NCBI GenBank assembly: GCA_951406725.2
Contig: OX597817.1
Span: forward strand, 57,846,001 to 57,910,000
Reading direction: 5' to 3'
Length of the DNA stretch: 64,000 bases
Origin: Octopus vulgaris
Taxonomy: Eukaryota
In this document: positions 1 through 64,000 of the stretch, one piece after another
How the letters are laid out: every line of letters begins with the position of its first letter
How positions within the stretch are numbered: position 1 is the stretch's first letter
Notes under the pieces: model-generated
What the model saw: the letters and a program-made list of their open reading frames with translations, nothing else
The model's database searches: none
Told to the model about the DNA's origin: nothing
Made by a program: the position numbers and the translations under genes

Positions 1-684
1 CCCTACCTACTGTCTTCGGTGATTGACATTTTTATAGAGAACCCATTTCTCATCACCAGTCAGTCCAAAAAAGGTTCATTTGTGAGACGTGACAGCAAAG
101 AAGAGCACATATTCATTCTCTGTGTGCGATTAGACTCGGAAAGTTTGTGTGGAACCCATTGACCCAATTTGCCGACTTTTCCAATGGCACGCAGGTGTCG
201 ATGAACGGTTGAATGACCAAATGCAAGCTTCTCTACTAGTTCCTCTATAGTTACAATGGGATTTTGTTCCATCAGGATTTGCAGGACATCCTTGTTGAGC
301 TCTCCAAATCTTCCAGGACAAGGCACGTCTTCTAGGCTGTAGCCTCCAGCTCAGAATTTCTGGAACCACCATTGACCCTGGTTTATGCTTATTGTCCGAT
401 CCCCATATACTGCATTAATATTCCTCGCACTTTCTGTTGCATTGTTGCCTTTATTGAACTCATAAAGCAAAATATGCTGAATATACTCCTTTGTCACTTC
501 CATTACAGCTTTGAAAAAATAATTGTTAAATTGGAACTGCACTCTTCAAAACTTGCACTAAGAATAAGTCCAAAGTAAAATTACTACCTGCTTTTATAGC
601 AAGTTGATGCAGGTAGTTTATCCTATCCCCTTCCAACTTTTAATGTAATTGTAAAAACCGCATTATTTATAGAATGACCCAATA
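1..684 (-). mobile_element. Decayed mariner (Tc1/mariner) transposon, 5' part with left TIR
   Basis: Frameshifted ORFs 351-542 and 60-326 give mariner HTH sequence (ILLYEFNKGNNATESARNINAVYG) and WVPHKL. Bases 1-60 read TGDEKWVLYKN (first catalytic Asp motif) followed by a stop. TIR-like TATTGGGTCATTCTATAAATAATGCGGTTTTT on minus strand at 684-653. Confidence 0.93.
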
Positions 685-1485
685 TTTTAAAAATTCTGTA
701 ACAAATGAAGTTAGACTTTGTAGTGGACAAGTGTATCAGGGTGGTCTGTTTAAGAATTAGTGCTCTATGTAGTTACTTGATATGCTAGAAATAGCAGCTT
801 AAAATCTGTCCCAGTTTCTAGCTCTTTACCCTGCTGAGAACTAGAACCCAATTCTTGCTTTGTTTTGTTATCTACATAGAACTCCCCTGTTCCTTATCTA
901 CATATCTTGCTAACAACCAGAATGGAATGGTTTTTGTTGTAAGGCTCATGTGCTTCCTTGTTTTTTTTTTATGTACATCGCAGTCCTGTGGCTTGCCAGC
1001 TCATCATACTGTCCAACCCATACCAGCATGGAAAACAAACATTAAATGATGACAACGAGGAAGATGTTCACCTCAGTCCTTAGCTTTTCACTGGAGATCA
1101 GAACAGATGGTTGCTGTTGGGCCCAGGTGTTTAATTATTCACATATAACTGTTTTGGTCCTCACCTCTATATTTTGCTGACTGCCAGAATACAATGACTG
1201 GGGCCCACGTGTATTAATTATTTATGCAGAGTGGTTGGTGTTAGGAAGGGCATCCAGCTGTAGAAACCAAGCCAAATCAGACTGGAAACTGGTGCAGCTC
1301 TCTGGCTTATCAGATCCAATCAAACCATCCAACCCATGCCAGCATTGAGAGTGGACATTAAAGGATGATGATGTAGAGTTGTCCCAATTCCTAACTGGTC
1401 AATTTGCTAAGGACCAGCCCCTACAATAGTTGCTGTAAGACCCAGGTGTATTATTATGAATGTATATAACTGCTACAATTCTTAC

Positions 1486-1597
1486 CTGTTGCTCCAATTT
1501 CAGCATATGTTTCACTAATTTGGCTATTTCGTTTTGGGATGCTCTCGGAACGGTTTGTCCGACGCACGACAACACCATCCCCTGAACCACCATCAAC
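1486..1597 (-). CDS. Coding exon 6 of PAG1/Cbp-like transmembrane adaptor (gene continues left of window)
   Basis: Acceptor ctctctcgacttag|GTT, donor ACAG|gtaaga. 112 nt, phase 0 in and phase 1 out. Encodes VDGGSGDGVVVRRTNRSESIPKRNSQISETYAEIGAT. Confidence 0.85.
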
Positions 1598-2669
1598 CTA
1601 AGTCGAGAGAGAGAAACAATTTAAATAATTAAACTGAACCAAATAATAACAGCTTGGCAATAAGCTCACAAACATTTTCATTCACATCCATACACAACAT
1701 AAATATTTTCAAAGACACATAATGCCCTGCTTCTGTAAGACAACCCTTTGTTTAGAAATACACACTTCTAGATCGACTCTCAGGGAAAGATGGACGTTAA
1801 GTAATGGCTGGGAACTGAATTAATCCATATACACTATGTACAGTGAATTATATACACTCTCTCAAAACATAGAGCAAGTAATGTATATGTGTGTGTGTAC
1901 ACACACACACACACACGATCAGTTAACGTCTGTTTTTCCATGCTGCAATGGGTTGGATGGCAAGGCAGAAGACTGCATCAAGTCCATCATCATCACTTAA
2001 CGTCTGTCTTTCCATACTAGTTGAGGTAGATTTTCTGTAGCCGGGTGCCCACCCTGTTGCCAACCTTCACCCGTTTCCAAGCAAAGTAATTGTACCCCAT
2101 GACCAGACATAACAGTTGCTACCCAAGGACAAAAATTGTGTTACACAGTGCAATAGTTTTCATACACAGGCCTAATTTTTTTTTGGGGAGGTGGAAGTAG
2201 GGGAGGGAGAGGCAGATTTGTTGAATATTTTTCCTGGAAGACTTGAAACTAACAACTCCACTTATATGACAATGATGCTCATTTACATACATGTCGAGAC
2301 AAGGGTACACACAGAGGCTTCTTTCAGTTTCCACCCACCAAATCCATTCACAAGGCTTCATTTGTCCTGTGAATTATTGTAGGAGACACTTGTCTTAGAT
2401 ACTGGACAGTTGGACAGAACCTAAGACTGGAAATGATGTACACTGCTCATATGATAGTCAAGGTAAGGAAACAGAAATACATGCACGCACAATAGATTAG
2501 GGCTTCTTCCAGTTTCTGTCTATTAGTCACGAGGCTTTGGTTGGTTCGGGGCTATAGTAGAAGACACTTGCCCAAGGTGCCATACAGTGAGATTGATGTT
2601 GAGTCCATGTAGCCACCCACATAGTCACGCCTGTGCCTCATGTATATACACACACACACATTCTAAAGA

Positions 2670-2995
2670 CATAAGCGTTGGCTGGGTCATGCCCTCCATC
2701 ATCAACCAGGAGGATCCATCTACGGAGCAATTGCCCCAGCTCCCCTTCAGGGTCGGCAAAAGCGATGTGGTGGACAACGAAAAACCTGGATGATAACAGT
2801 CAAGACTGATCTGGAACCCAACTCAGGCCCTCATATCTACAGCGTTTGCCACTGGAATAAGGAGTGGTTGGAGATCATGCAGTTGTTAGCCTCAAATCGC
2901 CAGGTCTGGTCAGCGTTTGTGAGAGATGCAGCATTGAGGATGAAGCCAGCTCAACCCACCCCGGGTGAATGCTGTCTCAAGGCAAGAGAGACAAG
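2670..2995 (+). mobile_element. RTE-clade LINE 3' fragment
   Basis: Translates RWLGHALH...GGQRKTWMITVKTDLEP...LASNRQVWSAFVRD, a typical RTE C-terminus after the RT domain. Confidence 0.8.
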
Positions 2996-3894
2996 CTCTA
3001 AAAAGCTGGATTTCCCAAACAATTTAGTCAAGTTGTAGAACCAAACAACAATCGACTTTTAAGCTTACTCTGCACACCAGAACAAATACACAAATATTTA
3101 CAGAAAACAGAATTATTGACAACACTTGACAACCAGTACCATATAACCATAAAACTAGCAGATGCCATGGCCCCAGACGAACCCCTCCCCTCCTGCCACA
3201 TTAACCGATTTCGAATGGCGCGTTACATTTTTCACACAATTAGGTTTGACACTGAGTTGTCTCCCCTGCCTTTACTTTGATACAGATATAGCTTGTTCAT
3301 CATTTTAACGTCTCCTTTTCAATACTTGCATGAGTCAGACGGAACTTGCTGCGGTATATATTCTACAACCAGGTGCCCTTCTAGTCGCCAACCTTCATCT
3401 GTTTCTAAGTAAGGTAATATTTTCCCTGGAAGACTCGAAACTAACAACTCCACTCGTATGACGATGCTCATTTACATACATCATGTCGAGACAAGGGTAC
3501 ACACACACAGGCTTCTTTCAGTTTCCACCTACCAAATCCATTCAAAAATCTTCGGTTGTAGGAGACACTTGTCTTAGATACTGCACAGTTGGACAGAACC
3601 TAAGGCTGCACGGTTGAGAAGCAAACTTAATTACATAGCCACACCTGTCAGCTTTCCTTGACACAAATATAACATCATTCAGTCATCTAATTTCATAGAC
3701 AAATATATTTGTATCAAGGCAGTATTTTATAGAAATAAATACTTCCTGTAAAGAACTTTCACCTGTTTTACAAAAGGTTTTTCTTTATTGCAAGTGCATT
3801 GAGTGCACAGAGATAGTGCACAGGCCGTAAAACAAGCCCAACAACATATTTTCTTTTGTTCAAATGGGCTCATATGAAGAAGGCTAACTTTCAT

Positions 3895-4310
3895 GCACAG
3901 GTGTGGCTGTGTGGTAAGACGCTTGCTTCTCAACCACATGGTTCCAGGTTCAGTCCCACTGTGTGACACCTTTGGCTATCGTCTACAGCCTTGGGCTGAC
4001 CGAAGCCTTGTGAATGGATCTGGTAGCCAGAAACTGAAAGAAGCCTGTTGTGTGTGTGTGTATATATATATATAGATAGATAGATAGATGAGTGTGTGTA
4101 TGTGCCTGTCTGTCTGTGTTCCCCTCCACTGTTTGCCTACCGGTGGTGGTGTGTTTATGTCCACATAACTTAGCAGTTCGGCAAAAGCGACCGATAAGCT
4201 TTGATAAAAGAGTTCTAGGATCAATTTGCTTTAATCGAAAAGAAAAAAAAACGTTCAGGGCAGTGCTCCAGCATGGTCACAGTCAATTGACTGAAACAAA
4301 TAAAAGATAC
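3895..4310 (+). mobile_element. tRNA-derived SINE, family B (representative; more than 12 copies or fragments in window)
   Basis: Head with A/B-box-like GTGGCTGTGTGGTAAG...GGTTCAGTCCC, body GGCAAGTGTCTTCTACTATAGCC (partly deleted in this copy), internal (TG)/(TA) microsatellite, tail GCTCCAGCATGGCCACAGTC...GAAAC. Other copies at about 23252-23642(-), 37705-38060(-), 42280-42630(-), 43205-43560(+), 43607-43955(-), 46243-46608(-), 54640-54968(-), 60322-60762(-), 63580-63955(-). Confidence 0.85.
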
Positions 4311-4580
4311 ATCTATAAATGCATGATGGACTTTTATGCAGTTTTTATCCAAGGCTCGTATGGGAGAAGAAACTTGCTCAAGGTGAACATTTAATAATAA
4401 AGTAATAAATTGAAATGTCTGTCTCCCTCACTATTTTTGCACACATGTACGCGTTTGCCTTAGACACAACATAAGACTCTGTGGTTGCCAGATGAACTAC
4501 TTAACCGCACACACCTGCCTGCACCTTTATTTTATATCCATTAAATTCACTCTTTATAACACAAAACGGTTTGTACTTAC

Positions 4581-4702
4581 GGTAGCGTAGGTGTTCTCTG
4601 TTTCTGGAACAGTTTCGTACATGTTTAGCAGTCTTTGTCGGGCATTTATACTGGATAGTGACTCCCTGGCTGTCACTTTGGTGTAGGGGTATTCTGCTTT
4701 AG
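4581..4702 (-). CDS. Coding exon 5 of PAG1/Cbp-like adaptor
   Basis: Acceptor tctctgtctactttag|CT, donor TACC|gtaagt. 122 nt, phase 1 in and phase 0 out. Encodes (P)KAEYPYTKVTARESLSSINARQRLLNMYETVPETENTYAT. Confidence 0.88.
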
Positions 4703-5465
4703 CTAAAGTAGACAGAGAAGAAAAGAAATATTAAGGTAGAGGAGAGGGTTATGGCAAATGTGAGGGAGGGGGTTACAGGAGGCTAGGGTTTAAAAGAATA
4801 CAAGTTTATGGGGTGGATGTTTTGGCACTGCCTATTTGGTGGCTCTGATTCTCTTTTATGGGTGTGAGGAGAGGGAAAGGGTTTATGTCAATCAAGTTCA
4901 ATTAATAAATTTTAATGACCCACTCCTGCCCTTCTCTTTCCATTTTTGCGTATGTGTGTGTGTTTGCCACTAGTGCCAAAGCCATGAATGTTCAAGAACT
5001 GGTCAAATCATCCTCATTATCAAAATCCAAACAGCTGTGCCCAGTTTGCAGCACTTCTGAAATGGACAGGGAGAGGATGAAGAACAACAAAACCCCAACA
5101 CATGGACTCTTAGAGTAGGAAGCAGTGCAGAGGTAGTCTTCAACGTTTGGCCATTCAATTTCTGTATTCTTCAAATTTCCAAAAGGTCAATGAGTAACAA
5201 AGTTGAACAGACAGATCTCAAGACCCACCTGGATGCACACAAAGAAAACTTTCATTTCTTTTTACATTTGCAGACCAAACAGAGACGAAAATCAAAGAGA
5301 GGAATTTTAAAAAGAGATTTGAATAAGGACATTAAGTTAAAAGTGACATCAAAGACCAGGTTCAGTTGTTTGTAGCAGAATGTTTTTTTTCTACAAGCAA
5401 TGAAGGCTGACAGCTGATAATGTTAATCTGGTCAATGGATTAAATCTTGTGGTCAGTGGTGAGAC

Positions 5466-6025
5466 CAACTCTTTTGTTACCATATTTCTGTTGAAATAAG
5501 GAAGAATTTGTCAAAATAACTTTGTCGTTTTTAAGCTGAAGTTTGGAATGTAAATCAACATGTAATTTTGATGAAATTGTTTTAATTTTTTTTTTTAACT
5601 TTATCGTGCTGCTACTGCATAACTCTCTCTGAGAAATTTTGAAATGCAATCATTCTAATTTTGTAGAACAGTGAATTTATTTCATTTGAAATTCGATAAG
5701 TTTCCAACAGCGATTTAGCACCAACAGCTAGCAAGGCCAAGCTACTCCGGACTGATGAAGTGCAACTACCCTGAAACTAGTCTCTGGGTGCTGGCTTTGT
5801 TGGGTGGAGGTGCTTATCTCCCCTGTTTGAAAACTTAAGGACACAGAACGTTTGTGTCATGTAGCCAACTAGAAACGGTGTTTCTTGGGGCTAAATAGCA
5901 GTAGCACTTTTCCTTTTCATGGGGCTGCAATATTAAGTTGGCAACAAGCCATCACTTTATGTTTTGATTACTTTAAAACATGAAGATTATAACTTAGAAC
6001 CAGGGGTTGGTATCAAAAGGGTTAA
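5466..6025. mobile_element. piggyBac-like (TTAA-flanked) MITE interrupted by a ~360-bp insert
   Basis: Ends CTCTTTTGTTACC and GGTATCAAAAGGGTTAA match the ~230-bp copies at 38965-39196 and 45547-45774. Sequence ~5597-5960 is absent from those copies. Confidence 0.65.
5746..5788 (+). ncRNA. Minimal type-I hammerhead ribozyme (intact core)
   Basis: Stem I UCCGGA/UCUGGG; CUGAUGA at 5752-5758; stem II AGUG/CCCU (one mismatch); GAAA at 5773-5776; palindromic stem III ACUAGU; GUC cleavage triplet ending at 5782. Confidence 0.8.
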
Positions 6026-6409
6026 AAGATCAGAGGGACAGCAGACGAGTAAAGTGGTCAGCTTCAGCAGGAAATGTGAGAGGGAAACATAATATAATGA
6101 TCCCACAGTAGATTACAGGTACTGATTGATCTTGTATGCAGGATAAGTGGAGACTATGGCTTCACTTGACCTTCTTCAAAGAGAAAGATAAGTGACAATA
6201 GGCTTGAGAAATCACTTAGAGTTGGTGGTGAAGTCATGATATTCATACATTTCCCAATAAAAAAAAAGTGGTTTCAAGTGAGAGTGGAATCATGGGCTAG
6301 GGTCACCGAGAAGTTATTGAGTATGGCACGATAAGTGACCAGTAAGTGTGGATATTGTGCAATACATTGATCATTCTAAATTTGCAGAATATACAATATT
6401 GGCCACTTT

Positions 6410-6552
6410 ACTGGTGGGTGTGACCATTGGACCACTGAAGCTTGACCTAACACTAGTGGGTGTGGCCAGTGGACCACTGAATCTGGACTTAACACTAGTG
6501 GGTGTGGCCAATGGACCACTGACTGGGCCTAACACTAGTGGGTGTGGCCACT
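6410..6552. repeat. ~42-bp tandem minisatellite (~3.3 units)
   Basis: Unit ACTAGTGGGTGTGGCCAxTGGACCACTGA...CTAAC repeated. It explains ORF 6348-6578. Confidence 0.85.
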
Positions 6553-6824
6553 ATCAACACACAAAGCCTGTTTTATGAGACAAGTGTGTAGCAAAGTGGG
6601 CAGATGAGTGGGGATAGTGGTGGCAATGAAGGATTGAACCATGGAAGGAGGAGGAGAAAGTAGAAGGAAGAGTGAGAGATGAAAGCTGGAAGTCCACAAC
6701 TGCAAAATAAACCATGATTACGTTCACAGAATTAGTGAAAAATCTTTATGTATTAAAACATGTAGTGGTGGTCATATAGGAGATAATGGTAGAGGTTGTA
6801 TAACTGGGGTGGGGTGGGGGGATG

Positions 6825-7137
6825 TATTGGATTGCCAGATAAATTTGTTTTTTTTCCCACATTTATTTTATTCCCTTCCAATGTTATTTGAATTAATGCA
6901 AAAACATTTTTATCAACAACGGCATGGAAATGAAGACGTGGCTTGAAGAATTTCTCAAGTCAAGATCCAGTGATTTCTACTGTCAAGGCATTGGCAAGCT
7001 GATGGAGCAGTGAGTTATGAACAACGAAGGGGAATATATTATTGACTGGGTTGTGAAAATTGTAGATGATAAATAAAGATTAAAATAAATGAAAAAAAAA
7101 AAAAAAGAGATGGACAAAATAATCTGATAACCTGATA
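6825..7137 (+). mobile_element. Internally deleted mariner (MITE) with transposase C-terminus
   Basis: Imperfect TIRs TATTGGATTGCCAGATAAATTTGTT and GACAAAATAATCTGATAACCTGATA. Interior reads MKTWLEEFLKSRSSDFYCQGIGKLMEQ*VMNNEGEYIID, the mariner C-terminal signature. Confidence 0.75.
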
Positions 7138-7225
7138 GAAGCATAGGTTGTAGTGTGGGGACTAAAAGGGTAGTGTTGGTGTTGGGGTGTGGTAGTGTAA
7201 GGTAATAATCTGAACATTTACTTAC

Positions 7226-8289
7226 GTGGCTGAGCAACAGGCTCTGGTAAAAGGATGGGACCAGCTCCAGCTGGAGCAGCATCCACATGATCTGGTGGCG
7301 GGTTGTCACGGTTGAGGAAGTCCTCCTCCTTGTAGGCCCGCGGTGGTTCTGGTGGTGGTGCCATCAGTATATCAGGGGGTACATCTAGGGTTACAGCGAT
7401 ATTGTTCGGGCTTCTTGGCAACTTGTTCACTGTAGCGTAGTCGTCCTCGACAATGTGACCTGGCAGGTCATCAGGAGACAGGGGTGATGTGGTCTCGGGG
7501 ACTGCTATGTTGGCCGACGCTCCTGTTGCTGCGGCTATCGGCAGTAATACTGGCCCCGCCGCACCACAGCAGCCGTCCGTCGGTCTGCCGTCCACGCTAG
7601 AGTAAGGGTCCTCTACATCGGGTCTTGCCAGTACAAGGTCTCCCGGGATCTTGGAATACGGGTCGTCCGTGTCGTCGTCGCCGGGTACAATACTATAGGA
7701 GATGTCACGGAATGTCGCATCTGTCGGAGTGAGGGCCAGAGCCAGTGGGGGCGCTGCTGGTCGCTTCTTGCCGAGCCTTAGCGATGCATAAGTATTGTCT
7801 GCATCATCATCATCCTCTTCATCACCATCAACAGAGGCGTACAACTGCTCACTGCCATAGTTATCAAAGTCAGCCTGCGTCAATGTGATGCAGCCACTCT
7901 TCTTCACCACAACCGATGATGATGCTGTCCCCACACGGTCATACGCCGTGTCGTACGTATTCTCCCCTTCCTCTTCCACTCCCTCCTGCTCCTCGCGTCT
8001 CCGCACATCATTGTTGTTGTTGTTGTTGTTGCAACTGGTGCCTTTGCCACCAGTTCCAGTCCCTGGCTGTCCAATGTGGTTGTAAGGGTCCGGGTCCTTG
8101 TTCACCCCGTCCTCACTGGCTGAATTACAAGCGGGCAAGTGGCAGCTCTTGCGGTTACCATTGGGGAGTACATTGGGTGACTGGTTGACCATAGTGACAT
8201 CAGGTAATGGGTGACTGGTGGATGGACCAGGGGGAGACGGCAATTGACGACCATTTGGTAGCACGGAACCATCCATGGAACTAGGTCTG
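7226..8289 (-). CDS. Coding exon 4 (1064 nt) of PAG1/Cbp-like adaptor: acidic, Pro-rich, multi-tyrosine cytoplasmic region
   Basis: GC-rich 352-aa ORF. Acceptor ttttctcttcaacag|CAG, donor CCAC|gtaagt, phase 2 in and phase 1 out. Motifs RQLPSPP, YNHI, YDRV, YASV, YASL, YSIV, YSKI, YSSV, YATV, PPPEPPR. Confidence 0.93.
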
Positions 8290-8398
8290 CTGTTGAAGAG
8301 AAAAAAAAAACAGATATTAATACAGTTCTATATTTAAGGGATGAGGAATTATGAACATTATTTACATTTGATAGCTATTTGTCCTCATCTTGTTTGTT

Positions 8399-8444
8399 AA
8401 CACAATGTTTTGACTGATATACCCTTCAGCCTTCATCAGGTGTC
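8399..8444 (-). ncRNA. Degenerate minimal hammerhead ribozyme in inverted pLTR
   Basis: Minus strand reads GACAC CUGAUGA A GGCUG...CAGUC AAAA CAUU GUGUU. GAAA has mutated to AAAA. Confidence 0.65.
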
Positions 8445-8715
8445 TTGGGGAAATTTTGAGCCTGGGTCCTCATTCCTAAGGTATTTGTTCTTAAAGAAAC
8501 TAAAAGAAGCAGCACATATGCTTGGACACAACAACCTCCTAAGCAGACTGAGTGCAGATATGAGTAGCATATGGGAACCAGTATTAAGGAAGGATAGGAA
8601 AATATTAGATTTATAAGCCCTAAAACTTCACTCCATAATTGCCCATGCGCATATGTAACCCCAAGATTCCGAGTTCGACTCCAGGCAGTGACCTGAATAA
8701 TAATAATAACATGTA

Positions 8716-9208
8716 CATTGTTTCGTCTTGGTATAAAAGACGGGCTACAGCAAATATTCTGTTCAATACTACAGATTTACTTGTCAGTTGTTTGACCATA
8801 ACCAGTTGAGCATGTCCTTTAGTGGCTGACGATATGTGCATCTCTGATCACGAGCAGAAGTAGTGGGGGAGCATCATAGCCATGTGTTGAGAAGGATTCT
8901 TTGGGGTTTGAATAATTCACCTTTAGAAACATGGGTGGTTCATTCAACATCCTTAAACAACCTTTATTCGGGGATCTTTTGTGTGGAATGGGTTACTCGA
9001 TTAGAAGAAAATTCTAACTGAGCCCCACCTGCAAGGTCATGTGTTGTTTATCTTGATATGAGATCACCATGTCGCGTACATATGGTTGTGACGCATGTGC
9101 CTGGTGTACCCTATCAGACGGGTAATCATGATGGGTATAGAGGGCTTCATATATTTTACCCCAGTGTCACTTTGATGGTATGCACTGCTCTCTCACTCAA
9201 TAATAATA
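8716..9208 (+). mobile_element. 5'-truncated retroposon 3' end with (AAT)n tail inserted in an (AAT)n tract of the Penelope repeat
   Basis: Flanked by AATAATAATAATAA (8696-8709) and AATAATAATA (9199-9208). Separates the Penelope-like ORF end from the right terminal repeat. Confidence 0.45.
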
Positions 9209-9256
9209 TCGGAAAAATACCTTAGGAATGAGAACCCAGGTTTGAAATTTCCCCAA

Positions 9257-9299
9257 GACACCTGATGAAGGCTGGAGGGTATATCAGCCGAAACGTGTT
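9257..9299 (+). ncRNA. Minimal hammerhead ribozyme in pLTR (cleavage site eroded)
   Basis: GACAC CUGAUGA A GGCUG-loop-CAGCC GAAA C GUGUU. Relative to the inverted copy it lacks ~3 nt at the stem III/cleavage triplet. Confidence 0.7.
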
Positions 9300-10754
9300 A
9301 ATAACAAACAAGATGAGGACAAATATCCGTCAAATATAAATAATGTAAAAAAATATAGATATTAATAACAATTTGTTGCACAACAAGAAAAAGCAAAACG
9401 GCACAGACAACAATATATTACTGGTATTTACTTGATGAATCCCCCCTCTTCCTCTTGTGAAGATGCGTAGCTTAGTGGTTAGGGTGCTTGGCTCATGATC
9501 ATAAGGTTGTGAGTTCAATTCCTGGCGGTGCATTGTGGCCTTGAGAGCAAGACACTTTATTCCCTGTTGCTCCAGTAATTCAGTACCAGTAATTAAAAGG
9601 GTCAGCCATGTCTCATTCTGTGTCCAGCTGAATCTTCCTTAGAACTAAATTAAAGGTACATGGGTCTGTGGAGCGCTCAGCCACCTGCACGCTAATTCCA
9701 CGAGCAGGCTAACACCTGTTGTCATAATCAATGGAGTGCCAGCACTTCCTCTGTAGGGTCCTGAAATGGGTCACCAACGACTCGTCTAGAGGTCACAGCA
9801 TAAAGAGGTTTGTGTAAGGAAGGACATCCATTTGTAAAACCATGTCCGAACAAATACGACGCACACAACAGAGCCGGTTGGTGTTTCTCTGCTGTGCATG
9901 CTACATCAGTGGTTCCCAAAGTGGGCCGTGAAAAGATCCAGGTGGGTGTTGAAGTAAAATGGGGTGATAATGGGGCAATGGATGCAAAAAAAAAACAAAG
10001 AAAATAAAGGGTTAATTAGGTCAAGATTTATTTGTGTTGGTTCTAAGGTCACATTCCTAGTGTCCCCACCCCACCACCACAGACATAAACCATTTTCTGC
10101 TGTAAATTCAAAACATCATCATCGTTTAACGTCCGCTTTCCATGCAAGACCTCAGTCAAATCGTCCAACCCATGCTAGCATGGAAAGCGGACGTTAAATG
10201 ATGATGATAATGTTTCATCATCATCTGTGCTACATGATTGTGAAACCAGTCCAACCCATGCTAGCATGGGAAAAGAGATGTAAAATGATGTTGATGATAA
10301 TGATATCTATCTAGCTTAGCATACAAAGATTTGCACGAAATACATGGTAAGATTTTCAGCAAGAGGTGGACTAGGCTTGTAAGAGCATGCTCATGGTTCT
10401 GTTTTAGAACTTGGTGGGCACAGGTTCAACCCTTCAATTCCTTGATACAGTTAAGAACCTTTGGGAGCTCCTCAGCATCACAGTTATCCAGTTCATCAAC
10501 CACACCCTTCCCTTCATCCACCTTGGATGATCAGTGAAGGCCAATGAAACAGCAACCTTTTTTTTTTCTAGACAAAACGATTAAATATGGTTAAAAAAAG
10601 AAAAAATTTAATTCCTATCTGTAAAAATCTATGCCAGCTGATGAGGTCGGCCTGGTCAGATTACACTATACTAATGAAATTTAATAGATTAAAGAAATAT
10701 TTGGAATTGTCCCTGGTCTACGAATAATGGGAATTTCCTTTCTCAACAATGAGA

Positions 10755-10866
10755 TATAGAGAGATAGATAAACAAATAAAGACATAGATAGATAGATAGA
10801 TAGACAGACAGACATATAAATAGACAGGCAGACAGACATATAGAAAGACAAATATATAAACAGACA

Positions 10867-10916
<50 letters not shown>

Positions 10917-10956
10917 TATAAGAAAGAAAAATATATATATATATATATATATAGAA

Positions 10957-10987
<31 letters not shown>

Positions 10988-11100
10988 AATAGATAGATAG
11001 ATAGACATATATATATATAGATAGACAGATATATAGATAGAAAGACAGACAGACATATAGATACAGAGAGAGATGGATGATTAAAGAGACAGACAGATCA
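10755..11100. repeat. Compound microsatellite (GATA/GACA/TA/GA)
   Basis: Directly visible simple repeats. Confidence 0.95.
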
Positions 11101-12795
11101 ATAAATGGGTTAAAAAGACAGAATGATGATGATGATGAATACTGCATGAATAAACAGACAAACATTACTATTATTGTTGTTGTTGTTGTTGTTATGTTCT
11201 TTTTAAAATTTCGTTTTTTCAGTTGTTAACAGTAAAACAAACGAACAAAGCGACAAATCCAAATCTGTGTGAAGAGTGACAACTTTCTGTTGAGATTATT
11301 AATTGCCAAAAAAGCGGACAGCTTTCATGTTTTCTGGCCTTGATGGGAAACCAGAACTACTGAATGAAGGTTTCCTTTGATCTAGGGACACATAGAATTT
11401 CAAAGAGTTTTTACAAACTGAAAAATAACTCCCCCACCCCGTTCCCAATCACCACCTCACCCTTGCCCCCTGCTAAACTTTATTTTATAAGTTTCTTTAC
11501 TTAGGTGGTTATTCACTGGAATTTGTGTGTGCGTGTGTGTGTGATGTGCAGGGAAGGGTTACAAGATGTTTCCTTCACATACATTTTAAGAACTGAAAAA
11601 AAAAAAAGACAGGAGAACAAAAACAGTACAATCCCCAGACATACTTATACATACACGATAACACACACACACACACAGCCACACGCACACACACACACAA
11701 ACTTGCTGACAGTTTTCCAATTAAAGTCAACTTTGGGTTACTCAACAACAAAAACCATTGTCATGGAAACTGAAGTTCTGAAACGTAAGGTGGGGTGGTG
11801 GGTGGTGGTGACAGGAAGCCATGTCTGAGAGGAACACCCTTTCCCCATGACACATTCTATTTCTTTGTCACTTTAGATATTTAGACAATTTTTAAAAAAT
11901 CAAAAAGAAAAAAATTAGTCTGTGTGTCTTCTTGCTCATGTCTGGTCCTTGTTAATGATGAAACTGTCTGATGGATAGTGACCTCTGACCTTTCAGCCTT
12001 CCCCTCTGAAGTCAATATTCTGTTACGACTGCTTATTAACAAAACTGCCAGCCTCACTCCCTCATCTACTGAGGGGAGGTTACATGGAAGTGTGGTGGGT
12101 AGTTGAAGGTGGGGTAGGGTTAGGTAGACAGGGTAGGTACTGTAAGTAAAGCAGGGGTGGCTGGAAAAAGGACAAGAATAGTCCCTAACTCCACCAGACC
12201 CTTCAACATTCAAACATCATCATTAACATCAATGAGAGAGAAACCTGCTTAAATTAGCTGGCACCTGTGCTGGTGCCACATAGAAGGCACCTGTGCTTGG
12301 GCCACATGAAAAGCACCCAGTACAATCTGTAAAGTGGTTGGCATTAGAAAGGACATCCAACCATAGAAAGCATGCTAGACCAGATGACTGGGACCTGGTG
12401 CAGCCCTCCATCCTTGCCAGCTCCAATTGAACTGTCCAACCCATGCCAGCATGGAAAATAGACATTAAATTATGCTGATTTCTCTCAAGACTACTCCCAA
12501 AACATCTTAAAGAGAAGAAGGGCACATCGAACAAAGAAGGCCATGGCTATATAAAGAGATGAGTTGGTCATGGCTGGATGGCTTTTGATCATAGATGTGC
12601 TTGATCAAGGCTGACTTAAGGCTAGGCAAAAATACCAGCAATATCATCATCATCATCATTAGTGTGTGTGTGTCTATGTATATGTGTGTGTATGTATGTA
12701 TGTGTGTGTGTGTGTGTATGTATATGTATGTGTGTGCGTAAGTGCATGAAATACAGAGTAAGAGAGTAATAATAGAAAAAAGAGCTGAGACTCAC

Positions 12796-12905
12796 GTGAA
12801 CATGGCCAGATCTGATGTCCAACTTTTGGTAGGTGCGATACCATTTGATAATGGAATGATTCCAGTTTCAAAATCAACAGCTAAGTGATCAGATTCAATA
12901 ATGGA
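12796..12905 (-). CDS. Coding exon 3 of PAG1/Cbp-like adaptor
   Basis: Acceptor gttgtatttcag|TCC, donor TCAC|gtgagt. 110 nt, phase 0 in and phase 2 out. Encodes SIIESDHLAVDFETGIIPLSNGIAPTKSWTSDLAMF(T). Confidence 0.82.
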
Positions 12906-13271
12906 CTGAAATACAACAACAACATCACCACCATTAAAAAGAATCAATTACAACAACAACAACAACAACAACCACAAGCTAACAAAGGAGCTCCTTGCCA
13001 TGCGCTCACATGACAGGAGCATTAGAATACAAGGTAGTCGTAGACATATGGAGACAGCTGTATGAAGATTGGAATAGTCAAGGCTGAAATAGGTTTCATG
13101 GGATGTTTTGGTCGGCCTTTTCCAACGTTACAGCAACAGTACTGCAGAGAGAGTAACGTAACCACTTCCGCTGCGCCTGGGCTGTTTTCAGAAGCAAGTG
13201 CTTGGCCATGCCTTCACTCATCGATACGCCATGAAGGAAAGACAATATGTAGAGATGTCAGATATTGGTTG

Positions 13272-13703
13272 CAAGCTGGCAGAAACGTTAGCACGCCAGG
13301 CGAAATGCGTAGCTGTATTATGTTTTGAGTTCAAATTCCGCTGAGGTCGACTTTGCCTTTCATCCTTTTAAGGGTCGATAAATTAAGTACCTATTTCTTT
13401 AGTACCCACAAGGGGCTACACACAGACGGAACAAACAAGGACAGACAAATGGATTAAGTCGTTTATATGGACCCCAGTGCGTAACTGGTACTTAATTTAT
13501 CGAACCCAAAAGGATGAAAGGCAAAGTCGATCATGGCAGAATTTGAACTCAGAACGTAGCGGCAGACGAAATACCGCTAAGCATTTCGCCCGGCGTGCTA
13601 ACGTTTCTGCCAGCTCGTCACCTTAGGGGATCGATGTAATCGACTTAATCCGTTTGTTTGTCCTCTCTGTGTTTAGTCCCTTGTGGGTAGTAAAGAAATA
13701 GGT
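13272..13703. mobile_element. tRNA-derived SINE family A: + copy interrupted by an inverted copy (13392-13622)
   Basis: Head GCTGGCAGAAACGTTAGCAC...GAGTTCAAATTCC (B box), body GTCGACTTTGCCTTTCATCCTTT, tail GTGGGTAGTAAAGAAATA. Other copies at 18280-18848, 27885-28080, 36485-37080, 40946-41155, 50513-50721, 62621-62829. Confidence 0.85.
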
Positions 13704-15156
13704 TAAATGTAATCTTGCATATCTACCTCTCAGTCCCCTCACTCCAAATTTTCAGCAGTATTTCACACTTACAATCCTCCCCCGGGGCTTCTGTTTTGTG
13801 TTCTCATTAACGAAGTACAGGGTAGTAAAAAGATTTGCCTAAAGTTCTGTGGAGACGGACTGGAATTTGTCTGTGTTGAAAACCATTGCTCTGAACGACA
13901 TTATGGGAAACAGTCCAGCCGAAGTTATCTCCCTTGCAGCAGCTTTGAGAAAAAAACTTTTTGTTTTTCATTTACTCAATGTGGACAAGCTTTCTTTACA
14001 TCCCGGTGGTTAAACAGAACCATCGTCACCATTTTATGTCTACTTTTCCATGCTTGCACGAGTCGGATGGAATTTGTTGAAGCACATTTTCTACGGCTTG
14101 ATGCCCTTCCTCTCACCAACCCTCACCCGTTCCTTCCAAATATGGTAACATTTCTCTATAGCTGGGCACAACTTTCCTGGATGTTTAGAAATGAAAGACA
14201 CCACTTGTATGACAGGGACGCTCATTTACATCTATCACAAGAAGTCAAGGCAAGGAGACAGTCTGAGCTGGAGATGTTGAGCCTCTCAGAGGAGATGACA
14301 GGGAATCAAGATTGTGTTATGTTGGGCTTCAAAAGACCCATCCATTTCTGCAGAATTGAGGCTCTGTCAAGCTTTCCTCCCCCACAGCTTATCTTCTATT
14401 TTCTTCATTCCCCTCTCCACTGGACTGATAACCTCTGTGTCCAACTTGTTCCCTATCTCTAATCATGTGCCACACTGTTTTCACTCGGTCCACTCCCTAT
14501 TCCGTCTCATATTCATATTGTACCTGGACATTTTTCTTTGTTTCTTTTTTTCTTTGTCTCTCTCGTTCCAGGTGGGCAAGCCAGGTATTCACCTCTTCAG
14601 CAAGATACCTGATCTTCTCCCTCCATTATAGTTTCTTTCTCTAGCATGGAGAACGGACGTTAAACAAATACCCCACTACGTGGCAGATATCTGGCAGATA
14701 CTTGGTGACCTCATTGGAGGTGGTGCCACGTAAAAAGACACGCAGCAGACTCTGTTAAGTGGTTGGCATCCAGCTGTAGAAATTATGCCAAAGCAGACAT
14801 AGAACCTGGCAGAGCCCTCTGGCTCATCTGCTCTTGTCAAACTCTCCAAACCATGCCAGCATGGAAAAAGGGACGTATGATAATGATGTAAGTGTGTGTG
14901 ATGGACTTCTTTCAGTTTCCGTTAACCAAATCCACACATGCGACGGGCTTCTTACAGTTTCTGTCTACCAAATTCATTCACAAAGTTTTGGATGACCCAA
15001 GAAGACATATGCCCATATGCCATGCAAAGTGACTGAACCTGGAACTATATGGTTGGGAAGCAAGCTTCTTACCACACAGCCACTCATTGTGTGTATGTAT
15101 CTGCATCAGTGATAAATAATTTTTAGCTCTTCACAAAATGAATGAGGTATTCTTAC

Positions 15157-15229
15157 CTGAACAACATCTCTGTGGGTACTATCAGTCATCATTTTAGGGA
15201 GTGTTCCAGTTTTGCTTTGCTCTTTTTTG
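15157..15229 (-). CDS. Coding exon 2 of PAG1/Cbp-like adaptor
   Basis: Acceptor ttttttctgcttcag|C, donor TCAG|gtaaga. 73 nt, phase 2 in and phase 0 out. Encodes (S)KKEQSKTGTLPKMMTDSTHRDVVQ. Confidence 0.85.
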
Positions 15230-15333
15230 CTGAAGCAGAAAAAAAAAAACAGGGGAATAAATGAATGAATGTCAGATCAGGAAGATGTATATGTGTGTGT
15301 GCATGAGCATTTGTGTGTGTCTGTACACATGTG

Positions 15334-15605
15334 CAGAGTGTAAATGATTTAAGAGAAAAACTGGGTCTACGAGGCATCAGATGTTGTGTGCAAGAGAGAA
15401 GACTGCGTTGGTATGAAGTGAGGACGACTGCATAAAGAAGTGCCGATCTCTTATTATGGAGGGAACCTGTGGAAGGAGCAGACCCAGGAAGATGTGGGAT
15501 GAAGTGGTGAGAAACAATTTTTGGATGTTGAGTTTCACAGAGAAGATAAGGGACTGTCTGGCAATTTGCTGTACTTGAGAAGACATGGTGAGCCAAGTAA
15601 AACTT
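15334..15605 (+). mobile_element. RTE LINE 3' fragment
   Basis: QSVNDLREKLGLRGIRCCVQERRLRWY...EGTCGRSRPRKMWDEVV. Same family as 39545-39900. Confidence 0.8.
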
Positions 15606-16684
15606 GTGGTCATCCATACAGGTTGTCCTTTATGACTGAGCCTTCTCTCCTTCACACACACACAACCTGTCCTCTGTCAAAGCACCCCTACAACCCAGTT
15701 TTCCAACATACCCACCATCCCTCTACCCATGACCACCACCCACTCTTCCTTGCGTGTCTATCTGCATGCTCTAAAACATCTACCACACCCGCCTCTCAGC
15801 TGCTCCATTTTCTCCCACCATCACTCACTACAGCCATGTCTTCCCCCATCTCTAAACATCCCCCTTCATACTCTTATGGAACATCCCTCCTTCTAACCCC
15901 TCTGGACCACTTATACTCCACCCCCTCACTCACTGTTTCCTGTAGATAAACCACAATACATCTCTAATGCCATCTATTTTCTCTCTCCTTCCTCTCCTGG
16001 GGCAGCCAAGTGTCTCCTCCATCATACTCCAGCCCCTCACCTGACTCACAGCCACTTCCTTTCATTCCACTCTTTCTCTCAGCTGAGAGGTCTTTGTCTT
16101 GCAAACTTCTTGCTGACTTCATGAGTGCCACACACACAACAGGTTTCTTCCAGTTTCCACCAACCAAATCCACTATCAAGACTTTGCTTTGCTCGGGGCT
16201 ATAAAAGAAGACACTTGCCCAAGGTACCATGCAGTGGGACTGAACCTGGAACCATGTGGTTGGGAAGCAAACTTTTAACCACACAGCCACGTCTGCACCT
16301 ATTAAGGGCAGGTATGGTGGTGTGAATAGCCTCAAGCTGACCAATACTTTGGAGTGAAATTTGTAAGTGAAAACTGCATGGAAGCCTGTTGTGTGTGTAA
16401 CATACGTTTACATTCGGCACGTCCTCACATGACACAGTCCAAGCATAACTGTGTGGTCATGACTACGTTCCCTGCGTATATTCCTCAACCTGTAGATCTG
16501 CAATTGTGAAGACCAGAGGAATAATAAATACCTGAATGGAAAAAAATCAGGTATGGGTAGGTGATGGGAAGAGTATCCAGGCATACACTCACATAATATA
16601 GCTTCAATAATAAAGTCTTTGACCAATCCATGGCAAGCAGGTCTAAAGTATTCTTCATCATTGTTTAACGTCTGTCCACTTCCC

Positions 16685-17050
16685 ATCGTTTAACGTCCGC
16701 TTTCCATGCTAGCATGGGTTGGACGATTTGACTGAGGTCTGGTGAACCAGATGGTTGCACCAGACTCCAGTCTGATCTGGGAGTGTTTCTACAGCTGGGT
16801 GCCCTTCCTAACGTCAACCACTCCAAGAGTGTAGTGGGTGGTTTTAAAGTGCCACCGGCACAAGGGCCAATTGGGCAGTTTGACAGGAGCCGTCCAAGCA
16901 GAAGACTACACCAGGCTACTGTGTCTGTTTGGGCAGGGTTTTTACAACTGGATACCCTTCCTGGCACCAACCACCCTGCAGAGTGGATTGAGTGTCTTTT
17001 TACATGGCACCAGCAGAGGTGAGGTCAGTTTCAGCATGGCTTTTTTACAG
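16685..17050 (-). mobile_element. Family C short retroposon with (GAT)n tail (representative; about 20 copies or fragments)
   Basis: Recurrent CATCGTTTAACGTCCGCTTTCCATGCTAGCATGGGTTGGAC...CTACAGCTGGATGCCCTTCCTAACGCCAACCAC. Copies at about 1228-1375, 12255-12470, 19725-19940, 22545-22880, 27350-27660, 28085-28295, 29730-29945, 31910-32440, 48825-49610, 59025-59440, 62463-63240. Confidence 0.85.
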
Positions 17051-17773
17051 CTAGACACACACACGCATACACATATGCATGAAAGAGAAAACCAGATGAC
17101 CACAACCTGCTGTTTCAAGTGAGCAGAGGTGCTTCTGTGAGAATGTTCTGTGAGAATGTTCAATTTGCAAGAAAAAACAACCAAATTCCTCTCTTAACCT
17201 CCACCCCCACTCCAAACAAAAACAAAAAGAGAACATGTTAGACAGTGTAGTCCAAGATAGGCGTGTCTGAATAAAAGAATGGTTGGTCACAACATTGATT
17301 GCAGGTGTGCTAAATCAGGGTTGACCTTGTGGTAGGGAGAGGGGGAGGGGAGGAGGAGGATAAAAAGCGACAAAAACAACTGTTTTAAGACATAAAAGTA
17401 TTGTGGGGGGATAAATTCATCTTGTGTGCCAGGGCTGGCTATATTAGAAACAAACCCTCATCAGACTTCCCAAATTTGGCCAACAAGCCTTGTAGGGGTG
17501 GGGGGAGCAGATTACAGTACATTTGTCTAGGGAAAAGGATCTTCTAAAGACAGACAGACAGAGGAGAATAGTCAACAATGGTAGTTCTTGTTTAACTCTA
17601 GGTGAACCTGTTCAAGGAGGCCTATGACCAAAGGCATTCCAGCCATGACCATCCTGTCGCTTATGTTTCTCGGCAGAGAGTATCGTTTTAACAAACATTA
17701 GAGAGAAGGATATAACTTAAGGGCGATACGGCTGTTATTTCTACCAGGTTTTACAGAATACAGAAAGCAGTGT

Positions 17774-17826
<53 letters not shown>

Positions 17827-19950
17827 AGGACAGAGTAGAACCAATCTCTTCAACAGTTTTCTGATGAATCAGAGAAAAATAAAAATCAATTTGTCTCCGG
17901 CACTCATTAATAACAATGAAATAAACGCAAGATGATGCTGTAGTATGTTTAGCCTCAAGTCAGGTCCAGTGAGGCATTCCAGCCATGACCAACTCCTATT
18001 ACACTGTATCAAAGACTACATTAATGTGTCCATCGTTGTTATTTAGCCCCAGGTTGGGGCTGATCAAAAATATTCTAGATGGGACTATTCTCATATCCAG
18101 ACATATTGTAGCAACAACCACATCATATAATGTGAATTTTTTTTTTTTTTAAGACAGTAGAGTCTGCTTTGAGGATGTCTGGCTGCTGTTTCTAGCAGGT
18201 GGTGGTGGTGGTTGATGATGTCAGTGGTAGTTGTAGATGTTGCTATGAAGATAATGCAAGCATCAATAATCATCATCTTTTTTGCTGTAGGTACAAGGAC
18301 AGGAATTGGGAGACGGGGGGGGGGCTAGTCAGTTACATCAATCTCAGTTCTCAAGGATGAAAGGCAGAGTCGATTTTGAGGACAGATATGAAATGCTGTG
18401 AAGCATTTTGCCCTGCGTACTAACGATTCTGCCTTTAATAATGATCCTTCCTACTATAGGCACAAGGCCTGAAATTTTTTTTTGGGGGGGGGGACTAGTC
18501 GATTACATCAACCCCAGTGTTTCACTGGTACTTAATTTATTGACCCTGAAAGGATGAAAGGCAAAATCGAACCTTGGTGGAATTTGAACTCAGAATGTAG
18601 CATTGGGCGAAATACCTATTCTTTACTACCCACAAGGGGTTAAACAAAGAGGGGACAAACAAGGACAGACAAATGGATTAAGTCGATTACATTGACCCCA
18701 GTGCATAAATGGTACTTAATTTATCGACCCCGAAAGGATGAAAGGCAAAGTCGACCTCAGTGCAATTTGAACTGAGAACGTAGTGGCAGACAAAATACTG
18801 CTAAGCATTTCTCCCGGCGTGCTAACGATTCTGCCAGCTCGCCGCCTTAATAATAGTAATAATAATAATAATGATAATAAATATTGTTGTAGACATCAAT
18901 GATGGGGTGGGGGTGGAGAGGGATATCAATGATATTAAGTCATCTCATTGACGATGATGGTATGACAGTTGTAGGGGTGGTAGTAGTGACAACTGATGGC
19001 AATAACAAATAGTGATGACAGCAGTGATAATGTATGCCATCAGAAATAACAAAACATCGTTTGAATGATGAAGATATTCTTATTAATTTCATAGGATGCG
19101 CACCATACTTTGGTTTCTGTTTTGTTTGAAAATTCTCCTGTATCAATTTACCAAACATTGGTTCCACTGCTTGTATTTAACTCATTAACATTCCGTCCCT
19201 CTTTATTACTTTCACTCTATGACTTATCCTGAGGAACTTCACCAGACACATCCCACCATATACTCTACTTGTACCCACTCTTTCAGCCATTGGGTATCGA
19301 CATCCAAACTCCTTAGTCAAATGGCGAGAGGAATCTTCTCGTGCAAGTTACTCGCTGAGTCTGCCACCCCCAGTGGCACATGAAAAGCACCCAGTACACT
19401 CTGTACAGTGGTTGGCATTAGTAAGATCATCCAGCTTCTAAGTGAAACGCATAAGCAAGAAGTGGCTCTCTCTCCTGTCTAGATCACAGTAATGACCACC
19501 CGACTCATGGCAGCAGGGAAAGCAGAGATAAACAAACCACGACATTGTATATATTAACTCAAAAGGGAAGAGAAAAACAGAATGTGGAGCATCCATTAAT
19601 GATAACTGGTCCTCTGTTGGTTACGATGACGTGGGTTCCAGTTGATCCGATCGATGGAGCAGCCTGCTCATGAAATTAACACACAAATGGCTGAGCACTC
19701 CACAGACATGCATACACTTATGGTTGTTGCCAGTGCCACCTGACTGGGCCTGTTCAGGTGGCACATAAAAAGCACCCACTACACTCTTGGAGTGGTTGGC
19801 GTTAGGAAGGGCATTCAGCTGCAGAAACCTTGCCAGATCAGACTGGAGCCTGGTGCAGCCTCCTGGCTTGCCAGTTCTCAGACAAACCATCCAACCCATG
19901 CCAGCATGGAAAGCAGACATTAAATGATGATGATGATGATATATATATAT

Positions 19951-20250
19951 GTGGAGGCGCAATGGCCCAGTGGTTAGGGCAGCGGACTCGCAGTCGTAGG
20001 ATCGCGGTTTTGATTCCCAGACCGGGCATTGTGAGTGTTTATTGAGCGAAAACACCTAAAACTCCACGAGGCTCCGGCAGGGGGTGGTGGTGATCCCTGC
20101 TGTACTCTTTCACCACAACTTTCTCTCATTCTTTCTTTTGTTGGCCTGCTCGCTTAGCCAGTGGGGTGGCATCACTGAAGGCTAAAACAATGTGAAGCGC
20201 ATTGTGACCAGTGATGTGTCGCAACATCTCATGGCCTGGTCGGTCACGTG
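19951..20250 (+). mobile_element. tRNA-derived SINE family D
   Basis: Head GGAGGCGCAATGGCCCAGTGGTTAGGGC...GGTTTTGATTCCC. Near-matching inverted copy at 58080-58396, related heads at ~9460, ~33530, ~51550 and ~55848. Confidence 0.8.
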
Positions 20251-20289
20251 AGATATATATATATATATATATGGCAGGGAGAGATTCAT

Positions 20290-20570
20290 TTGAAGAACAT
20301 CATTATGAGAGCATATTTCAAATGAGATAATTCAAGAAGAGAATAGAGTGACTGATATAATCGCAGAATACCAAAAGCACAAGTCCCGCTGGGCCAGACA
20401 TGTCACAAGATCCACAGACAACAGGTGAACCTGTGCAGTTGCTGAGTGGTATCTGAGAGAGTGGAAAAGGCCACTAGGAAGGCCTCCCCGACAATGGGAA
20501 GCCAATTTAGTTAACCAATTTGGGTCAAAATGGAAAAGAATGGTACAATCAAGTGAGAACTAGAAGCGCA
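20290..20570 (+). mobile_element. RTE LINE 3' fragment
   Basis: VTDIIAEYQKHKSRWARHVTRSTDNR*TCAVAEWYLREWKRPLGRPPRQWE, matching the RTE-1-type RWAGH...W.P...KRP.GRP..RW motif. Confidence 0.8.
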
Positions 20571-21540
20571 TTGTGATCAGGGGTGTACAACAGCATCTGA
20601 ATGTTTGGCTGATACTGTGATATAATGAGCTTCCATACAGTTGCCAACAGTCAATTTCATGCCCAAGATTACAGAAGACCCTCGGGCAAGGTGCAATGCA
20701 GTGGGATTGAACTTGCAACAACACAGTCATAAAAGTAACAAAGCAAACCCCATACAGCATTTGACATTTCTTTTTAATATAAAGCACAAGGCTGTTATGT
20801 TGTAAATATTCAAAATTATAAAAGTCAGGAAAAAAACAAAAACAAAAAAGGTATTTTTTCCTAAAAATTATTGATTCTGTATCCCACGTTACAATACTGA
20901 TGGCAGATAGGATGATGATAACAATAATAAGAACAACAACAACGGTGATGCTGGTGTAGTTGTGGAAGGTTGTTGAATAAAGTCTGATGGATGGACGACA
21001 ATAGTTGATACAAGTGGGTGGTGGTAGGAGTAGATGGGAGAGAGAGTAAGAGGACATCAGACATTGAAAGGTGTGTAGGAGAGGGGTGATGGTGGTGGTG
21101 ATAGTGATGATGATGATGATGCTGATCTTTGTCTCTTTGGAGGAAATCAAAGAGTCTTTGAGAGACAATAGCGGAAGATTTACAATAAGCAGCAGAATGT
21201 GTGCGTGTGTGCGCACATGTTTATTGTGTGCATATGCCTGTGTATGTGTGTGTGCATGTCTGTATGTGAGTGTGTGCATGCATATGTCTGTGTATGTATG
21301 TTTATGTCTGTGTATGTATGTTTATGTCTGTGTATGTATGTTTATGTCTGTATGTATGTATGTTTGTGTCCATGTCTGTGTGTCTATCGTTTATGCTCAT
21401 ATATATATGTGTGTATATCTCCATGTAAATATGCGTATACGTTTATGTCCGAGTATGTGTCTGTATGTCAGTATGTTCATGCCCACATGTGAGTACTAGG
21501 AGCAGGAACCCAGGGACCAAGTCCCTGCCCCTCTACTTAC

Positions 21541-21692
21541 CTCTCCTTACATGTATTACAGAGAGCGAAGAGAAAGACCAGGATCAACATGGCAGCTAGC
21601 CCTCCAACTAAACCACCAGATATGATGCCAATAGTGTCTTCTTTTGGTAAAGAGGCTTCCAATAGCTTACGACCAGCTACGATACCATCCAT
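21541..21692 (-). CDS. First identified coding exon: short ectodomain, TM helix and CxxC (exon acceptor at 21700)
   Basis: Acceptor tattttgtag|CTTGGAAAATGG (ATG at 21692 with A at -3 and G at +4), donor GAG|gtaagt, phase 2 out. Encodes MDGIVAGRKLLEASLPKEDTIGIISGGLVGGLAAMLILVFLFALCNTCKE. An upstream in-frame coding exon cannot be excluded. Confidence 0.88.
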
Positions 21693-21773
21693 TTTCCAAG
21701 CTACAAAATAACAAAAAACAAAAATTAAATACATATAATTATACTGACAGTCTGTCAATAAAGTTAACAACTG

Positions 21774-21825
<52 letters not shown>

Positions 21826-24800
21826 GAGCCTGGTGCAGCCTTCTGGCTTCCCAGATCCCCGGTCGAACCGTCCAACCCATGCTAGCATGGAGAACGGACG
21901 TTAAACGATGATGATGATGATAATATATATATTTAATATTTTATCTAGTTTCAGCTCACGAGCTGGTGGCCATGCTGGGGTACTGCCATTCTATATAAGT
22001 ATAGATATTTATTATTGTTTATTTCATATGCACCTCCCCTGTTGGTGTGGCTTAAAGAAATCAATTTTGCTTTTTAACATGGATTGAAGGACTATATTTT
22101 GCTCCTAATTTTCATTCCCCAACAGATTTACAAAGTGTACTGGGTGTTGGGAAGGGCATCAAAGAGTAGAAACAAAGCACTCCTTGCAAAGATCCACTAG
22201 GGTTTGTGCAGGCCTCCTGCAGCCTGGTCATGTAATTATACACACAAACAACAGAATACAAACACTATGGTGGAAATGGTTAACACCTGTAGGACTCTTG
22301 AGGAAACTTATGGAAGGAGTGAAGGGAAACATGATATTGGGTGGCAGGTGGGAGACAGTTTAGTTTCTTTTTAATTCTAAACAAGGCAGTGGTTTGTTGC
22401 ATAAATATGGTGAATGGTTCAAAGAAGAGCATATGCATGTGTATGAGTGTGTCTGTGTGTGTGTATGTACACAAATATATGCAGGCACATATACACACAT
22501 CTCTCGGAGACCCTTTGCTGTGCTTGAGGAGACCTACTTAGTCAGGTACATCAACATCAACATCAAATCAAATCAAATGGAAATTGTAATTGTGAGCTCC
22601 GTGCCGGTAGCATGTAAAAAGCACCATCCGAACGTGGCCGATGCCAGTGCCACTTTGACTGGCTTTCATGCCGGTGGCACATAAAAAGCACCATCCGATC
22701 ATGGTTGATGCCAGCTCCTCTGCCCCCTGTGCCAGTGGCATGTAAAAAAAAACAACTACACTCTCAGAGTAGTTGGCATTAGGAAGGGCATCCAGCTGTA
22801 GAAACTCTGCCAGATCAAATTGGGGCCTGGTGCAGCCTTCTGGCTTCCCAGACCCCAGTCGAACCGATGATGATGATGATATGTATGTTGCATGAGCATG
22901 TATACAGAGCAACAATGTTGTTCCACATCCTTTAGATTAAATCACAGACATTCCACACAACATTCTTGAAATTACCGATTTGAACACTAGATCAAACATG
23001 TTTACACACACACACACACACCCACAAAGTAAAAGAACTTCTAAGAAGAGGGTTTAAATGTCTAGAGATGACAAAACTCTACAATGTTTTGACATTAAAG
23101 AACCAAGTTGTTTTATAACAAAAAAATATAACAAAAAATATACAAGGATATATGTAAGTGTGTGTGTGTGTATAAATATATATGCATGACTAAATCTTTA
23201 AGTAGATTCATATGAGTAAGTGTATGATTAAGCATATATATATATATATATTCTTTTATTTGTTTCAGTCATTTTGACTGTGGCCATGCAGGAGCACCGT
23301 TTTTAGTCGAACAAATCAACCCCAGGACTTATTCTTTGTAAGCCCAGTACTTATTCTATCAGTCTCTTTTGCTGAACTGCTGAGTTACGGGGATGTGAGC
23401 TCACCAGCATAAGTTGTCAAGCAATGGTGTGGGGGACAAACACTATCACAAATACACACACACATATATATACATATATATGTCAAGCTTCTTTCAGTTT
23501 CTATCTACCAAATCCACTCACAAGGCTTTGGTTGGTTCAAGGCTAAAGTAGAAGACACTTGCCCAAGGTGCCACACAGTGGGACTGAACCATGGACCATG
23601 TGGTTGGTAAGCAAGCTACTTACCACACAGCCACTCCTGAGCCAACACACACACACACACATTGTTAAGGCTGTTACTTTCAAGTGAGAAGACTTGGTAA
23701 CAAGTATAAAGCATTTGCTGTCTTAGCCCCTCACACCCTTGGCCCTGCCATGTTTGAACCAGGAAGTGCATCCAGGATGTGACAGCTAGAAAGAGAGAGG
23801 ACTCTATTGGCCCTCAGCTGGTGCTCATTTCCACTGAGTAGGCTGGAGTAAAGTGAAATGTCTTGCTCTGCTCAAGGAGACATGTCTGGTGCAGGAATTG
23901 AACCCACAGCCTGATGACTCTGTACCCAAATAACTTAACCACTGTGTCGTGTGTGTGTGTGTGTTCTGTGTCGCATGTAACTATGTATGTGAGTATGTAC
24001 TGACAAAGCAACTAAATTTTATTAACGAAAACAATTCCACGAGGAACGGTAACGCCTCTTTCCAAGAATTAAAACCACAGACACACATCCATATGCATAT
24101 ACACACATCTGTATACATCACATACACACACACACGTACATATATGTGCAGTGTACAGGTAAGCACAGAGACACACATCAATATATTGATATATAAAGGA
24201 CATAGAAAAACATATCGATAAATGTAGAAACACACATACACACACATCAACAAACTGACTCATACACAATATCCACACACACACATTGTTGACAATGCAG
24301 TTACATACATACAGATAGATGTGTGTGTGTGTGTCTATACATTGCTGATAATACAATTCCACACACATGCCATTCCAGTGACCACTTTCTTCAAGGTGAA
24401 CAGTAAACAGACATAGAAATAAATTTACAAAAACAAAACAGCGATATCTATGCGTACACACACACATACACATACCCATCCAAGTACATCAGAAGGTAAT
24501 TTAGTGTAAGTGGTGGACAGCAAACACACACACATACACACACACCAGGAAAATGATTTGATCAAGGTTAGCAACACACACAAACACACACGCATGGAAT
24601 CAGACACACATAATCACAAAGTCAAACAGCACACACACACACACATACACACAAATACATACATAGAGACACAGTGTGTGCAGATATGTACAGACATAGA
24701 AACTAGGAAAAGACATTTAGTGAAGGTGAAACAGCAACAACATCCAAGAAATGATAGACTGTTACTAATGGCAACGCTCCATCTTGCTCAGCTGGCTGGC

Positions 24801-26610
24801 TGGCTGGCTTGGCCGGCTGGTCGGGCTGCACTCTGCGCAGAGAGGATCAATACTGCATACTCTTGCAACAGAAGCATCCCTGGCGATGCGTGTACACACA
24901 CACACACACACACACACTGACAGCTGCTGTCTTGTCAAGCAACAGGTACAACAACCAGGCAGATGTTAAGTTCACACACCTTGTTGTCTACAGCCATACA
25001 AGCAGCTGGTGGTAGCAGTGGTGGCGATGGCAGCGGTGGTGGAGGAGAGAAACATCGCGTTCATTCCGACATTTCCTCTGAATGCCAACTGGAGATGGAG
25101 ATTTTACACAGATATATATATACATATAAAATTTGCCTCAATAAACTTTGTCCGACTCATGCAAGCGAAGAAAGGCGGACATTAGAACAATGATGATGAT
25201 TGTGTGTGTGTGTAGTTATATATATATATTTTTGTATAAATGTCCACTTTTCCAAACTTGTTTGGTGTAGAGTTTTACAGAGGGTGATTTTCTATGGCTG
25301 GATGCCTTCCTGCTGCCAACCCTTACCTCTTTCCATGTAAGGTAATATTTCCTCATTGCCAGATATGATCCCACAGAATATTGGAAATGATGTTCATATA
25401 TATTTATACACATACATACATACATACATACATAGCAGGCTTCTTTCAGTTTCCCTCTACCAAATCCGCTTACAAGGCTTTGGTCTGCCTGTAACTAAAG
25501 TAGACAACACATGGCTCTAAGATGCCACACAATGGGACCAAAAACTAAACCATGTGGTACAGAAACAAACTTGTCAACTACATGGCCCCCACCTACATGC
25601 CACATTTACATGTGCACACACACACACACATATACCTCCCTGTGAACCCTATATTATTGTACCTAACCATTTCTGGCCCCCTACATGTTGATGTGCCTTG
25701 ATTCTAATGAATCCTATAACTCATCAATGTATACATTGTTATTCATCATCATTGTTTAACATCCACTTTCCATCCTGGCATGGGTGGGATGGTTTGACAG
25801 GGGCCGGCCAGGCAGAACCCTGCACCAGATTTCTGTGACAAATTAGATTTGTATTTATATTCTGCTAAATTCCAGACACCAGCTTTATAATAAAAATGTT
25901 AAGTACTTTATTAATTCTCCCCAGACAGCTTATTTTATTATAAAAATGGTCAAGAAAGGCTTAAAACTAAAAAATTTAAATTCCCAGTGGACAGAGCAGA
26001 ATGGGTCAGAGCATTGGCCAAAAGGTTACACTGTTTTATGGTCCGAGTTGAAGTTCTACCCAGGTTAATTTTTACCGTTCAACCTTGAAAGGTAGAACAT
26101 AAATCAATAGTGTTGACGATACTTTCAAAGCTGGTGCTCCAGCCTGGCCCCGGTCATTGCACTGGGGCCAATACAAGAATTAAAAGAGATGTTTCCTTAA
26201 AATGAAATTTAAAATATAAATAAATAAAGATAAATACAATTAAATTTGTATTAAAAACCAAAAATAGAAACAAATTTTTGTTTTTTCAATTGAATCAGAT
26301 TTCAATTTCATTGTTTTAGACTGAATTTTAAATGGATTTTCAATTCCAATTTATATTTTTGGAACATTTCTGCTCAATTCATCTCATTATTTAAATTTAC
26401 TTTAGTAAAATATCTTGGCTTTATCATATTTAATATTAAAAAAAACTGCAAAATAACAAATAATATATATATATATATTATATCACATTTAAATATCATG
26501 GTCTAGTTAATGAAACACCAAATCATTAACTAGAAATTATTTCAAATAAAAAAAAACCCAGAAAAATAATAGTCAGAGACTTATAATAATTTGGAAAACA
26601 TGGGAGACAA

Positions 26611-26652
26611 CTTTGAACATGTTTTGGTCTTGTTCTGACTTCATCAGCAAAA
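26611..26652 (-). ncRNA. Degenerate minimal hammerhead ribozyme
   Basis: Minus strand reads UUUG CUGAUGA AGUC agaacaa GACC AAAA CAUGUU CAAA. Palindromic stem III AACAUGUU; GAAA has mutated to AAAA. Confidence 0.55.
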
Positions 26653-29600
26653 CAAACATCAGAGAACATTCTCTATCATGCAGGAGATTATCTTCACATG
26701 ATAATTACACTCCATATTTTAGTATGATATGTATGTCTCTATATCTTAGAGTCAGATCAAAACTGAATGAATGATCATAGCTGAAGTGTGTTCATTCAGT
26801 GACGGTAGAGGTGGAGGTTGATTTTATGGAAGAGGCTGTGATTCACGTGATATTTTTTTTTTGCGTATTTCTGTGAGGAGAGAGGAGGAGGTCCTCTAAT
26901 CATCAGAAGAAGGCAGCTGGTGAAAGAACAGCAGCTGATATGAAAGAGGGGAGCCGGAAGATGGGGTGGAGAGAGGGGAAGAAATGGAAAACTGCATTAA
27001 AAAATCACACAGACACACACATACAAATACACAGAGGCATCTAGAAAAATCACACGTGCATCCCCTACCACCATACACACGTACTTACAAGCAGAAATTA
27101 ATCAGTTAAAATATTCCTATAGAAAATAATTTAATGGAAGAATTATTTTCAACATGAAGGAAAAGAGTTATTGTGATGTAAAGAGTCTTTGTGTCGACTG
27201 TGACAGGGTGACACACGTGAGACATTAGCGACTCATAAGGAGACAGTGGGGGTGGGGGACAGTAACCCTTGGTAGTGGGGGAATGGGTGACAATGGACAT
27301 TGTAGCATATAGAAGTGGTGGACAGTGGGTATTGGGTTTGTGTGTGTTCGTCATCATTGTTTAACATCCACCTTCCATGCTGGCATGGGTGGAACGGTTT
27401 GACAGGACCCGGCCAGGCAGGAGCCTGCCCCAGACTTCTGCGACTGTTTTGGCAGGATTTTTACAGTTTGGATGCCCTTCCTAACACCAACCAGCAGGGT
27501 GGACTTAGAACATTTTATGTGGTGCATGCACATGTGAGGTCAGTTTTGGCAAGGTTTTTACACCTGGATCCCCTTCCAAACACTAACCACTTTACAGTGT
27601 GGACTGGATACTCTTTTATGTGGCCCCTGCACCAACAGGGTAACCAAGTACCTTGCAAGATAAAGATAAAACAAAGTAAAAAAAAGAGGGTGGGGTGATT
27701 CTTCTTGTAATGTGTAGCATGGTAGTACTCAGCCACTGATGAAAGTCTCCACATCTCCACAGCACAGTAGACTTTGCAGAAGTGGACAATGGACACAAAG
27801 CGACGAGTTCATTTTGGGGGACGGCTACCAAAGTAGCATTGCATGACAAACAAACAACACCAATAATAATAATTTGTACAATTGGTAGAAGGCCTGAATT
27901 TTGGTGTGTGTGTGTGGGGGGGGGGGAGACTTAGTCAATTACATCAACCCCCAGTTCTTGACTGGGACTTATTTTATCAACATGGAAGGCAAAGCTGACT
28001 TCAGCGGAAATTGAAATTAGAACATAAAGATGGAGGAGATGCCGCTAAGCATTTTTCCTGGTGATGATTCTGCCAGCTTTCTACATCATCATCATCGTTT
28101 AACGTCCGTTTTCCATGCTAGCATGTGTTGGACGGTTTGACCAGGGTCTGGGAAGCCAGGAGGCTGCACCAGGCTCCAGTCTGATCTGGCAGTGTTTCTA
28201 TGGCTGGATGCCCTTCCTAATACCAACCACTCCGAGTGTGTAGTGGGTGCTTTTTATGTGCCACCAGCATGGAAGCCAGTCAAAGTGGCGCTGGCATAAA
28301 GGCGCCAGGTACTTTTACTTTTCTACCTTCAATAAAAAGCAATAATAATGCAGTGTGGCATTTGACCAATTCTAGAGAGGAGTTGAGCCATGAGGATATC
28401 TTTATATTGTCACACAGCCATCAAGAAATAGCAGCCAAATCACATCCTATCATTTGAAAGAAGGACACACATTGGATAATATAATCTGGGGATAAAGTCA
28501 AGAATACATTTTATTTGGGGGTGGAAAGATGGGATTATCATAGCTGGAATGCCAGGATATAGGGGGTCTGGTTTGTTAGAACAGATCTGAGGTTAAGCAA
28601 CTATAAATGAATGCAACAATGAAAGTGAATGTGATACACTCACATCATCATCATCATCTTCATTTAATGTCTGTTTTCCATGCTGGCATGGATTGGACAG
28701 TTTAACAAAATCCAATCAGCCCCAAAGCTGCGTTGAGCTCTAATGTCAGCTTTGGCATGGCCCCTGTGGCTAGATGCCCTTCCCAATGCCAACCACTTTA
28801 CAGTGCACACTGAGTGCATATTTCATGCGCTGGCGCTAGTGACTTCAAGATAAGAAACAGTGCTCCACTTCAACTGTAGGGGAGGGGTATTTGAATGGGT
28901 TGTGGTTTTGTACCAGGTGTTGAAGGGCTAAAGTATAATAGAGGGACAAGCATCAACTTCTTGCTATAGAGAGGATACACGACACCCTAACCCCTATGTT
29001 ATATAAGGGTGGGTGAGAGTAGCTAGAAGCCAGACATACATCATCAAACCATTTAGTAGTCCTTTGTTACTTTCCCACCCCCCAGACCCCTTGACATCTA
29101 ATCATCAAGCAATTCCTGAAATTAAGGTTATATTAAAGGGACAGATGAAAGGAGCAGCAGCAGACAAGGGCTTTGAATTGAGGATGAGGGGGAACCAAAC
29201 AGGAAATGGAGGGGACAGAGCTTGAACCTTACCACTTAGACAACAATAGAGGATAGACGCTGTAGGGGTGATGGTCATATGTGTGTATGTGATGTGGTGT
29301 TGAAGGTCAGCTGAAAGTGCAGATTCTTCAAAAGCATTTCCGCTTCCATCATCCTGTCTTTTCATAGACATTCCACCATATTTGTCCAATGCGACCTTCC
29401 ATTTTTCTTTCTTTTGTTTATTTTTTGAAAACCTTTAAGGATTTGATCTGAGGATCTTGACTTGTTTCTAACAGATTGGATGGCCATGTATAGACCCCTT
29501 TGTCGACTTACTGAAGGTGAATTTTTTGGTGACCCCATGTGTTAAAAGAGGTGGTGGTGTTGTCCACGGACTGTTTGTGTGTTTATATAAATAGCATGTA

Positions 29601-32140
29601 AAATATTGGGTGAAAAACCTTTTTCAAAAAAAAAAAGTTCTCTAGTTAAAAAAACTATTTCACATCCCTCAGAGTCCCTAAATTCTAAATTCTTATATAT
29701 GTCTGCCTGTACACATGCATGTACGTATCCTCATCATCATCATTTAACACCCACTTTCCATGCTAGCATGGGTGGAATGGTTTGACAAGACCCTGCCAGG
29801 CAGAACCCTGCACCAAACTCCTGCAACTGTTTTGGCAGGATTTTTACATCTGAATGCTCTTCCAAATGCCAACAACTTTACAATGTGGACTGGTACTATT
29901 TAAGTGGCACCTGCACTAACAGGGTCACCAAGTACCTTGTAAGACAAAAAAAAAATGTACATATGCATGTATATATATATGTATATACTTATGCATGTAT
30001 GTATGTATATATGTGTTGTTTAATCTCCAGACCTGCACTAATAGAGCAGACAAACCGTTATCATTGGAAGGCCACTCAAGCCATGACAATACCCTCCTTT
30101 ATTCTGGAATAGTCTACCCAGACTACATTATCTAATTTGCTCTTTTTTAAGATGGTAGGCAGAATGTGGTTTGAAGGAGATTTGGCTGTTATTTCTAGAA
30201 GGTCTAGCAACCATGTAGAGGTACCCTTACTGGGCTGTGACATGAATGATGCACCAAGAACAATCACTAATTACCAATTGTAATTAGTATATAATTACAT
30301 TTTATTAGCTCGCACTCTTTAACATGTCACCTCCACCATTATCACCACCACCACCACCAAGGTTAACTTCGCCAGTACCATGTTCCATTGCAAACCATTT
30401 ACTAGTCACCACAACCATAAGAATGCTCAGGAATAGCAACAACATCAGGTTCAGTGCCACCACAACTAACCATTCACCACCACCACCACCAGTTTAGGAA
30501 AATCTGACCTAAATTGCTGGACAAATTATCACTCTCTTGCTCTTTCTCTTCCACATACAGAATAAAATCTATGTTGTAACCCCTGTTCCCTGCAATTCCC
30601 TCCCATTCTGCCATCAATGATGACATTTCAATGTGACCTTTTCTAGCTGGTACAATAGGAATATCTAATTATCTTGAGACAGAGAATGGACAGCAGGGAG
30701 GGGCAGGAAAGAGAGAGGGAGCATGTGTCTGTATCCCAGGCCATTCACCACAATGTATAGTGGAGATGATAGTGTGGCATTTGTGTGTATGTGTGCATGT
30801 GTGTGTGTCTATATATACATATATATATATATACATACACACATACATACATACATACATACACACATACATACATACATACATTTGCAAACACATATAC
30901 ACACACATCTGAATGCCAGAGAGAGAGAGAGAGAGAGAGAGTGTTTGTTTCCAGTAGAGATAACTGAAGGTATGTATGAAGAGGCAAAATGTAACTGAAT
31001 CAGTGGAGGGACAGATTTGCGCGCGTGTGTATATTAGCATGGGGGTGTGTGAGAGAATTAGGGGGTGTGTCTTTGTGAAGAAACAGAGTTGTAGAGAGTA
31101 GGAAGTTTGTCAGTGTGTGTGTGTGTGTAGGGTGGGGTGGGGGGTAGAGATGCTAGCATAGTGAATATTCCTGTAATTACTAATCAAGTAAACTGTAGTT
31201 GATTGCCCTTGTTTACGGCACCCTCCCCTCCACCTCACTCACTCCCATCTGGATGAGGAGGGGGAGGAGTGAATGAAAGAAAAAAAAGGGGGAAAGATAA
31301 TTTGTAGTGAGGAATAAAACTACAGAATCAACCCCCCCCCCCCCCCGCCACCATCAGAATAGAAGACAACTTCACACAGAACCCCCACCACCAGCTCCAC
31401 CCAACTCTCCATGGTTAAACTCTGAAGAAACTAAGATGGAGGTGGGGGCGGGGGGAAAGGCAATTAGGATGCAGAGTGATGATGATGCTCATGTCTTTTA
31501 TCACAAACATGTCTACTACAGGCAAAAGTCAAAAATATTTCAGAGATTGGTGTGAAAAAAAGGTGAAACATTTAAAGGTTGATCCACACATACACACACG
31601 TGTGTGTGTGTGTGTGCGTGTCCCTGTCCCACCACTGCTTGACAACTACTGTTGGTTTGTTCACATCCCCTGTAACTTAGCAGTTTGGCAAAAAAGGCTA
31701 ATGGAATAAGTACTGGACTTAAACGATAAGTAATAAGGGCTGATTTCTTTGATTAAGTCCTTCAATGAGGTGCTCCAGCATGGCAGCAGCCCGATGACAG
31801 AAGCAAGTAAAAGATGACGTATCACACTCACAGACTGTCTGTGAGAGTTTACACTTCATTGTTGAATAACACAGGTGTGGTAAAGTTTATATAGAATGCA
31901 TTTTTTTTATTGTCTTGCAAAGTACTTGGTGACCCTGTTAGTGCAGGTTCCACTTAAATGCAACCAGTCCACACTGTAAAGTGGTTGGCATTTGGAAGGG
32001 AATCCAGCTGTAGAAACCATGCCAAAACTGACCTCGCCTGCGCTGGTGCCACTTAAAAAGCACTGAGTCCACTCTGCTGAGTGTTTGGTGTTAGGAAGGG
32101 CATCCAGCTGGAAAAATCCTGCCAAAACAGTCACAGAAGT

Positions 32141-32351
32141 TGTTGTTGTTGTTAAGCAACAAGACGGGTAAGGGTGATTAGGTGATGGTCTAGGGCTTAG
32201 GGGTGGGAGACCCCCAGACCTTGGGGGGAAAAACAAAATCTTTGGTCGTCTTGTAGTCGAGGGATCTTCGTTGACGCCCAACACCACTGGGAGGTGGCCC
32301 TCAAAATCGCTGGAAATGGAGATCTCCAGGTCCAAATTTTTGAACGGCATT
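32141..32351 (-). mobile_element. 211-bp 5'-truncated retro-insertion with (CAA)n tail and 8-bp TSD inside a family C repeat
   Basis: ACAGAAGT duplicated at 32133-32140 and 32352-32359; (TTG)n at the left end. The host repeat resumes seamlessly on both sides. Confidence 0.7.
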
Positions 32352-34508
32352 ACAGAAGTCTGGTGCCAGCTTCTGCCTGTCTGACTCTTGTCAAACCGTC
32401 CCACCCATGCCAGCATGGAAGGCGGATGTTGAACGATGATGATGGTGATGGTGAATTGTGTATGAAAGGGTGGCATGTAAAGTTATGACACCTGCATGGA
32501 TGGCGACAATATTCATAATAGGTGAAGCACAGTGTCTCAGAATCAAGCCAGAAATCCAAACAACACTGTTAAACTGCAGGGGGGGGGGGGAACTTATATG
32601 AAAGCAGTTTTGACCTGCTTTCTGCGTCTGTTGGAGGTGTGCAAGGGTGGACATTACATAAAATATTTTTCCAGGCTTTCTTCTTGTAATCTTATCTAAT
32701 CGCTGCATTGGTTGTTATTGAGATCACATCAAATATTTACAGGTTAACTTGGTAATCTTAACCTAATTGATTTTGTTCTTGTCTGACTGAGCAGACCTGA
32801 ATCAAAGAAAGCTTTTCTAGCTCTCACCATTTATAATAACAGTGTATGACTTGGGGGAACTTTGACTTAATACATTACTCCTTATATCAGTTGTAATGGC
32901 AGGTATTTTATTATCAGTTCAGCAAAGAAACTTATCTTATTTCCCAAATGTTATCAAAGCAGGCAGAGCTGTGTAGTTAAGATGTTCACTTTGTAACCAT
33001 GTAGGTTTAAGTTCAGTCCCACCGTGCAGTACTTTCAGCAAATGTTATCTACTATAGCCCTGGGCTGACCAATGCCTTTTGAATTGATTTGGTAGATGGA
33101 AACTGTGTGAAAGGCCATCAGATGTGTGCGTGTGGGCCCTGAAATATTGTACAGGTTCAATGACTGGCCTCATAAAGAATAGAATTTCTGTGCCTGACAA
33201 ACTCTAACTCTGCCTCCTTAGTCAAAAACATCTTCAAACTAAATTCAAATGTTTCAGCATTGATTTGCCCCCCACCCCTGGAGGAGTCCCCCTTCGGTCA
33301 TGAATGACCATAGGATTGCACCTAGAAAGTTATCCTGTGAGGCACAAGTCAGGGCAAGATTGATTGTGGAACGCTAGTAGTTGCCCATGCAAACCAGCCT
33401 CCCCTCTCTACACCACTGATGTTATCCAAGGGCCGATACAGCTTGGCACCAGTGATGTCACAACTCATTTCTACAGTTGAGTGAACTGGAGCAATGTGAA
33501 ATAAAGTGTCTTGCTCAAGAACACAACACACAGCCCGGTCTGGGAATCGAACTCACAACCTCATGATTGTAAGTTCTACGCTCTAAACACTGATCCATGC
33601 GCCTTCACATCCCCCCTCCCTACCGACCAGCTAACTCCATCATCATCATCATTATTATGTCGTACACACTGAAACATTGCCATTGGTCTGTTGCACTATC
33701 AGCTTTTCCTATCAATGCTCCTGAGACTGCAACAGTAGGGGAATGTCACCATGTTTATTCTCTCAATCAAGAGACGTGCTCATCATACTATGTATTAGTC
33801 CTGTATTAGTTGCATTGTAGTGCATTGGGTCATGTAGCAAAGGGGGGATTTAATGGGTATTCTATCAAGGGCCACAACCAATATGGGAATTTGTCATGCA
33901 CCTAGTGTACCCACTTCCATCTTCACCATGTCCTCCTCCTCCTTCAAGGAATGTAACTGTAAGATCTCCCTACAGCAAAATACCTGTTCCTGCCCCTCTG
34001 TTTCAAAGCCACCTCCCTCAATACTTGTCTCCTATTCAGTTGAGGAGTCTTGCCTTGCAAGTTACATGCTGACCTTAACTGGTGCTGGTACCACGTAAAA
34101 AGCATCCAGTACTCTGTAAAGTGGTTGGTGTTAGGAAAGGCATTCAGCCATAGAATGCCATGCCAAAACAGACAGCAGAGCTTGGTACAGTTCTCTGTCT
34201 CACCAGCTCCTCTTCAACCATCCATCCCATTCCAGCATGGAACATGGAACATTTGACGATGATAACAGTTTAGGCCACTTTACATATCTTGTAACCAAAA
34301 GTTTCTTTCCCAAAGACAACTTTCATTTAAGGGCGACTGGTGGTGAAAACTCTTATAAACCTCGTTTTATTTTGTCCATAAAGTTATGTTGCATGTAAAG
34401 ATACTGTCAATCATGATGCCTATCTCTATCCATCTATGCTTATTCATATATCTAGCCATCTATCAGTATATCCAGCTATTTCTATCTTCCAATATATATA
34501 TATACATA

Positions 34509-35057
34509 CGAGGGTTCGTCAAAAAGTAATGCCATTTTATTTAGGACAGGTATAATTACCAGCACAGGAACATATATCATACATCAAAATGAAGCTGGTC
34601 CTCTGTGGATCACATCCCTACTTCTCAACATAGTCACCGTTTCTCTCAATAGCAATGTTCCACCTTCGAATAAAAGCATGTATCCCTGCCCTGTAAAATT
34701 CTGTTGACTGTTCTTTGAGCCACTTCTTCACTACAGTTTTCACTTCCTCATCACTGGAGTATCATCTCTTTGGCTCCATGAAAGAGGGTTTGAGAGGCAA
34801 ACATTATTCCAGCGACGAGGAATTGGAAACTGTGGTGAAGAAGTGACTCGAAGAACAGTCAACAGAATTTTATGGGGCAGGGATACATGCTCTCATTCGA
34901 AGGTGGAACATTGCTATTAAAAGAAACGGTGACTATGTTGAGAAGTAGGGATGTGATCCACAGAGGACCAGCTTCATTTTGATGTATGATATATGTTCCT
35001 GTGTTGGTAATTATACCTGTCCTAAACAAAATGCCATTACTTTTTGACTCACCCTCA
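34509..35057. mobile_element. Fold-back mariner MITE composed of two inverted transposon 3' ends
   Basis: Arms ~34509-34760 and ~34803-35057 are reverse complements. TIR CGAGGGTTCGTCAAAAAGTAATG follows TA. Spacer plus right arm read YHLFGSMKEGLRGKHYSSDEELETVVKK*LEEQSTEFYGAGIHALIRRWNIAIKRNGDYVEK*, a mariner C-terminus. Confidence 0.92.
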
Positions 35058-35079
35058 TGTATATATTTATATATATTTA

Positions 35080-35138
<59 letters not shown>

Positions 35139-37379
35139 CAGAGGTGTATGGTGACAGTTGTCACAGATTGTGCTACTATGCTAAACCAGTTCCAATGCTA
35201 GAAGTTTTATTCAAAAATAACCATACAACTTTAAGCTATTTCTATACACAACCTCAACTTGACTTAAAATAAATTTCCTTCTGAGTATGTATAATTAGAT
35301 TTCGTAACAGCTTACGACCAGATTATATGATATTACAACAATGGAATTATTAGAAAGAAAATTTACCATTTTGATGGGTGGGCAATATTATTTTAGCACA
35401 CCCAGACTATATATATATATACATACATGTTTGATATATAAAACAAAGACCTGATTGTTTTTAGTTTCTTGAAAGTATTTCTCCTTCCTAATCTCTGGGT
35501 TCCTAACAAGTTACCATTAAAGCTCTTACTTTCCTTCTCTGACCATTGAGGGGGTGAAATTCCAATGAATTAGGAATTTACCATGTACAGCACTCAGCAG
35601 ACATTGACTATCAAAAAGCTGTGAAGTAAGAAGTTTGCTTCCAATCTCATGACTCCGGGTTCAGTCCCACTGCATATTTCCTTGGGCAAGTGTTTTCTTG
35701 TGTGCGCGTGTGTGTGTTACATCATTGCTTGGTAACCGGTGTTGGTGTGTTTACATCCCTGTAATTTAGCTGTTCGGCAAAAAGAGGCCAACAAGCTTTA
35801 AAAAAAATAAAACCAAGTACTGGCGTCAACTCATTCAGCTAATGTTCTTCAAGGCATGGCAGTGTGGTTAAGAAGCTGATTTCAGGTTCAATTCCACTGC
35901 ACAGCACCTTGGGAAAATCTCTTCTACTACAGCCCTGGGCTAACCAATGCCTAGGGAGTGAATTTGGTAAACAGAAACTGTATGGAAGCCCAGCTTATAT
36001 ACATGCAAGTGCATGTCCTCCTGCCACTGTTCAATAACCTATGTTGGTTTGTTTATATCCCTGTAACTTAGTAGTTCAGCAAAAATGAACTGATAGAATA
36101 AGTACCAGACTTGAAAATGCAAGTACTGGGGTTCATTTGTTCATCTTAAACCCTTTGAGGCAGTGCTCCAGCATGGCCCAGTTCAATGACTGATACCAGT
36201 TAAAGATAAACGTATGCTTGTACAGAAAGTTACCAACACCTGACGTCAGATCAGCAACAACAACAGCAATTGCTCAGCCTGGAAGAAATAATAGTCAAAT
36301 TCTCTACAAATTACTACAGCCTGCTATCTTAATAAAGTGAGGAATGCTGGATAATGCAGTCCTAGGTAGACTATGCCAGAGAGAAGAGAGGGGCTGGTCA
36401 TGGCTAGAATGTCTGCTCATTTGGTCTGCTATGTCAAGGCTGGTTTGGGGCTAAACAACAGTCACAAATGGTTGATAATTCTTTCCGATCTTTTCTACTC
36501 TAGGAACAAGGCCCGAAAGTTTTGGGGAGGGGGCCAGTTGATTAGATCGACTCCAGTACACAACTGGTACTTAATTTATCGACCTTGAAAGGAGGAAAGG
36601 TAAAGTTGACCTCGGCAGAATTTGAACTCAGAACATAACAGCAGATGAAATACCTATTTCTTTACTACCCACAAGGGGCTAAACACAGAGAGGACAAACA
36701 AGGACAGACAGACGGATTAAGTCGATTATATCAACCCCAGTGCGTAACTGGTACTTATTTAATCGACCCCGAAAGGATGAAAGGCAAAGTTGACCTCGGC
36801 GGAATTTGAACTCAGAATGTAACGGCAGACGAAATACCGCTAAGCATTTCGTCCGGCATGCTAACGATTCTGCTAGCTCACTGCCTATAATTCTTTCCAA
36901 TCTTGGCACAAAGCTGACAATTTTGAGGAGAACTGGCAGGCTGGGCACACTGACTCCAGTGCGTAACTGGTACTTATTTTATTGACTATGAAAGGATGAA
37001 AAGCAAAGCCAATCTTGGTGGAATTTGAACTCAGAACAAAAAGAGTGAAGAAAGGTTGCTAAGCATTTCACCCGCCAGCTCACAGCCTTCAAAATGTTTA
37101 TCAACAACAGTCAAGATATTTGTTATCTCTCTAATGTTTCCAAACTTACATGCGCATACACTCCACTTTCCCTACCCCTGGGTGGATGGAGTAGGGGTTT
37201 CGAGGTTTAGGGTAGGAAGAACAGAATGTATAAGTAACTGACATATTGGTGATGGGCAGAAGCTGATGGGGGAGGGGTGCAATAAAGAGGGAGGGACAGA
37301 GGGTGGTGGGTGTCAGAACTAAAAAAATGATGAAAGGTGGTGGGAGCAGAACGGGGGTGGGGAACTAGAGGAGGTGGAG

Positions 37380-37410
<31 letters not shown>

Positions 37411-38522
37411 ATGGTTTATATAAACATATCACAGATTTATAATGCTCTGGGTGTATGAAAGATGGAGCAGAAATGAGCTGGGTAGAAACTGGGTAGGAGA
37501 GGAATTAGATGTGTGACAGAGAAAAGGCTGCATTGATAGGGGACAGCTGGGTAAAGAAGTGCCAAGAGATCCATGAGAAGAGAACTTGCTGAAGAGAAGG
37601 TTAAGCTAGCCATGGGAAGGATGGTGAAGGCCGACCTTATAAGGGGAACTTTAAGAAAGAGGGGACAGGTTGCAACAAGTGGTCGGACACTGTGCTGGAA
37701 TCCATATTTTACTCTTTTACTTGTTTTGGTGATTTGATTGTGGCCATGCTGGAGCACTGCCTATAGTCGAGCAAATCGACCTTAGGACTTATTCTTTGTA
37801 AGCCTAGTACTTATTCTATCAGTCTCATTTTGCTGAGCCGCTAAGTTACAGGGGACGTAAATACACTAACATTAGTTGTCAAGTTATGGTGGTGGTGGGG
37901 GACAAACAGACACACATTATAAATATATATATATATATATATATGTATAATGGGCTTCTTTCAGTTTCCATCTACCAAATCCACTCACAAGGCTTTGATT
38001 GGCCTGAGGCTATAGTAGAAGACATTTTGCCCAAGGTGCCACGCAGTGCAACTGGAATATTATGATTATGATGATGATATTACTGTAAAATAAGGGAATG
38101 TAACAAACGATAGCACAAGCTACAGGGCCTCTCAGATTTAAGAGGACAAGCTAGGGTACCAGTCTCGGTTTTAAGACGACAAACTGGCGGCCTCCTCACA
38201 CTTTTTAAAGTACTTCATAAAACAGCACGTGTTCATCTATATACATCTAGCATATGTGTACAAATCTACTACACATGTGTATATATATATCTAGAACATG
38301 TGTACATACAACATATCTACACACAACTTTTACAGCTTATGTGTATATATCTATACACACACAAACACACACATTTATCTTCCTATCAATCTATCTTCCA
38401 ACTTGTTTATTATATATTCCGTATGTGTGTTTATATGTACTTTTACAGGTGGCTATACATCACTCATCACCATCGACATGATGGTGGTTGATGATTTAGT
38501 AACAGTAACACTATATATTTGA

Positions 38523-38605
38523 CTCAAGGGCCTAGAGTTTCGTGCCAAAGCATACCTGTTAAGAGTTTGACAAGTGTTTTTTGCATGAAACCCTAGGCTC
38601 TTGAG
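38523..38605 (+). other. 83-nt imperfect hairpin, unique in window
   Basis: CTCAAGGGCCTAGAGTTTCGTGC pairs with GCATGAAACCCTAGGCTCTTGAG and pairing continues to a short loop. Several G-U pairs on the + strand. Confidence 0.7.
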
Positions 38606-38964
38606 ATACTCATATAGCTGTGAAGATACCTCCGAAGATACCTCTGAAAGGTGGGGGCTCCGCCATGTTAAAATGGTAGAGGATTAGGGGCCGAAACCAG
38701 ACATGGTTCCTCATGAGGATGTCTTGAGAGAACTGGATCCTATAAAGGAGCTGTTGTGGTAGCAGACCACGAAACACGGTTGAAATTCCTTCCTGTCCAA
38801 TCCATGGACAATGGACGATAAATCACACACACACACAAAGTGAGGGGACAAATGAATGAAAAGAGCACTCAACACATTCAGGAGGAGTTACGCGTATTAT
38901 TTAAAACAGTTTGATTTAGTTCTAAGTGACTTACAGTTTCACCGGCTTCTGACCTGTGAAAATC

Positions 38965-39196
38965 TAATCCTTTCATTACCGTATTTCTGTCGAGATGCTC
39001 TGTCAGATTTCTTTCAATAAATTTTAAAGATAACAAAGAATTTTGTAAAACAACTTGGTTATCATTAAGTTAGTGTTAGGAGCATAAATTGTGACTAAGG
39101 TTTGGTGGAAGATTTTAATTCAATACTTATGAAAACAAGCCATTTGTACTACAGAGCCAGAGGTAGTTTCAGCCGGGTTGGTAACAAAAGGGTTAA
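38965..39196. mobile_element. piggyBac-like MITE
   Basis: Ends TAATCCTTTCATTACC and GGTAACAAAAGGGTTAA. Inverted copy at 45547-45774. Confidence 0.7.
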
Positions 39197-39544
39197 GTTG
39201 CAGGAATCCGAACTGCACTGTTTTAAATAACACACACACACACAAAAGTGCCAATACATATCCATCTGTAGACAACATCTATAAACAAACATTATGCCAC
39301 GCAAAAATGCTTTTGTTTAGATATAAACCAAAATAGACTTCCACTATTTTATCTCAGCATCTGAGGAAGGACAGATGAGTATCTGGTAAGGTGGGTTTTG
39401 AATACACAAAGAAACTGGTTGGTTTGATCCACATCCCAAGAGACTGCAAAGGTGCCTGTGGGCCTACGCTGAATTTCCTAGCATAAATAAAGACATATGG
39501 ATAGCATTGTGTGTGTGTGTAAGTAGTAGAGGTGGAGCGTAGCT

Positions 39545-39900
39545 GTGAGAAAAAGATTAGACTGGGCAAAGTTCAGAGAGCTTCTACCTCTGTTGGCAAC
39601 AAAGGGTCTCTCCCTCAGAGTGAAAGGCAGATTGTATGATGCCTGTGTGTGAACAACTACGCTACGCAGCAGTGAAACAAGGGCTGTGACAGCCGAGGAC
39701 ATGTGTAGGCTTGAAAGATTTAAAGCCAGCATGCTTCACTGGATGTGCAATGTCAGTGTGCATGTTTGACAGAGTGTAAGCATCTTGAGAGAAAAATCGG
39801 GCATAAAAGGCGTCCATAAAAGGTGCAAGAGAGATGACTGTGCTGGTATGGTCATGTGACTCATGGACGAGGACAGCTTTCTGATCCCTAACTGTATGAG
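39545..39900 (+). mobile_element. RTE LINE fragment
   Basis: WAKFRELLPLLATKGLSLRVKGRLYDACV*...SETRAVTAEDMCRLER...SMLHWMCNVSV...SILREK. Confidence 0.85.
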
Positions 39901-42627
39901 ACTTTGAAAATAATAATTCCTGAGATCGATTTGTTTGCCCAAATCCTTCAAGGCAGTGCAGCCAGCATGGCTGCTGTCCAATGACTGAAGCACGCACACA
40001 GACATTGCATGTAGTGAGAAGGAGAGATTATGAGTATCCGTGGTAACAGGATGTGTAGAGCCATGTGGTTTCAACTGCAGATCAGCTCACAGTATTCCAG
40101 CCATGACCATTGTCAGTTTAGTGTGGGGGCGGGGAGACCACATTAGTTATTCAATGAGTTCTTTCCTTACTTGAGACATTAGAGTGTGATTTGAGAGAAG
40201 GTTGGCTGCTATTTCTAGCAGGTCAAATGGACACATAAGAGCTAACTGGTGATGGTGATGTTAGTCATGATGATGATGATGGTGATGGTAATTTTGATGA
40301 TGCTGAATAGAACAGAGTTTCAATTGGAAAGATTCCACAGTTGTGAGTCAGTGGAAAAAGATTAATTGTTGGAGAGAGAGAGAGAGATAAATAGGGAGGG
40401 AGAGAGAAATAAGTAAATAAAGAGGAAGAGAAAGTGAAACTGAAAATGGTATAGAGAGATAATGAGGTGTAGGGAGAGAGAAGGAGATAATGACAGTAAA
40501 GAGGGAGAGATAGAGGAAGACTGTGAGCGGTATAGAGGGGAGAGAATGCGTGTGAGAGAAGTAGAGAAGGGGAGAGAGAAAGAGTGGGACTGAAAGAGAG
40601 AGAGAGAGGGCGAGTGGGGGAGAGGAGAGGCTGGGGAAGGGGGGAATTATTGTAGTATTTCTTCCTTTTGGTTGATACAAAGAAGGGAGCCGCATGGATT
40701 GTGGGAGTGAGTGACACATTGAGGTTGTCTGTTAGGTTATCTTTGAGATAATTTTGTCAAAGCATCACCAAGTTTTGTATATTGGTGGTGGGTGTGGCTC
40801 CTCCGACTCACTGATAACAACTACAACCCCCCTCCCCTGTGTAACTTGCAAGGGTACAATTCTGCCTGGCTGTCTTTTGTAGCTTCATGGTGAGAAATAC
40901 AAGAAAGAGCCAAGCACTGCCAAAGTTTAATTTCAATATTTTGAGTTGGCGAGCTGGCAGAAACATTAGCACACCGGGTGAAATGCTTAGCAGTATTTTG
41001 TCTGCTGTTACGTTCTGAGTTCAAATTTCGCTGAGGTCGACTTTGCCTTTCATCCTTTCAGGGTCGATAAAGTACCAGTTGCGTACTGAAGGCGATCTAA
41101 TCAACTGGTCCCCTCCCCAAACATTTTGGGCCTTGTGCCTAGAGTAGAAAAAAATATTTTGAGAGAGAGAGAGAGAGAAATAGGAATCTTACTCATACCA
41201 ATCATTAAACTGTGGTCATGCTGGAGCACAGCCTTAAAGGGTTTAGTTAAACAAATCAAATCCAGTACTTTTTCTTTTTGTCAAGCCTGGCAGTTATGTC
41301 ATTGGTCTCTTCTCTTTTACCGAACCGTTCTGTTAGGTTACAGAGATATAAATAAACCAACACCAATTATTAAGCACTTTGGGAAACACACCCAAACATA
41401 TATTTGTATACACACACACTAACTAATGAATAATGCAAATGAGTGCTCAACACCACAATATCATTATTGTTTAACATCCACCTTCCATGCTGGCATGGGT
41501 TGGACAGTTGGACAAGAGCTGGCCAGGTAAACGACTACACTAGTCATTGTTTTGTACAGGTAAATATTCATTATTTGTTGGTTTACAAGACTAGCATTGA
41601 GTTCATGCTAAAAATTCTCAGCAATTATCAAACCTGTCACAGGGGATGTTGGTAGTCAACATCAGACTAACACACACTCAAATAAGCTTCCAACAGTTAC
41701 CAGCTACCAAATTCAATCATGAGGTCTGTAGTGTGACGCCAAGGTACTGAAGCTAAGACTGCATGGTTGCAAAGCAAGCTTCTTTAACCACTCAGCTATA
41801 CCTGAGTACAAGGCGAGCAGTTTTTGAGGGGAAGGGCTTATCACTTCCAGAATGGTAAAAGATAAAGCATGCAACAGTAATCTGCCGTTCAGCTTTAAAG
41901 AGTGAAATCTTTTGAATAGTGGCAACATAAAACTTGGAATAAATAAACTGAAAACCCACTCTTTTTTCCTGCTGATGTTGCTATATTTAACTTTACATCA
42001 CCTACGGAGTACCATCTTTCATTCAGATCAATGAGGGTGCACATGTGCAAACACATACATGTGTGTGTGCATATATATACACACACACATATAGTTTGTG
42101 TGTGTGTTTGCTCCTCCACTCCACCACTAGACAACTGATGTCGGTCTGTTTATGTCCCCCCATAACTTAGTAGTTTGGCAAAAAATGCCAACAGAATAAG
42201 TACCACGCTCAGAAAAAATATTAGGGTCTATTTGTTTGACAAAAATTAAGATGGTGCACCAGCATGGCCACAATCTGACTTATTTGTTTCAGTCATTTGA
42301 ATGCGGCCATGCTGGAGTACTTGTCTTTAGTTGAACAAATTGGCCCCAGGACTTAGTTTTTGTAAGCCTAGTACTTATTTTATCTGTCACTTTTTGCTGA
42401 ACAACTAAGTTACGGGGATGTAAACACACCAACATCAGTTGTCAAGTGATGGAAGGGAGAGAAACACAAACACACACGTACATACATACATATATATGTA
42501 TATGACAGGCTTCTTTTAGTTTCCGTCTACCAAATCCACTCAGAAGGCTTTGGTTGGCCCGAGGCTAAAGTAGAAGACACTTGCCCAAGGTGCCACGCAA
42601 GCCACTTACCACACAGCCACTCCTGTG

Positions 42628-42672
<45 letters not shown>

Positions 42673-45546
42673 CACACACACTATTAAGCAACTTCACTGC
42701 ACATCGGTGCACATTTGCATGAATATGTGAGTGCATATTTGTAGATATTCATCTGTTTCCTATGTGTGTGTGCGTGTGTGTGTCTGTCTGTCTGTCTATC
42801 TACCTCTCTATCGAAACCAGCTAAATGACAAGAGCCCATCATTGTCAGGAGTGGTTAATGAGATATACAGAGAGAGAGAGAGATGCGATGACTGGGGTAG
42901 ATTGATGATGTCAGTGAGTCAGAGGAGGGTGGTGAAGGTGGCGGGGGGGGGGGGGGTAGCGAGTGTAGTGAACTGTGGATCAGGTTTGATCCATCATCCG
43001 TCCTTTCCATCTCTAGGCAAGCAGAAGAAATAACTTGATCTGGTTTAAGGATGGTTGATTTAAACCAGTGAAGCATTACTGGACAGACAGACTGTGACAA
43101 ACAGATTGTGAGTGTACATATGTGTGAAAATATACATTTACATACATAATATACATACACACACACACAAGCATAATATACACATACATATGCGTAATAT
43201 ATAGGTGCAGGTGCGGCTGTGTGGTAAGAAGCTTGCTTCCCAACCATATAGTTCTGGGTTCAGTCCCATTGCGGGGCATCATGAGCAAGTGCTTTCTACT
43301 ACCAAAGCCTTGTGAGTAGATTTGGTAGACAGAAACTGAAAGAAGCCCTGCATGTGTGTGTGTATCTATATACACACATGCATACGCGTGTGTCTGTCCC
43401 CTTCCACTACTTGACAACTAGTGTTGGTTTGTTTATGTCTCTGTAACTTAGCAGTCCAGCAAAAGACTGATAAAATATGTACCTGGCTTAAAAAAAAAAA
43501 TCTAGGGTCAGTTTGTTTGACTAAAAATTAGGGTTAATGACTCAAACAAGGAAAAGATATATAATATACATATATGCATATACATACATTGTGTGTATAT
43601 AGATATTCTTTATTCTTTTATTTGTTTTCAGTCATTTGACTGTGGCCATGCTGGGGCATTGCCTTTAGTCACATTTATTCTTTGCAAGCCTAGTGCTTAT
43701 TCTGTCGGTCTCTTTTGCTGAACTGCTAGGTTACAGGGATACACTAATACACAGATACACTAATACACACACACATATACATATATATATATGACAGGAT
43801 TCTTTCAGTTTCCGTCTACCAAATCCACTCACAAGGCTTTGGTCGGCCCATGGCTATACTAAAAGACACTTGCCTGAGGTGCCATGCAGTGGGACTGAAC
43901 CCTGAACCAACCATGTGGTTGGTAAGAAAGCTACATACCACACAGCCACTCCTGCATTTTGGGACAGGACATCTACTTCTCAGAGTCAAACATTGTGATT
44001 AAGTGATGGAGGTTGACTGAGAGATGATACCAAGAAAGAGTAGTTGCAGTGGGTAAGGACCTTCTTCTTATACTCAAGCCCTTAATCCCATCTCCCCCTT
44101 AACTCTCACTTCCTGCTCACAGACATACAGTTACCATTCCTGAAACTAACCTTTCCGCATTCAGATTCTTCTGTCAAATGTAAATCCTAGTTTTTTGACA
44201 TTGTTTTAAATTAATCACGCATTATCTTGTTAACTTTGAGATTTCAACGATGTGATGATATATATATATATATATATAACATTTTGGAACAGGGCATCTA
44301 CTTCTCAAAGCCAAACATTTTGATTAAGTGATGGAGGTTGACAGAGATAATACCAAGAGAATATTTGGGTTGGATATGGCTGGTTTAATAGTTAAAAAGT
44401 TAAAGGATGCCGAATGAAACTCATCACATCACCTACAGGCTGCAGAAGTAAATCTATTTAATTGAAATGGTTGATCAACGACATTAGGGTAACATAGCCA
44501 CAAGATGGTACTTAGAAGGGAATGGGCTATATGGATATGGGGTTATTTAGGGGAGCTTAACATGTGGAATAACTATGAAATGCAATACAATACTTACTGA
44601 AATATATATATAGCGGATGGTGTTAGGAAGGGCATCCAACCGTAAAATCCCTGCCAAAACAGACACAGTAGCCCAGGGTAGTTTTTCTGCCTGGCTGGCT
44701 CCTGTCACCAGTCCTACCCATGCATGCATGGAAGATGGACATATGATGATGATGATGATATACATACACAGGTGTTGTGGCTACATGGTTAACAAGCTAG
44801 TTTTCTACCTACATGGTTTCAAGTTCAATGCCACTGAGTGGCACTATGGGCAAGTGTTTTCAACTATAACCATAAGCCAATCAGAACCAAAGGAGTGGAT
44901 TTCATAAACAAAAATTGTGTGGAAGCCTGTCATATAGAAATATATCTGTGTGTGTGTGTGTGTGCCATCCCTCCACTGTATGACATGTAGTGTTGGTTTG
45001 TTAGCATCCCTGTAACAAAAGAGACTGATAAAGTAAGTACCAGTCTTTAAAAAGAAAAAAAGGTCCTCGGATGATTGGTTTGACTAAAGGCTCCAAAGCA
45101 GGGCCCCATTGTGGTTGTAGACTTATGACTAAAACAAGCAAGGCTGAGACGTGTCAAATAGTGCAGAAAGAACTTGACATAAAATAAGAAAAAAACAAAA
45201 ACAACAACAACAAATCTAGTTGTTGACTAATAATCTATTTTTTCTCAGCAAAAATCTATTTTATTTCAATGGATTTTCAATGCTCTGTTTAGTAAATATG
45301 TTGACACTAAAACCTACATAGAAATTCTATACTGAGGAGCCTCTACAGTGTTGTTTGAACTGCTAGAAGTAACAACCAAATCTCACTCAAATTGCAACTT
45401 ACTCTCTTGCAAAGGAAGAGAAACGTTGCATAATGTAGTTCAAGATATGCAATGGCCAAGAAAATGATGAGAGGGTCATGGCAGAAATAGCTTTGGTAAG
45501 ATGTCTGTTTAAAGTGGTGGGGGTTGACCTGTAGATTCCAAAGAAT

Positions 45547-45774
45547 TTAACCTTTTCATTACCAACTCGCCTGAAACCGTTTCTGGCTCTGAGTACAAAT
45601 GTCTTGTTTTCATAAGTTTTGAATTAAAATCTTCCGCCAAACCTTAGTCAAAATTTATGTTCCTAACACCAGCTTAATGATAGCCAAGTTATTTTACTAA
45701 ATTCTTAGTTATATTTAAAGTAATTGAAAGAAACACAGAACATCTCAACAGAAATACAGTAACGAATGGGTTAG
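45547..45774. mobile_element. piggyBac-like MITE
   Basis: TTAACCTTTTCATTACC...GTAACGAATGGGTTAG. Reverse complement of the 38965-39196 element. Confidence 0.7.
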
Positions 45775-47214
45775 GCTCTCTTGCATGTATGAAGATCTAC
45801 CAGGAAATGGTGGTAGTAGTCAGAGGAAGGGTCTTCTACAAAGAAGCAGGAGGTATGAGTCTTACATTAATTGGTGGGATGGGCAGGGATGGGTGGCTGA
45901 AGACCTCAGGATTGACAACAACCCTAACTACCCTTGTGCAATACTGCCTCAAGTCCTAGGACTCACAGGACCACTTGCCAGGTTTCCATGGCATACACGT
46001 GACTGAGATCATAACATCTCCCCTGAAGGGGACACTAAGATAACACGGAGTCACTCATTTGTAGCTGAGTGGACTCCAGCAGAGTGAAATAAAGTGTCTT
46101 GCTCAAGAACTTCATGCACAGCCTGGTCTGGAATTGAAACCACAATCTGGCAGCTGTGAGTGTAAGACCCCAAACCACCAGGCTGCTTGTTTTCTTAATC
46201 TACCCCTTAGGGTTACAGTAAAAATACCATTGTGGACCTATGTTTTACTTGTTTCAGTCATTGGACTATGGCCACGCTGGGGCACTGCCTTGAAGAATTT
46301 TAGTCAAACAAATCAATCTCAATTCTTATTTTTTTTAAAGCCCAGTATTTGTTCTGTCGATCTCTTTTGCTAAACTGCTAAGTTAGGACAATGTAAACAC
46401 ACCAATACCAGTGGTCAAGCAGTGGTGGGAGACAAACAAAGACACACACGACAGGCTTCTTTCAGTTTCCATCTACCAAATCCACTCACATGGCTTTGGT
46501 CAGCCTGAAGCTATAGAAGAAGACACTTGCCCAAGGTGCCACACAGTGGGAATGAACCCAGAACCATGTGGTTGGGAAGCAAGCTTCTTGTCACACAGCC
46601 ATGCCTGCAGATTCTATGCCACACATCCCTCTCTGGCATTCCATACCATTGGTGGACGAATCATAGTTGAGTGGTTAACAAGTCCACTTCACAAACACAA
46701 GGTCTTAGGTTTGATCCCATTGCATAGCATCTAGGGCAAGTATCTTTTACCATTGCCTCAGGCACATCCAACTCTTGTGAATGAGAATGGATGGATGGAA
46801 ACTGTGCAGAAGCCCATCACATGGATTGTGCCTGTAATTCATTCTACTTGAGGGTAATGCTAAGGGTACACATGCCTGTGGAATACTAAGCCACTTGCAT
46901 GTTAATTCAGTTGATTGCAAAACTGAATCCTTATTGTTGAAACTGACAGAGATCCACTGATATTGCTGTACATGATGGGACTCCCTCCCAGGGGCTGAAC
47001 TCAGTGGTGAGACTGTATACGTACAATCAACAAACTGAGCACCTGGAAGAAAAGAGAGGAGAGGGACTTCAGGAATATAGTCTCTGCAGACAGGGTATGT
47101 TGTGAGGAAGGTCTAAGGACAATTTGCAAGGAGTAACTGATTAGCTCTAAATAAACAATCTGATTCCATTGGTTATATCAGAATTGTACCTGTGCTAATT
47201 TTCCTGGCTGTAAG

Positions 47215-47745
47215 AGTGTTCTCATGTTCCAGCATCCAAATCTACAAACCAATATGGAAAACCATCAATACTCGGCAAGATTTCCAAAATAGAATTTTAC
47301 AAAAGCTACATACTTAGCATATTCCTCTATGGATCCGAATGTTGGAAAACAACCAAAAGTACTGTAAAGAAATTGGAGGTGTTTCAAAATAAATGCTGAT
47401 GAAAAATTTTGAAGGTCTACTGGTCAAATTATGATCTGGAATGGCCAACTACGCACCAAGGTTAATGTGAAACCAATAAGAGAAACTGTTGAAGAAAGGA
47501 GATGGAAATGGCTGGGTCGAGTTTGTCGTTATAAACCAAGTTCACTTGTTAGGATTGCTTTGCAAAGGGTTCCACGAGGTAAAAGAAGATGGTGACCAAC
47601 CAAAGGAAACGTGGTGGAGAACAATAACAAAACATCTTAAAAGCAGAGGGTTAACAATGGAATAAGCTGTCAGTGTTCGAAGGTGGAATGATCTTGTTGT
47701 TGCCTCAAGTGCCACAAGGCACAACGAGAACCGAATGAGTGAATA
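47215..47745 (+). mobile_element. RTE-clade LINE 3' fragment
   Basis: SIFLYGSECWKTTKSTVKKLEVFQNKC*...EERRWKWLGRVCR...PRGKRR...PKETWWRTI, with stops and frameshifts. Confidence 0.88.
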
Positions 47746-50700
47746 CATATCAGAATTGTACAGAATGAGGTTTGCTGTATATGGCAGTGAAGGGAACAAA
47801 ATAGCAAAATAGTCTAATGAAATGGGTTTCTATAGATTATGGGCTTTATATTAACTATGAACTAAATCTTGGAAAAGGACTTTGTATAGCCTATTGCTAA
47901 ACCTTATCATAAACACATTACAATATAAACAAAAGTGTATATATCTACCTTGTTTACAGAGATGAAAACAACCAATGTAAACTTTATAGTTGACTAACAA
48001 CCACCACCACCACTATAACAGGGTTGATGGAATGCTGGATTACTAATCTCCCACTAGAGTTGGTGGTAATGGTATTAGTTGTAGTTAGAATGATGGAGAC
48101 AGGACCAGTGGTATTGTATGGTAGTAGTAGTAGTTGTTGACAAACTTGTTTTGGATATTGCCATTCAACAAATAATTGCCCCACCCTGATATATAATGTC
48201 ATGTGGTGTTATTTACTATACACACACACACCTGCATGCATATATATATACCCAACCCAAATATATATATATGAATAACATATCTTTCTTTCATCCTTCC
48301 TTTGTTTGAATCCTGGCCATACTGGAGCACCACTTTGAAAGCTTTTAGTTAAACATATTGACTCCAGTACATTTTTTTTAAAGTCTGATATTCTATCAGG
48401 CTGTTTTGCCAAACTGCTAAGTCATTATGGGGGGGGGGGGTAAACAAACCATCATCAGTTGTGAAATGGTGATGGTAGTGGGACACACAGACACACAAGG
48501 GAAATCTGACCTTTCTAGTATTTGAACTCAGAATGCTTGGGGCTTTTAACAGAAGGAACACCGTATAACTGGTGAGTTACTACTAACTTGGAGAGGTTAA
48601 TTCTAATAAATGGCAAAGTTGGTTCCAGAATGATTGATACTCAAGAAGAATATGTAACTAAATACCACAAGATATTTTGAACAGTCATCGATTGATTTCA
48701 ACATCCACTGTCCTAACAAATAATATTGATATCCAAAATTAATAATGACTTTCAACATGGATAACAGTTTTGTTTCTATTGATTGGAGTAGGTGAGAATT
48801 AGAGCAGAATTTTACCACCATCATCGTCGTCATCATCATCGTTTAACGTCCACCTTCCATGCTGGCATCGGTGGGACAGTTTGACAAGAGCTGCCCAAGC
48901 AGAAGCCTGCACCAGACTTTTGTGACTGGTTTGGCAGGATTTTTACAGCTGGAGGCCCTTCCTAGCCCCAACCACTCAGCAGAGTGGAGTGCTTTTTACG
49001 TGGCACAAAGATAGGTGAGATCAGTTTTGGCAAGGATTTTTACAGCTGGATGCCCTTCCAAATGCCTACCACTTTACATTGTGGATTGGGTGCTTTTAAG
49101 TGGCACTTGCACTGACAGGGTCACCAAGTACCTTGCAAGACAGAAAAAAACCTTTTGTGAGGGGAGGGGGCATTGGAGGAGGCGATCTTGTATCGGATGA
49201 TGAAAGGTTATGGTGAGACAGAGAGACAGAAACAGGTGTCTTGCTGTAGAGAAAGTACAAGGTTACCTGGCTGGGGAGAGAGAGGGAGAGAGAGATCAGG
49301 AATGAAGACAGAAACAGGTGTGCTACCGCAAAGGAAATACATGGTTATCCAACCTGAGGAGTTACCCAACCCGAGGGATTAATTATGTTAATTCATCATC
49401 ATCATCATCATCATTTAACATCCGTTTTCCATGCTAGCACGAGTTGGACTGTTTGACCAGGGTCTGGGAAGCCAGAAGGCTGCACCAAGATCCAGTCTGG
49501 TTTGGCAGTGTTTCTACAGTTGGATGCCCTTCCTAACGCCAACCACTCCGTGAGTATATTGGGTACTTTTTACGTGCCACCGGCACGGAAGCCAGTGAAG
49601 GCGGCGCACAAAAATAAACATGTAAGTAGGTGTGGTTCCTTTTGAGAATTGAAACTAGATTACATTCTTAATGTGCCGCTAAGATTTACCACAGGACCAC
49701 AACACACACACATCATAAATATGTGTCACCAGATTCTTTATTACAGATAAACTGTTAGGAAGGGCATCCAGCTGTAGAAACCCTGCCAAATCAGATTGGA
49801 ACCTGGTGCAGATCTCCAGCTCAACAGTTCCAGCTAAACCTTCTGACCCATGCCAGCATGGAAAGCAGGTGCTAAATGATGACAATGATAATGATGTTTA
49901 TTTTTATGTGATGAAAACAAATGGTCAAAATTGCAAAATAGAACCCGACCAGCCGTTTTGATCAGTGTTGCTTGCCACTGAGACCTCTGGTGTCCTTCAA
50001 CCCTTGCCTTGCTGATTTCCTCTGCAAAATCAAGATTACTGTGGCCCATCTGAGTAATGAGTCTTGTGAGGTGGGGTGTCCGCGCAGCAAGAATCACTGG
50101 CTATTCTCCACCTCAACGTCTTTGCAATCAAGTCTGAAAGACCTGGCTGAACACGCCATTTGGTCTGGGGTGTACGACCACTTACTCCCTCCCACTAATA
50201 TTCTACTGCTTAATCCCCCTCCTCCCCCGTTTCATTTGTAAAGTAGTTATGGGCTTTTTTTCTTTCCTCAATAATTTGACCATTTATACTTTTAACAATT
50301 TTTCTTTCTTTTCTTCCTGTAAAAATATGCTGTTCAATTAGTTTCATTAATTAAATATAATTAAAAAGGAGGTTTAAGGTCACAAAAGATAAAAATAGGA
50401 GTAACTTGGGACCAAAACTTAAAAAAAGTACTATTCATTTACTGGTATTCATTTTAGACCTGAGTGAGATATATATACAGACGTACATATATATATATAT
50501 ATATAAATATATTATTTCTTTATTGCCCACAAGGGGCTAAACATAGAGGGGACAAACAAGGACAGATAAAGGGATTAAGTTGATTACATCGACCCCAGTG
50601 CGAAAGTGGTACTTTATTTATCGAGCCCGTGACCTCGGCGGAATTTGAACTCAGAACGTAACGACAGACGAAATACCGCTAAGCATTTCGTCCGGCGCGC

Positions 50701-51958
50701 TAACGTGTCTGCCAGCTCGCCATATATATATATATATATATATATACATACTAAGTCTTGGTTAGTCCATAATCTCTCTACACTAAAACTCAAATTATCC
50801 AGAACAGCAGTGGTTGGCATTAGGAAAGGCATCCAGCTGTAAAAGCATGCCAAGACAAACAGCAGAACCTGGTGCAGCTCCTGCCAAACTGCCCAGCCCA
50901 TGGAAAACAGATGTGAAATGATGATAATTACTCACATCATCATACATACCCACATTCACAACCACACCTACAACCACCTGCACAATCATAAACAAAAACA
51001 AACATGGAAGACCATCTGGGTGTGATGTGATGTGATGACTGCAGTTTATTATCGCAACAGAAATGCCAACCCTCACACTCTCTACCGTTATTTATATAAT
51101 CATTTCCCCCCACACACCAACCTAAAATATAATGCAAACCCCATCCACACCACCACCATACACCTATCTTTCCTACCATCTATTCAACACAAACATAAAA
51201 AGAAGTGGAGGGGAAAAAAAAGCCTACAGCAGCATCAATAACCTCGTTAGTTCTGCAAGCAGATAGACACATCATTGACGATAATTGCAGAGAGTAGCAG
51301 TTGTCCGTGTTTGGACCGAGTTCACTTGGTATGTCTTTGTTATGGCTGTTGTCAATAGAATATACAAACAAGAAGACTGCATGACCAGACAAAGACATAG
51401 AACTACATTTCACTCAGCCTAATTGCCATCAATGAGATGGAGGTATGGCATTTCACATCGAGACATTCGACAACCTGAGGAATTACATAACAACAAAAGA
51501 CACCCCTGCCACCAACATAAACGTCTTAAATTATACGGGGGATACGGTAAAGGCACATGGCCTAGTGGTTAGGGTGTTGCACCCGCTATCATAAGATCAT
51601 GATTTCAATCCCTGGACTAAGTAGTGCCTTGTGTTTTTGAGTGAAACACTTCATTTGCTGTAGTTCACCCAAATGTGGCTTGCTGGTTAAGGTGTCCGGT
51701 TCACTACCGTAAGGCTGGAATTGGATTCCTGGCAGAGTGTTGTCTCCTTGAGCAAAACACTAAGCTAAGGTTATGTGTCTGTGGAGTGCTCAGCCACTTG
51801 CATGTTAATCTCATGAGCAGGCTGTGACATTGGAACACTTGTTATAATCAATGGAGTGCCAGGTGAAATGAGTAACCTTGTAATGAACTGGTGACCTGTT
51901 CAGAGGGAATGTTGTGATCTTGGACATATATTGAGCTATAGAAACCAAGTAACTGCCT

Positions 51959-52131
51959 TTATTATCTCCGCCAAGGAAGAAGGTTATGTTTTCATTGGCG
52001 TTTGTTCGTCTGTGTGCAAAATAACTCAAAAAGTTGGTAATGACACAAGGAACATATGATGAAATTTTGGTAGTGATCCAGGAATTTTTATGGATTCTTG
52101 AAGGATTTTTCATTTGTTATATTTACTTTAC
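51959..52131 (+). mobile_element. Helentron-associated (HINE/DINE-like) non-autonomous element fragment
   Basis: Starts TTATTATCTCCGCCAAGGAAGAAGGTTATGTTTTCATTGGCGTTTGTTCGTCTGT, the characteristic left end of such elements (recognised from memory, not by search). Confidence 0.55.
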
Positions 52132-52529
52132 ATCGAGTATTACAATGTTGTGTTCTTTGATTTGAAAGGCGAAGTTGATTTCAGTTGGATTTGAACTCAG
52201 AAAACAAAGTCAAAACAAGCACCGTAAGGTGTTCTATCTGACACCCTAACTACTCTGCCAGTCTGTCGTCAGTCAGTAAACCCTAAAAGAATGATTTCCT
52301 TATATGGACATCCAAGACAACCTACATACTCGAAGTTCTATCAAGAAGGTTTAGCTTTAAATAAACTATGAATGAATGTGACACAGTTTCCAGAATAAAT
52401 TAATGGTTTAAATATGGAAGAAGCAAGCAAGAAAACTTGCAGACAACAAAAACAAGAGAAATAGGAAGTTATTACAGGTTGCAAGAGACTGGAATATGGA
52501 GATACAGGAGGGGTTTGGATGTAAACATA

Positions 52530-52603
52530 TGCTCATATATGTATGTATATATTTATATAAATATATATATATATATACATATGTATGTATGTATGTATAT
52601 ATT

Positions 52604-52635
<32 letters not shown>

Positions 52636-52674
52636 ACACAAATATACGTGTATGTATATATTTATATATATCCG

Positions 52675-52714
<40 letters not shown>

Positions 52715-53000
52715 TTATGTATATGTATGTATATATTTATATATACACACACATATGTGTATGTATATATTTATATATATATATATACACACACACATAT
52801 GTATGTATGTATATATTTATATAAATAAATAAATATATACACACACATATGTATGTATGTATATATTTATATAAATAAATAAATATATATATATATATAT
52901 ATACACATACACACACACACATGCATACACAGACAATGTGTGTATGTTTGTACATGTATGTATGTATATATAATATACACACAGAAGCAATTACACACTC
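52530..53000. repeat. Long (TA)/(CA)/(TATG) compound microsatellite
   Basis: Directly visible. Similar tracts at 17777-17826 (GA), 21200-21480, 21775-21822, 30785-30942, 35058-35135 and 63712-63800. Confidence 0.95.
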
Positions 53001-56000
53001 ACTTATGTGTATGTATGTTTATAGAGATACAGAAACCTAAAGAAATATACTGTACAAATATATATGGATATGTAGGCACATCTACATACATATCTACACA
53101 AACATACAGACATTAAATATGCCTAAACATGCACACAACATACACACACACTATTACACTTATGTATACGCATATAGAAACTTAAACAAACTCTATATAA
53201 ATATATACATGCATAAAGACGTGTGTGTGTGTTACCTAAACAGCAGAATAAGTGTAAAGCAGAAGCAAACTAGATTACCACATGAAGTGAAAAGAAACCT
53301 TACAGAAGGACAAATACACGTACAACTGCATGCACACATGCATGCACAGAGGGAGCTGCAGCTGAGAGCAAAGAGGTAAGGGGGTGGGTGGGTGGGAGAT
53401 GGCGATAAAAGAGAGTTGCAGTCAGATAAACCAAGAAACCAAATATAATAAGCACTGCTCCGCCCCATCTCCCCCCCACACCCAACCGTTTTGCTGTGAC
53501 AACAATAACGAATGTCTTTTACCTGGCTTCACACAAACTTTCAGGAATTCATACACACACACACACACATACATACACAGATGCTGTAGTGTTTGGTATG
53601 ATGGATGATTGGGGTGGGTGGGTAAAGGGTGGGGTGGGGGTTCGCTGGATCATAGAAATCAAATTTTAATGGCAGAGGCTGATTCTTGCTGACGGTTCAG
53701 AATCATAACGGCGAAACCTGGTTTTTGCTGGTAGAACTGCCACACCTCCCCTCTCATCCCCCGAGAAGTAGAGCTGATGTGACCATGATTCTTCAGTTTT
53801 GTGTTTCGTTGTCTTTAGGGTTGATTGGAGAGGCAATAAAATAAATGTATGCATATATATATGCATGTATGTGTGTATGTATAGGAGCAGGCTGGCTGTG
53901 TGTGTGTAAGAAGCTAACTTTGCAACCACATTGTTTTGGATTCAGTTCCACTGTGTGGAACCTTGGACAAGAGTCTTCTACTATAGCCAAGGGCTGACCA
54001 AAGCCTTGGGAGTGGACTTGGTTGACAGAAACTGAAAGAAGCCCGTCGTGATATCTGTATGTGTCCCCTAGTCTTGATTGTTGTAAATGAATACCACTCA
54101 CTTCCAATCATCATCATCCAGTGTTTTAAATCCGGGTTTTGTCCCTGTTAATGGGGGTGGCCAGATCTACCTCAATGCCATAGCAACGGAGGTTGGCAGG
54201 TGCAGCCCACCCCAACCTTTGGGCTGGCTGGTGCCCATTCTCCTTAGCTATCATGAGGCCTTTTTTAGAGCTGGATTTTCTATGGAAAGCATGCCCTTGA
54301 TTAACCCAAACTTCAGTTTCTAGACATGAGTGGTTCCAAGACCAAGGCCTCTACCATGATTTTTAAGAAATGTGGTGCAAAAACATGTCTGGCCACCAGG
54401 AAATATTCTCAAGGTTATCAACCAGTGAATGTTGGTGACAAGAAGGGCAACTGGCCATAGAAGTTTACCCTCCATCTGACCCATGCAAGCCTGAAAAAGG
54501 GGATGCTAAAAGGATGATGCTGACTGTGCAATGTATTTTTCCATTTTGAAGATGGTGGCGGTGGGAATTTGACTGCTATTTCTGGCTATTGAGGCAAGGA
54601 GATAGTAAATCCTTGCTGTGGTGCAGAAGTATAAACTAATTCTTTTATTCTTTTACTTGTTTCAGTCATTTGACTGTGGCCATGCTGGAGCACTGCCTTT
54701 AGTCAAACAAATTGATCTCAGGACTTATCCTTTGTAAGCCTAGTACTTATTCTATTGGTCTCTTTTGTCGAACAGCTAAGTTACGGGGACATAAACACAC
54801 CCACACACACGACAGGCTTCTTTGAGTTTCCATCTAATAAATCCATTCATAAGGCTTTGGTTGGCCCAAGGCTATAGTAGAAGACACTTGCCCAAGGTGC
54901 CACACAGTGGGACTGAACCCGGAACCATGTGTTTGGTAGGCAAGCTACTTACCACGCAGCCACTCCTACAGCTATTGATATTATGACATCATACAACTGT
55001 GTCGGTGGAGTGGGAGTGGGGACTTGATGAATGTTGTGCGGTCAGAATTAGACAGGCCCCGAACAAGCTTTGGAGGGGGTTTATAGCAGATGTAGTCTAG
55101 AAGGGATTCGAGACCAATTATTTTATATAACAACAGACAAGGGAGAAGTAGCACCCACAGGATCCATTACAAAGCTCAGTGGGAAGGAATTCTTTGGATT
55201 GTAACAGAGTAGACTCTGCTGCTCAAAGGCACCAAAGAGCCAAATGGTGATGTTAAAACCAGGCAACAAATTAACTCTTTTGGGAGAGAGAAATGAGAAA
55301 GAATGGAGCAGAGAGGAGGACATGATGAGACATGGTTGAAAGAGAACTGAAACAGCAACATTACAAAAGTAGTCAAAGGAAAGGGACAGCGATAAAAATT
55401 AAATAAAAGATATATTTCTATAAATCTATTGAACCTAAAAGAGGATGGGGAAATATACAATAATCATCTATCTATCTATCCGTACATACATACACACGTG
55501 CGTACAAACAGGCGTAGCCAGTGTTTAACAACAGCATTCTCAGTTATAACGGATTCTCCATAAGCCATGTAAATCTTTATGCATCTAGATATTCATGTAT
55601 TGCATTCACATGCATTTGTACAAAGTGGCGATTTGGCAGATTTGTAATAGCCTTGGACACAATCCTGTGAATTTTTTTATTTTTACTCACGATCCCTTTT
55701 GATCAGAATTTTATTTTTCTCCATTTTTTCTATTTTCAAAAAGAAAAGCTCTACAATTGTATTTTGTCCCCTCAGGGTTTGGCCCTGTGTGGCTAATAAA
55801 GAAAGAAAGAAAGAAATCCATCTATTTATCTAGATGTGTGTGTGTGTGAAGGCATGTGGCTAAGTGGTTAGGATTTTACGCTCACGGTCTTGAGGTTGTG
55901 GGTTTGATTTCCAGATTGAGTGGTACGTTGTGTTCTTGAGCAAAACACTTCATTTCACATAACCCCAGTCCGATCAACTGTAAACGGGTCGTCACCCTGC

Positions 56001-56209
56001 AACAGACCAGCCTCCCAATCTGGGGAAATGTCAGTCTGCTTGCATAACCAGTGGGGCTGCATCATTTTGATGGCTAAAACGAAGCAAAGCGCATTGTGAC
56101 CAGTGATGTATAACAACATCTGAAAGTCTGGTTCATACCATAATTATATAGATAAATACATACATATGTATGTATCTATGCACACATGCATGCACGCACA
56201 CACACACAC

Positions 56210-56429
56210 CTCTAGAGTAAACCATTTGTCAAGTGCTGCTGCTTCATGGAGCTTGGTGCTGTCTCAGACTGACAGGTGACACAGTCAGTGAGTGGAATCG
56301 ATCTATGGGCTGTAGTGTCGCAATGCTTGATTGGCTAATCCAGTTTTAAAGAATCTGTCCAAGCAGAGACAGCAACAGACTCGAAGCGTACATTGAGGGA
56401 TGGCTTTACAGATTTTTCCTGAATCATCT
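56210..56429 (-). other. Candidate non-coding (5' UTR) exon
   Basis: Strong acceptor on minus strand (long pyrimidine tract, CTAAC branch point, ttgttccag|), unique non-repeat sequence, possible donor GAG|gtgtgt. Stops in all three frames. Confidence 0.35.
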
Positions 56430-57585
56430 CTGGAACAAATATGTTAGATAGAGGAGGAGAAAAAGCAAGCAAACAAAAAAAGTACAAAACAATGTGTGTG
56501 TGCAATCATCATCATCTTCATCATTTAATGTCAGCTTTCCATGCTAGCAGGGTGGGTATGTTTATAAATACTTACACACACATACATATAGATATATGCA
56601 TGGGTATGTGTGTGTGTTCCCTATGTGCACATATGTATATATGTCTGTGTATGGTTAATTTTTTTAGTTTTAAAAATATTTTAAGATAACTTTTAATGAG
56701 AAAGCAAACCACCCAAATCAATTAGTCAGTTTAATAAAGCCCCACCCAGGGGCTGCCCGATCTATGGTTAAATATAGCAAATGGAAGAGGAGAGAGAGAG
56801 AGAAAGATGAAGCATGGCCTGTGTGTGGAGGGGTGTCCTTTTTGTGCTGGTGGTGGTGGAGTTAGTGACACAGATTGCAAAGTTAGAGGTGAGCGGTGGT
56901 GGTGGTGGTGAGTAGGTGAGGGTAGGCAGGAGTGAGAATGCGATTCTGCAGAGAAATACCACAACACTAGGAGTAGGAGGGCAAGTGTTGGGGGAAGAGG
57001 GGGGTGAATGACAAGGTGATGATGGTGATGGGGGGGATGGTGGAGGGGAGAGTGATGGTGGTGGTGGGGAAGATATTTCAATTTTAATTACCAAGATTTC
57101 AGATAGCTTTTGTAAAAAATAAAACAACAACAAAAAGATGATGATGATGACGATGAAGACGGAGAGTATGCCACGGTGGTGGTGTTTTGCAAAATCAAGA
57201 GATTAAGAAGATTATCAAATGTGAAAAAATAAAAAGGGTGGTAGAGGCGGTGGTGGTGGTGGTGGCAGATTTGTGTGTGTGTGTGTGTTTGCAGCTGTGT
57301 TAAGTGAGTCATAGAATGTTGTCAAGTGGCTGCTTCATCATTTTACTGACACTAAACACACCGACAGAGCTTACTGTAGTGGTGGTGGTGGTGGTGCCAG
57401 TGTAACAGTGGTCACATACAGTTGCAGTGTGGGTGGCAGTATGCAAGTGGTCTTCTTGTATATTATGTGAGTCCGGTGGTATTAACAGTTGCAATGTAAG
57501 TGCTTGCAGCAGTGTGGTCATTATGTACTGACAAAGTAGAAGAAAAGGTAAACAGAGGGTCAGCATTGGTGGTTATAGGACTGGT

Positions 57586-57861
57586 CAAGGCTGTGGAGTC
57601 GAAACAAAAAACTGACTCCGACTCCTCTACTATTGGCATCTCCGACTCCTCTTTATGTAATTGATTGTGGTCTGCATATCTCATAAAGCATATGCATACG
57701 CTTGTACTTTGAGTAGTCCTATATGTTATAACTGGTTTATATTAAAGAATAAAGACATTGTGGGTTGGAGTCGAGTGTCAGTATAGTTTTAACGACTCCG
57801 ACTCCAGCTACTCCTTACTAGTTTCCGACTCCGATTCCATAACTCCAACTTCACAGCCCTG
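57586..57861. mobile_element. hAT-type MITE with GACTCC/GGAGTC subterminal repeats
   Basis: TIRs CAAGGCTGTGGAGTCG and CAACTTCACAGCCCTG; multiple CGACTCC motifs; imperfect 8-bp TSD GGACTGGT/ACACTGGT. Confidence 0.75.
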
Positions 57862-58559
57862 ACACTGGTGGTGTCAGTAGTGTAGTGGTGATGGTATTGC
57901 AGTGGTAGACACAGTGTAGTGGCAGTAGTGTACCCTCTGAGGCACAAGTCCAGGCAAGGTTGTTTATGAAAGACCAGCAGTCACCCATGCATACCTGCTT
58001 CCCCTATCCACACCCACTGATGTTATCCAAGGGAAAGGCAAAGGCTGATACAGCTTGGCACCAGTGACGTCGCAGCTCATTTATTAACGTGCAAGTGGCT
58101 GAGCACTCCACAGACATGTGTACCCTCAACGTAGTTCTTGAGGAGATTCAGCGTGACACAGAGTGTGACAAGGTTGGCCCTTTGAAATACAAGTACAACA
58201 GAAGCAGGAAGAAAGAGTGTGAGAAAGTTGTGGTAAAAGAGTACAGTAGGGTTCACCACCATCCCCTGCTGGAGCCTCGTGGAGCTTTAGGTGTTTTCAC
58301 TTAATAAATACTCACAATGCTTGGTCTGGGAATCGAAATCGCGATTCTAGGATCACAAGTCCGCTGCCCTAACCCCTGGGCCATTGTGCCTCCACTGTTT
58401 AGCTGTACCGCACAGACAACTGCAAAGGCATTGTCATGGAGAATGGCCAGTAACACTGGCTACAGCAGACACTCCACCTGGCAGGGATCATTTCTCAGAT
58501 AGGCCTCAGTTATCCAGATTTTGCAGAGGAAATCTAAAGTGCAGTATTAACGTACTAGG

Positions 58560-58860
58560 AATTAACTTCACTGTAAAACCATATGTACAGCATGCTCTAA
58601 TATACTTAACTAGACAGGGGCATGGCATATGTTTGTCAACCGTGAAAGGAGTACACTCAGACTGTTTGGCCAGGTTGTTGGATTTTCCAAGTTGGGCTCT
58701 GCTTACTATGTTCTCTTCACTAAGGGTCCAGCTGGGTTGATGGCTTGTGTTGGTCAACCACATGTCACAAGGTCACAGCAGATGAGGAGGTATCTCGTGG
58801 AGATGGGGTACTGACTGGGATTCTGCCTGATGGGTCACCCAGGATGATCTGGGAATATAC
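58560..58860 (+). mobile_element. Old RTE LINE 3' fragment
   Basis: RERSTLRLFGQVVGF...GPAG...GQPHVT...YLVEMG resembles a decayed RRLRLFGHVARF...GRP..TW. Confidence 0.55.
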
Positions 58861-60542
58861 TGTCAAATGGTGAACCCCCACCCCCCGCACCTGATCTGAA
58901 CTGACTGTGAAAGGTAAAGTCAACCTTGGTGAGACTGAAACTCAGAACACAGAGGAAAGTAATACAATGGCTGCCAAAGCATTTTGTTTGTCACTCTACC
59001 AATTCCACCCCATCCTTCTTTATCATTATCATCATTATTTAATGGCATGGGTTGGATGGTTTGACCAGAGCTGGCACGCTGGAAGGCTGCACCAGACACC
59101 AGTCTGATTTGGCATGGTTTTCTACAGCTGGATGCCCTTCCTAATGCCAACAACTCCAAAAGTGTAATGGGAGATTTTACGTGTCATTTGTGTGACAGCA
59201 GGTGTACTAACATGCCACCGGTACGGGTTCCATTTGCATGACACTGGGGTGCATTTATGTGCCACCGGCATGGGTTCCATTTGTGTGACATCACGGTGTG
59301 TTTACATGCCACTGACACAGGTGCCATTTGCATGACACCAGGGTACGTGTACATACCATTGTCATGGGTGCCAATATGCATGGCACTGGTATCTGCCACG
59401 ACTGTGATTTTGCTCGGCTTGATGGGTCTTCTCACAATATTTCTAATTAAGACAACGACAACAATATTTATTAATTACAGTAATAACAGGTGAATATAAA
59501 CTAAGGTGTTGTATGTCTTGTGGTACCAGAACTACAGGTGGGATTCTACAAAAAAGGGGAGAAATAACAAGAAAAACTAAAAATACAGAATCTAAAGAGA
59601 CATTCATTCATTCCACATTCCTGTCAAGGAATTTTCAGCAGAAGAAAAAAAAAATCCAAAAGTGTGAGACAATGTTAATGAGTCTGAGATGGTCATTAAA
59701 ATAATTTTAATTAAAACTGGACTCATTTGTTTCATGTCAGTAACCGAATTAAGAGAGTAAATTGAAACATCATTAAGTAATTAGTCAATAAATAAATGAT
59801 AAAGGCCAGCAAAACAGGAATACTGGGTGACATTAAACCACAGAAATGTTGTTTAACCCCAGGTCTAATCCGACCTGGCTGACCTAGCGTCAAGGACACT
59901 CCACCCAGGTTTATCTTATTTTCTGGCACAGTGTATCTAACTCAGACTCTGTTAGTTTGAGAAAGACATCTTGCCTTGTTTAACCCTAGTCCTACAAAGT
60001 CCCTTTTGCACCGTATTGAGTGTGGGATTCACTAATGACTCGAAAGAAAGGAAAAGAGGAAAAAGAAAAGTGTCTGGATTAATGGGTTGCACATATGTGT
60101 GTGTGTGTGTGAGTGTGTATGCATGCATTTGCCTCCCTCCCCCATCACCACAGCTTGACAACCAGTGTTGGTTTGTTTATGTCCCTGTAACTTAGTAGTT
60201 CAGCAAAAGAGAGCAAGTACCAGAAGTACTGAAGGTGATTTATTCAATACTCAAGGCAGTGCTCCAGCATGGCCACTGCGTGACTGAAACAAGTAAAAAA
60301 AAGAAACAAAATCAAGGAGATTCTTTTGTTTGTTTCTGTCATTTTACTGTGGCCATGTTGGAGCACCACGTTTAGTTGAACAAATCGACCCCAGGATACT
60401 TATTCATTGCAAGCCTAGTACTTATTCTATCAGTCTCTTTTTGCCAAACTGCTAAGTTACGAGGATGTAAACAAACCGACATCGGTTGTCAAGTGATGTT
60501 TGTATGTGTATGGGGGGGACAAACAGACACAAACATATACAC

Positions 60543-60595
<53 letters not shown>

Positions 60596-62620
60596 CACAC
60601 AATAGGCTTCCTTCAGTTTCCATCTACCGAATCCACTCACAAGGCTTTGGTCAGCCCAAGGCTATAGTAGAAGACACTTGCCCAAGGTGCCATGCAGTGG
60701 GACTGAACCCAGAACCATGTGGCTGGTAAGCAAACTACTTACCACACAACCACTCCTGCACCTGAGAGATGTATAGAATCCTTTTTGATACCCCCCCAAC
60801 CTGGCCTTATAAGGCAAAAACTCTCAACTTAATATGTTCATAAATTGAAAATATCCATCAAGATTTTATGTAAGAACATTTTGTTAAGTTATGTTGTAAA
60901 CATCAGCTTAATGGTGTGTGTGTGTGTGTGTGTGTGTAGTTGGATGATTTTATAAAAATTCTCCCCAGAATTCTTAATTATTTTTCAAACTGAAACATCT
61001 GCGCTGTTGATTCCAGCGAGAGAGATATGCAGTCATGAAAAGGTTAAACAACAAAACAAGAACTAAACAACATAAATAAATAAATACAAACCCTGATGGT
61101 AATTGAAGTAAAAGATACCGGTGGGGAGGGGGAAGAATTGGTGACAAATTGTTCCATATAATGGTTGCTCCACTTTCCGTACACACTTCATGTTGAGAGA
61201 CGGGGGGGGGGGGGTCTGTGAATAACAAGATCAACAGCAATACTTGAATACTTGAAAACAACAAAACTATTTGCTGTTGTTGCAAGCTCCCCCCCCTCCG
61301 ACCCCCCCCCGACCCCCCCCCCGACTGCCTTCATTGCCACACTCCTCTCCTTAACTGGGGTACACAGGGTGGGTGGTCTAAATTATCTCCCTACCTAATC
61401 ACCACCTGTAGACACTTAGGTAATTAGCAGTGACACAACAAAGGGGTGTCTGACAGAGTGGCACAACGGGGTATGGGGTATACGGACACAGGGACACACA
61501 CACATACACAAAACTGAAGGACAGAAATATTTTGCCAAGTAATGTAATAATAGAGGAGAGTAAGTTATTAGGGGTGATTTTATGTAAGTGATTTAGGGGT
61601 GGAGATTAGGGCTGGGGTGGTGGTTGGACATGGGTATGGGAGAGGAAGAGAGAAACTATTAGCATGTAGTAGAAATATGTAGAGAGAGAGAGGGGGGAAT
61701 GTCAGAGGAGTGATGGTTAGAGAGAAAGGAAAATAAGGAGAAGGGGAGTAGAGAGAGATAGGAGATAGAAACGATGGGTAGGAGAGGGTTGAGAGAGGGG
61801 GGTGATGAATATAAGTAAGAGGAAGAGGGGACATCAGAGAGGAAAAAAGAATGATGTAGAGATAGAGAGAGAGAGATGGATGGATAGAAGATAGAAATAG
61901 TGGACGGAGGGTGGGAGGATGAGAGGGTCAGAAACAGAACTAAGTTTGGGATGAGACTGCAAGAAATGGGTGAGAAGGTAATTTGTTTTTTGTTTGCTCG
62001 TTAAGGGGGAGGGGGAAGGGGATAGAGGACACAAGTGTCAGCTGGGGTCAGTGTTGAAATGTAGGGCGCACTAACAGACAAGGAGACCACAACAAGTAAA
62101 AGGGATCCAGTTACAGATAGAGAAACAAAAAAAAGCTTGCCCAGTTGGTCCCACTCCTATAATGGCCAACAAACAGCAGCAGTAATAGCAATGCCTACCA
62201 AACAAACACTGGAGAGTAAACAAACAAAAGCGAAAGAAAAAGCAAAAGGAAGCAAAAATGTCAGTTTCCTCCTTTTTTTTGTGTGTAAATGTCGCTATTT
62301 AACACAGTTTTTCAATGTTTGGAGAAAGTAAAGTGATATTTCAAGAATGTGTAATAGTTGGTAAAATACTGTATTAGGAGAACCTGAACACAATTGTCTT
62401 CTAGCCATCCCCCCCCCGTACCTCTACACAAAAGGCATTTTATGTTCAGCTCTTTCTGTGTTATCATCATCATCATCATCGTTTAACTGCGGCTTTCCAT
62501 CTACACATGCTGTCATGCGGTGGATGGTTTGACTGAGGGCTGGCAAGCCAGAAGGCTGTACCAAGCTCCAATCCGATCTGGCAAAGTTTCTACAGCTGGA
62601 TGCCCTTCCTAACACCAACC

Positions 62621-62829
62621 TATTTCTTTACTACCCACAAGGGGCTAAACACAGAGAGGACAAACAAGGATAGACAAACGGATTAAGTCGTAACTGGTAC
62701 TTATTTAATCGACCCCGAAAAGATGAAAGGCAAAGTCGACCTTGGCGGAATTTGAACTCGGAACGTAACGGCAGACGAAATACTGTTAAGCATTTCGCCC
62801 GGCGTGCTAACGTTTCTGCCAGCTCACCG
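62621..62829 (-). mobile_element. Family A SINE with 17-bp TSD nested in a family C repeat
   Basis: CCTTCCTAACACCAACC duplicated at 62604-62620 and 62830-62846. Confidence 0.9.
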
Positions 62830-63712
62830 CCTTCCTAACACCAACCACTCCGACAGTGTAGCGGGTGCTTTTTATGTGTCACTGGCACGAGGGCCAGTCA
62901 GGCGGCACTGGCAATGGCCACGCTCCAATGGTGCTTTTTACTTGCCACTAGCACAGGAGCCAGTCAGGCAGCACCGGCAACAATCAGGCTCAAATGGTGC
63001 TTTTAACATGCCACCGGTCAGGCAGCACTGGCATTGACCACAGACTTGAATGGTGCTTTTTATGTGCCACCAGCACAGGTGCAAATCAGTCGGTATTGTC
63101 ATCGGCCATGACAATGATTTCACTTGTCTCGACAGGTCTTAGCAAGCACAGTTTATTGCCCAATGACTGAAGGGTATTCTTAAATGGGTTGGTTATGCAG
63201 CACTGGCATAGGCCATGGTTATGATCTCACTTGACTTGCCAAGTCTTGCTCGCCAACCATATGGCTCCAAGTACAAATCCACTGTGTGGTACCGTAGGCA
63301 AGTTTCCTATACTATAGTCCAAGACCGAGTAATGTCTTGTGAGTAACTTTGGAAGATAGAAATGGGGAAAAAAAGCACACGTGGGTGGGTGTGAATGTGT
63401 GTTACTGTCTCCTTGCCTTAACATCGCTTGACAGTTGTAAAAAATCCTGCCAAAACAGTTGCAGAAGTCTGGTGCAGGCTTCTGCCTGGCTGGCTCCTGT
63501 CAAACTGTCCTACCCATGCCAGCATGGAAGGCGGATGTTAAGCAATGATGATGGTGATACATATATGAAGTTTTAGCAGAATGATTCGACCCAAGTAGTC
63601 TTTTTTAAAGCCTGTTACTTACTCTATCAATATCTTCTGCCAAACTGCTAAGTTATGGGGACATAAACATCCCAACACCAGTTGTCAAGTAGTGGTGGGG
63701 GACAAACACAGA

Positions 63713-63798
<86 letters not shown>

Positions 63799-63965
63799 AG
63801 CAGGCTTCTTTCACTTTCTGTCAACTAAATCTACTCACAAGGCTATGGTCAGCCCAAGGTTATAGGAAAGGGCACTTGCCCAACATACCAAACAGTGGAA
63901 CTCAACCCAGAACCATGTGGTCAGGAAGCAAGTTCCTTATCTTACAGTCACACCTATATATAAAT

Positions 63966-64000
<35 letters not shown>

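What the first reader, a model, noticed from the sequence alone, without database searches (positions are those of the whole stretch)
1486..21692. Invertebrate PAG1/Cbp-like palmitoylated transmembrane adaptor gene assembled from six exons
Seen in sequence: six GT-AG exons join in frame into ~544 codons with a ~20-aa ectodomain lacking a signal peptide, one TM helix, then FLFALCNTCKESKK. The long acidic tail has about 16 tyrosines (YASV, YSSV, YATV x2, YETV, YSKI, YTKV, YAEI, ITIM-like ISYSIV, ITSM-like TAYDRV) and SH3-type motifs (RQLPSPP, PPEPPR). Established knowledge: this is the layout of vertebrate raft-associated adaptors PAG1/Cbp, LAT and LIME. PAG1 has LIFLCSSCDREKK, RELPRIPP and the Csk-binding YSSV. 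Inference: a mollusc-type Csk/Src scaffold. Such adaptors are mostly described from vertebrates and diverge too fast for simple BLAST annotation.
Basis: partly seen in the sequence, partly recalled or inferred. Interest (0 to 1): 0.7.

Follow-up and report, generated by a model that had tools for sequence, protein, structure and literature searches.

The report
Ancient PAG1-like membrane adaptor in octopus
This octopus gene is spliced into an 829-residue single-pass membrane protein with a long tyrosine-rich inner tail; it belongs to an unnamed family found from molluscs to amphioxus, likely works as a docking platform that controls Src kinases, and may be a distant relative of vertebrate PAG1/LIME1.

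Summary
The six exons are real (544 codons, 16 Tyr, GT-AG introns), but the model was cut by the window edge: a seventh exon gives 829 aa and 23 Tyr. RNA-like contigs in 4 of 4 runs splice the TM exon to exon 2 and to an exon 62 kb upstream that adds no signal peptide. Relatives occur across molluscs and in brachiopod, annelids, nemertean, echinoderms, hemichordates and amphioxus, all unnamed. They keep one TM helix, juxtamembrane cysteines (mostly CxC; CxxC in 3 of 39), RxLPxxP, a second proline motif, a YxxVTARES block and many YxxV sites; 14 of 44 end in a PDZ ligand like PAG1's VTRL (octopus does not). Motif spacing in amphioxus and Saccoglossus matches PAG1, and language-model features rank LIME1/PAG nearest among named families, but Pfam PAG is below cut-off and no vertebrate was reached. 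Verdict: transmembrane-adaptor type (likely Src/Csk scaffold); PAG1 homology about 55%, not filed as a member. New: an S1P-like RxL[LM] site in the outer stub (22 of 39), behind a real ectodomain in four relatives. The scan noted a similar architecture once before, in a probable sea squirt; no sequence link found.

The parts
21541..21700 (-). Coding exon 1: ATG at 21692, outer stub, TM helix, CxxC. Spliced at 21700 to an upstream exon outside the window (G000:C4, ending at about 57930085, 62 kb away)
   Evidence: Contigs of 4 of 4 runs cover 21541-21701 only; loose ends match exon 2 and locus L008; phases
21660..21671 (-). RKLL (residues 8-11), candidate SKI-1/S1P-type site in the outer stub
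   Evidence: RxL[LM] 35-45 residues before the first Cys in 22 of 39 TM-bearing members, 1 of 722 tail windows; S1P consensus R-X-aliphatic-Z from PMC8310232 passages; cleavage untested
21552..21620 (-). Single TM helix, residues 25-47
   Evidence: Hydropathy 2.63 against next best 1.41; helix 25-47 with the highest pLDDT in the N-terminal half
21549..21560 (-). CNTC (C45, C48), predicted palmitoylation site, followed by KESKK
   Evidence: Sequence; Cys pair in 21 of 21 full-length molluscan members, 20 of them CxC; palmitoylation untested
15157..15229 (-). Coding exon 2 (residues 51-75)
   Evidence: RNA loose end maps to 15200-15229; boundaries
12796..12905 (-). Coding exon 3 (residues 76-112)
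7226..8289 (-). Coding exon 4 (residues 112-467): RQLPSPP, acidic Tyr array, YATVNK (Y396), PPEPPR
   Evidence: held by 20 of 24 listed runs
8229..8249 (-). RQLPSPP (126-132), predicted SH3 ligand, +81 from the first Cys
   Evidence: RxLPxxP at +69..+130 in 39 of 39 TM-bearing members; PAG1 has a proline-rich motif at about +94 (PMC2213442)
7338..7355 (-). PPEPPR (424-429), second proline motif; PPVPxK in amphioxus and hemichordates
4581..4702 (-). Coding exon 5 (467-507): family signature YTKVTARESL with predicted helix 478-492, YETV, YATV (Y505)
   Evidence: Y473 and Y505 aligned as Tyr in 23 of 23 non-cephalopod molluscs and 16 of 16 rows of the cross-phylum alignment; single copy in G000; helix
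1486..1597 (-). Coding exon 6 (508-545): GGSGDGV, YAEI; ends in a phase-1 donor to exon 7, which lies outside the window (G000:C4:57843675-57844531, residues 545-829 and stop)

Best explanation
The gene encodes an 829-residue single-pass membrane protein with a short outer stub and a mostly unstructured tyrosine-rich tail, which likely acts as a palmitoylated docking platform that binds Src-family kinases and recruits their inhibitor Csk, as PAG1/Cbp does. Shown: gene structure, splicing of the TM exon, one TM helix, no folded catalytic domain, conserved motifs. Inferred steps: (1) insertion N-out without a signal peptide; (2) palmitoylation of C45/C48 sends it to raft-like membrane; (3) a Src-family SH3 domain docks on RQLPSPP; (4) the kinase phosphorylates the Tyr array and holds on through YETV/YEEV/YEDV (Y733, Y757, Y810); (5) Y-A/S/T-x-V sites, best candidates Y396 and Y505 rather than Y262, recruit Csk, which switches the kinase off. 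Confidence 0.7 for this working mode; about 0.55 that the family shares ancestry with PAG1/LIME1; about 0.3 that the RKLL site is cut by S1P.
For: RNA-like contigs in 4 of 4 runs from 4 studies join the TM exon to exon 2; whole-length ORFs on 2.9-6 kb Logan contigs (P0005, clusters of P0002 and P0003) are far shorter than the 24-kb coding span. 651 of 829 residues have pLDDT under 50, no strand elements; no Pfam family over its cut-off. Cys pair, RxLPxxP, YxxVTARES kept from octopus to amphioxus; deuterostome against mollusc profile probability 99.7. 11 of 23 tyrosines are Tyr in 23 of 23 non-cephalopod molluscan rows. Offsets from the first Cys: PAG1 +94, +220, +280 (PMC2213442, PMC3342071 passages); amphioxus +89, +208, +278; Saccoglossus +91, +224, +320. 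Class I PDZ end in 14 of 44 members against 2.4% per position, several ending TRL like PAG1's VTRL. ESM Atlas: nearest named cluster LIME1/PAG for octopus (0.92, 183 of 256 features) and for amphioxus (0.91, then PAG 0.90). No YxN Grb2 site among the 23 tyrosines, unlike LAT-type adaptors.
Against: No binding, palmitoylation or phosphorylation was tested. Pfam PAG scores 23.6 bits (cut-off 27), only over residues 29-79 and only in Octopus sequences; 0 of the 121 profile hits match PAG or LIME1. The profile search of 1.8 billion proteins reached no protein with a PAG or LIME1 domain. No Cbp peptide among PDB hits. The octopus protein lacks the PDZ end and is twice PAG1's length. The top Atlas hits are unnamed arthropod clusters (0.95), and Atlas features can reflect shared layout without ancestry. 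Synteny: only 1 of 4 tested PAG1-region markers lies on the same contig. The third offset (+278/+320) was chosen after the fact among several tyrosines.
Confidence: 0.7

Rival explanations
1. It is a transmembrane adaptor that arose independently of PAG1/LIME1: short linear motifs converged, and its main partners are other SH2 proteins (phosphatases, Nck, PI3K) downstream of receptor kinases rather than Csk.
For: No HMM link to vertebrates; viral and vertebrate adaptors of unrelated origin also appear in the Atlas lists at 0.83-0.84; a bacterial effector's EPIYA region scores weakly on the profiles (E 0.04-0.09), showing that YAxV motifs converge; unrelated lectin-type receptors appear at E 3e-4 to 7e-4 (P0155, P0157).
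Against: Five motif types occur in PAG1's order with similar spacing in invertebrate deuterostomes; PAG/LIME1 clusters share 171-183 features against 114-131 for the viral and SCIMP clusters.
Confidence: 0.3
2. It is a receptor whose ectodomain is shed: ancestral forms have a signal peptide and a small Cys-containing ectodomain removed at RxL[LM], and octopus makes such a form from exons not seen here.
For: Amphioxus, Ptychodera, Saccoglossus and Tubulanus models have a hydrophobic N-terminus and 100-190 residues before RxL[LM]; the site is kept in molluscs; intron 1 is 62 kb and phase 1.
Against: 4 of 4 runs splice the upstream exon straight to the TM exon; the only longer Octopus model (P0004) adds 61 hydrophilic residues; MDG(I/V)xxG(R/Q) starts are shared by octopus and heterobranch snails; alternative amphioxus and Saccoglossus models lack the signal peptide. 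Contigs drop rare variants, so a minor isoform is not excluded.
Confidence: 0.12
3. It is a trafficking or structural membrane tether whose YxxV sites are sorting signals, not phosphorylation sites.
For: YxxV/I/L also fits the adaptin sorting consensus (recalled); no phosphorylation data.
Against: 23 tyrosines in acidic contexts, Src-SH2-type YEEV in 21 of 23 orthologues (motif type from PMC3492796) and an invariant RxLPxxP are more than sorting would need.
Confidence: 0.08

Closest known systems
PAG1/Cbp (Pfam PF15347)
   Same: Short outer part without signal peptide, one TM helix, dicysteine then basic residues, two proline-rich motifs in the same order, many YxxV/L/I sites, YSSV present, acidic tail; PDZ-type C-terminus in 14 of 44 relatives.
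   Different: 829 against about 432 aa; 23 against 10 Tyr; family norm is CxC; octopus lacks the PDZ end; YxxVTARES and GGSGDGV blocks and the RxL[LM] stub have no described PAG1 counterpart in the passages read; Pfam below cut-off.
LIME1 (Pfam PF15332)
   Same: Nearest named ESM Atlas cluster for both octopus and amphioxus proteins (605-aa chordate cluster); Csk anchor (PMC3492796).
   Different: No Pfam LIME1 match in any member.
LAT / NTAL / LAX / GAPT
   Same: General transmembrane-adaptor layout (PMC3342071, PMC4861716 passages).
   Different: These carry Grb2-type motifs; the octopus tail has no YxN site and carries SH3 ligands.
SKI-1/S1P substrates (R-X-aliphatic-Z)
   Same: RKLL, RRLL, RHLL, RLLL/M fit the consensus in PMC8310232 and lie on the predicted luminal side.
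   Different: In molluscs only 7-13 residues precede the site in most models; cleavage is untested.

Membership tests
Transmembrane adaptor proteins (architectural class) | Short extracellular part, single TM helix | tested here: met
   About 24 residues before helix 25-47; RNA shows no ectodomain exon in the main form. Four relatives carry an ectodomain.
Transmembrane adaptor proteins (architectural class) | Long tail with many Tyr motifs and no catalytic domain | tested here: met
   17 of 23 Tyr are YxxV/I/L; no Pfam domain over cut-off; tail predicted unstructured apart from short helices
Transmembrane adaptor proteins (architectural class) | Phosphorylation by Src/Syk kinases and SH2 recruitment | not testable with these tools
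   Needs biochemistry
PAG1/Cbp | Sequence homology: Pfam PF15347 at or above 27 bits | tested here: not met
   23.6 bits, residues 29-79, Octopus only; none in other members
PAG1/Cbp | CxxC directly after the TM, then basic residues | tested here: met
   CNTC-KESKK in octopus; among 39 TM-bearing members 3 CxxC, 34 CxC (33 by script, P0058 read), 2 single Cys
PAG1/Cbp | Palmitoylation and raft localisation | not testable with these tools
   Needs acyl-biotin exchange and fractionation
PAG1/Cbp | Two proline-rich motifs (131-138, 257-263) | tested here: met
   Octopus +81 and +379; amphioxus +89/+208; Saccoglossus +91/+224; PAG1 +94/+220
PAG1/Cbp | Csk-binding YSSV site | tested here: inconclusive
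   YSSV at Y341 exists and the Tyr is kept in 23 of 23, but the four letters vary; Y396 (YAxV 23 of 23) and Y505 (YATV 23 of 23) are better kept; binding untested
PAG1/Cbp | C-terminal VTRL PDZ ligand | tested here: not met
   Octopus ends SQEK; met in 14 of 44 relatives; feature from PMC4861716
PAG1/Cbp | Conserved neighbourhood (MRPS28, TPD52, ZBTB10, ZNF704, PAG1) | tested here: inconclusive
   Human order from PMC2966422. DUF4772 gene (ZNF704 type, recalled) on the same contig 8.7 Mb away; TPD52 and MRPS28 on C3, stathmin on C23: 1 of 4
LIME1 | Pfam PF15332 match | tested here: not met
   No match in any scanned member

The most novel reading that the evidence does not exclude
This is the invertebrate pro-orthologue of PAG1 and LIME1: a single-copy bilaterian Csk anchor that began as a signal-peptide protein with a small ectodomain removed by site-1 protease, and was reduced to a signal-less adaptor independently in molluscs and vertebrates. 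Csk recruitment by a raft adaptor would then predate vertebrate immunoreceptor signalling.
Probability: 0.3. Interest if true: 0.8.

Novelty: new variant of a known kind. Interest (0 to 1): 0.55.

Why it matters
Csk is conserved across animals and needs a membrane anchor, but the passages read name only vertebrate transmembrane anchors, and dASPP, paxillin or cadherin as candidates in flies (PMC5909926, PMC3492796). An unnamed, single-copy family from molluscs to amphioxus with PAG1's motif order gives a direct candidate and makes the origin of raft adaptors testable. The conserved S1P-like site and the ectodomain in some members suggest how a signal-less adaptor could arise from a processed type I protein. 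Three searches listed no paper on an invertebrate PAG1 relative; subscription journals and orthology databases were not covered, so novelty is provisional.

Tried and rejected
Homologue search at near lengths found nothing because the protein is longer than the limit; the 'longer' search found it. No listed run is on record as RNA: the kind is a guess, but the contigs stop at splice sites. Pfam PAG against the own genome gave one stop-ridden chance match, E 1.32, from 3 candidates, uninformative. Folding the ectodomain of four relatives gave mean pLDDT 46.7, so no fold search was run. PDB sequence searches gave only TM-level or short-motif matches. ITIM/ITSM reading rejected: motifs not kept outside cephalopods (Y228 aligns differently in the two alignments). 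P0155 and P0157 rejected as members: no RxLPxxP or RES block. P0004's extension rejected as an ectodomain: hydrophilic, no signal-like stretch. No complex prediction: phosphotyrosine cannot be modelled and no octopus Src or Csk domain was in hand. Paper searches returned 0; one search listed nothing on PAG; PMID 18056706 is not held; PMC5071372 seen as a search listing only. Look-ups of earlier findings by sequence and by place were empty.
Full report
Observation. Exon 6 ends in a donor. A 309-residue open frame just left of the window holds exon 7; with it the translation equals P0001, 829 aa, which NCBI lists as a hypothetical Octopus vulgaris protein and as uncharacterized LOC115210338 of O. 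sinensis. The signature exon is single copy in G000 (the first look scored 1 candidate).

Splicing. Of 24 listed runs 20 hold exon 4; none is on record as RNA. In 4 of 4 runs laid, from 4 studies, one 3.5-3.8 kb contig covers exactly 21541-21701. Its loose ends map to exon 2 (window 15200-15229) and to an exon at G000:C4:57930085, 62 kb upstream. That exon reads in frame for 25 codons up to a genomic stop; if it runs on unspliced for the 379-434 upstream bases of three contigs, ATG 21692 is the first usable start (contiguity not checked). One annotated isoform (P0004) adds 61 hydrophilic residues from this and a further exon 36 kb beyond. Neither form has a signal-like stretch.

Anatomy. One hydrophobic segment, helix 25-47 in the model, 651 of 829 residues with pLDDT under 50, and short helices at 478-492, 736-751, 794-806 and 813-828. 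pI 4.9. 17 of 23 tyrosines are YxxV/I/L; none is YxN.

Family. A search with residues 466-615 gave 27 proteins; all named ones are molluscs. A profile of 26 of them gave 121 hits. Ten of the 108 new hits were looked up: nine are Lingula, Branchiostoma, Diadema, Tubulanus, Capitella, Owenia, Ptychodera, Amphiura and Saccoglossus, with only uninformative names, and one has no taxon. The rest were not assigned to taxa. The five deuterostome proteins align to the mollusc profile at probability 99.7 (they were picked by that profile, so this is partly circular). Of 44 long members, 39 have the TM; all 39 have RxLPxxP at +69 to +130 from the first Cys and the Yxx[VIL][TS]xRES block; 3 have CxxC, 34 CxC, 2 one Cys. 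Fragments under 580 aa and the two look-alikes P0155 and P0157 were left out of these counts. In 23 non-cephalopod molluscan rows, 11 of 23 tyrosines are invariant, with YATV (Y505) 23 of 23, YESV (Y733) 23 of 23, YEEV (Y757) 21 of 23 and YAxV (Y396) 23 of 23; YASV (Y262), the ITIM-like and the ITSM-like motifs are not kept.

An unexpected motif. RxL[LM] lies 35-45 residues before the first Cys in 22 of 39 members, against 1 of 722 tail windows of different composition. It fits the SKI-1/S1P consensus R-X-aliphatic-Z (PMC8310232, passages). In amphioxus, Ptychodera, Saccoglossus and Tubulanus it follows a hydrophobic N-terminus and 100-190 residues with cysteines (signal peptides judged from hydropathy only, and alternative models lack them). 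The members with the shortest stubs, among them the named bivalves, Lingula and Capitella, lack it. A fold of these ectodomains failed (pLDDT 46.7).

Mechanism. Most likely the protein inserts N-out, is palmitoylated, binds a Src-family SH3 at RQLPSPP (class I consensus recalled), is phosphorylated along the tail, holds the kinase by YEEV-type sites (Src SH2 type according to PMC3492796, passages) and recruits Csk through Y-A/S/T-x-V sites (preference recalled). All these steps are inferred.

Comparison with PAG1. PAG1 has a 16-residue outer part, TM 17-36, CSSC, proline-rich motifs at 131-138 and 257-263, ten tyrosines (PMC2213442, passages), Csk site Y317 (PMC3342071, passages) and C-terminal VTRL (PMC4861716, passages). 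Counted from the first Cys these are +94, +220 and +280; amphioxus has +89, +208 and a YAQV at +278, Saccoglossus +91, +224 and YSVV at +320, octopus +81, +379 and +460. 14 of 44 members end in S/T-x-L/V/I, octopus does not. The ESM Atlas ranks a LIME1/PAG cluster first among named families for octopus (0.92, behind unnamed arthropod clusters at up to 0.95) and for amphioxus (0.91, PAG 0.90). Against: Pfam PAG reaches 23.6 of 27 bits, only at the TM of Octopus sequences, and none of the 121 hits matches PAG or LIME1. In human the order is MRPS28, TPD52, ZBTB10, ZNF704, PAG1 (PMC2966422, table row; PMC8606210 passages added nothing on order); the one DUF4772 gene found in octopus (ZNF704 type, recalled) is on the same contig, 8.7 Mb away, while TPD52, MRPS28 and stathmin are elsewhere. 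The contig is 6.3% of the genome, so 1 of 4 is weak. I file the gene as a transmembrane-adaptor-type protein that works like PAG1, not as a member of the PAG family; shared ancestry about 55%.

Novelty. Searches listed no description of an invertebrate PAG1 relative (search 50 showed 20 of 556 papers, none with the term PAG1); PMC5909926 (passages) names other candidate Csk anchors in flies. No supplements were read. The library lacks most subscription journals, and orthology databases could not be checked. An earlier scan note on a probable sea squirt gene with similar layout supplied two of the papers; no sequence link to it was found.

Verdict. Real gene, incomplete first model, sound architectural reading, wider and older family than proposed; interest 0.55.

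Noticed in passing
window 63-545, minus strand: Two short open frames that read like pieces of a Tc1/mariner transposase (label recalled).
   Followed up: no
L004 and L005, about 14.4 kb and 20 kb left of the window, minus strand: 460-aa and 285-aa open frames that read like LINE reverse transcriptase pieces (label recalled).
   Followed up: no
window 21701-64000: All of this lies in the 62-kb first intron; rich in microsatellites and repeated short elements; no convincing long coding frame seen in the part that was shown.
   Followed up: partly
L008, about 380 bases upstream of the donor of the upstream exon: A 41-codon upstream ORF in a strong start context would lie in the 5' leader if that exon is unspliced.
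   Followed up: partly
P0155, P0157: Unrelated single-pass receptors with lectin-like ectodomains and repeated YDH motifs in the tail, the same motif as in the molluscan family's first tyrosines.
   Followed up: partly
ESM Atlas: 19 of 30 hits are clusters without a common Pfam family, the top three mostly arthropod (0.92-0.95): probable arthropod members that the HMM search may not have reached.
   Followed up: no
P0032, P0053, P0054 and other long members: Tandem DDPYNKVK-type repeats multiply tyrosine sites in some lineages.
   Followed up: no
PDB 3iec chain E: The EPIYA region of a bacterial effector scores weakly (E 0.04-0.09) on the family's YAKVNK-type motifs, likely motif convergence.
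   Followed up: no
L010, G000:C4:66554227-66554634: The only DUF4772 gene found in the genome, on the same contig 8.7 Mb from this gene.
   Followed up: partly

Follow-up and report, generated by a model that had tools for sequence, protein, structure and literature searches.

The insert at 5598-5960 of the window, by which we mean the whole 64,000-nucleotide stretch of Octopus vulgaris DNA that was analyzed, is probably an aged copy of a retrozyme with an internal snRNA-type promoter; the family appears to be spread by Penelope-type copying, and a Tx1/L1-type LINE inserts at its predicted transcription start and likely rides along with it. A retrozyme family had been proposed in a first, sequence-only reading, and this part stood, with dispersed copies, a 356-bp unit, head-to-tail partial tandems, and compensatory stem changes between subfamilies and variants. 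Neither of the two outcomes that it had named as grounds for rejection was observed. Three things had escaped that reading: a footprint of Penelope-type insertion, a promoter motif of the snRNA type, and a LINE with the unit as its target. The features are listed in Table 1.

Table 1. Features in and around the retrozyme copy (window coordinates)
Feature	Position	Strand	Remark
Host intron, 2,523 bp	4703..7225	-	between exons 7226-8289 and 4579-4702; spliced contigs
Host MITE, left part	5467..5588	.	terminal inverted repeat at 5467
Retrozyme copy	5598..5960	+	356-bp unit 5598-5953 plus 7-nt repeat of the unit start
55-nt tail between ends E1 (5604) and E2 (5659)	5605..5659	+	181 of 211 outward ends at E1 or E2
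PSE-like (snRNA-promoter-like) site	5661..5681	+	core 5667-5672
Extended stem I rod enclosing the hammerhead	5717..5814	+	
Predicted transcription start and segment duplicated by LINE insertion	5725..5742	+	empty in the window copy
Type I hammerhead	5747..5787	+	predicted from sequence
Stem I	5747-5751/5783-5787	+	5 bp
Hammerhead core	CUGAUGA 5752-5758, GAAA 5773-5776	+	motifs at these coordinates
Stem II	5759-5762/5769-5772	+	4 bp, mismatch at 5761
Stem III, palindromic, 2-bp	5776-5781	+	predicted cut after 5782
Host MITE, right part	5961..6026	.	with its terminal inverted repeat

The insert, its family, and the hammerhead

The claim that the insert interrupts a MITE was confirmed. Both halves of the host MITE, which is approximately 200 bp long, aligned in order to insert-free copies, and the element was continuous and lacked the insert in all 14 of the other genomic copies that were fetched, as well as in a further copy within the window. 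Its ends in other copies were of the TTAA-CCCTTT type, and we take it to be piggyBac-like. Reads bridged 5573-6004, and no clear target duplication was found at the insertion in the window. The 3' end of the insert coincided with the family end E1 (5604 = 5960), and 23 of its 356 sites differed from the majority of its subfamily (6.5% divergence).

The insert had also been placed within an intron, and this was borne out by contigs of four runs from two studies, presumed to be RNA, in which 4702 was joined to 7226 with GT..AG borders on the minus strand. The insert is antisense to the host gene, so the ribozyme strand is absent from the host pre-mRNA. The large exon of the host gene had no Pfam match; a terminal exon near 4994-5058 had been a guess and was rejected, as it was without support from the spliced contigs. 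Contigs of presumed-RNA runs matched the retrozyme family, with only a thin match to the window locus; none of the runs with a match had RNA as its recorded type. The 5953-5598 unit junction occurred in one presumed-RNA contig, and since DNA runs carried the same junction, this contig is no evidence for circles or for an expression level.

Other repeats were observed in the window. A short tandem repeat of approximately 42 bp lay at 6410-6550, in the same intron as the insert, and a weak tRNA-like SINE head (16.8 bits, below the cut-off) at 9466-9527. On the minus strand, positions 60-414 held a fragment that presumably resembles a mariner transposase. Positions 8355-8486 and 9215-9346 formed an inverted pair, 88% complementary, of a different, Penelope-type hammerhead repeat, which was very deep in presumed-RNA contigs. 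The unit had no similarity to these Penelope-type arms at 8.4 and 9.3 kb, from which it had been held to be distinct.

A genome-wide search for copies gave 2,544 first-look candidates. Among the best 40, which were scored, full-length copies were 84-89% identical and no long tandem arrays were found; adjacent partial matches overlapped by 7 nt, which defined a head-to-tail unit of 356 bp. Searches with exact motifs of 26 and 31 bases located 127 and 60 further places, respectively, with none for the reversed controls. Of 151 loci fetched, 17 duplicates were dropped, leaving 134 non-redundant loci for the counts below; a subset of 81 loci was picked by a 3' motif alone. Median divergence from the family majority was 8.5%. 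The unit was low in GC, lacked LTR, PBS, and PPT, and was of a length within the 150-450 bp given for non-LTR retrozymes; as had been claimed for the segment, it held no frame of 80 aa or more. The family was also present in DNA of a second organism, and two homologous variants were found, variant B (approximately 350 bp, 4,581 candidates) and variant C. Insertions were mostly dispersed and 0.3-2.4 units long, and tandems with at least two ribozymes were rare (L010, L126, L008, L457, and L458; L232 and L242 in variant B). These results supported classification of the family as a dispersed non-LTR retrozyme, as judged from sequence.

The hammerhead, rod, and distal-pairing motifs described earlier were all in place, and the type I core with three stems was present across copies. 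When the named structure including the rod was laid over 32 copies, 87% of cells were paired, versus 33-45% when it was slid along the alignment. The fold of 5597-5960 was better than 100 of 100 shuffles (z = -4.0), and as a circle the window copy gave z = -4.4 and the family majority -8.6. The hammerhead had been called intact, which was correct for the core nucleotides and not for stem II: the window copy carries a U.C mismatch at 5761/5770 instead of the A-U or G-C pair of the family, and its stem II hairpin was predicted at +3.3 kcal/mol versus -1.8 for the family majority, with pair probabilities of at most 0.19 versus at least 0.98. Among 105 copies, this pair was A-U in 54, G-C in 20, A.C in 12, G-U in 9, and other in 10. 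For the middle pair of stem II, one subfamily had A-U where another had G-C, and the compensatory signal at 5761/5770 is one subfamily event. In variant B the stem I strands and the stem III palindrome were different, with pairing retained; the closing pair of stem II, usually G-C, was A-U in family A and mostly unpaired in variant B.

The sequence-only reading had looked to hammerhead models and covariation for confirmation, and neither supplied it. Rfam gave no hammerhead match at the gathering threshold or at an E-value of 10; in the 32-copy alignment there was no covariation above shuffles (187/500), and RNAalifold recovered neither the hammerhead nor covariation. The core was kept in 20 of 36 unbiased copies, and the core together with all nine tested pairs in 9 of 36. 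Conservation of the core in this set was marginal (4.8% versus 7.3%, p 0.04), and the decay of dispersed copies was almost neutral.

A hammerhead with a palindromic 2-bp stem III requires a second copy for cleavage, according to the available text of PMC4209133, and the retrozyme would likewise be cleaved only as a dimer. Transcripts of at least two units would release 356-nt monomers that could be ligated into circles, and RNA with a single ribozyme would stay uncut. Because the window copy is a monomer, release of a circle from it would be impossible; it is aged and probably inactive, with the core intact, and in itself it is ordinary debris.

Insertion footprint of the unit

The outward 3' ends of the insertions were strongly concentrated: at the 134 loci, 96 ends lay at E2, 85 at E1, and 30 elsewhere. 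Two inverted arms were present in 77 of the 134 insertions. Where both ends of a two-armed insertion were at these sites (n = 54), the combination was E1/E2 in 53 cases, E1/E1 in one, and E2/E2 in none (p 6e-15), and the pairing was E1/E2 in 35 of 35 cases in the 81 loci picked by the 3' motif alone. The insertion targets were (TA)n and AT-rich DNA, with TATATA at 88 of 181 E1/E2 ends versus 323 of 2,680 control windows (12%). Rare alleles common to repeated segments amounted to 17% within a locus versus 4.3% between loci, as expected if both segments came from one template.

Penelope-like elements, in the available text of 10.1101/2021.04.23.441226, form partial tandems, carry a 5' copy in inverted orientation, and have a tail at only one of their ends. 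In that of PMC11167929, the purified Penelope protein initiates reverse transcription at two positions inside the RNA, which delimit the tail, and its DNA cleavage is directed to AT-rich sequence. A tail on one end, an inverted 5' arm, 5' truncation, and an AT-rich target were all found in the retrozyme copies. The insertions of the unit thus match, at the level of sequence, the published Penelope-like signature, and we infer that the enzyme is of this type and that E1 and E2 are its start sites. Copying would begin at either of two fixed positions within the RNA, 55 nt from each other, with insertion into AT-rich DNA, often as two inverted arms, one from each start site. As part of this explanation, we propose that the insert in the window is the product of one copying round from E1 into the AT-rich MITE.

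Penelope-type ends on the copies could also mean that the unit is the solo pLTR of an autonomous Penelope element outside our sample and not a free retrozyme. Retrozymes and pLTRs are related in Xenopus, in the portion of the literature available, and scoring covered the best 40 of some 2,500 candidates per search, both of which leave room for this reading. However, arms that extended upstream continued into another unit or a LINE and never into a Penelope ORF, 49 of 219 pieces were longer than one unit (3 of 219 crossed two cut sites), and the hammerhead, with its short stem II and 2-bp stem III, is of the canonical tandem-repeat type, unlike pLTR motifs, which have a long stem II. A Penelope peptide search of 276 loci matched four, none with an ORF inside the insertion: the matches were to the peptide's own source, to one neighbor across a (TA)n run, and twice weak. 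We therefore consider the solo pLTR very unlikely, in agreement with the earlier reading. One autonomous Penelope-type family was sampled (L357-L386); it was abundant and young (15,605 candidates, 150 scored, 30 loci fetched), with open frames of up to 934 aa and two 3' ends in (TA)n, and in these 30 loci of one family no terminal sequence in common with the unit was found. A hammerhead-like motif was observed in its 3' region, on the antisense strand.

The 5' ends of the arms bear on the template. They did not pile up at the cut site (7 ends in the 10-nt bin; 7 and 3 in its neighbors), nor at the predicted +1, which was the 5' end of 2 of 135 LINE-free arms; 36 of the 135 ran past it. One-round arms of 356 nt numbered 1 of 142 in the set without full-length selection, too few to test. 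Ten pieces starting at 5776-5792 gave no evident sign of hybrids joined to another ribozyme at the cut site. Between 5808 and 5860 of the unit, at the foot of the long rod, arm 5' ends were about twice as frequent as just upstream, and the reverse transcriptase may stall on the rod structure there.

The missing pile-up at the cut site, together with cDNA that crosses this site in 110 of 219 pieces, would also suit a SINE-like repeat mobilized by Penelope from linear multimers, with a hammerhead that is already non-functional and without circles. The available text of PMC11167929 reports that hammerhead cleavage is dispensable for insertion by the purified Penelope protein, and eight of nine Xenopus retrozyme dimers did not cleave, according to the part of the source available. 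Such a repeat is nevertheless unlikely, as the core and stems are kept across clearly diverged variants that have different stem III palindromes. The arms that pass +1 without stopping and the absence of long arrays fit circles, and mildly favor circular templates over linear multimers.

A predicted promoter and a LINE inserted at its start

The motif ATCAG(T/C) was located at -57 to -61 in 20 of 20 U1 loci and in 17 of 20 U2 loci. A matrix built from six snRNA promoter types placed its best site in the family majority at -58 from 5725, with 14.0 bits; 0 of 20,000 random windows reached 14 bits. The best site in the window copy was also at -58, with 9.7 bits, and its core is changed at 5668 (AACAGT, where the family and the U1/U2 promoters have ATCAGT). 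In variant B the site at -59 ranked second, and on variant C the matrix failed (-0.6 bits). A spacing of about 55-60 nt between PSE and +1 was present in families A and B. These results suggested that transcription likely proceeds from an internal snRNA-type promoter and would start 58 nt downstream of the PSE-like motif, near 5725. One U1 promoter type (L425, G000:C14:51663237) aligned to positions 5642-5721 of the majority with 62% identity over 85 columns (E 0.017), and 15 identical bases spanning the U1 +1 matched majority 5707-5721. The likeness is a weak hint that the promoter was possibly captured from U1.

At 7 of the 134 loci the retrozyme sequence started at or close to 5725 and was preceded by an AATAAA-like end, which belonged to the 3' end of a LINE in five cases and to an ORF1-like derivative in two. 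The LINE is approximately 5.1 kb long, with a zinc-knuckle ORF1 and an APE-RT-zf-RVT ORF2. RVT_1 and zf-RVT scored above the cut-off; APE and two of three knuckles were below it in decayed copies, and full-length relatives carried all three ORF2 domains. The nearest named relative was BAC82613.1 (34% over 403 aa), which we take to be a Tx1-clade element. The two ORF1-like derivatives (L215, G000:C2, near 71.135 Mb; L216, G000:C5, near 94.2 Mb) were approximately 1.7 kb long and had an ORF1-like frame and an AATAAA end, without RT, at the same retrozyme site; they probably derive from the LINE as non-autonomous elements.

Full-length LINEs interrupted the unit and were flanked by a duplication of 17-18 bp; this was so in retrozyme variants A (L211), B (L204 and L209), and C (L459), which are diverged from one another. 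Of 30 loci collected by the LINE 3' end, which included two near-duplicate pairs, 26 continued into the hammerhead unit, three into the first target bases, and one was interrupted. The three (L173, L195, and L196), where the retrozyme target start was followed by unrelated sequence, may be further targets or, alternatively, nested elements. Among 30 loci collected by the LINE 5' end, this end was intact in 21, and in 20 of these, read by eye, it followed the target: 12 came after an upstream unit half, 8 after another LINE and the duplication, in tandem LINE arrays, and one was ambiguous. A sister LINE (79-81% identical) lay exactly at +1 in 2 of the 20 U2 loci, both among the three exceptions to the PSE motif. 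Tx1 elements target DNA transposons, LTR elements, snRNA genes, and microsatellites, as listed in the available text of PMC4494074. In 80 metagenome loci of distant relatives of the LINE (mostly 24-34% identity) there was one hammerhead-like match, far from the ORF end. A metagenome contig (L321 229) carried a hammerhead-like motif whose palindrome, ACUAGU, is that of stem III in the window copy; a distant LINE relative lay 4.7 kb downstream of the motif.

Nearly all LINE ends examined were linked to the unit, and LINE-bearing and LINE-free copies had the same 3' ends. The LINE might thus itself be the mobilizing partner, its RT copying both the unit and LINE-unit read-through RNA without a Penelope enzyme; LINEs have been named as possible retrozyme partners in the available text of PMC7229834, and no Penelope partner was found in the one autonomous family sampled. 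Its own insertions, however, had 17-18-bp duplications at a fixed site, whereas those of the unit were in (TA)n, with inverted duplicated arms and ends fixed at two internal positions, which is the Penelope signature. We regard mobilization by the LINE as distinctly unlikely and retain Penelope-type copying as the preferred reading.

With Penelope-type copying, the LINE could be carried as cargo. Eighteen 10-kb regions with a 5'-truncated LINE, two of which duplicated each other, were compared: 13 had neither the upstream target half nor the duplication, four had both halves, and one lacked the downstream unit. A truncated LINE that had inserted by itself would be flanked by the upstream target half and the duplication, as in L151, L183, and L219; these three, which keep both halves, indicated that the LINE also inserts by itself. 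In L178, L191, L192, and L036 the LINE 3' end lay inside a two-armed E1/E2 insertion, and in L178 and L191 it was present in both arms. LINE 3' ends within two-armed insertions and the 13 of 18 regions without an upstream half suggested that the retrozyme has likely carried the LINE along to new sites. On the simplest reading, RNA comprising LINE plus unit was copied from the start sites of the retrozyme itself: LINE-bearing transcripts would read through the weak AATAAA into the downstream unit half, with its Penelope start sites, and LINE 3' pieces would thereby be copied. At some truncated loci the upstream half could have been removed by later insertions or loss. Penelope termini can move enclosed host genes, according to the available text of PMC3846280. 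The LINEs tied to the three retrozyme variants in L200, L201, and L206 were all 5'-truncated at 3122 of the L204 element.

A further-reaching reading, which we offer tentatively and with some doubt, is a three-tier parasitism: a retrozyme with circular RNA, having captured an snRNA-type promoter, would be inserted from two start sites by a Penelope enzyme, and a LINE that seeks snRNA-type starts would use it as promoter, landing pad, and vehicle, with most truncated LINEs spread by the Penelope enzyme, possibly as whole-LINE circles made by the ribozyme.

Relation to known systems

Mobilization of animal retrozymes by Penelope elements has so far been proposed from co-occurrence and sequence likeness. 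The octopus insertions add a countable mechanistic footprint and two RNA sites at which copying should start, so that the proposal can be tested with purified Penelope protein. If a LINE is indeed aimed at predicted snRNA-type starts of differing sequence and is partly moved by the enzyme of another element, the reading of the copy number and activity of such LINEs would change. The titles and abstract openings searched, with subscription journals, Repbase entries, and bioRxiv supplements outside the search, contained no octopus retrozyme, no Tx1 element targeting a retrozyme, and no LINE carried by Penelope machinery, and the words 'retrozyme', 'hammerhead', and 'ribozyme' were absent from the supplement of the repeat annotation paper PMC13282606. 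The system amounts to a variation on kinds already described (non-LTR retrozyme, Penelope cargo, and target-specific Tx1), combined in a manner absent from the titles and abstract openings searched.

As far as the available text of the sources allows comparison, the family is most like metazoan non-LTR retrozymes, above all the 350-390-bp mussel repeats (PMC7229834; bioRxiv 10.64898/2026.07.22.740005), with which it has in common an ORF-less, low-GC unit with a type I hammerhead, head-to-tail copies, a self-paired monomer, and Penelope elements in the same genome. The octopus family differs from them in its mostly dispersed insertions with a strict two-ended footprint, in the A-U closing pair of stem II, and in having a site-specific LINE aboard. 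With Penelope-like elements, as presented in the accessible portions of 10.1101/2021.04.23.441226, PMC11167929, and PMC3846280, it shares partial tandems, 5' truncation, an inverted 5' arm, a one-ended tail, and AT-rich targets, whereas the octopus unit has no ORF and its tail is 55 nt long versus 30-40. The same portions state that Penelope terminal repeats suffice to move an enclosed sequence in trans; unlike such cargo, that of the octopus unit is another retrotransposon and is joined at one side only.

The rider LINE resembles the target-specific Tx1-clade LINEs in the available text of PMC4494074 (Tx1 in Tx1D, Keno in U2, Tx1-Mar, and Kibi/Koshi) in its two ORFs, APE-type endonuclease, RT, and C-terminal zinc knuckle, as well as in a fixed site within a multicopy repeat and in tandem insertions separated by the duplication. 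It differs from them in that its targets, whose sequences differ, are the +1 predicted for a ribozyme repeat and that of U2, and in showing signs of passive spread by the mobilizing enzyme of its own target. Newt satellite 2, which the available text of PMC2220036 cites as having an snRNA-type promoter, is likewise a hammerhead repeat with such a promoter inside it and a dimer-type ribozyme, whereas the octopus promoter is predicted from motif and spacing only.
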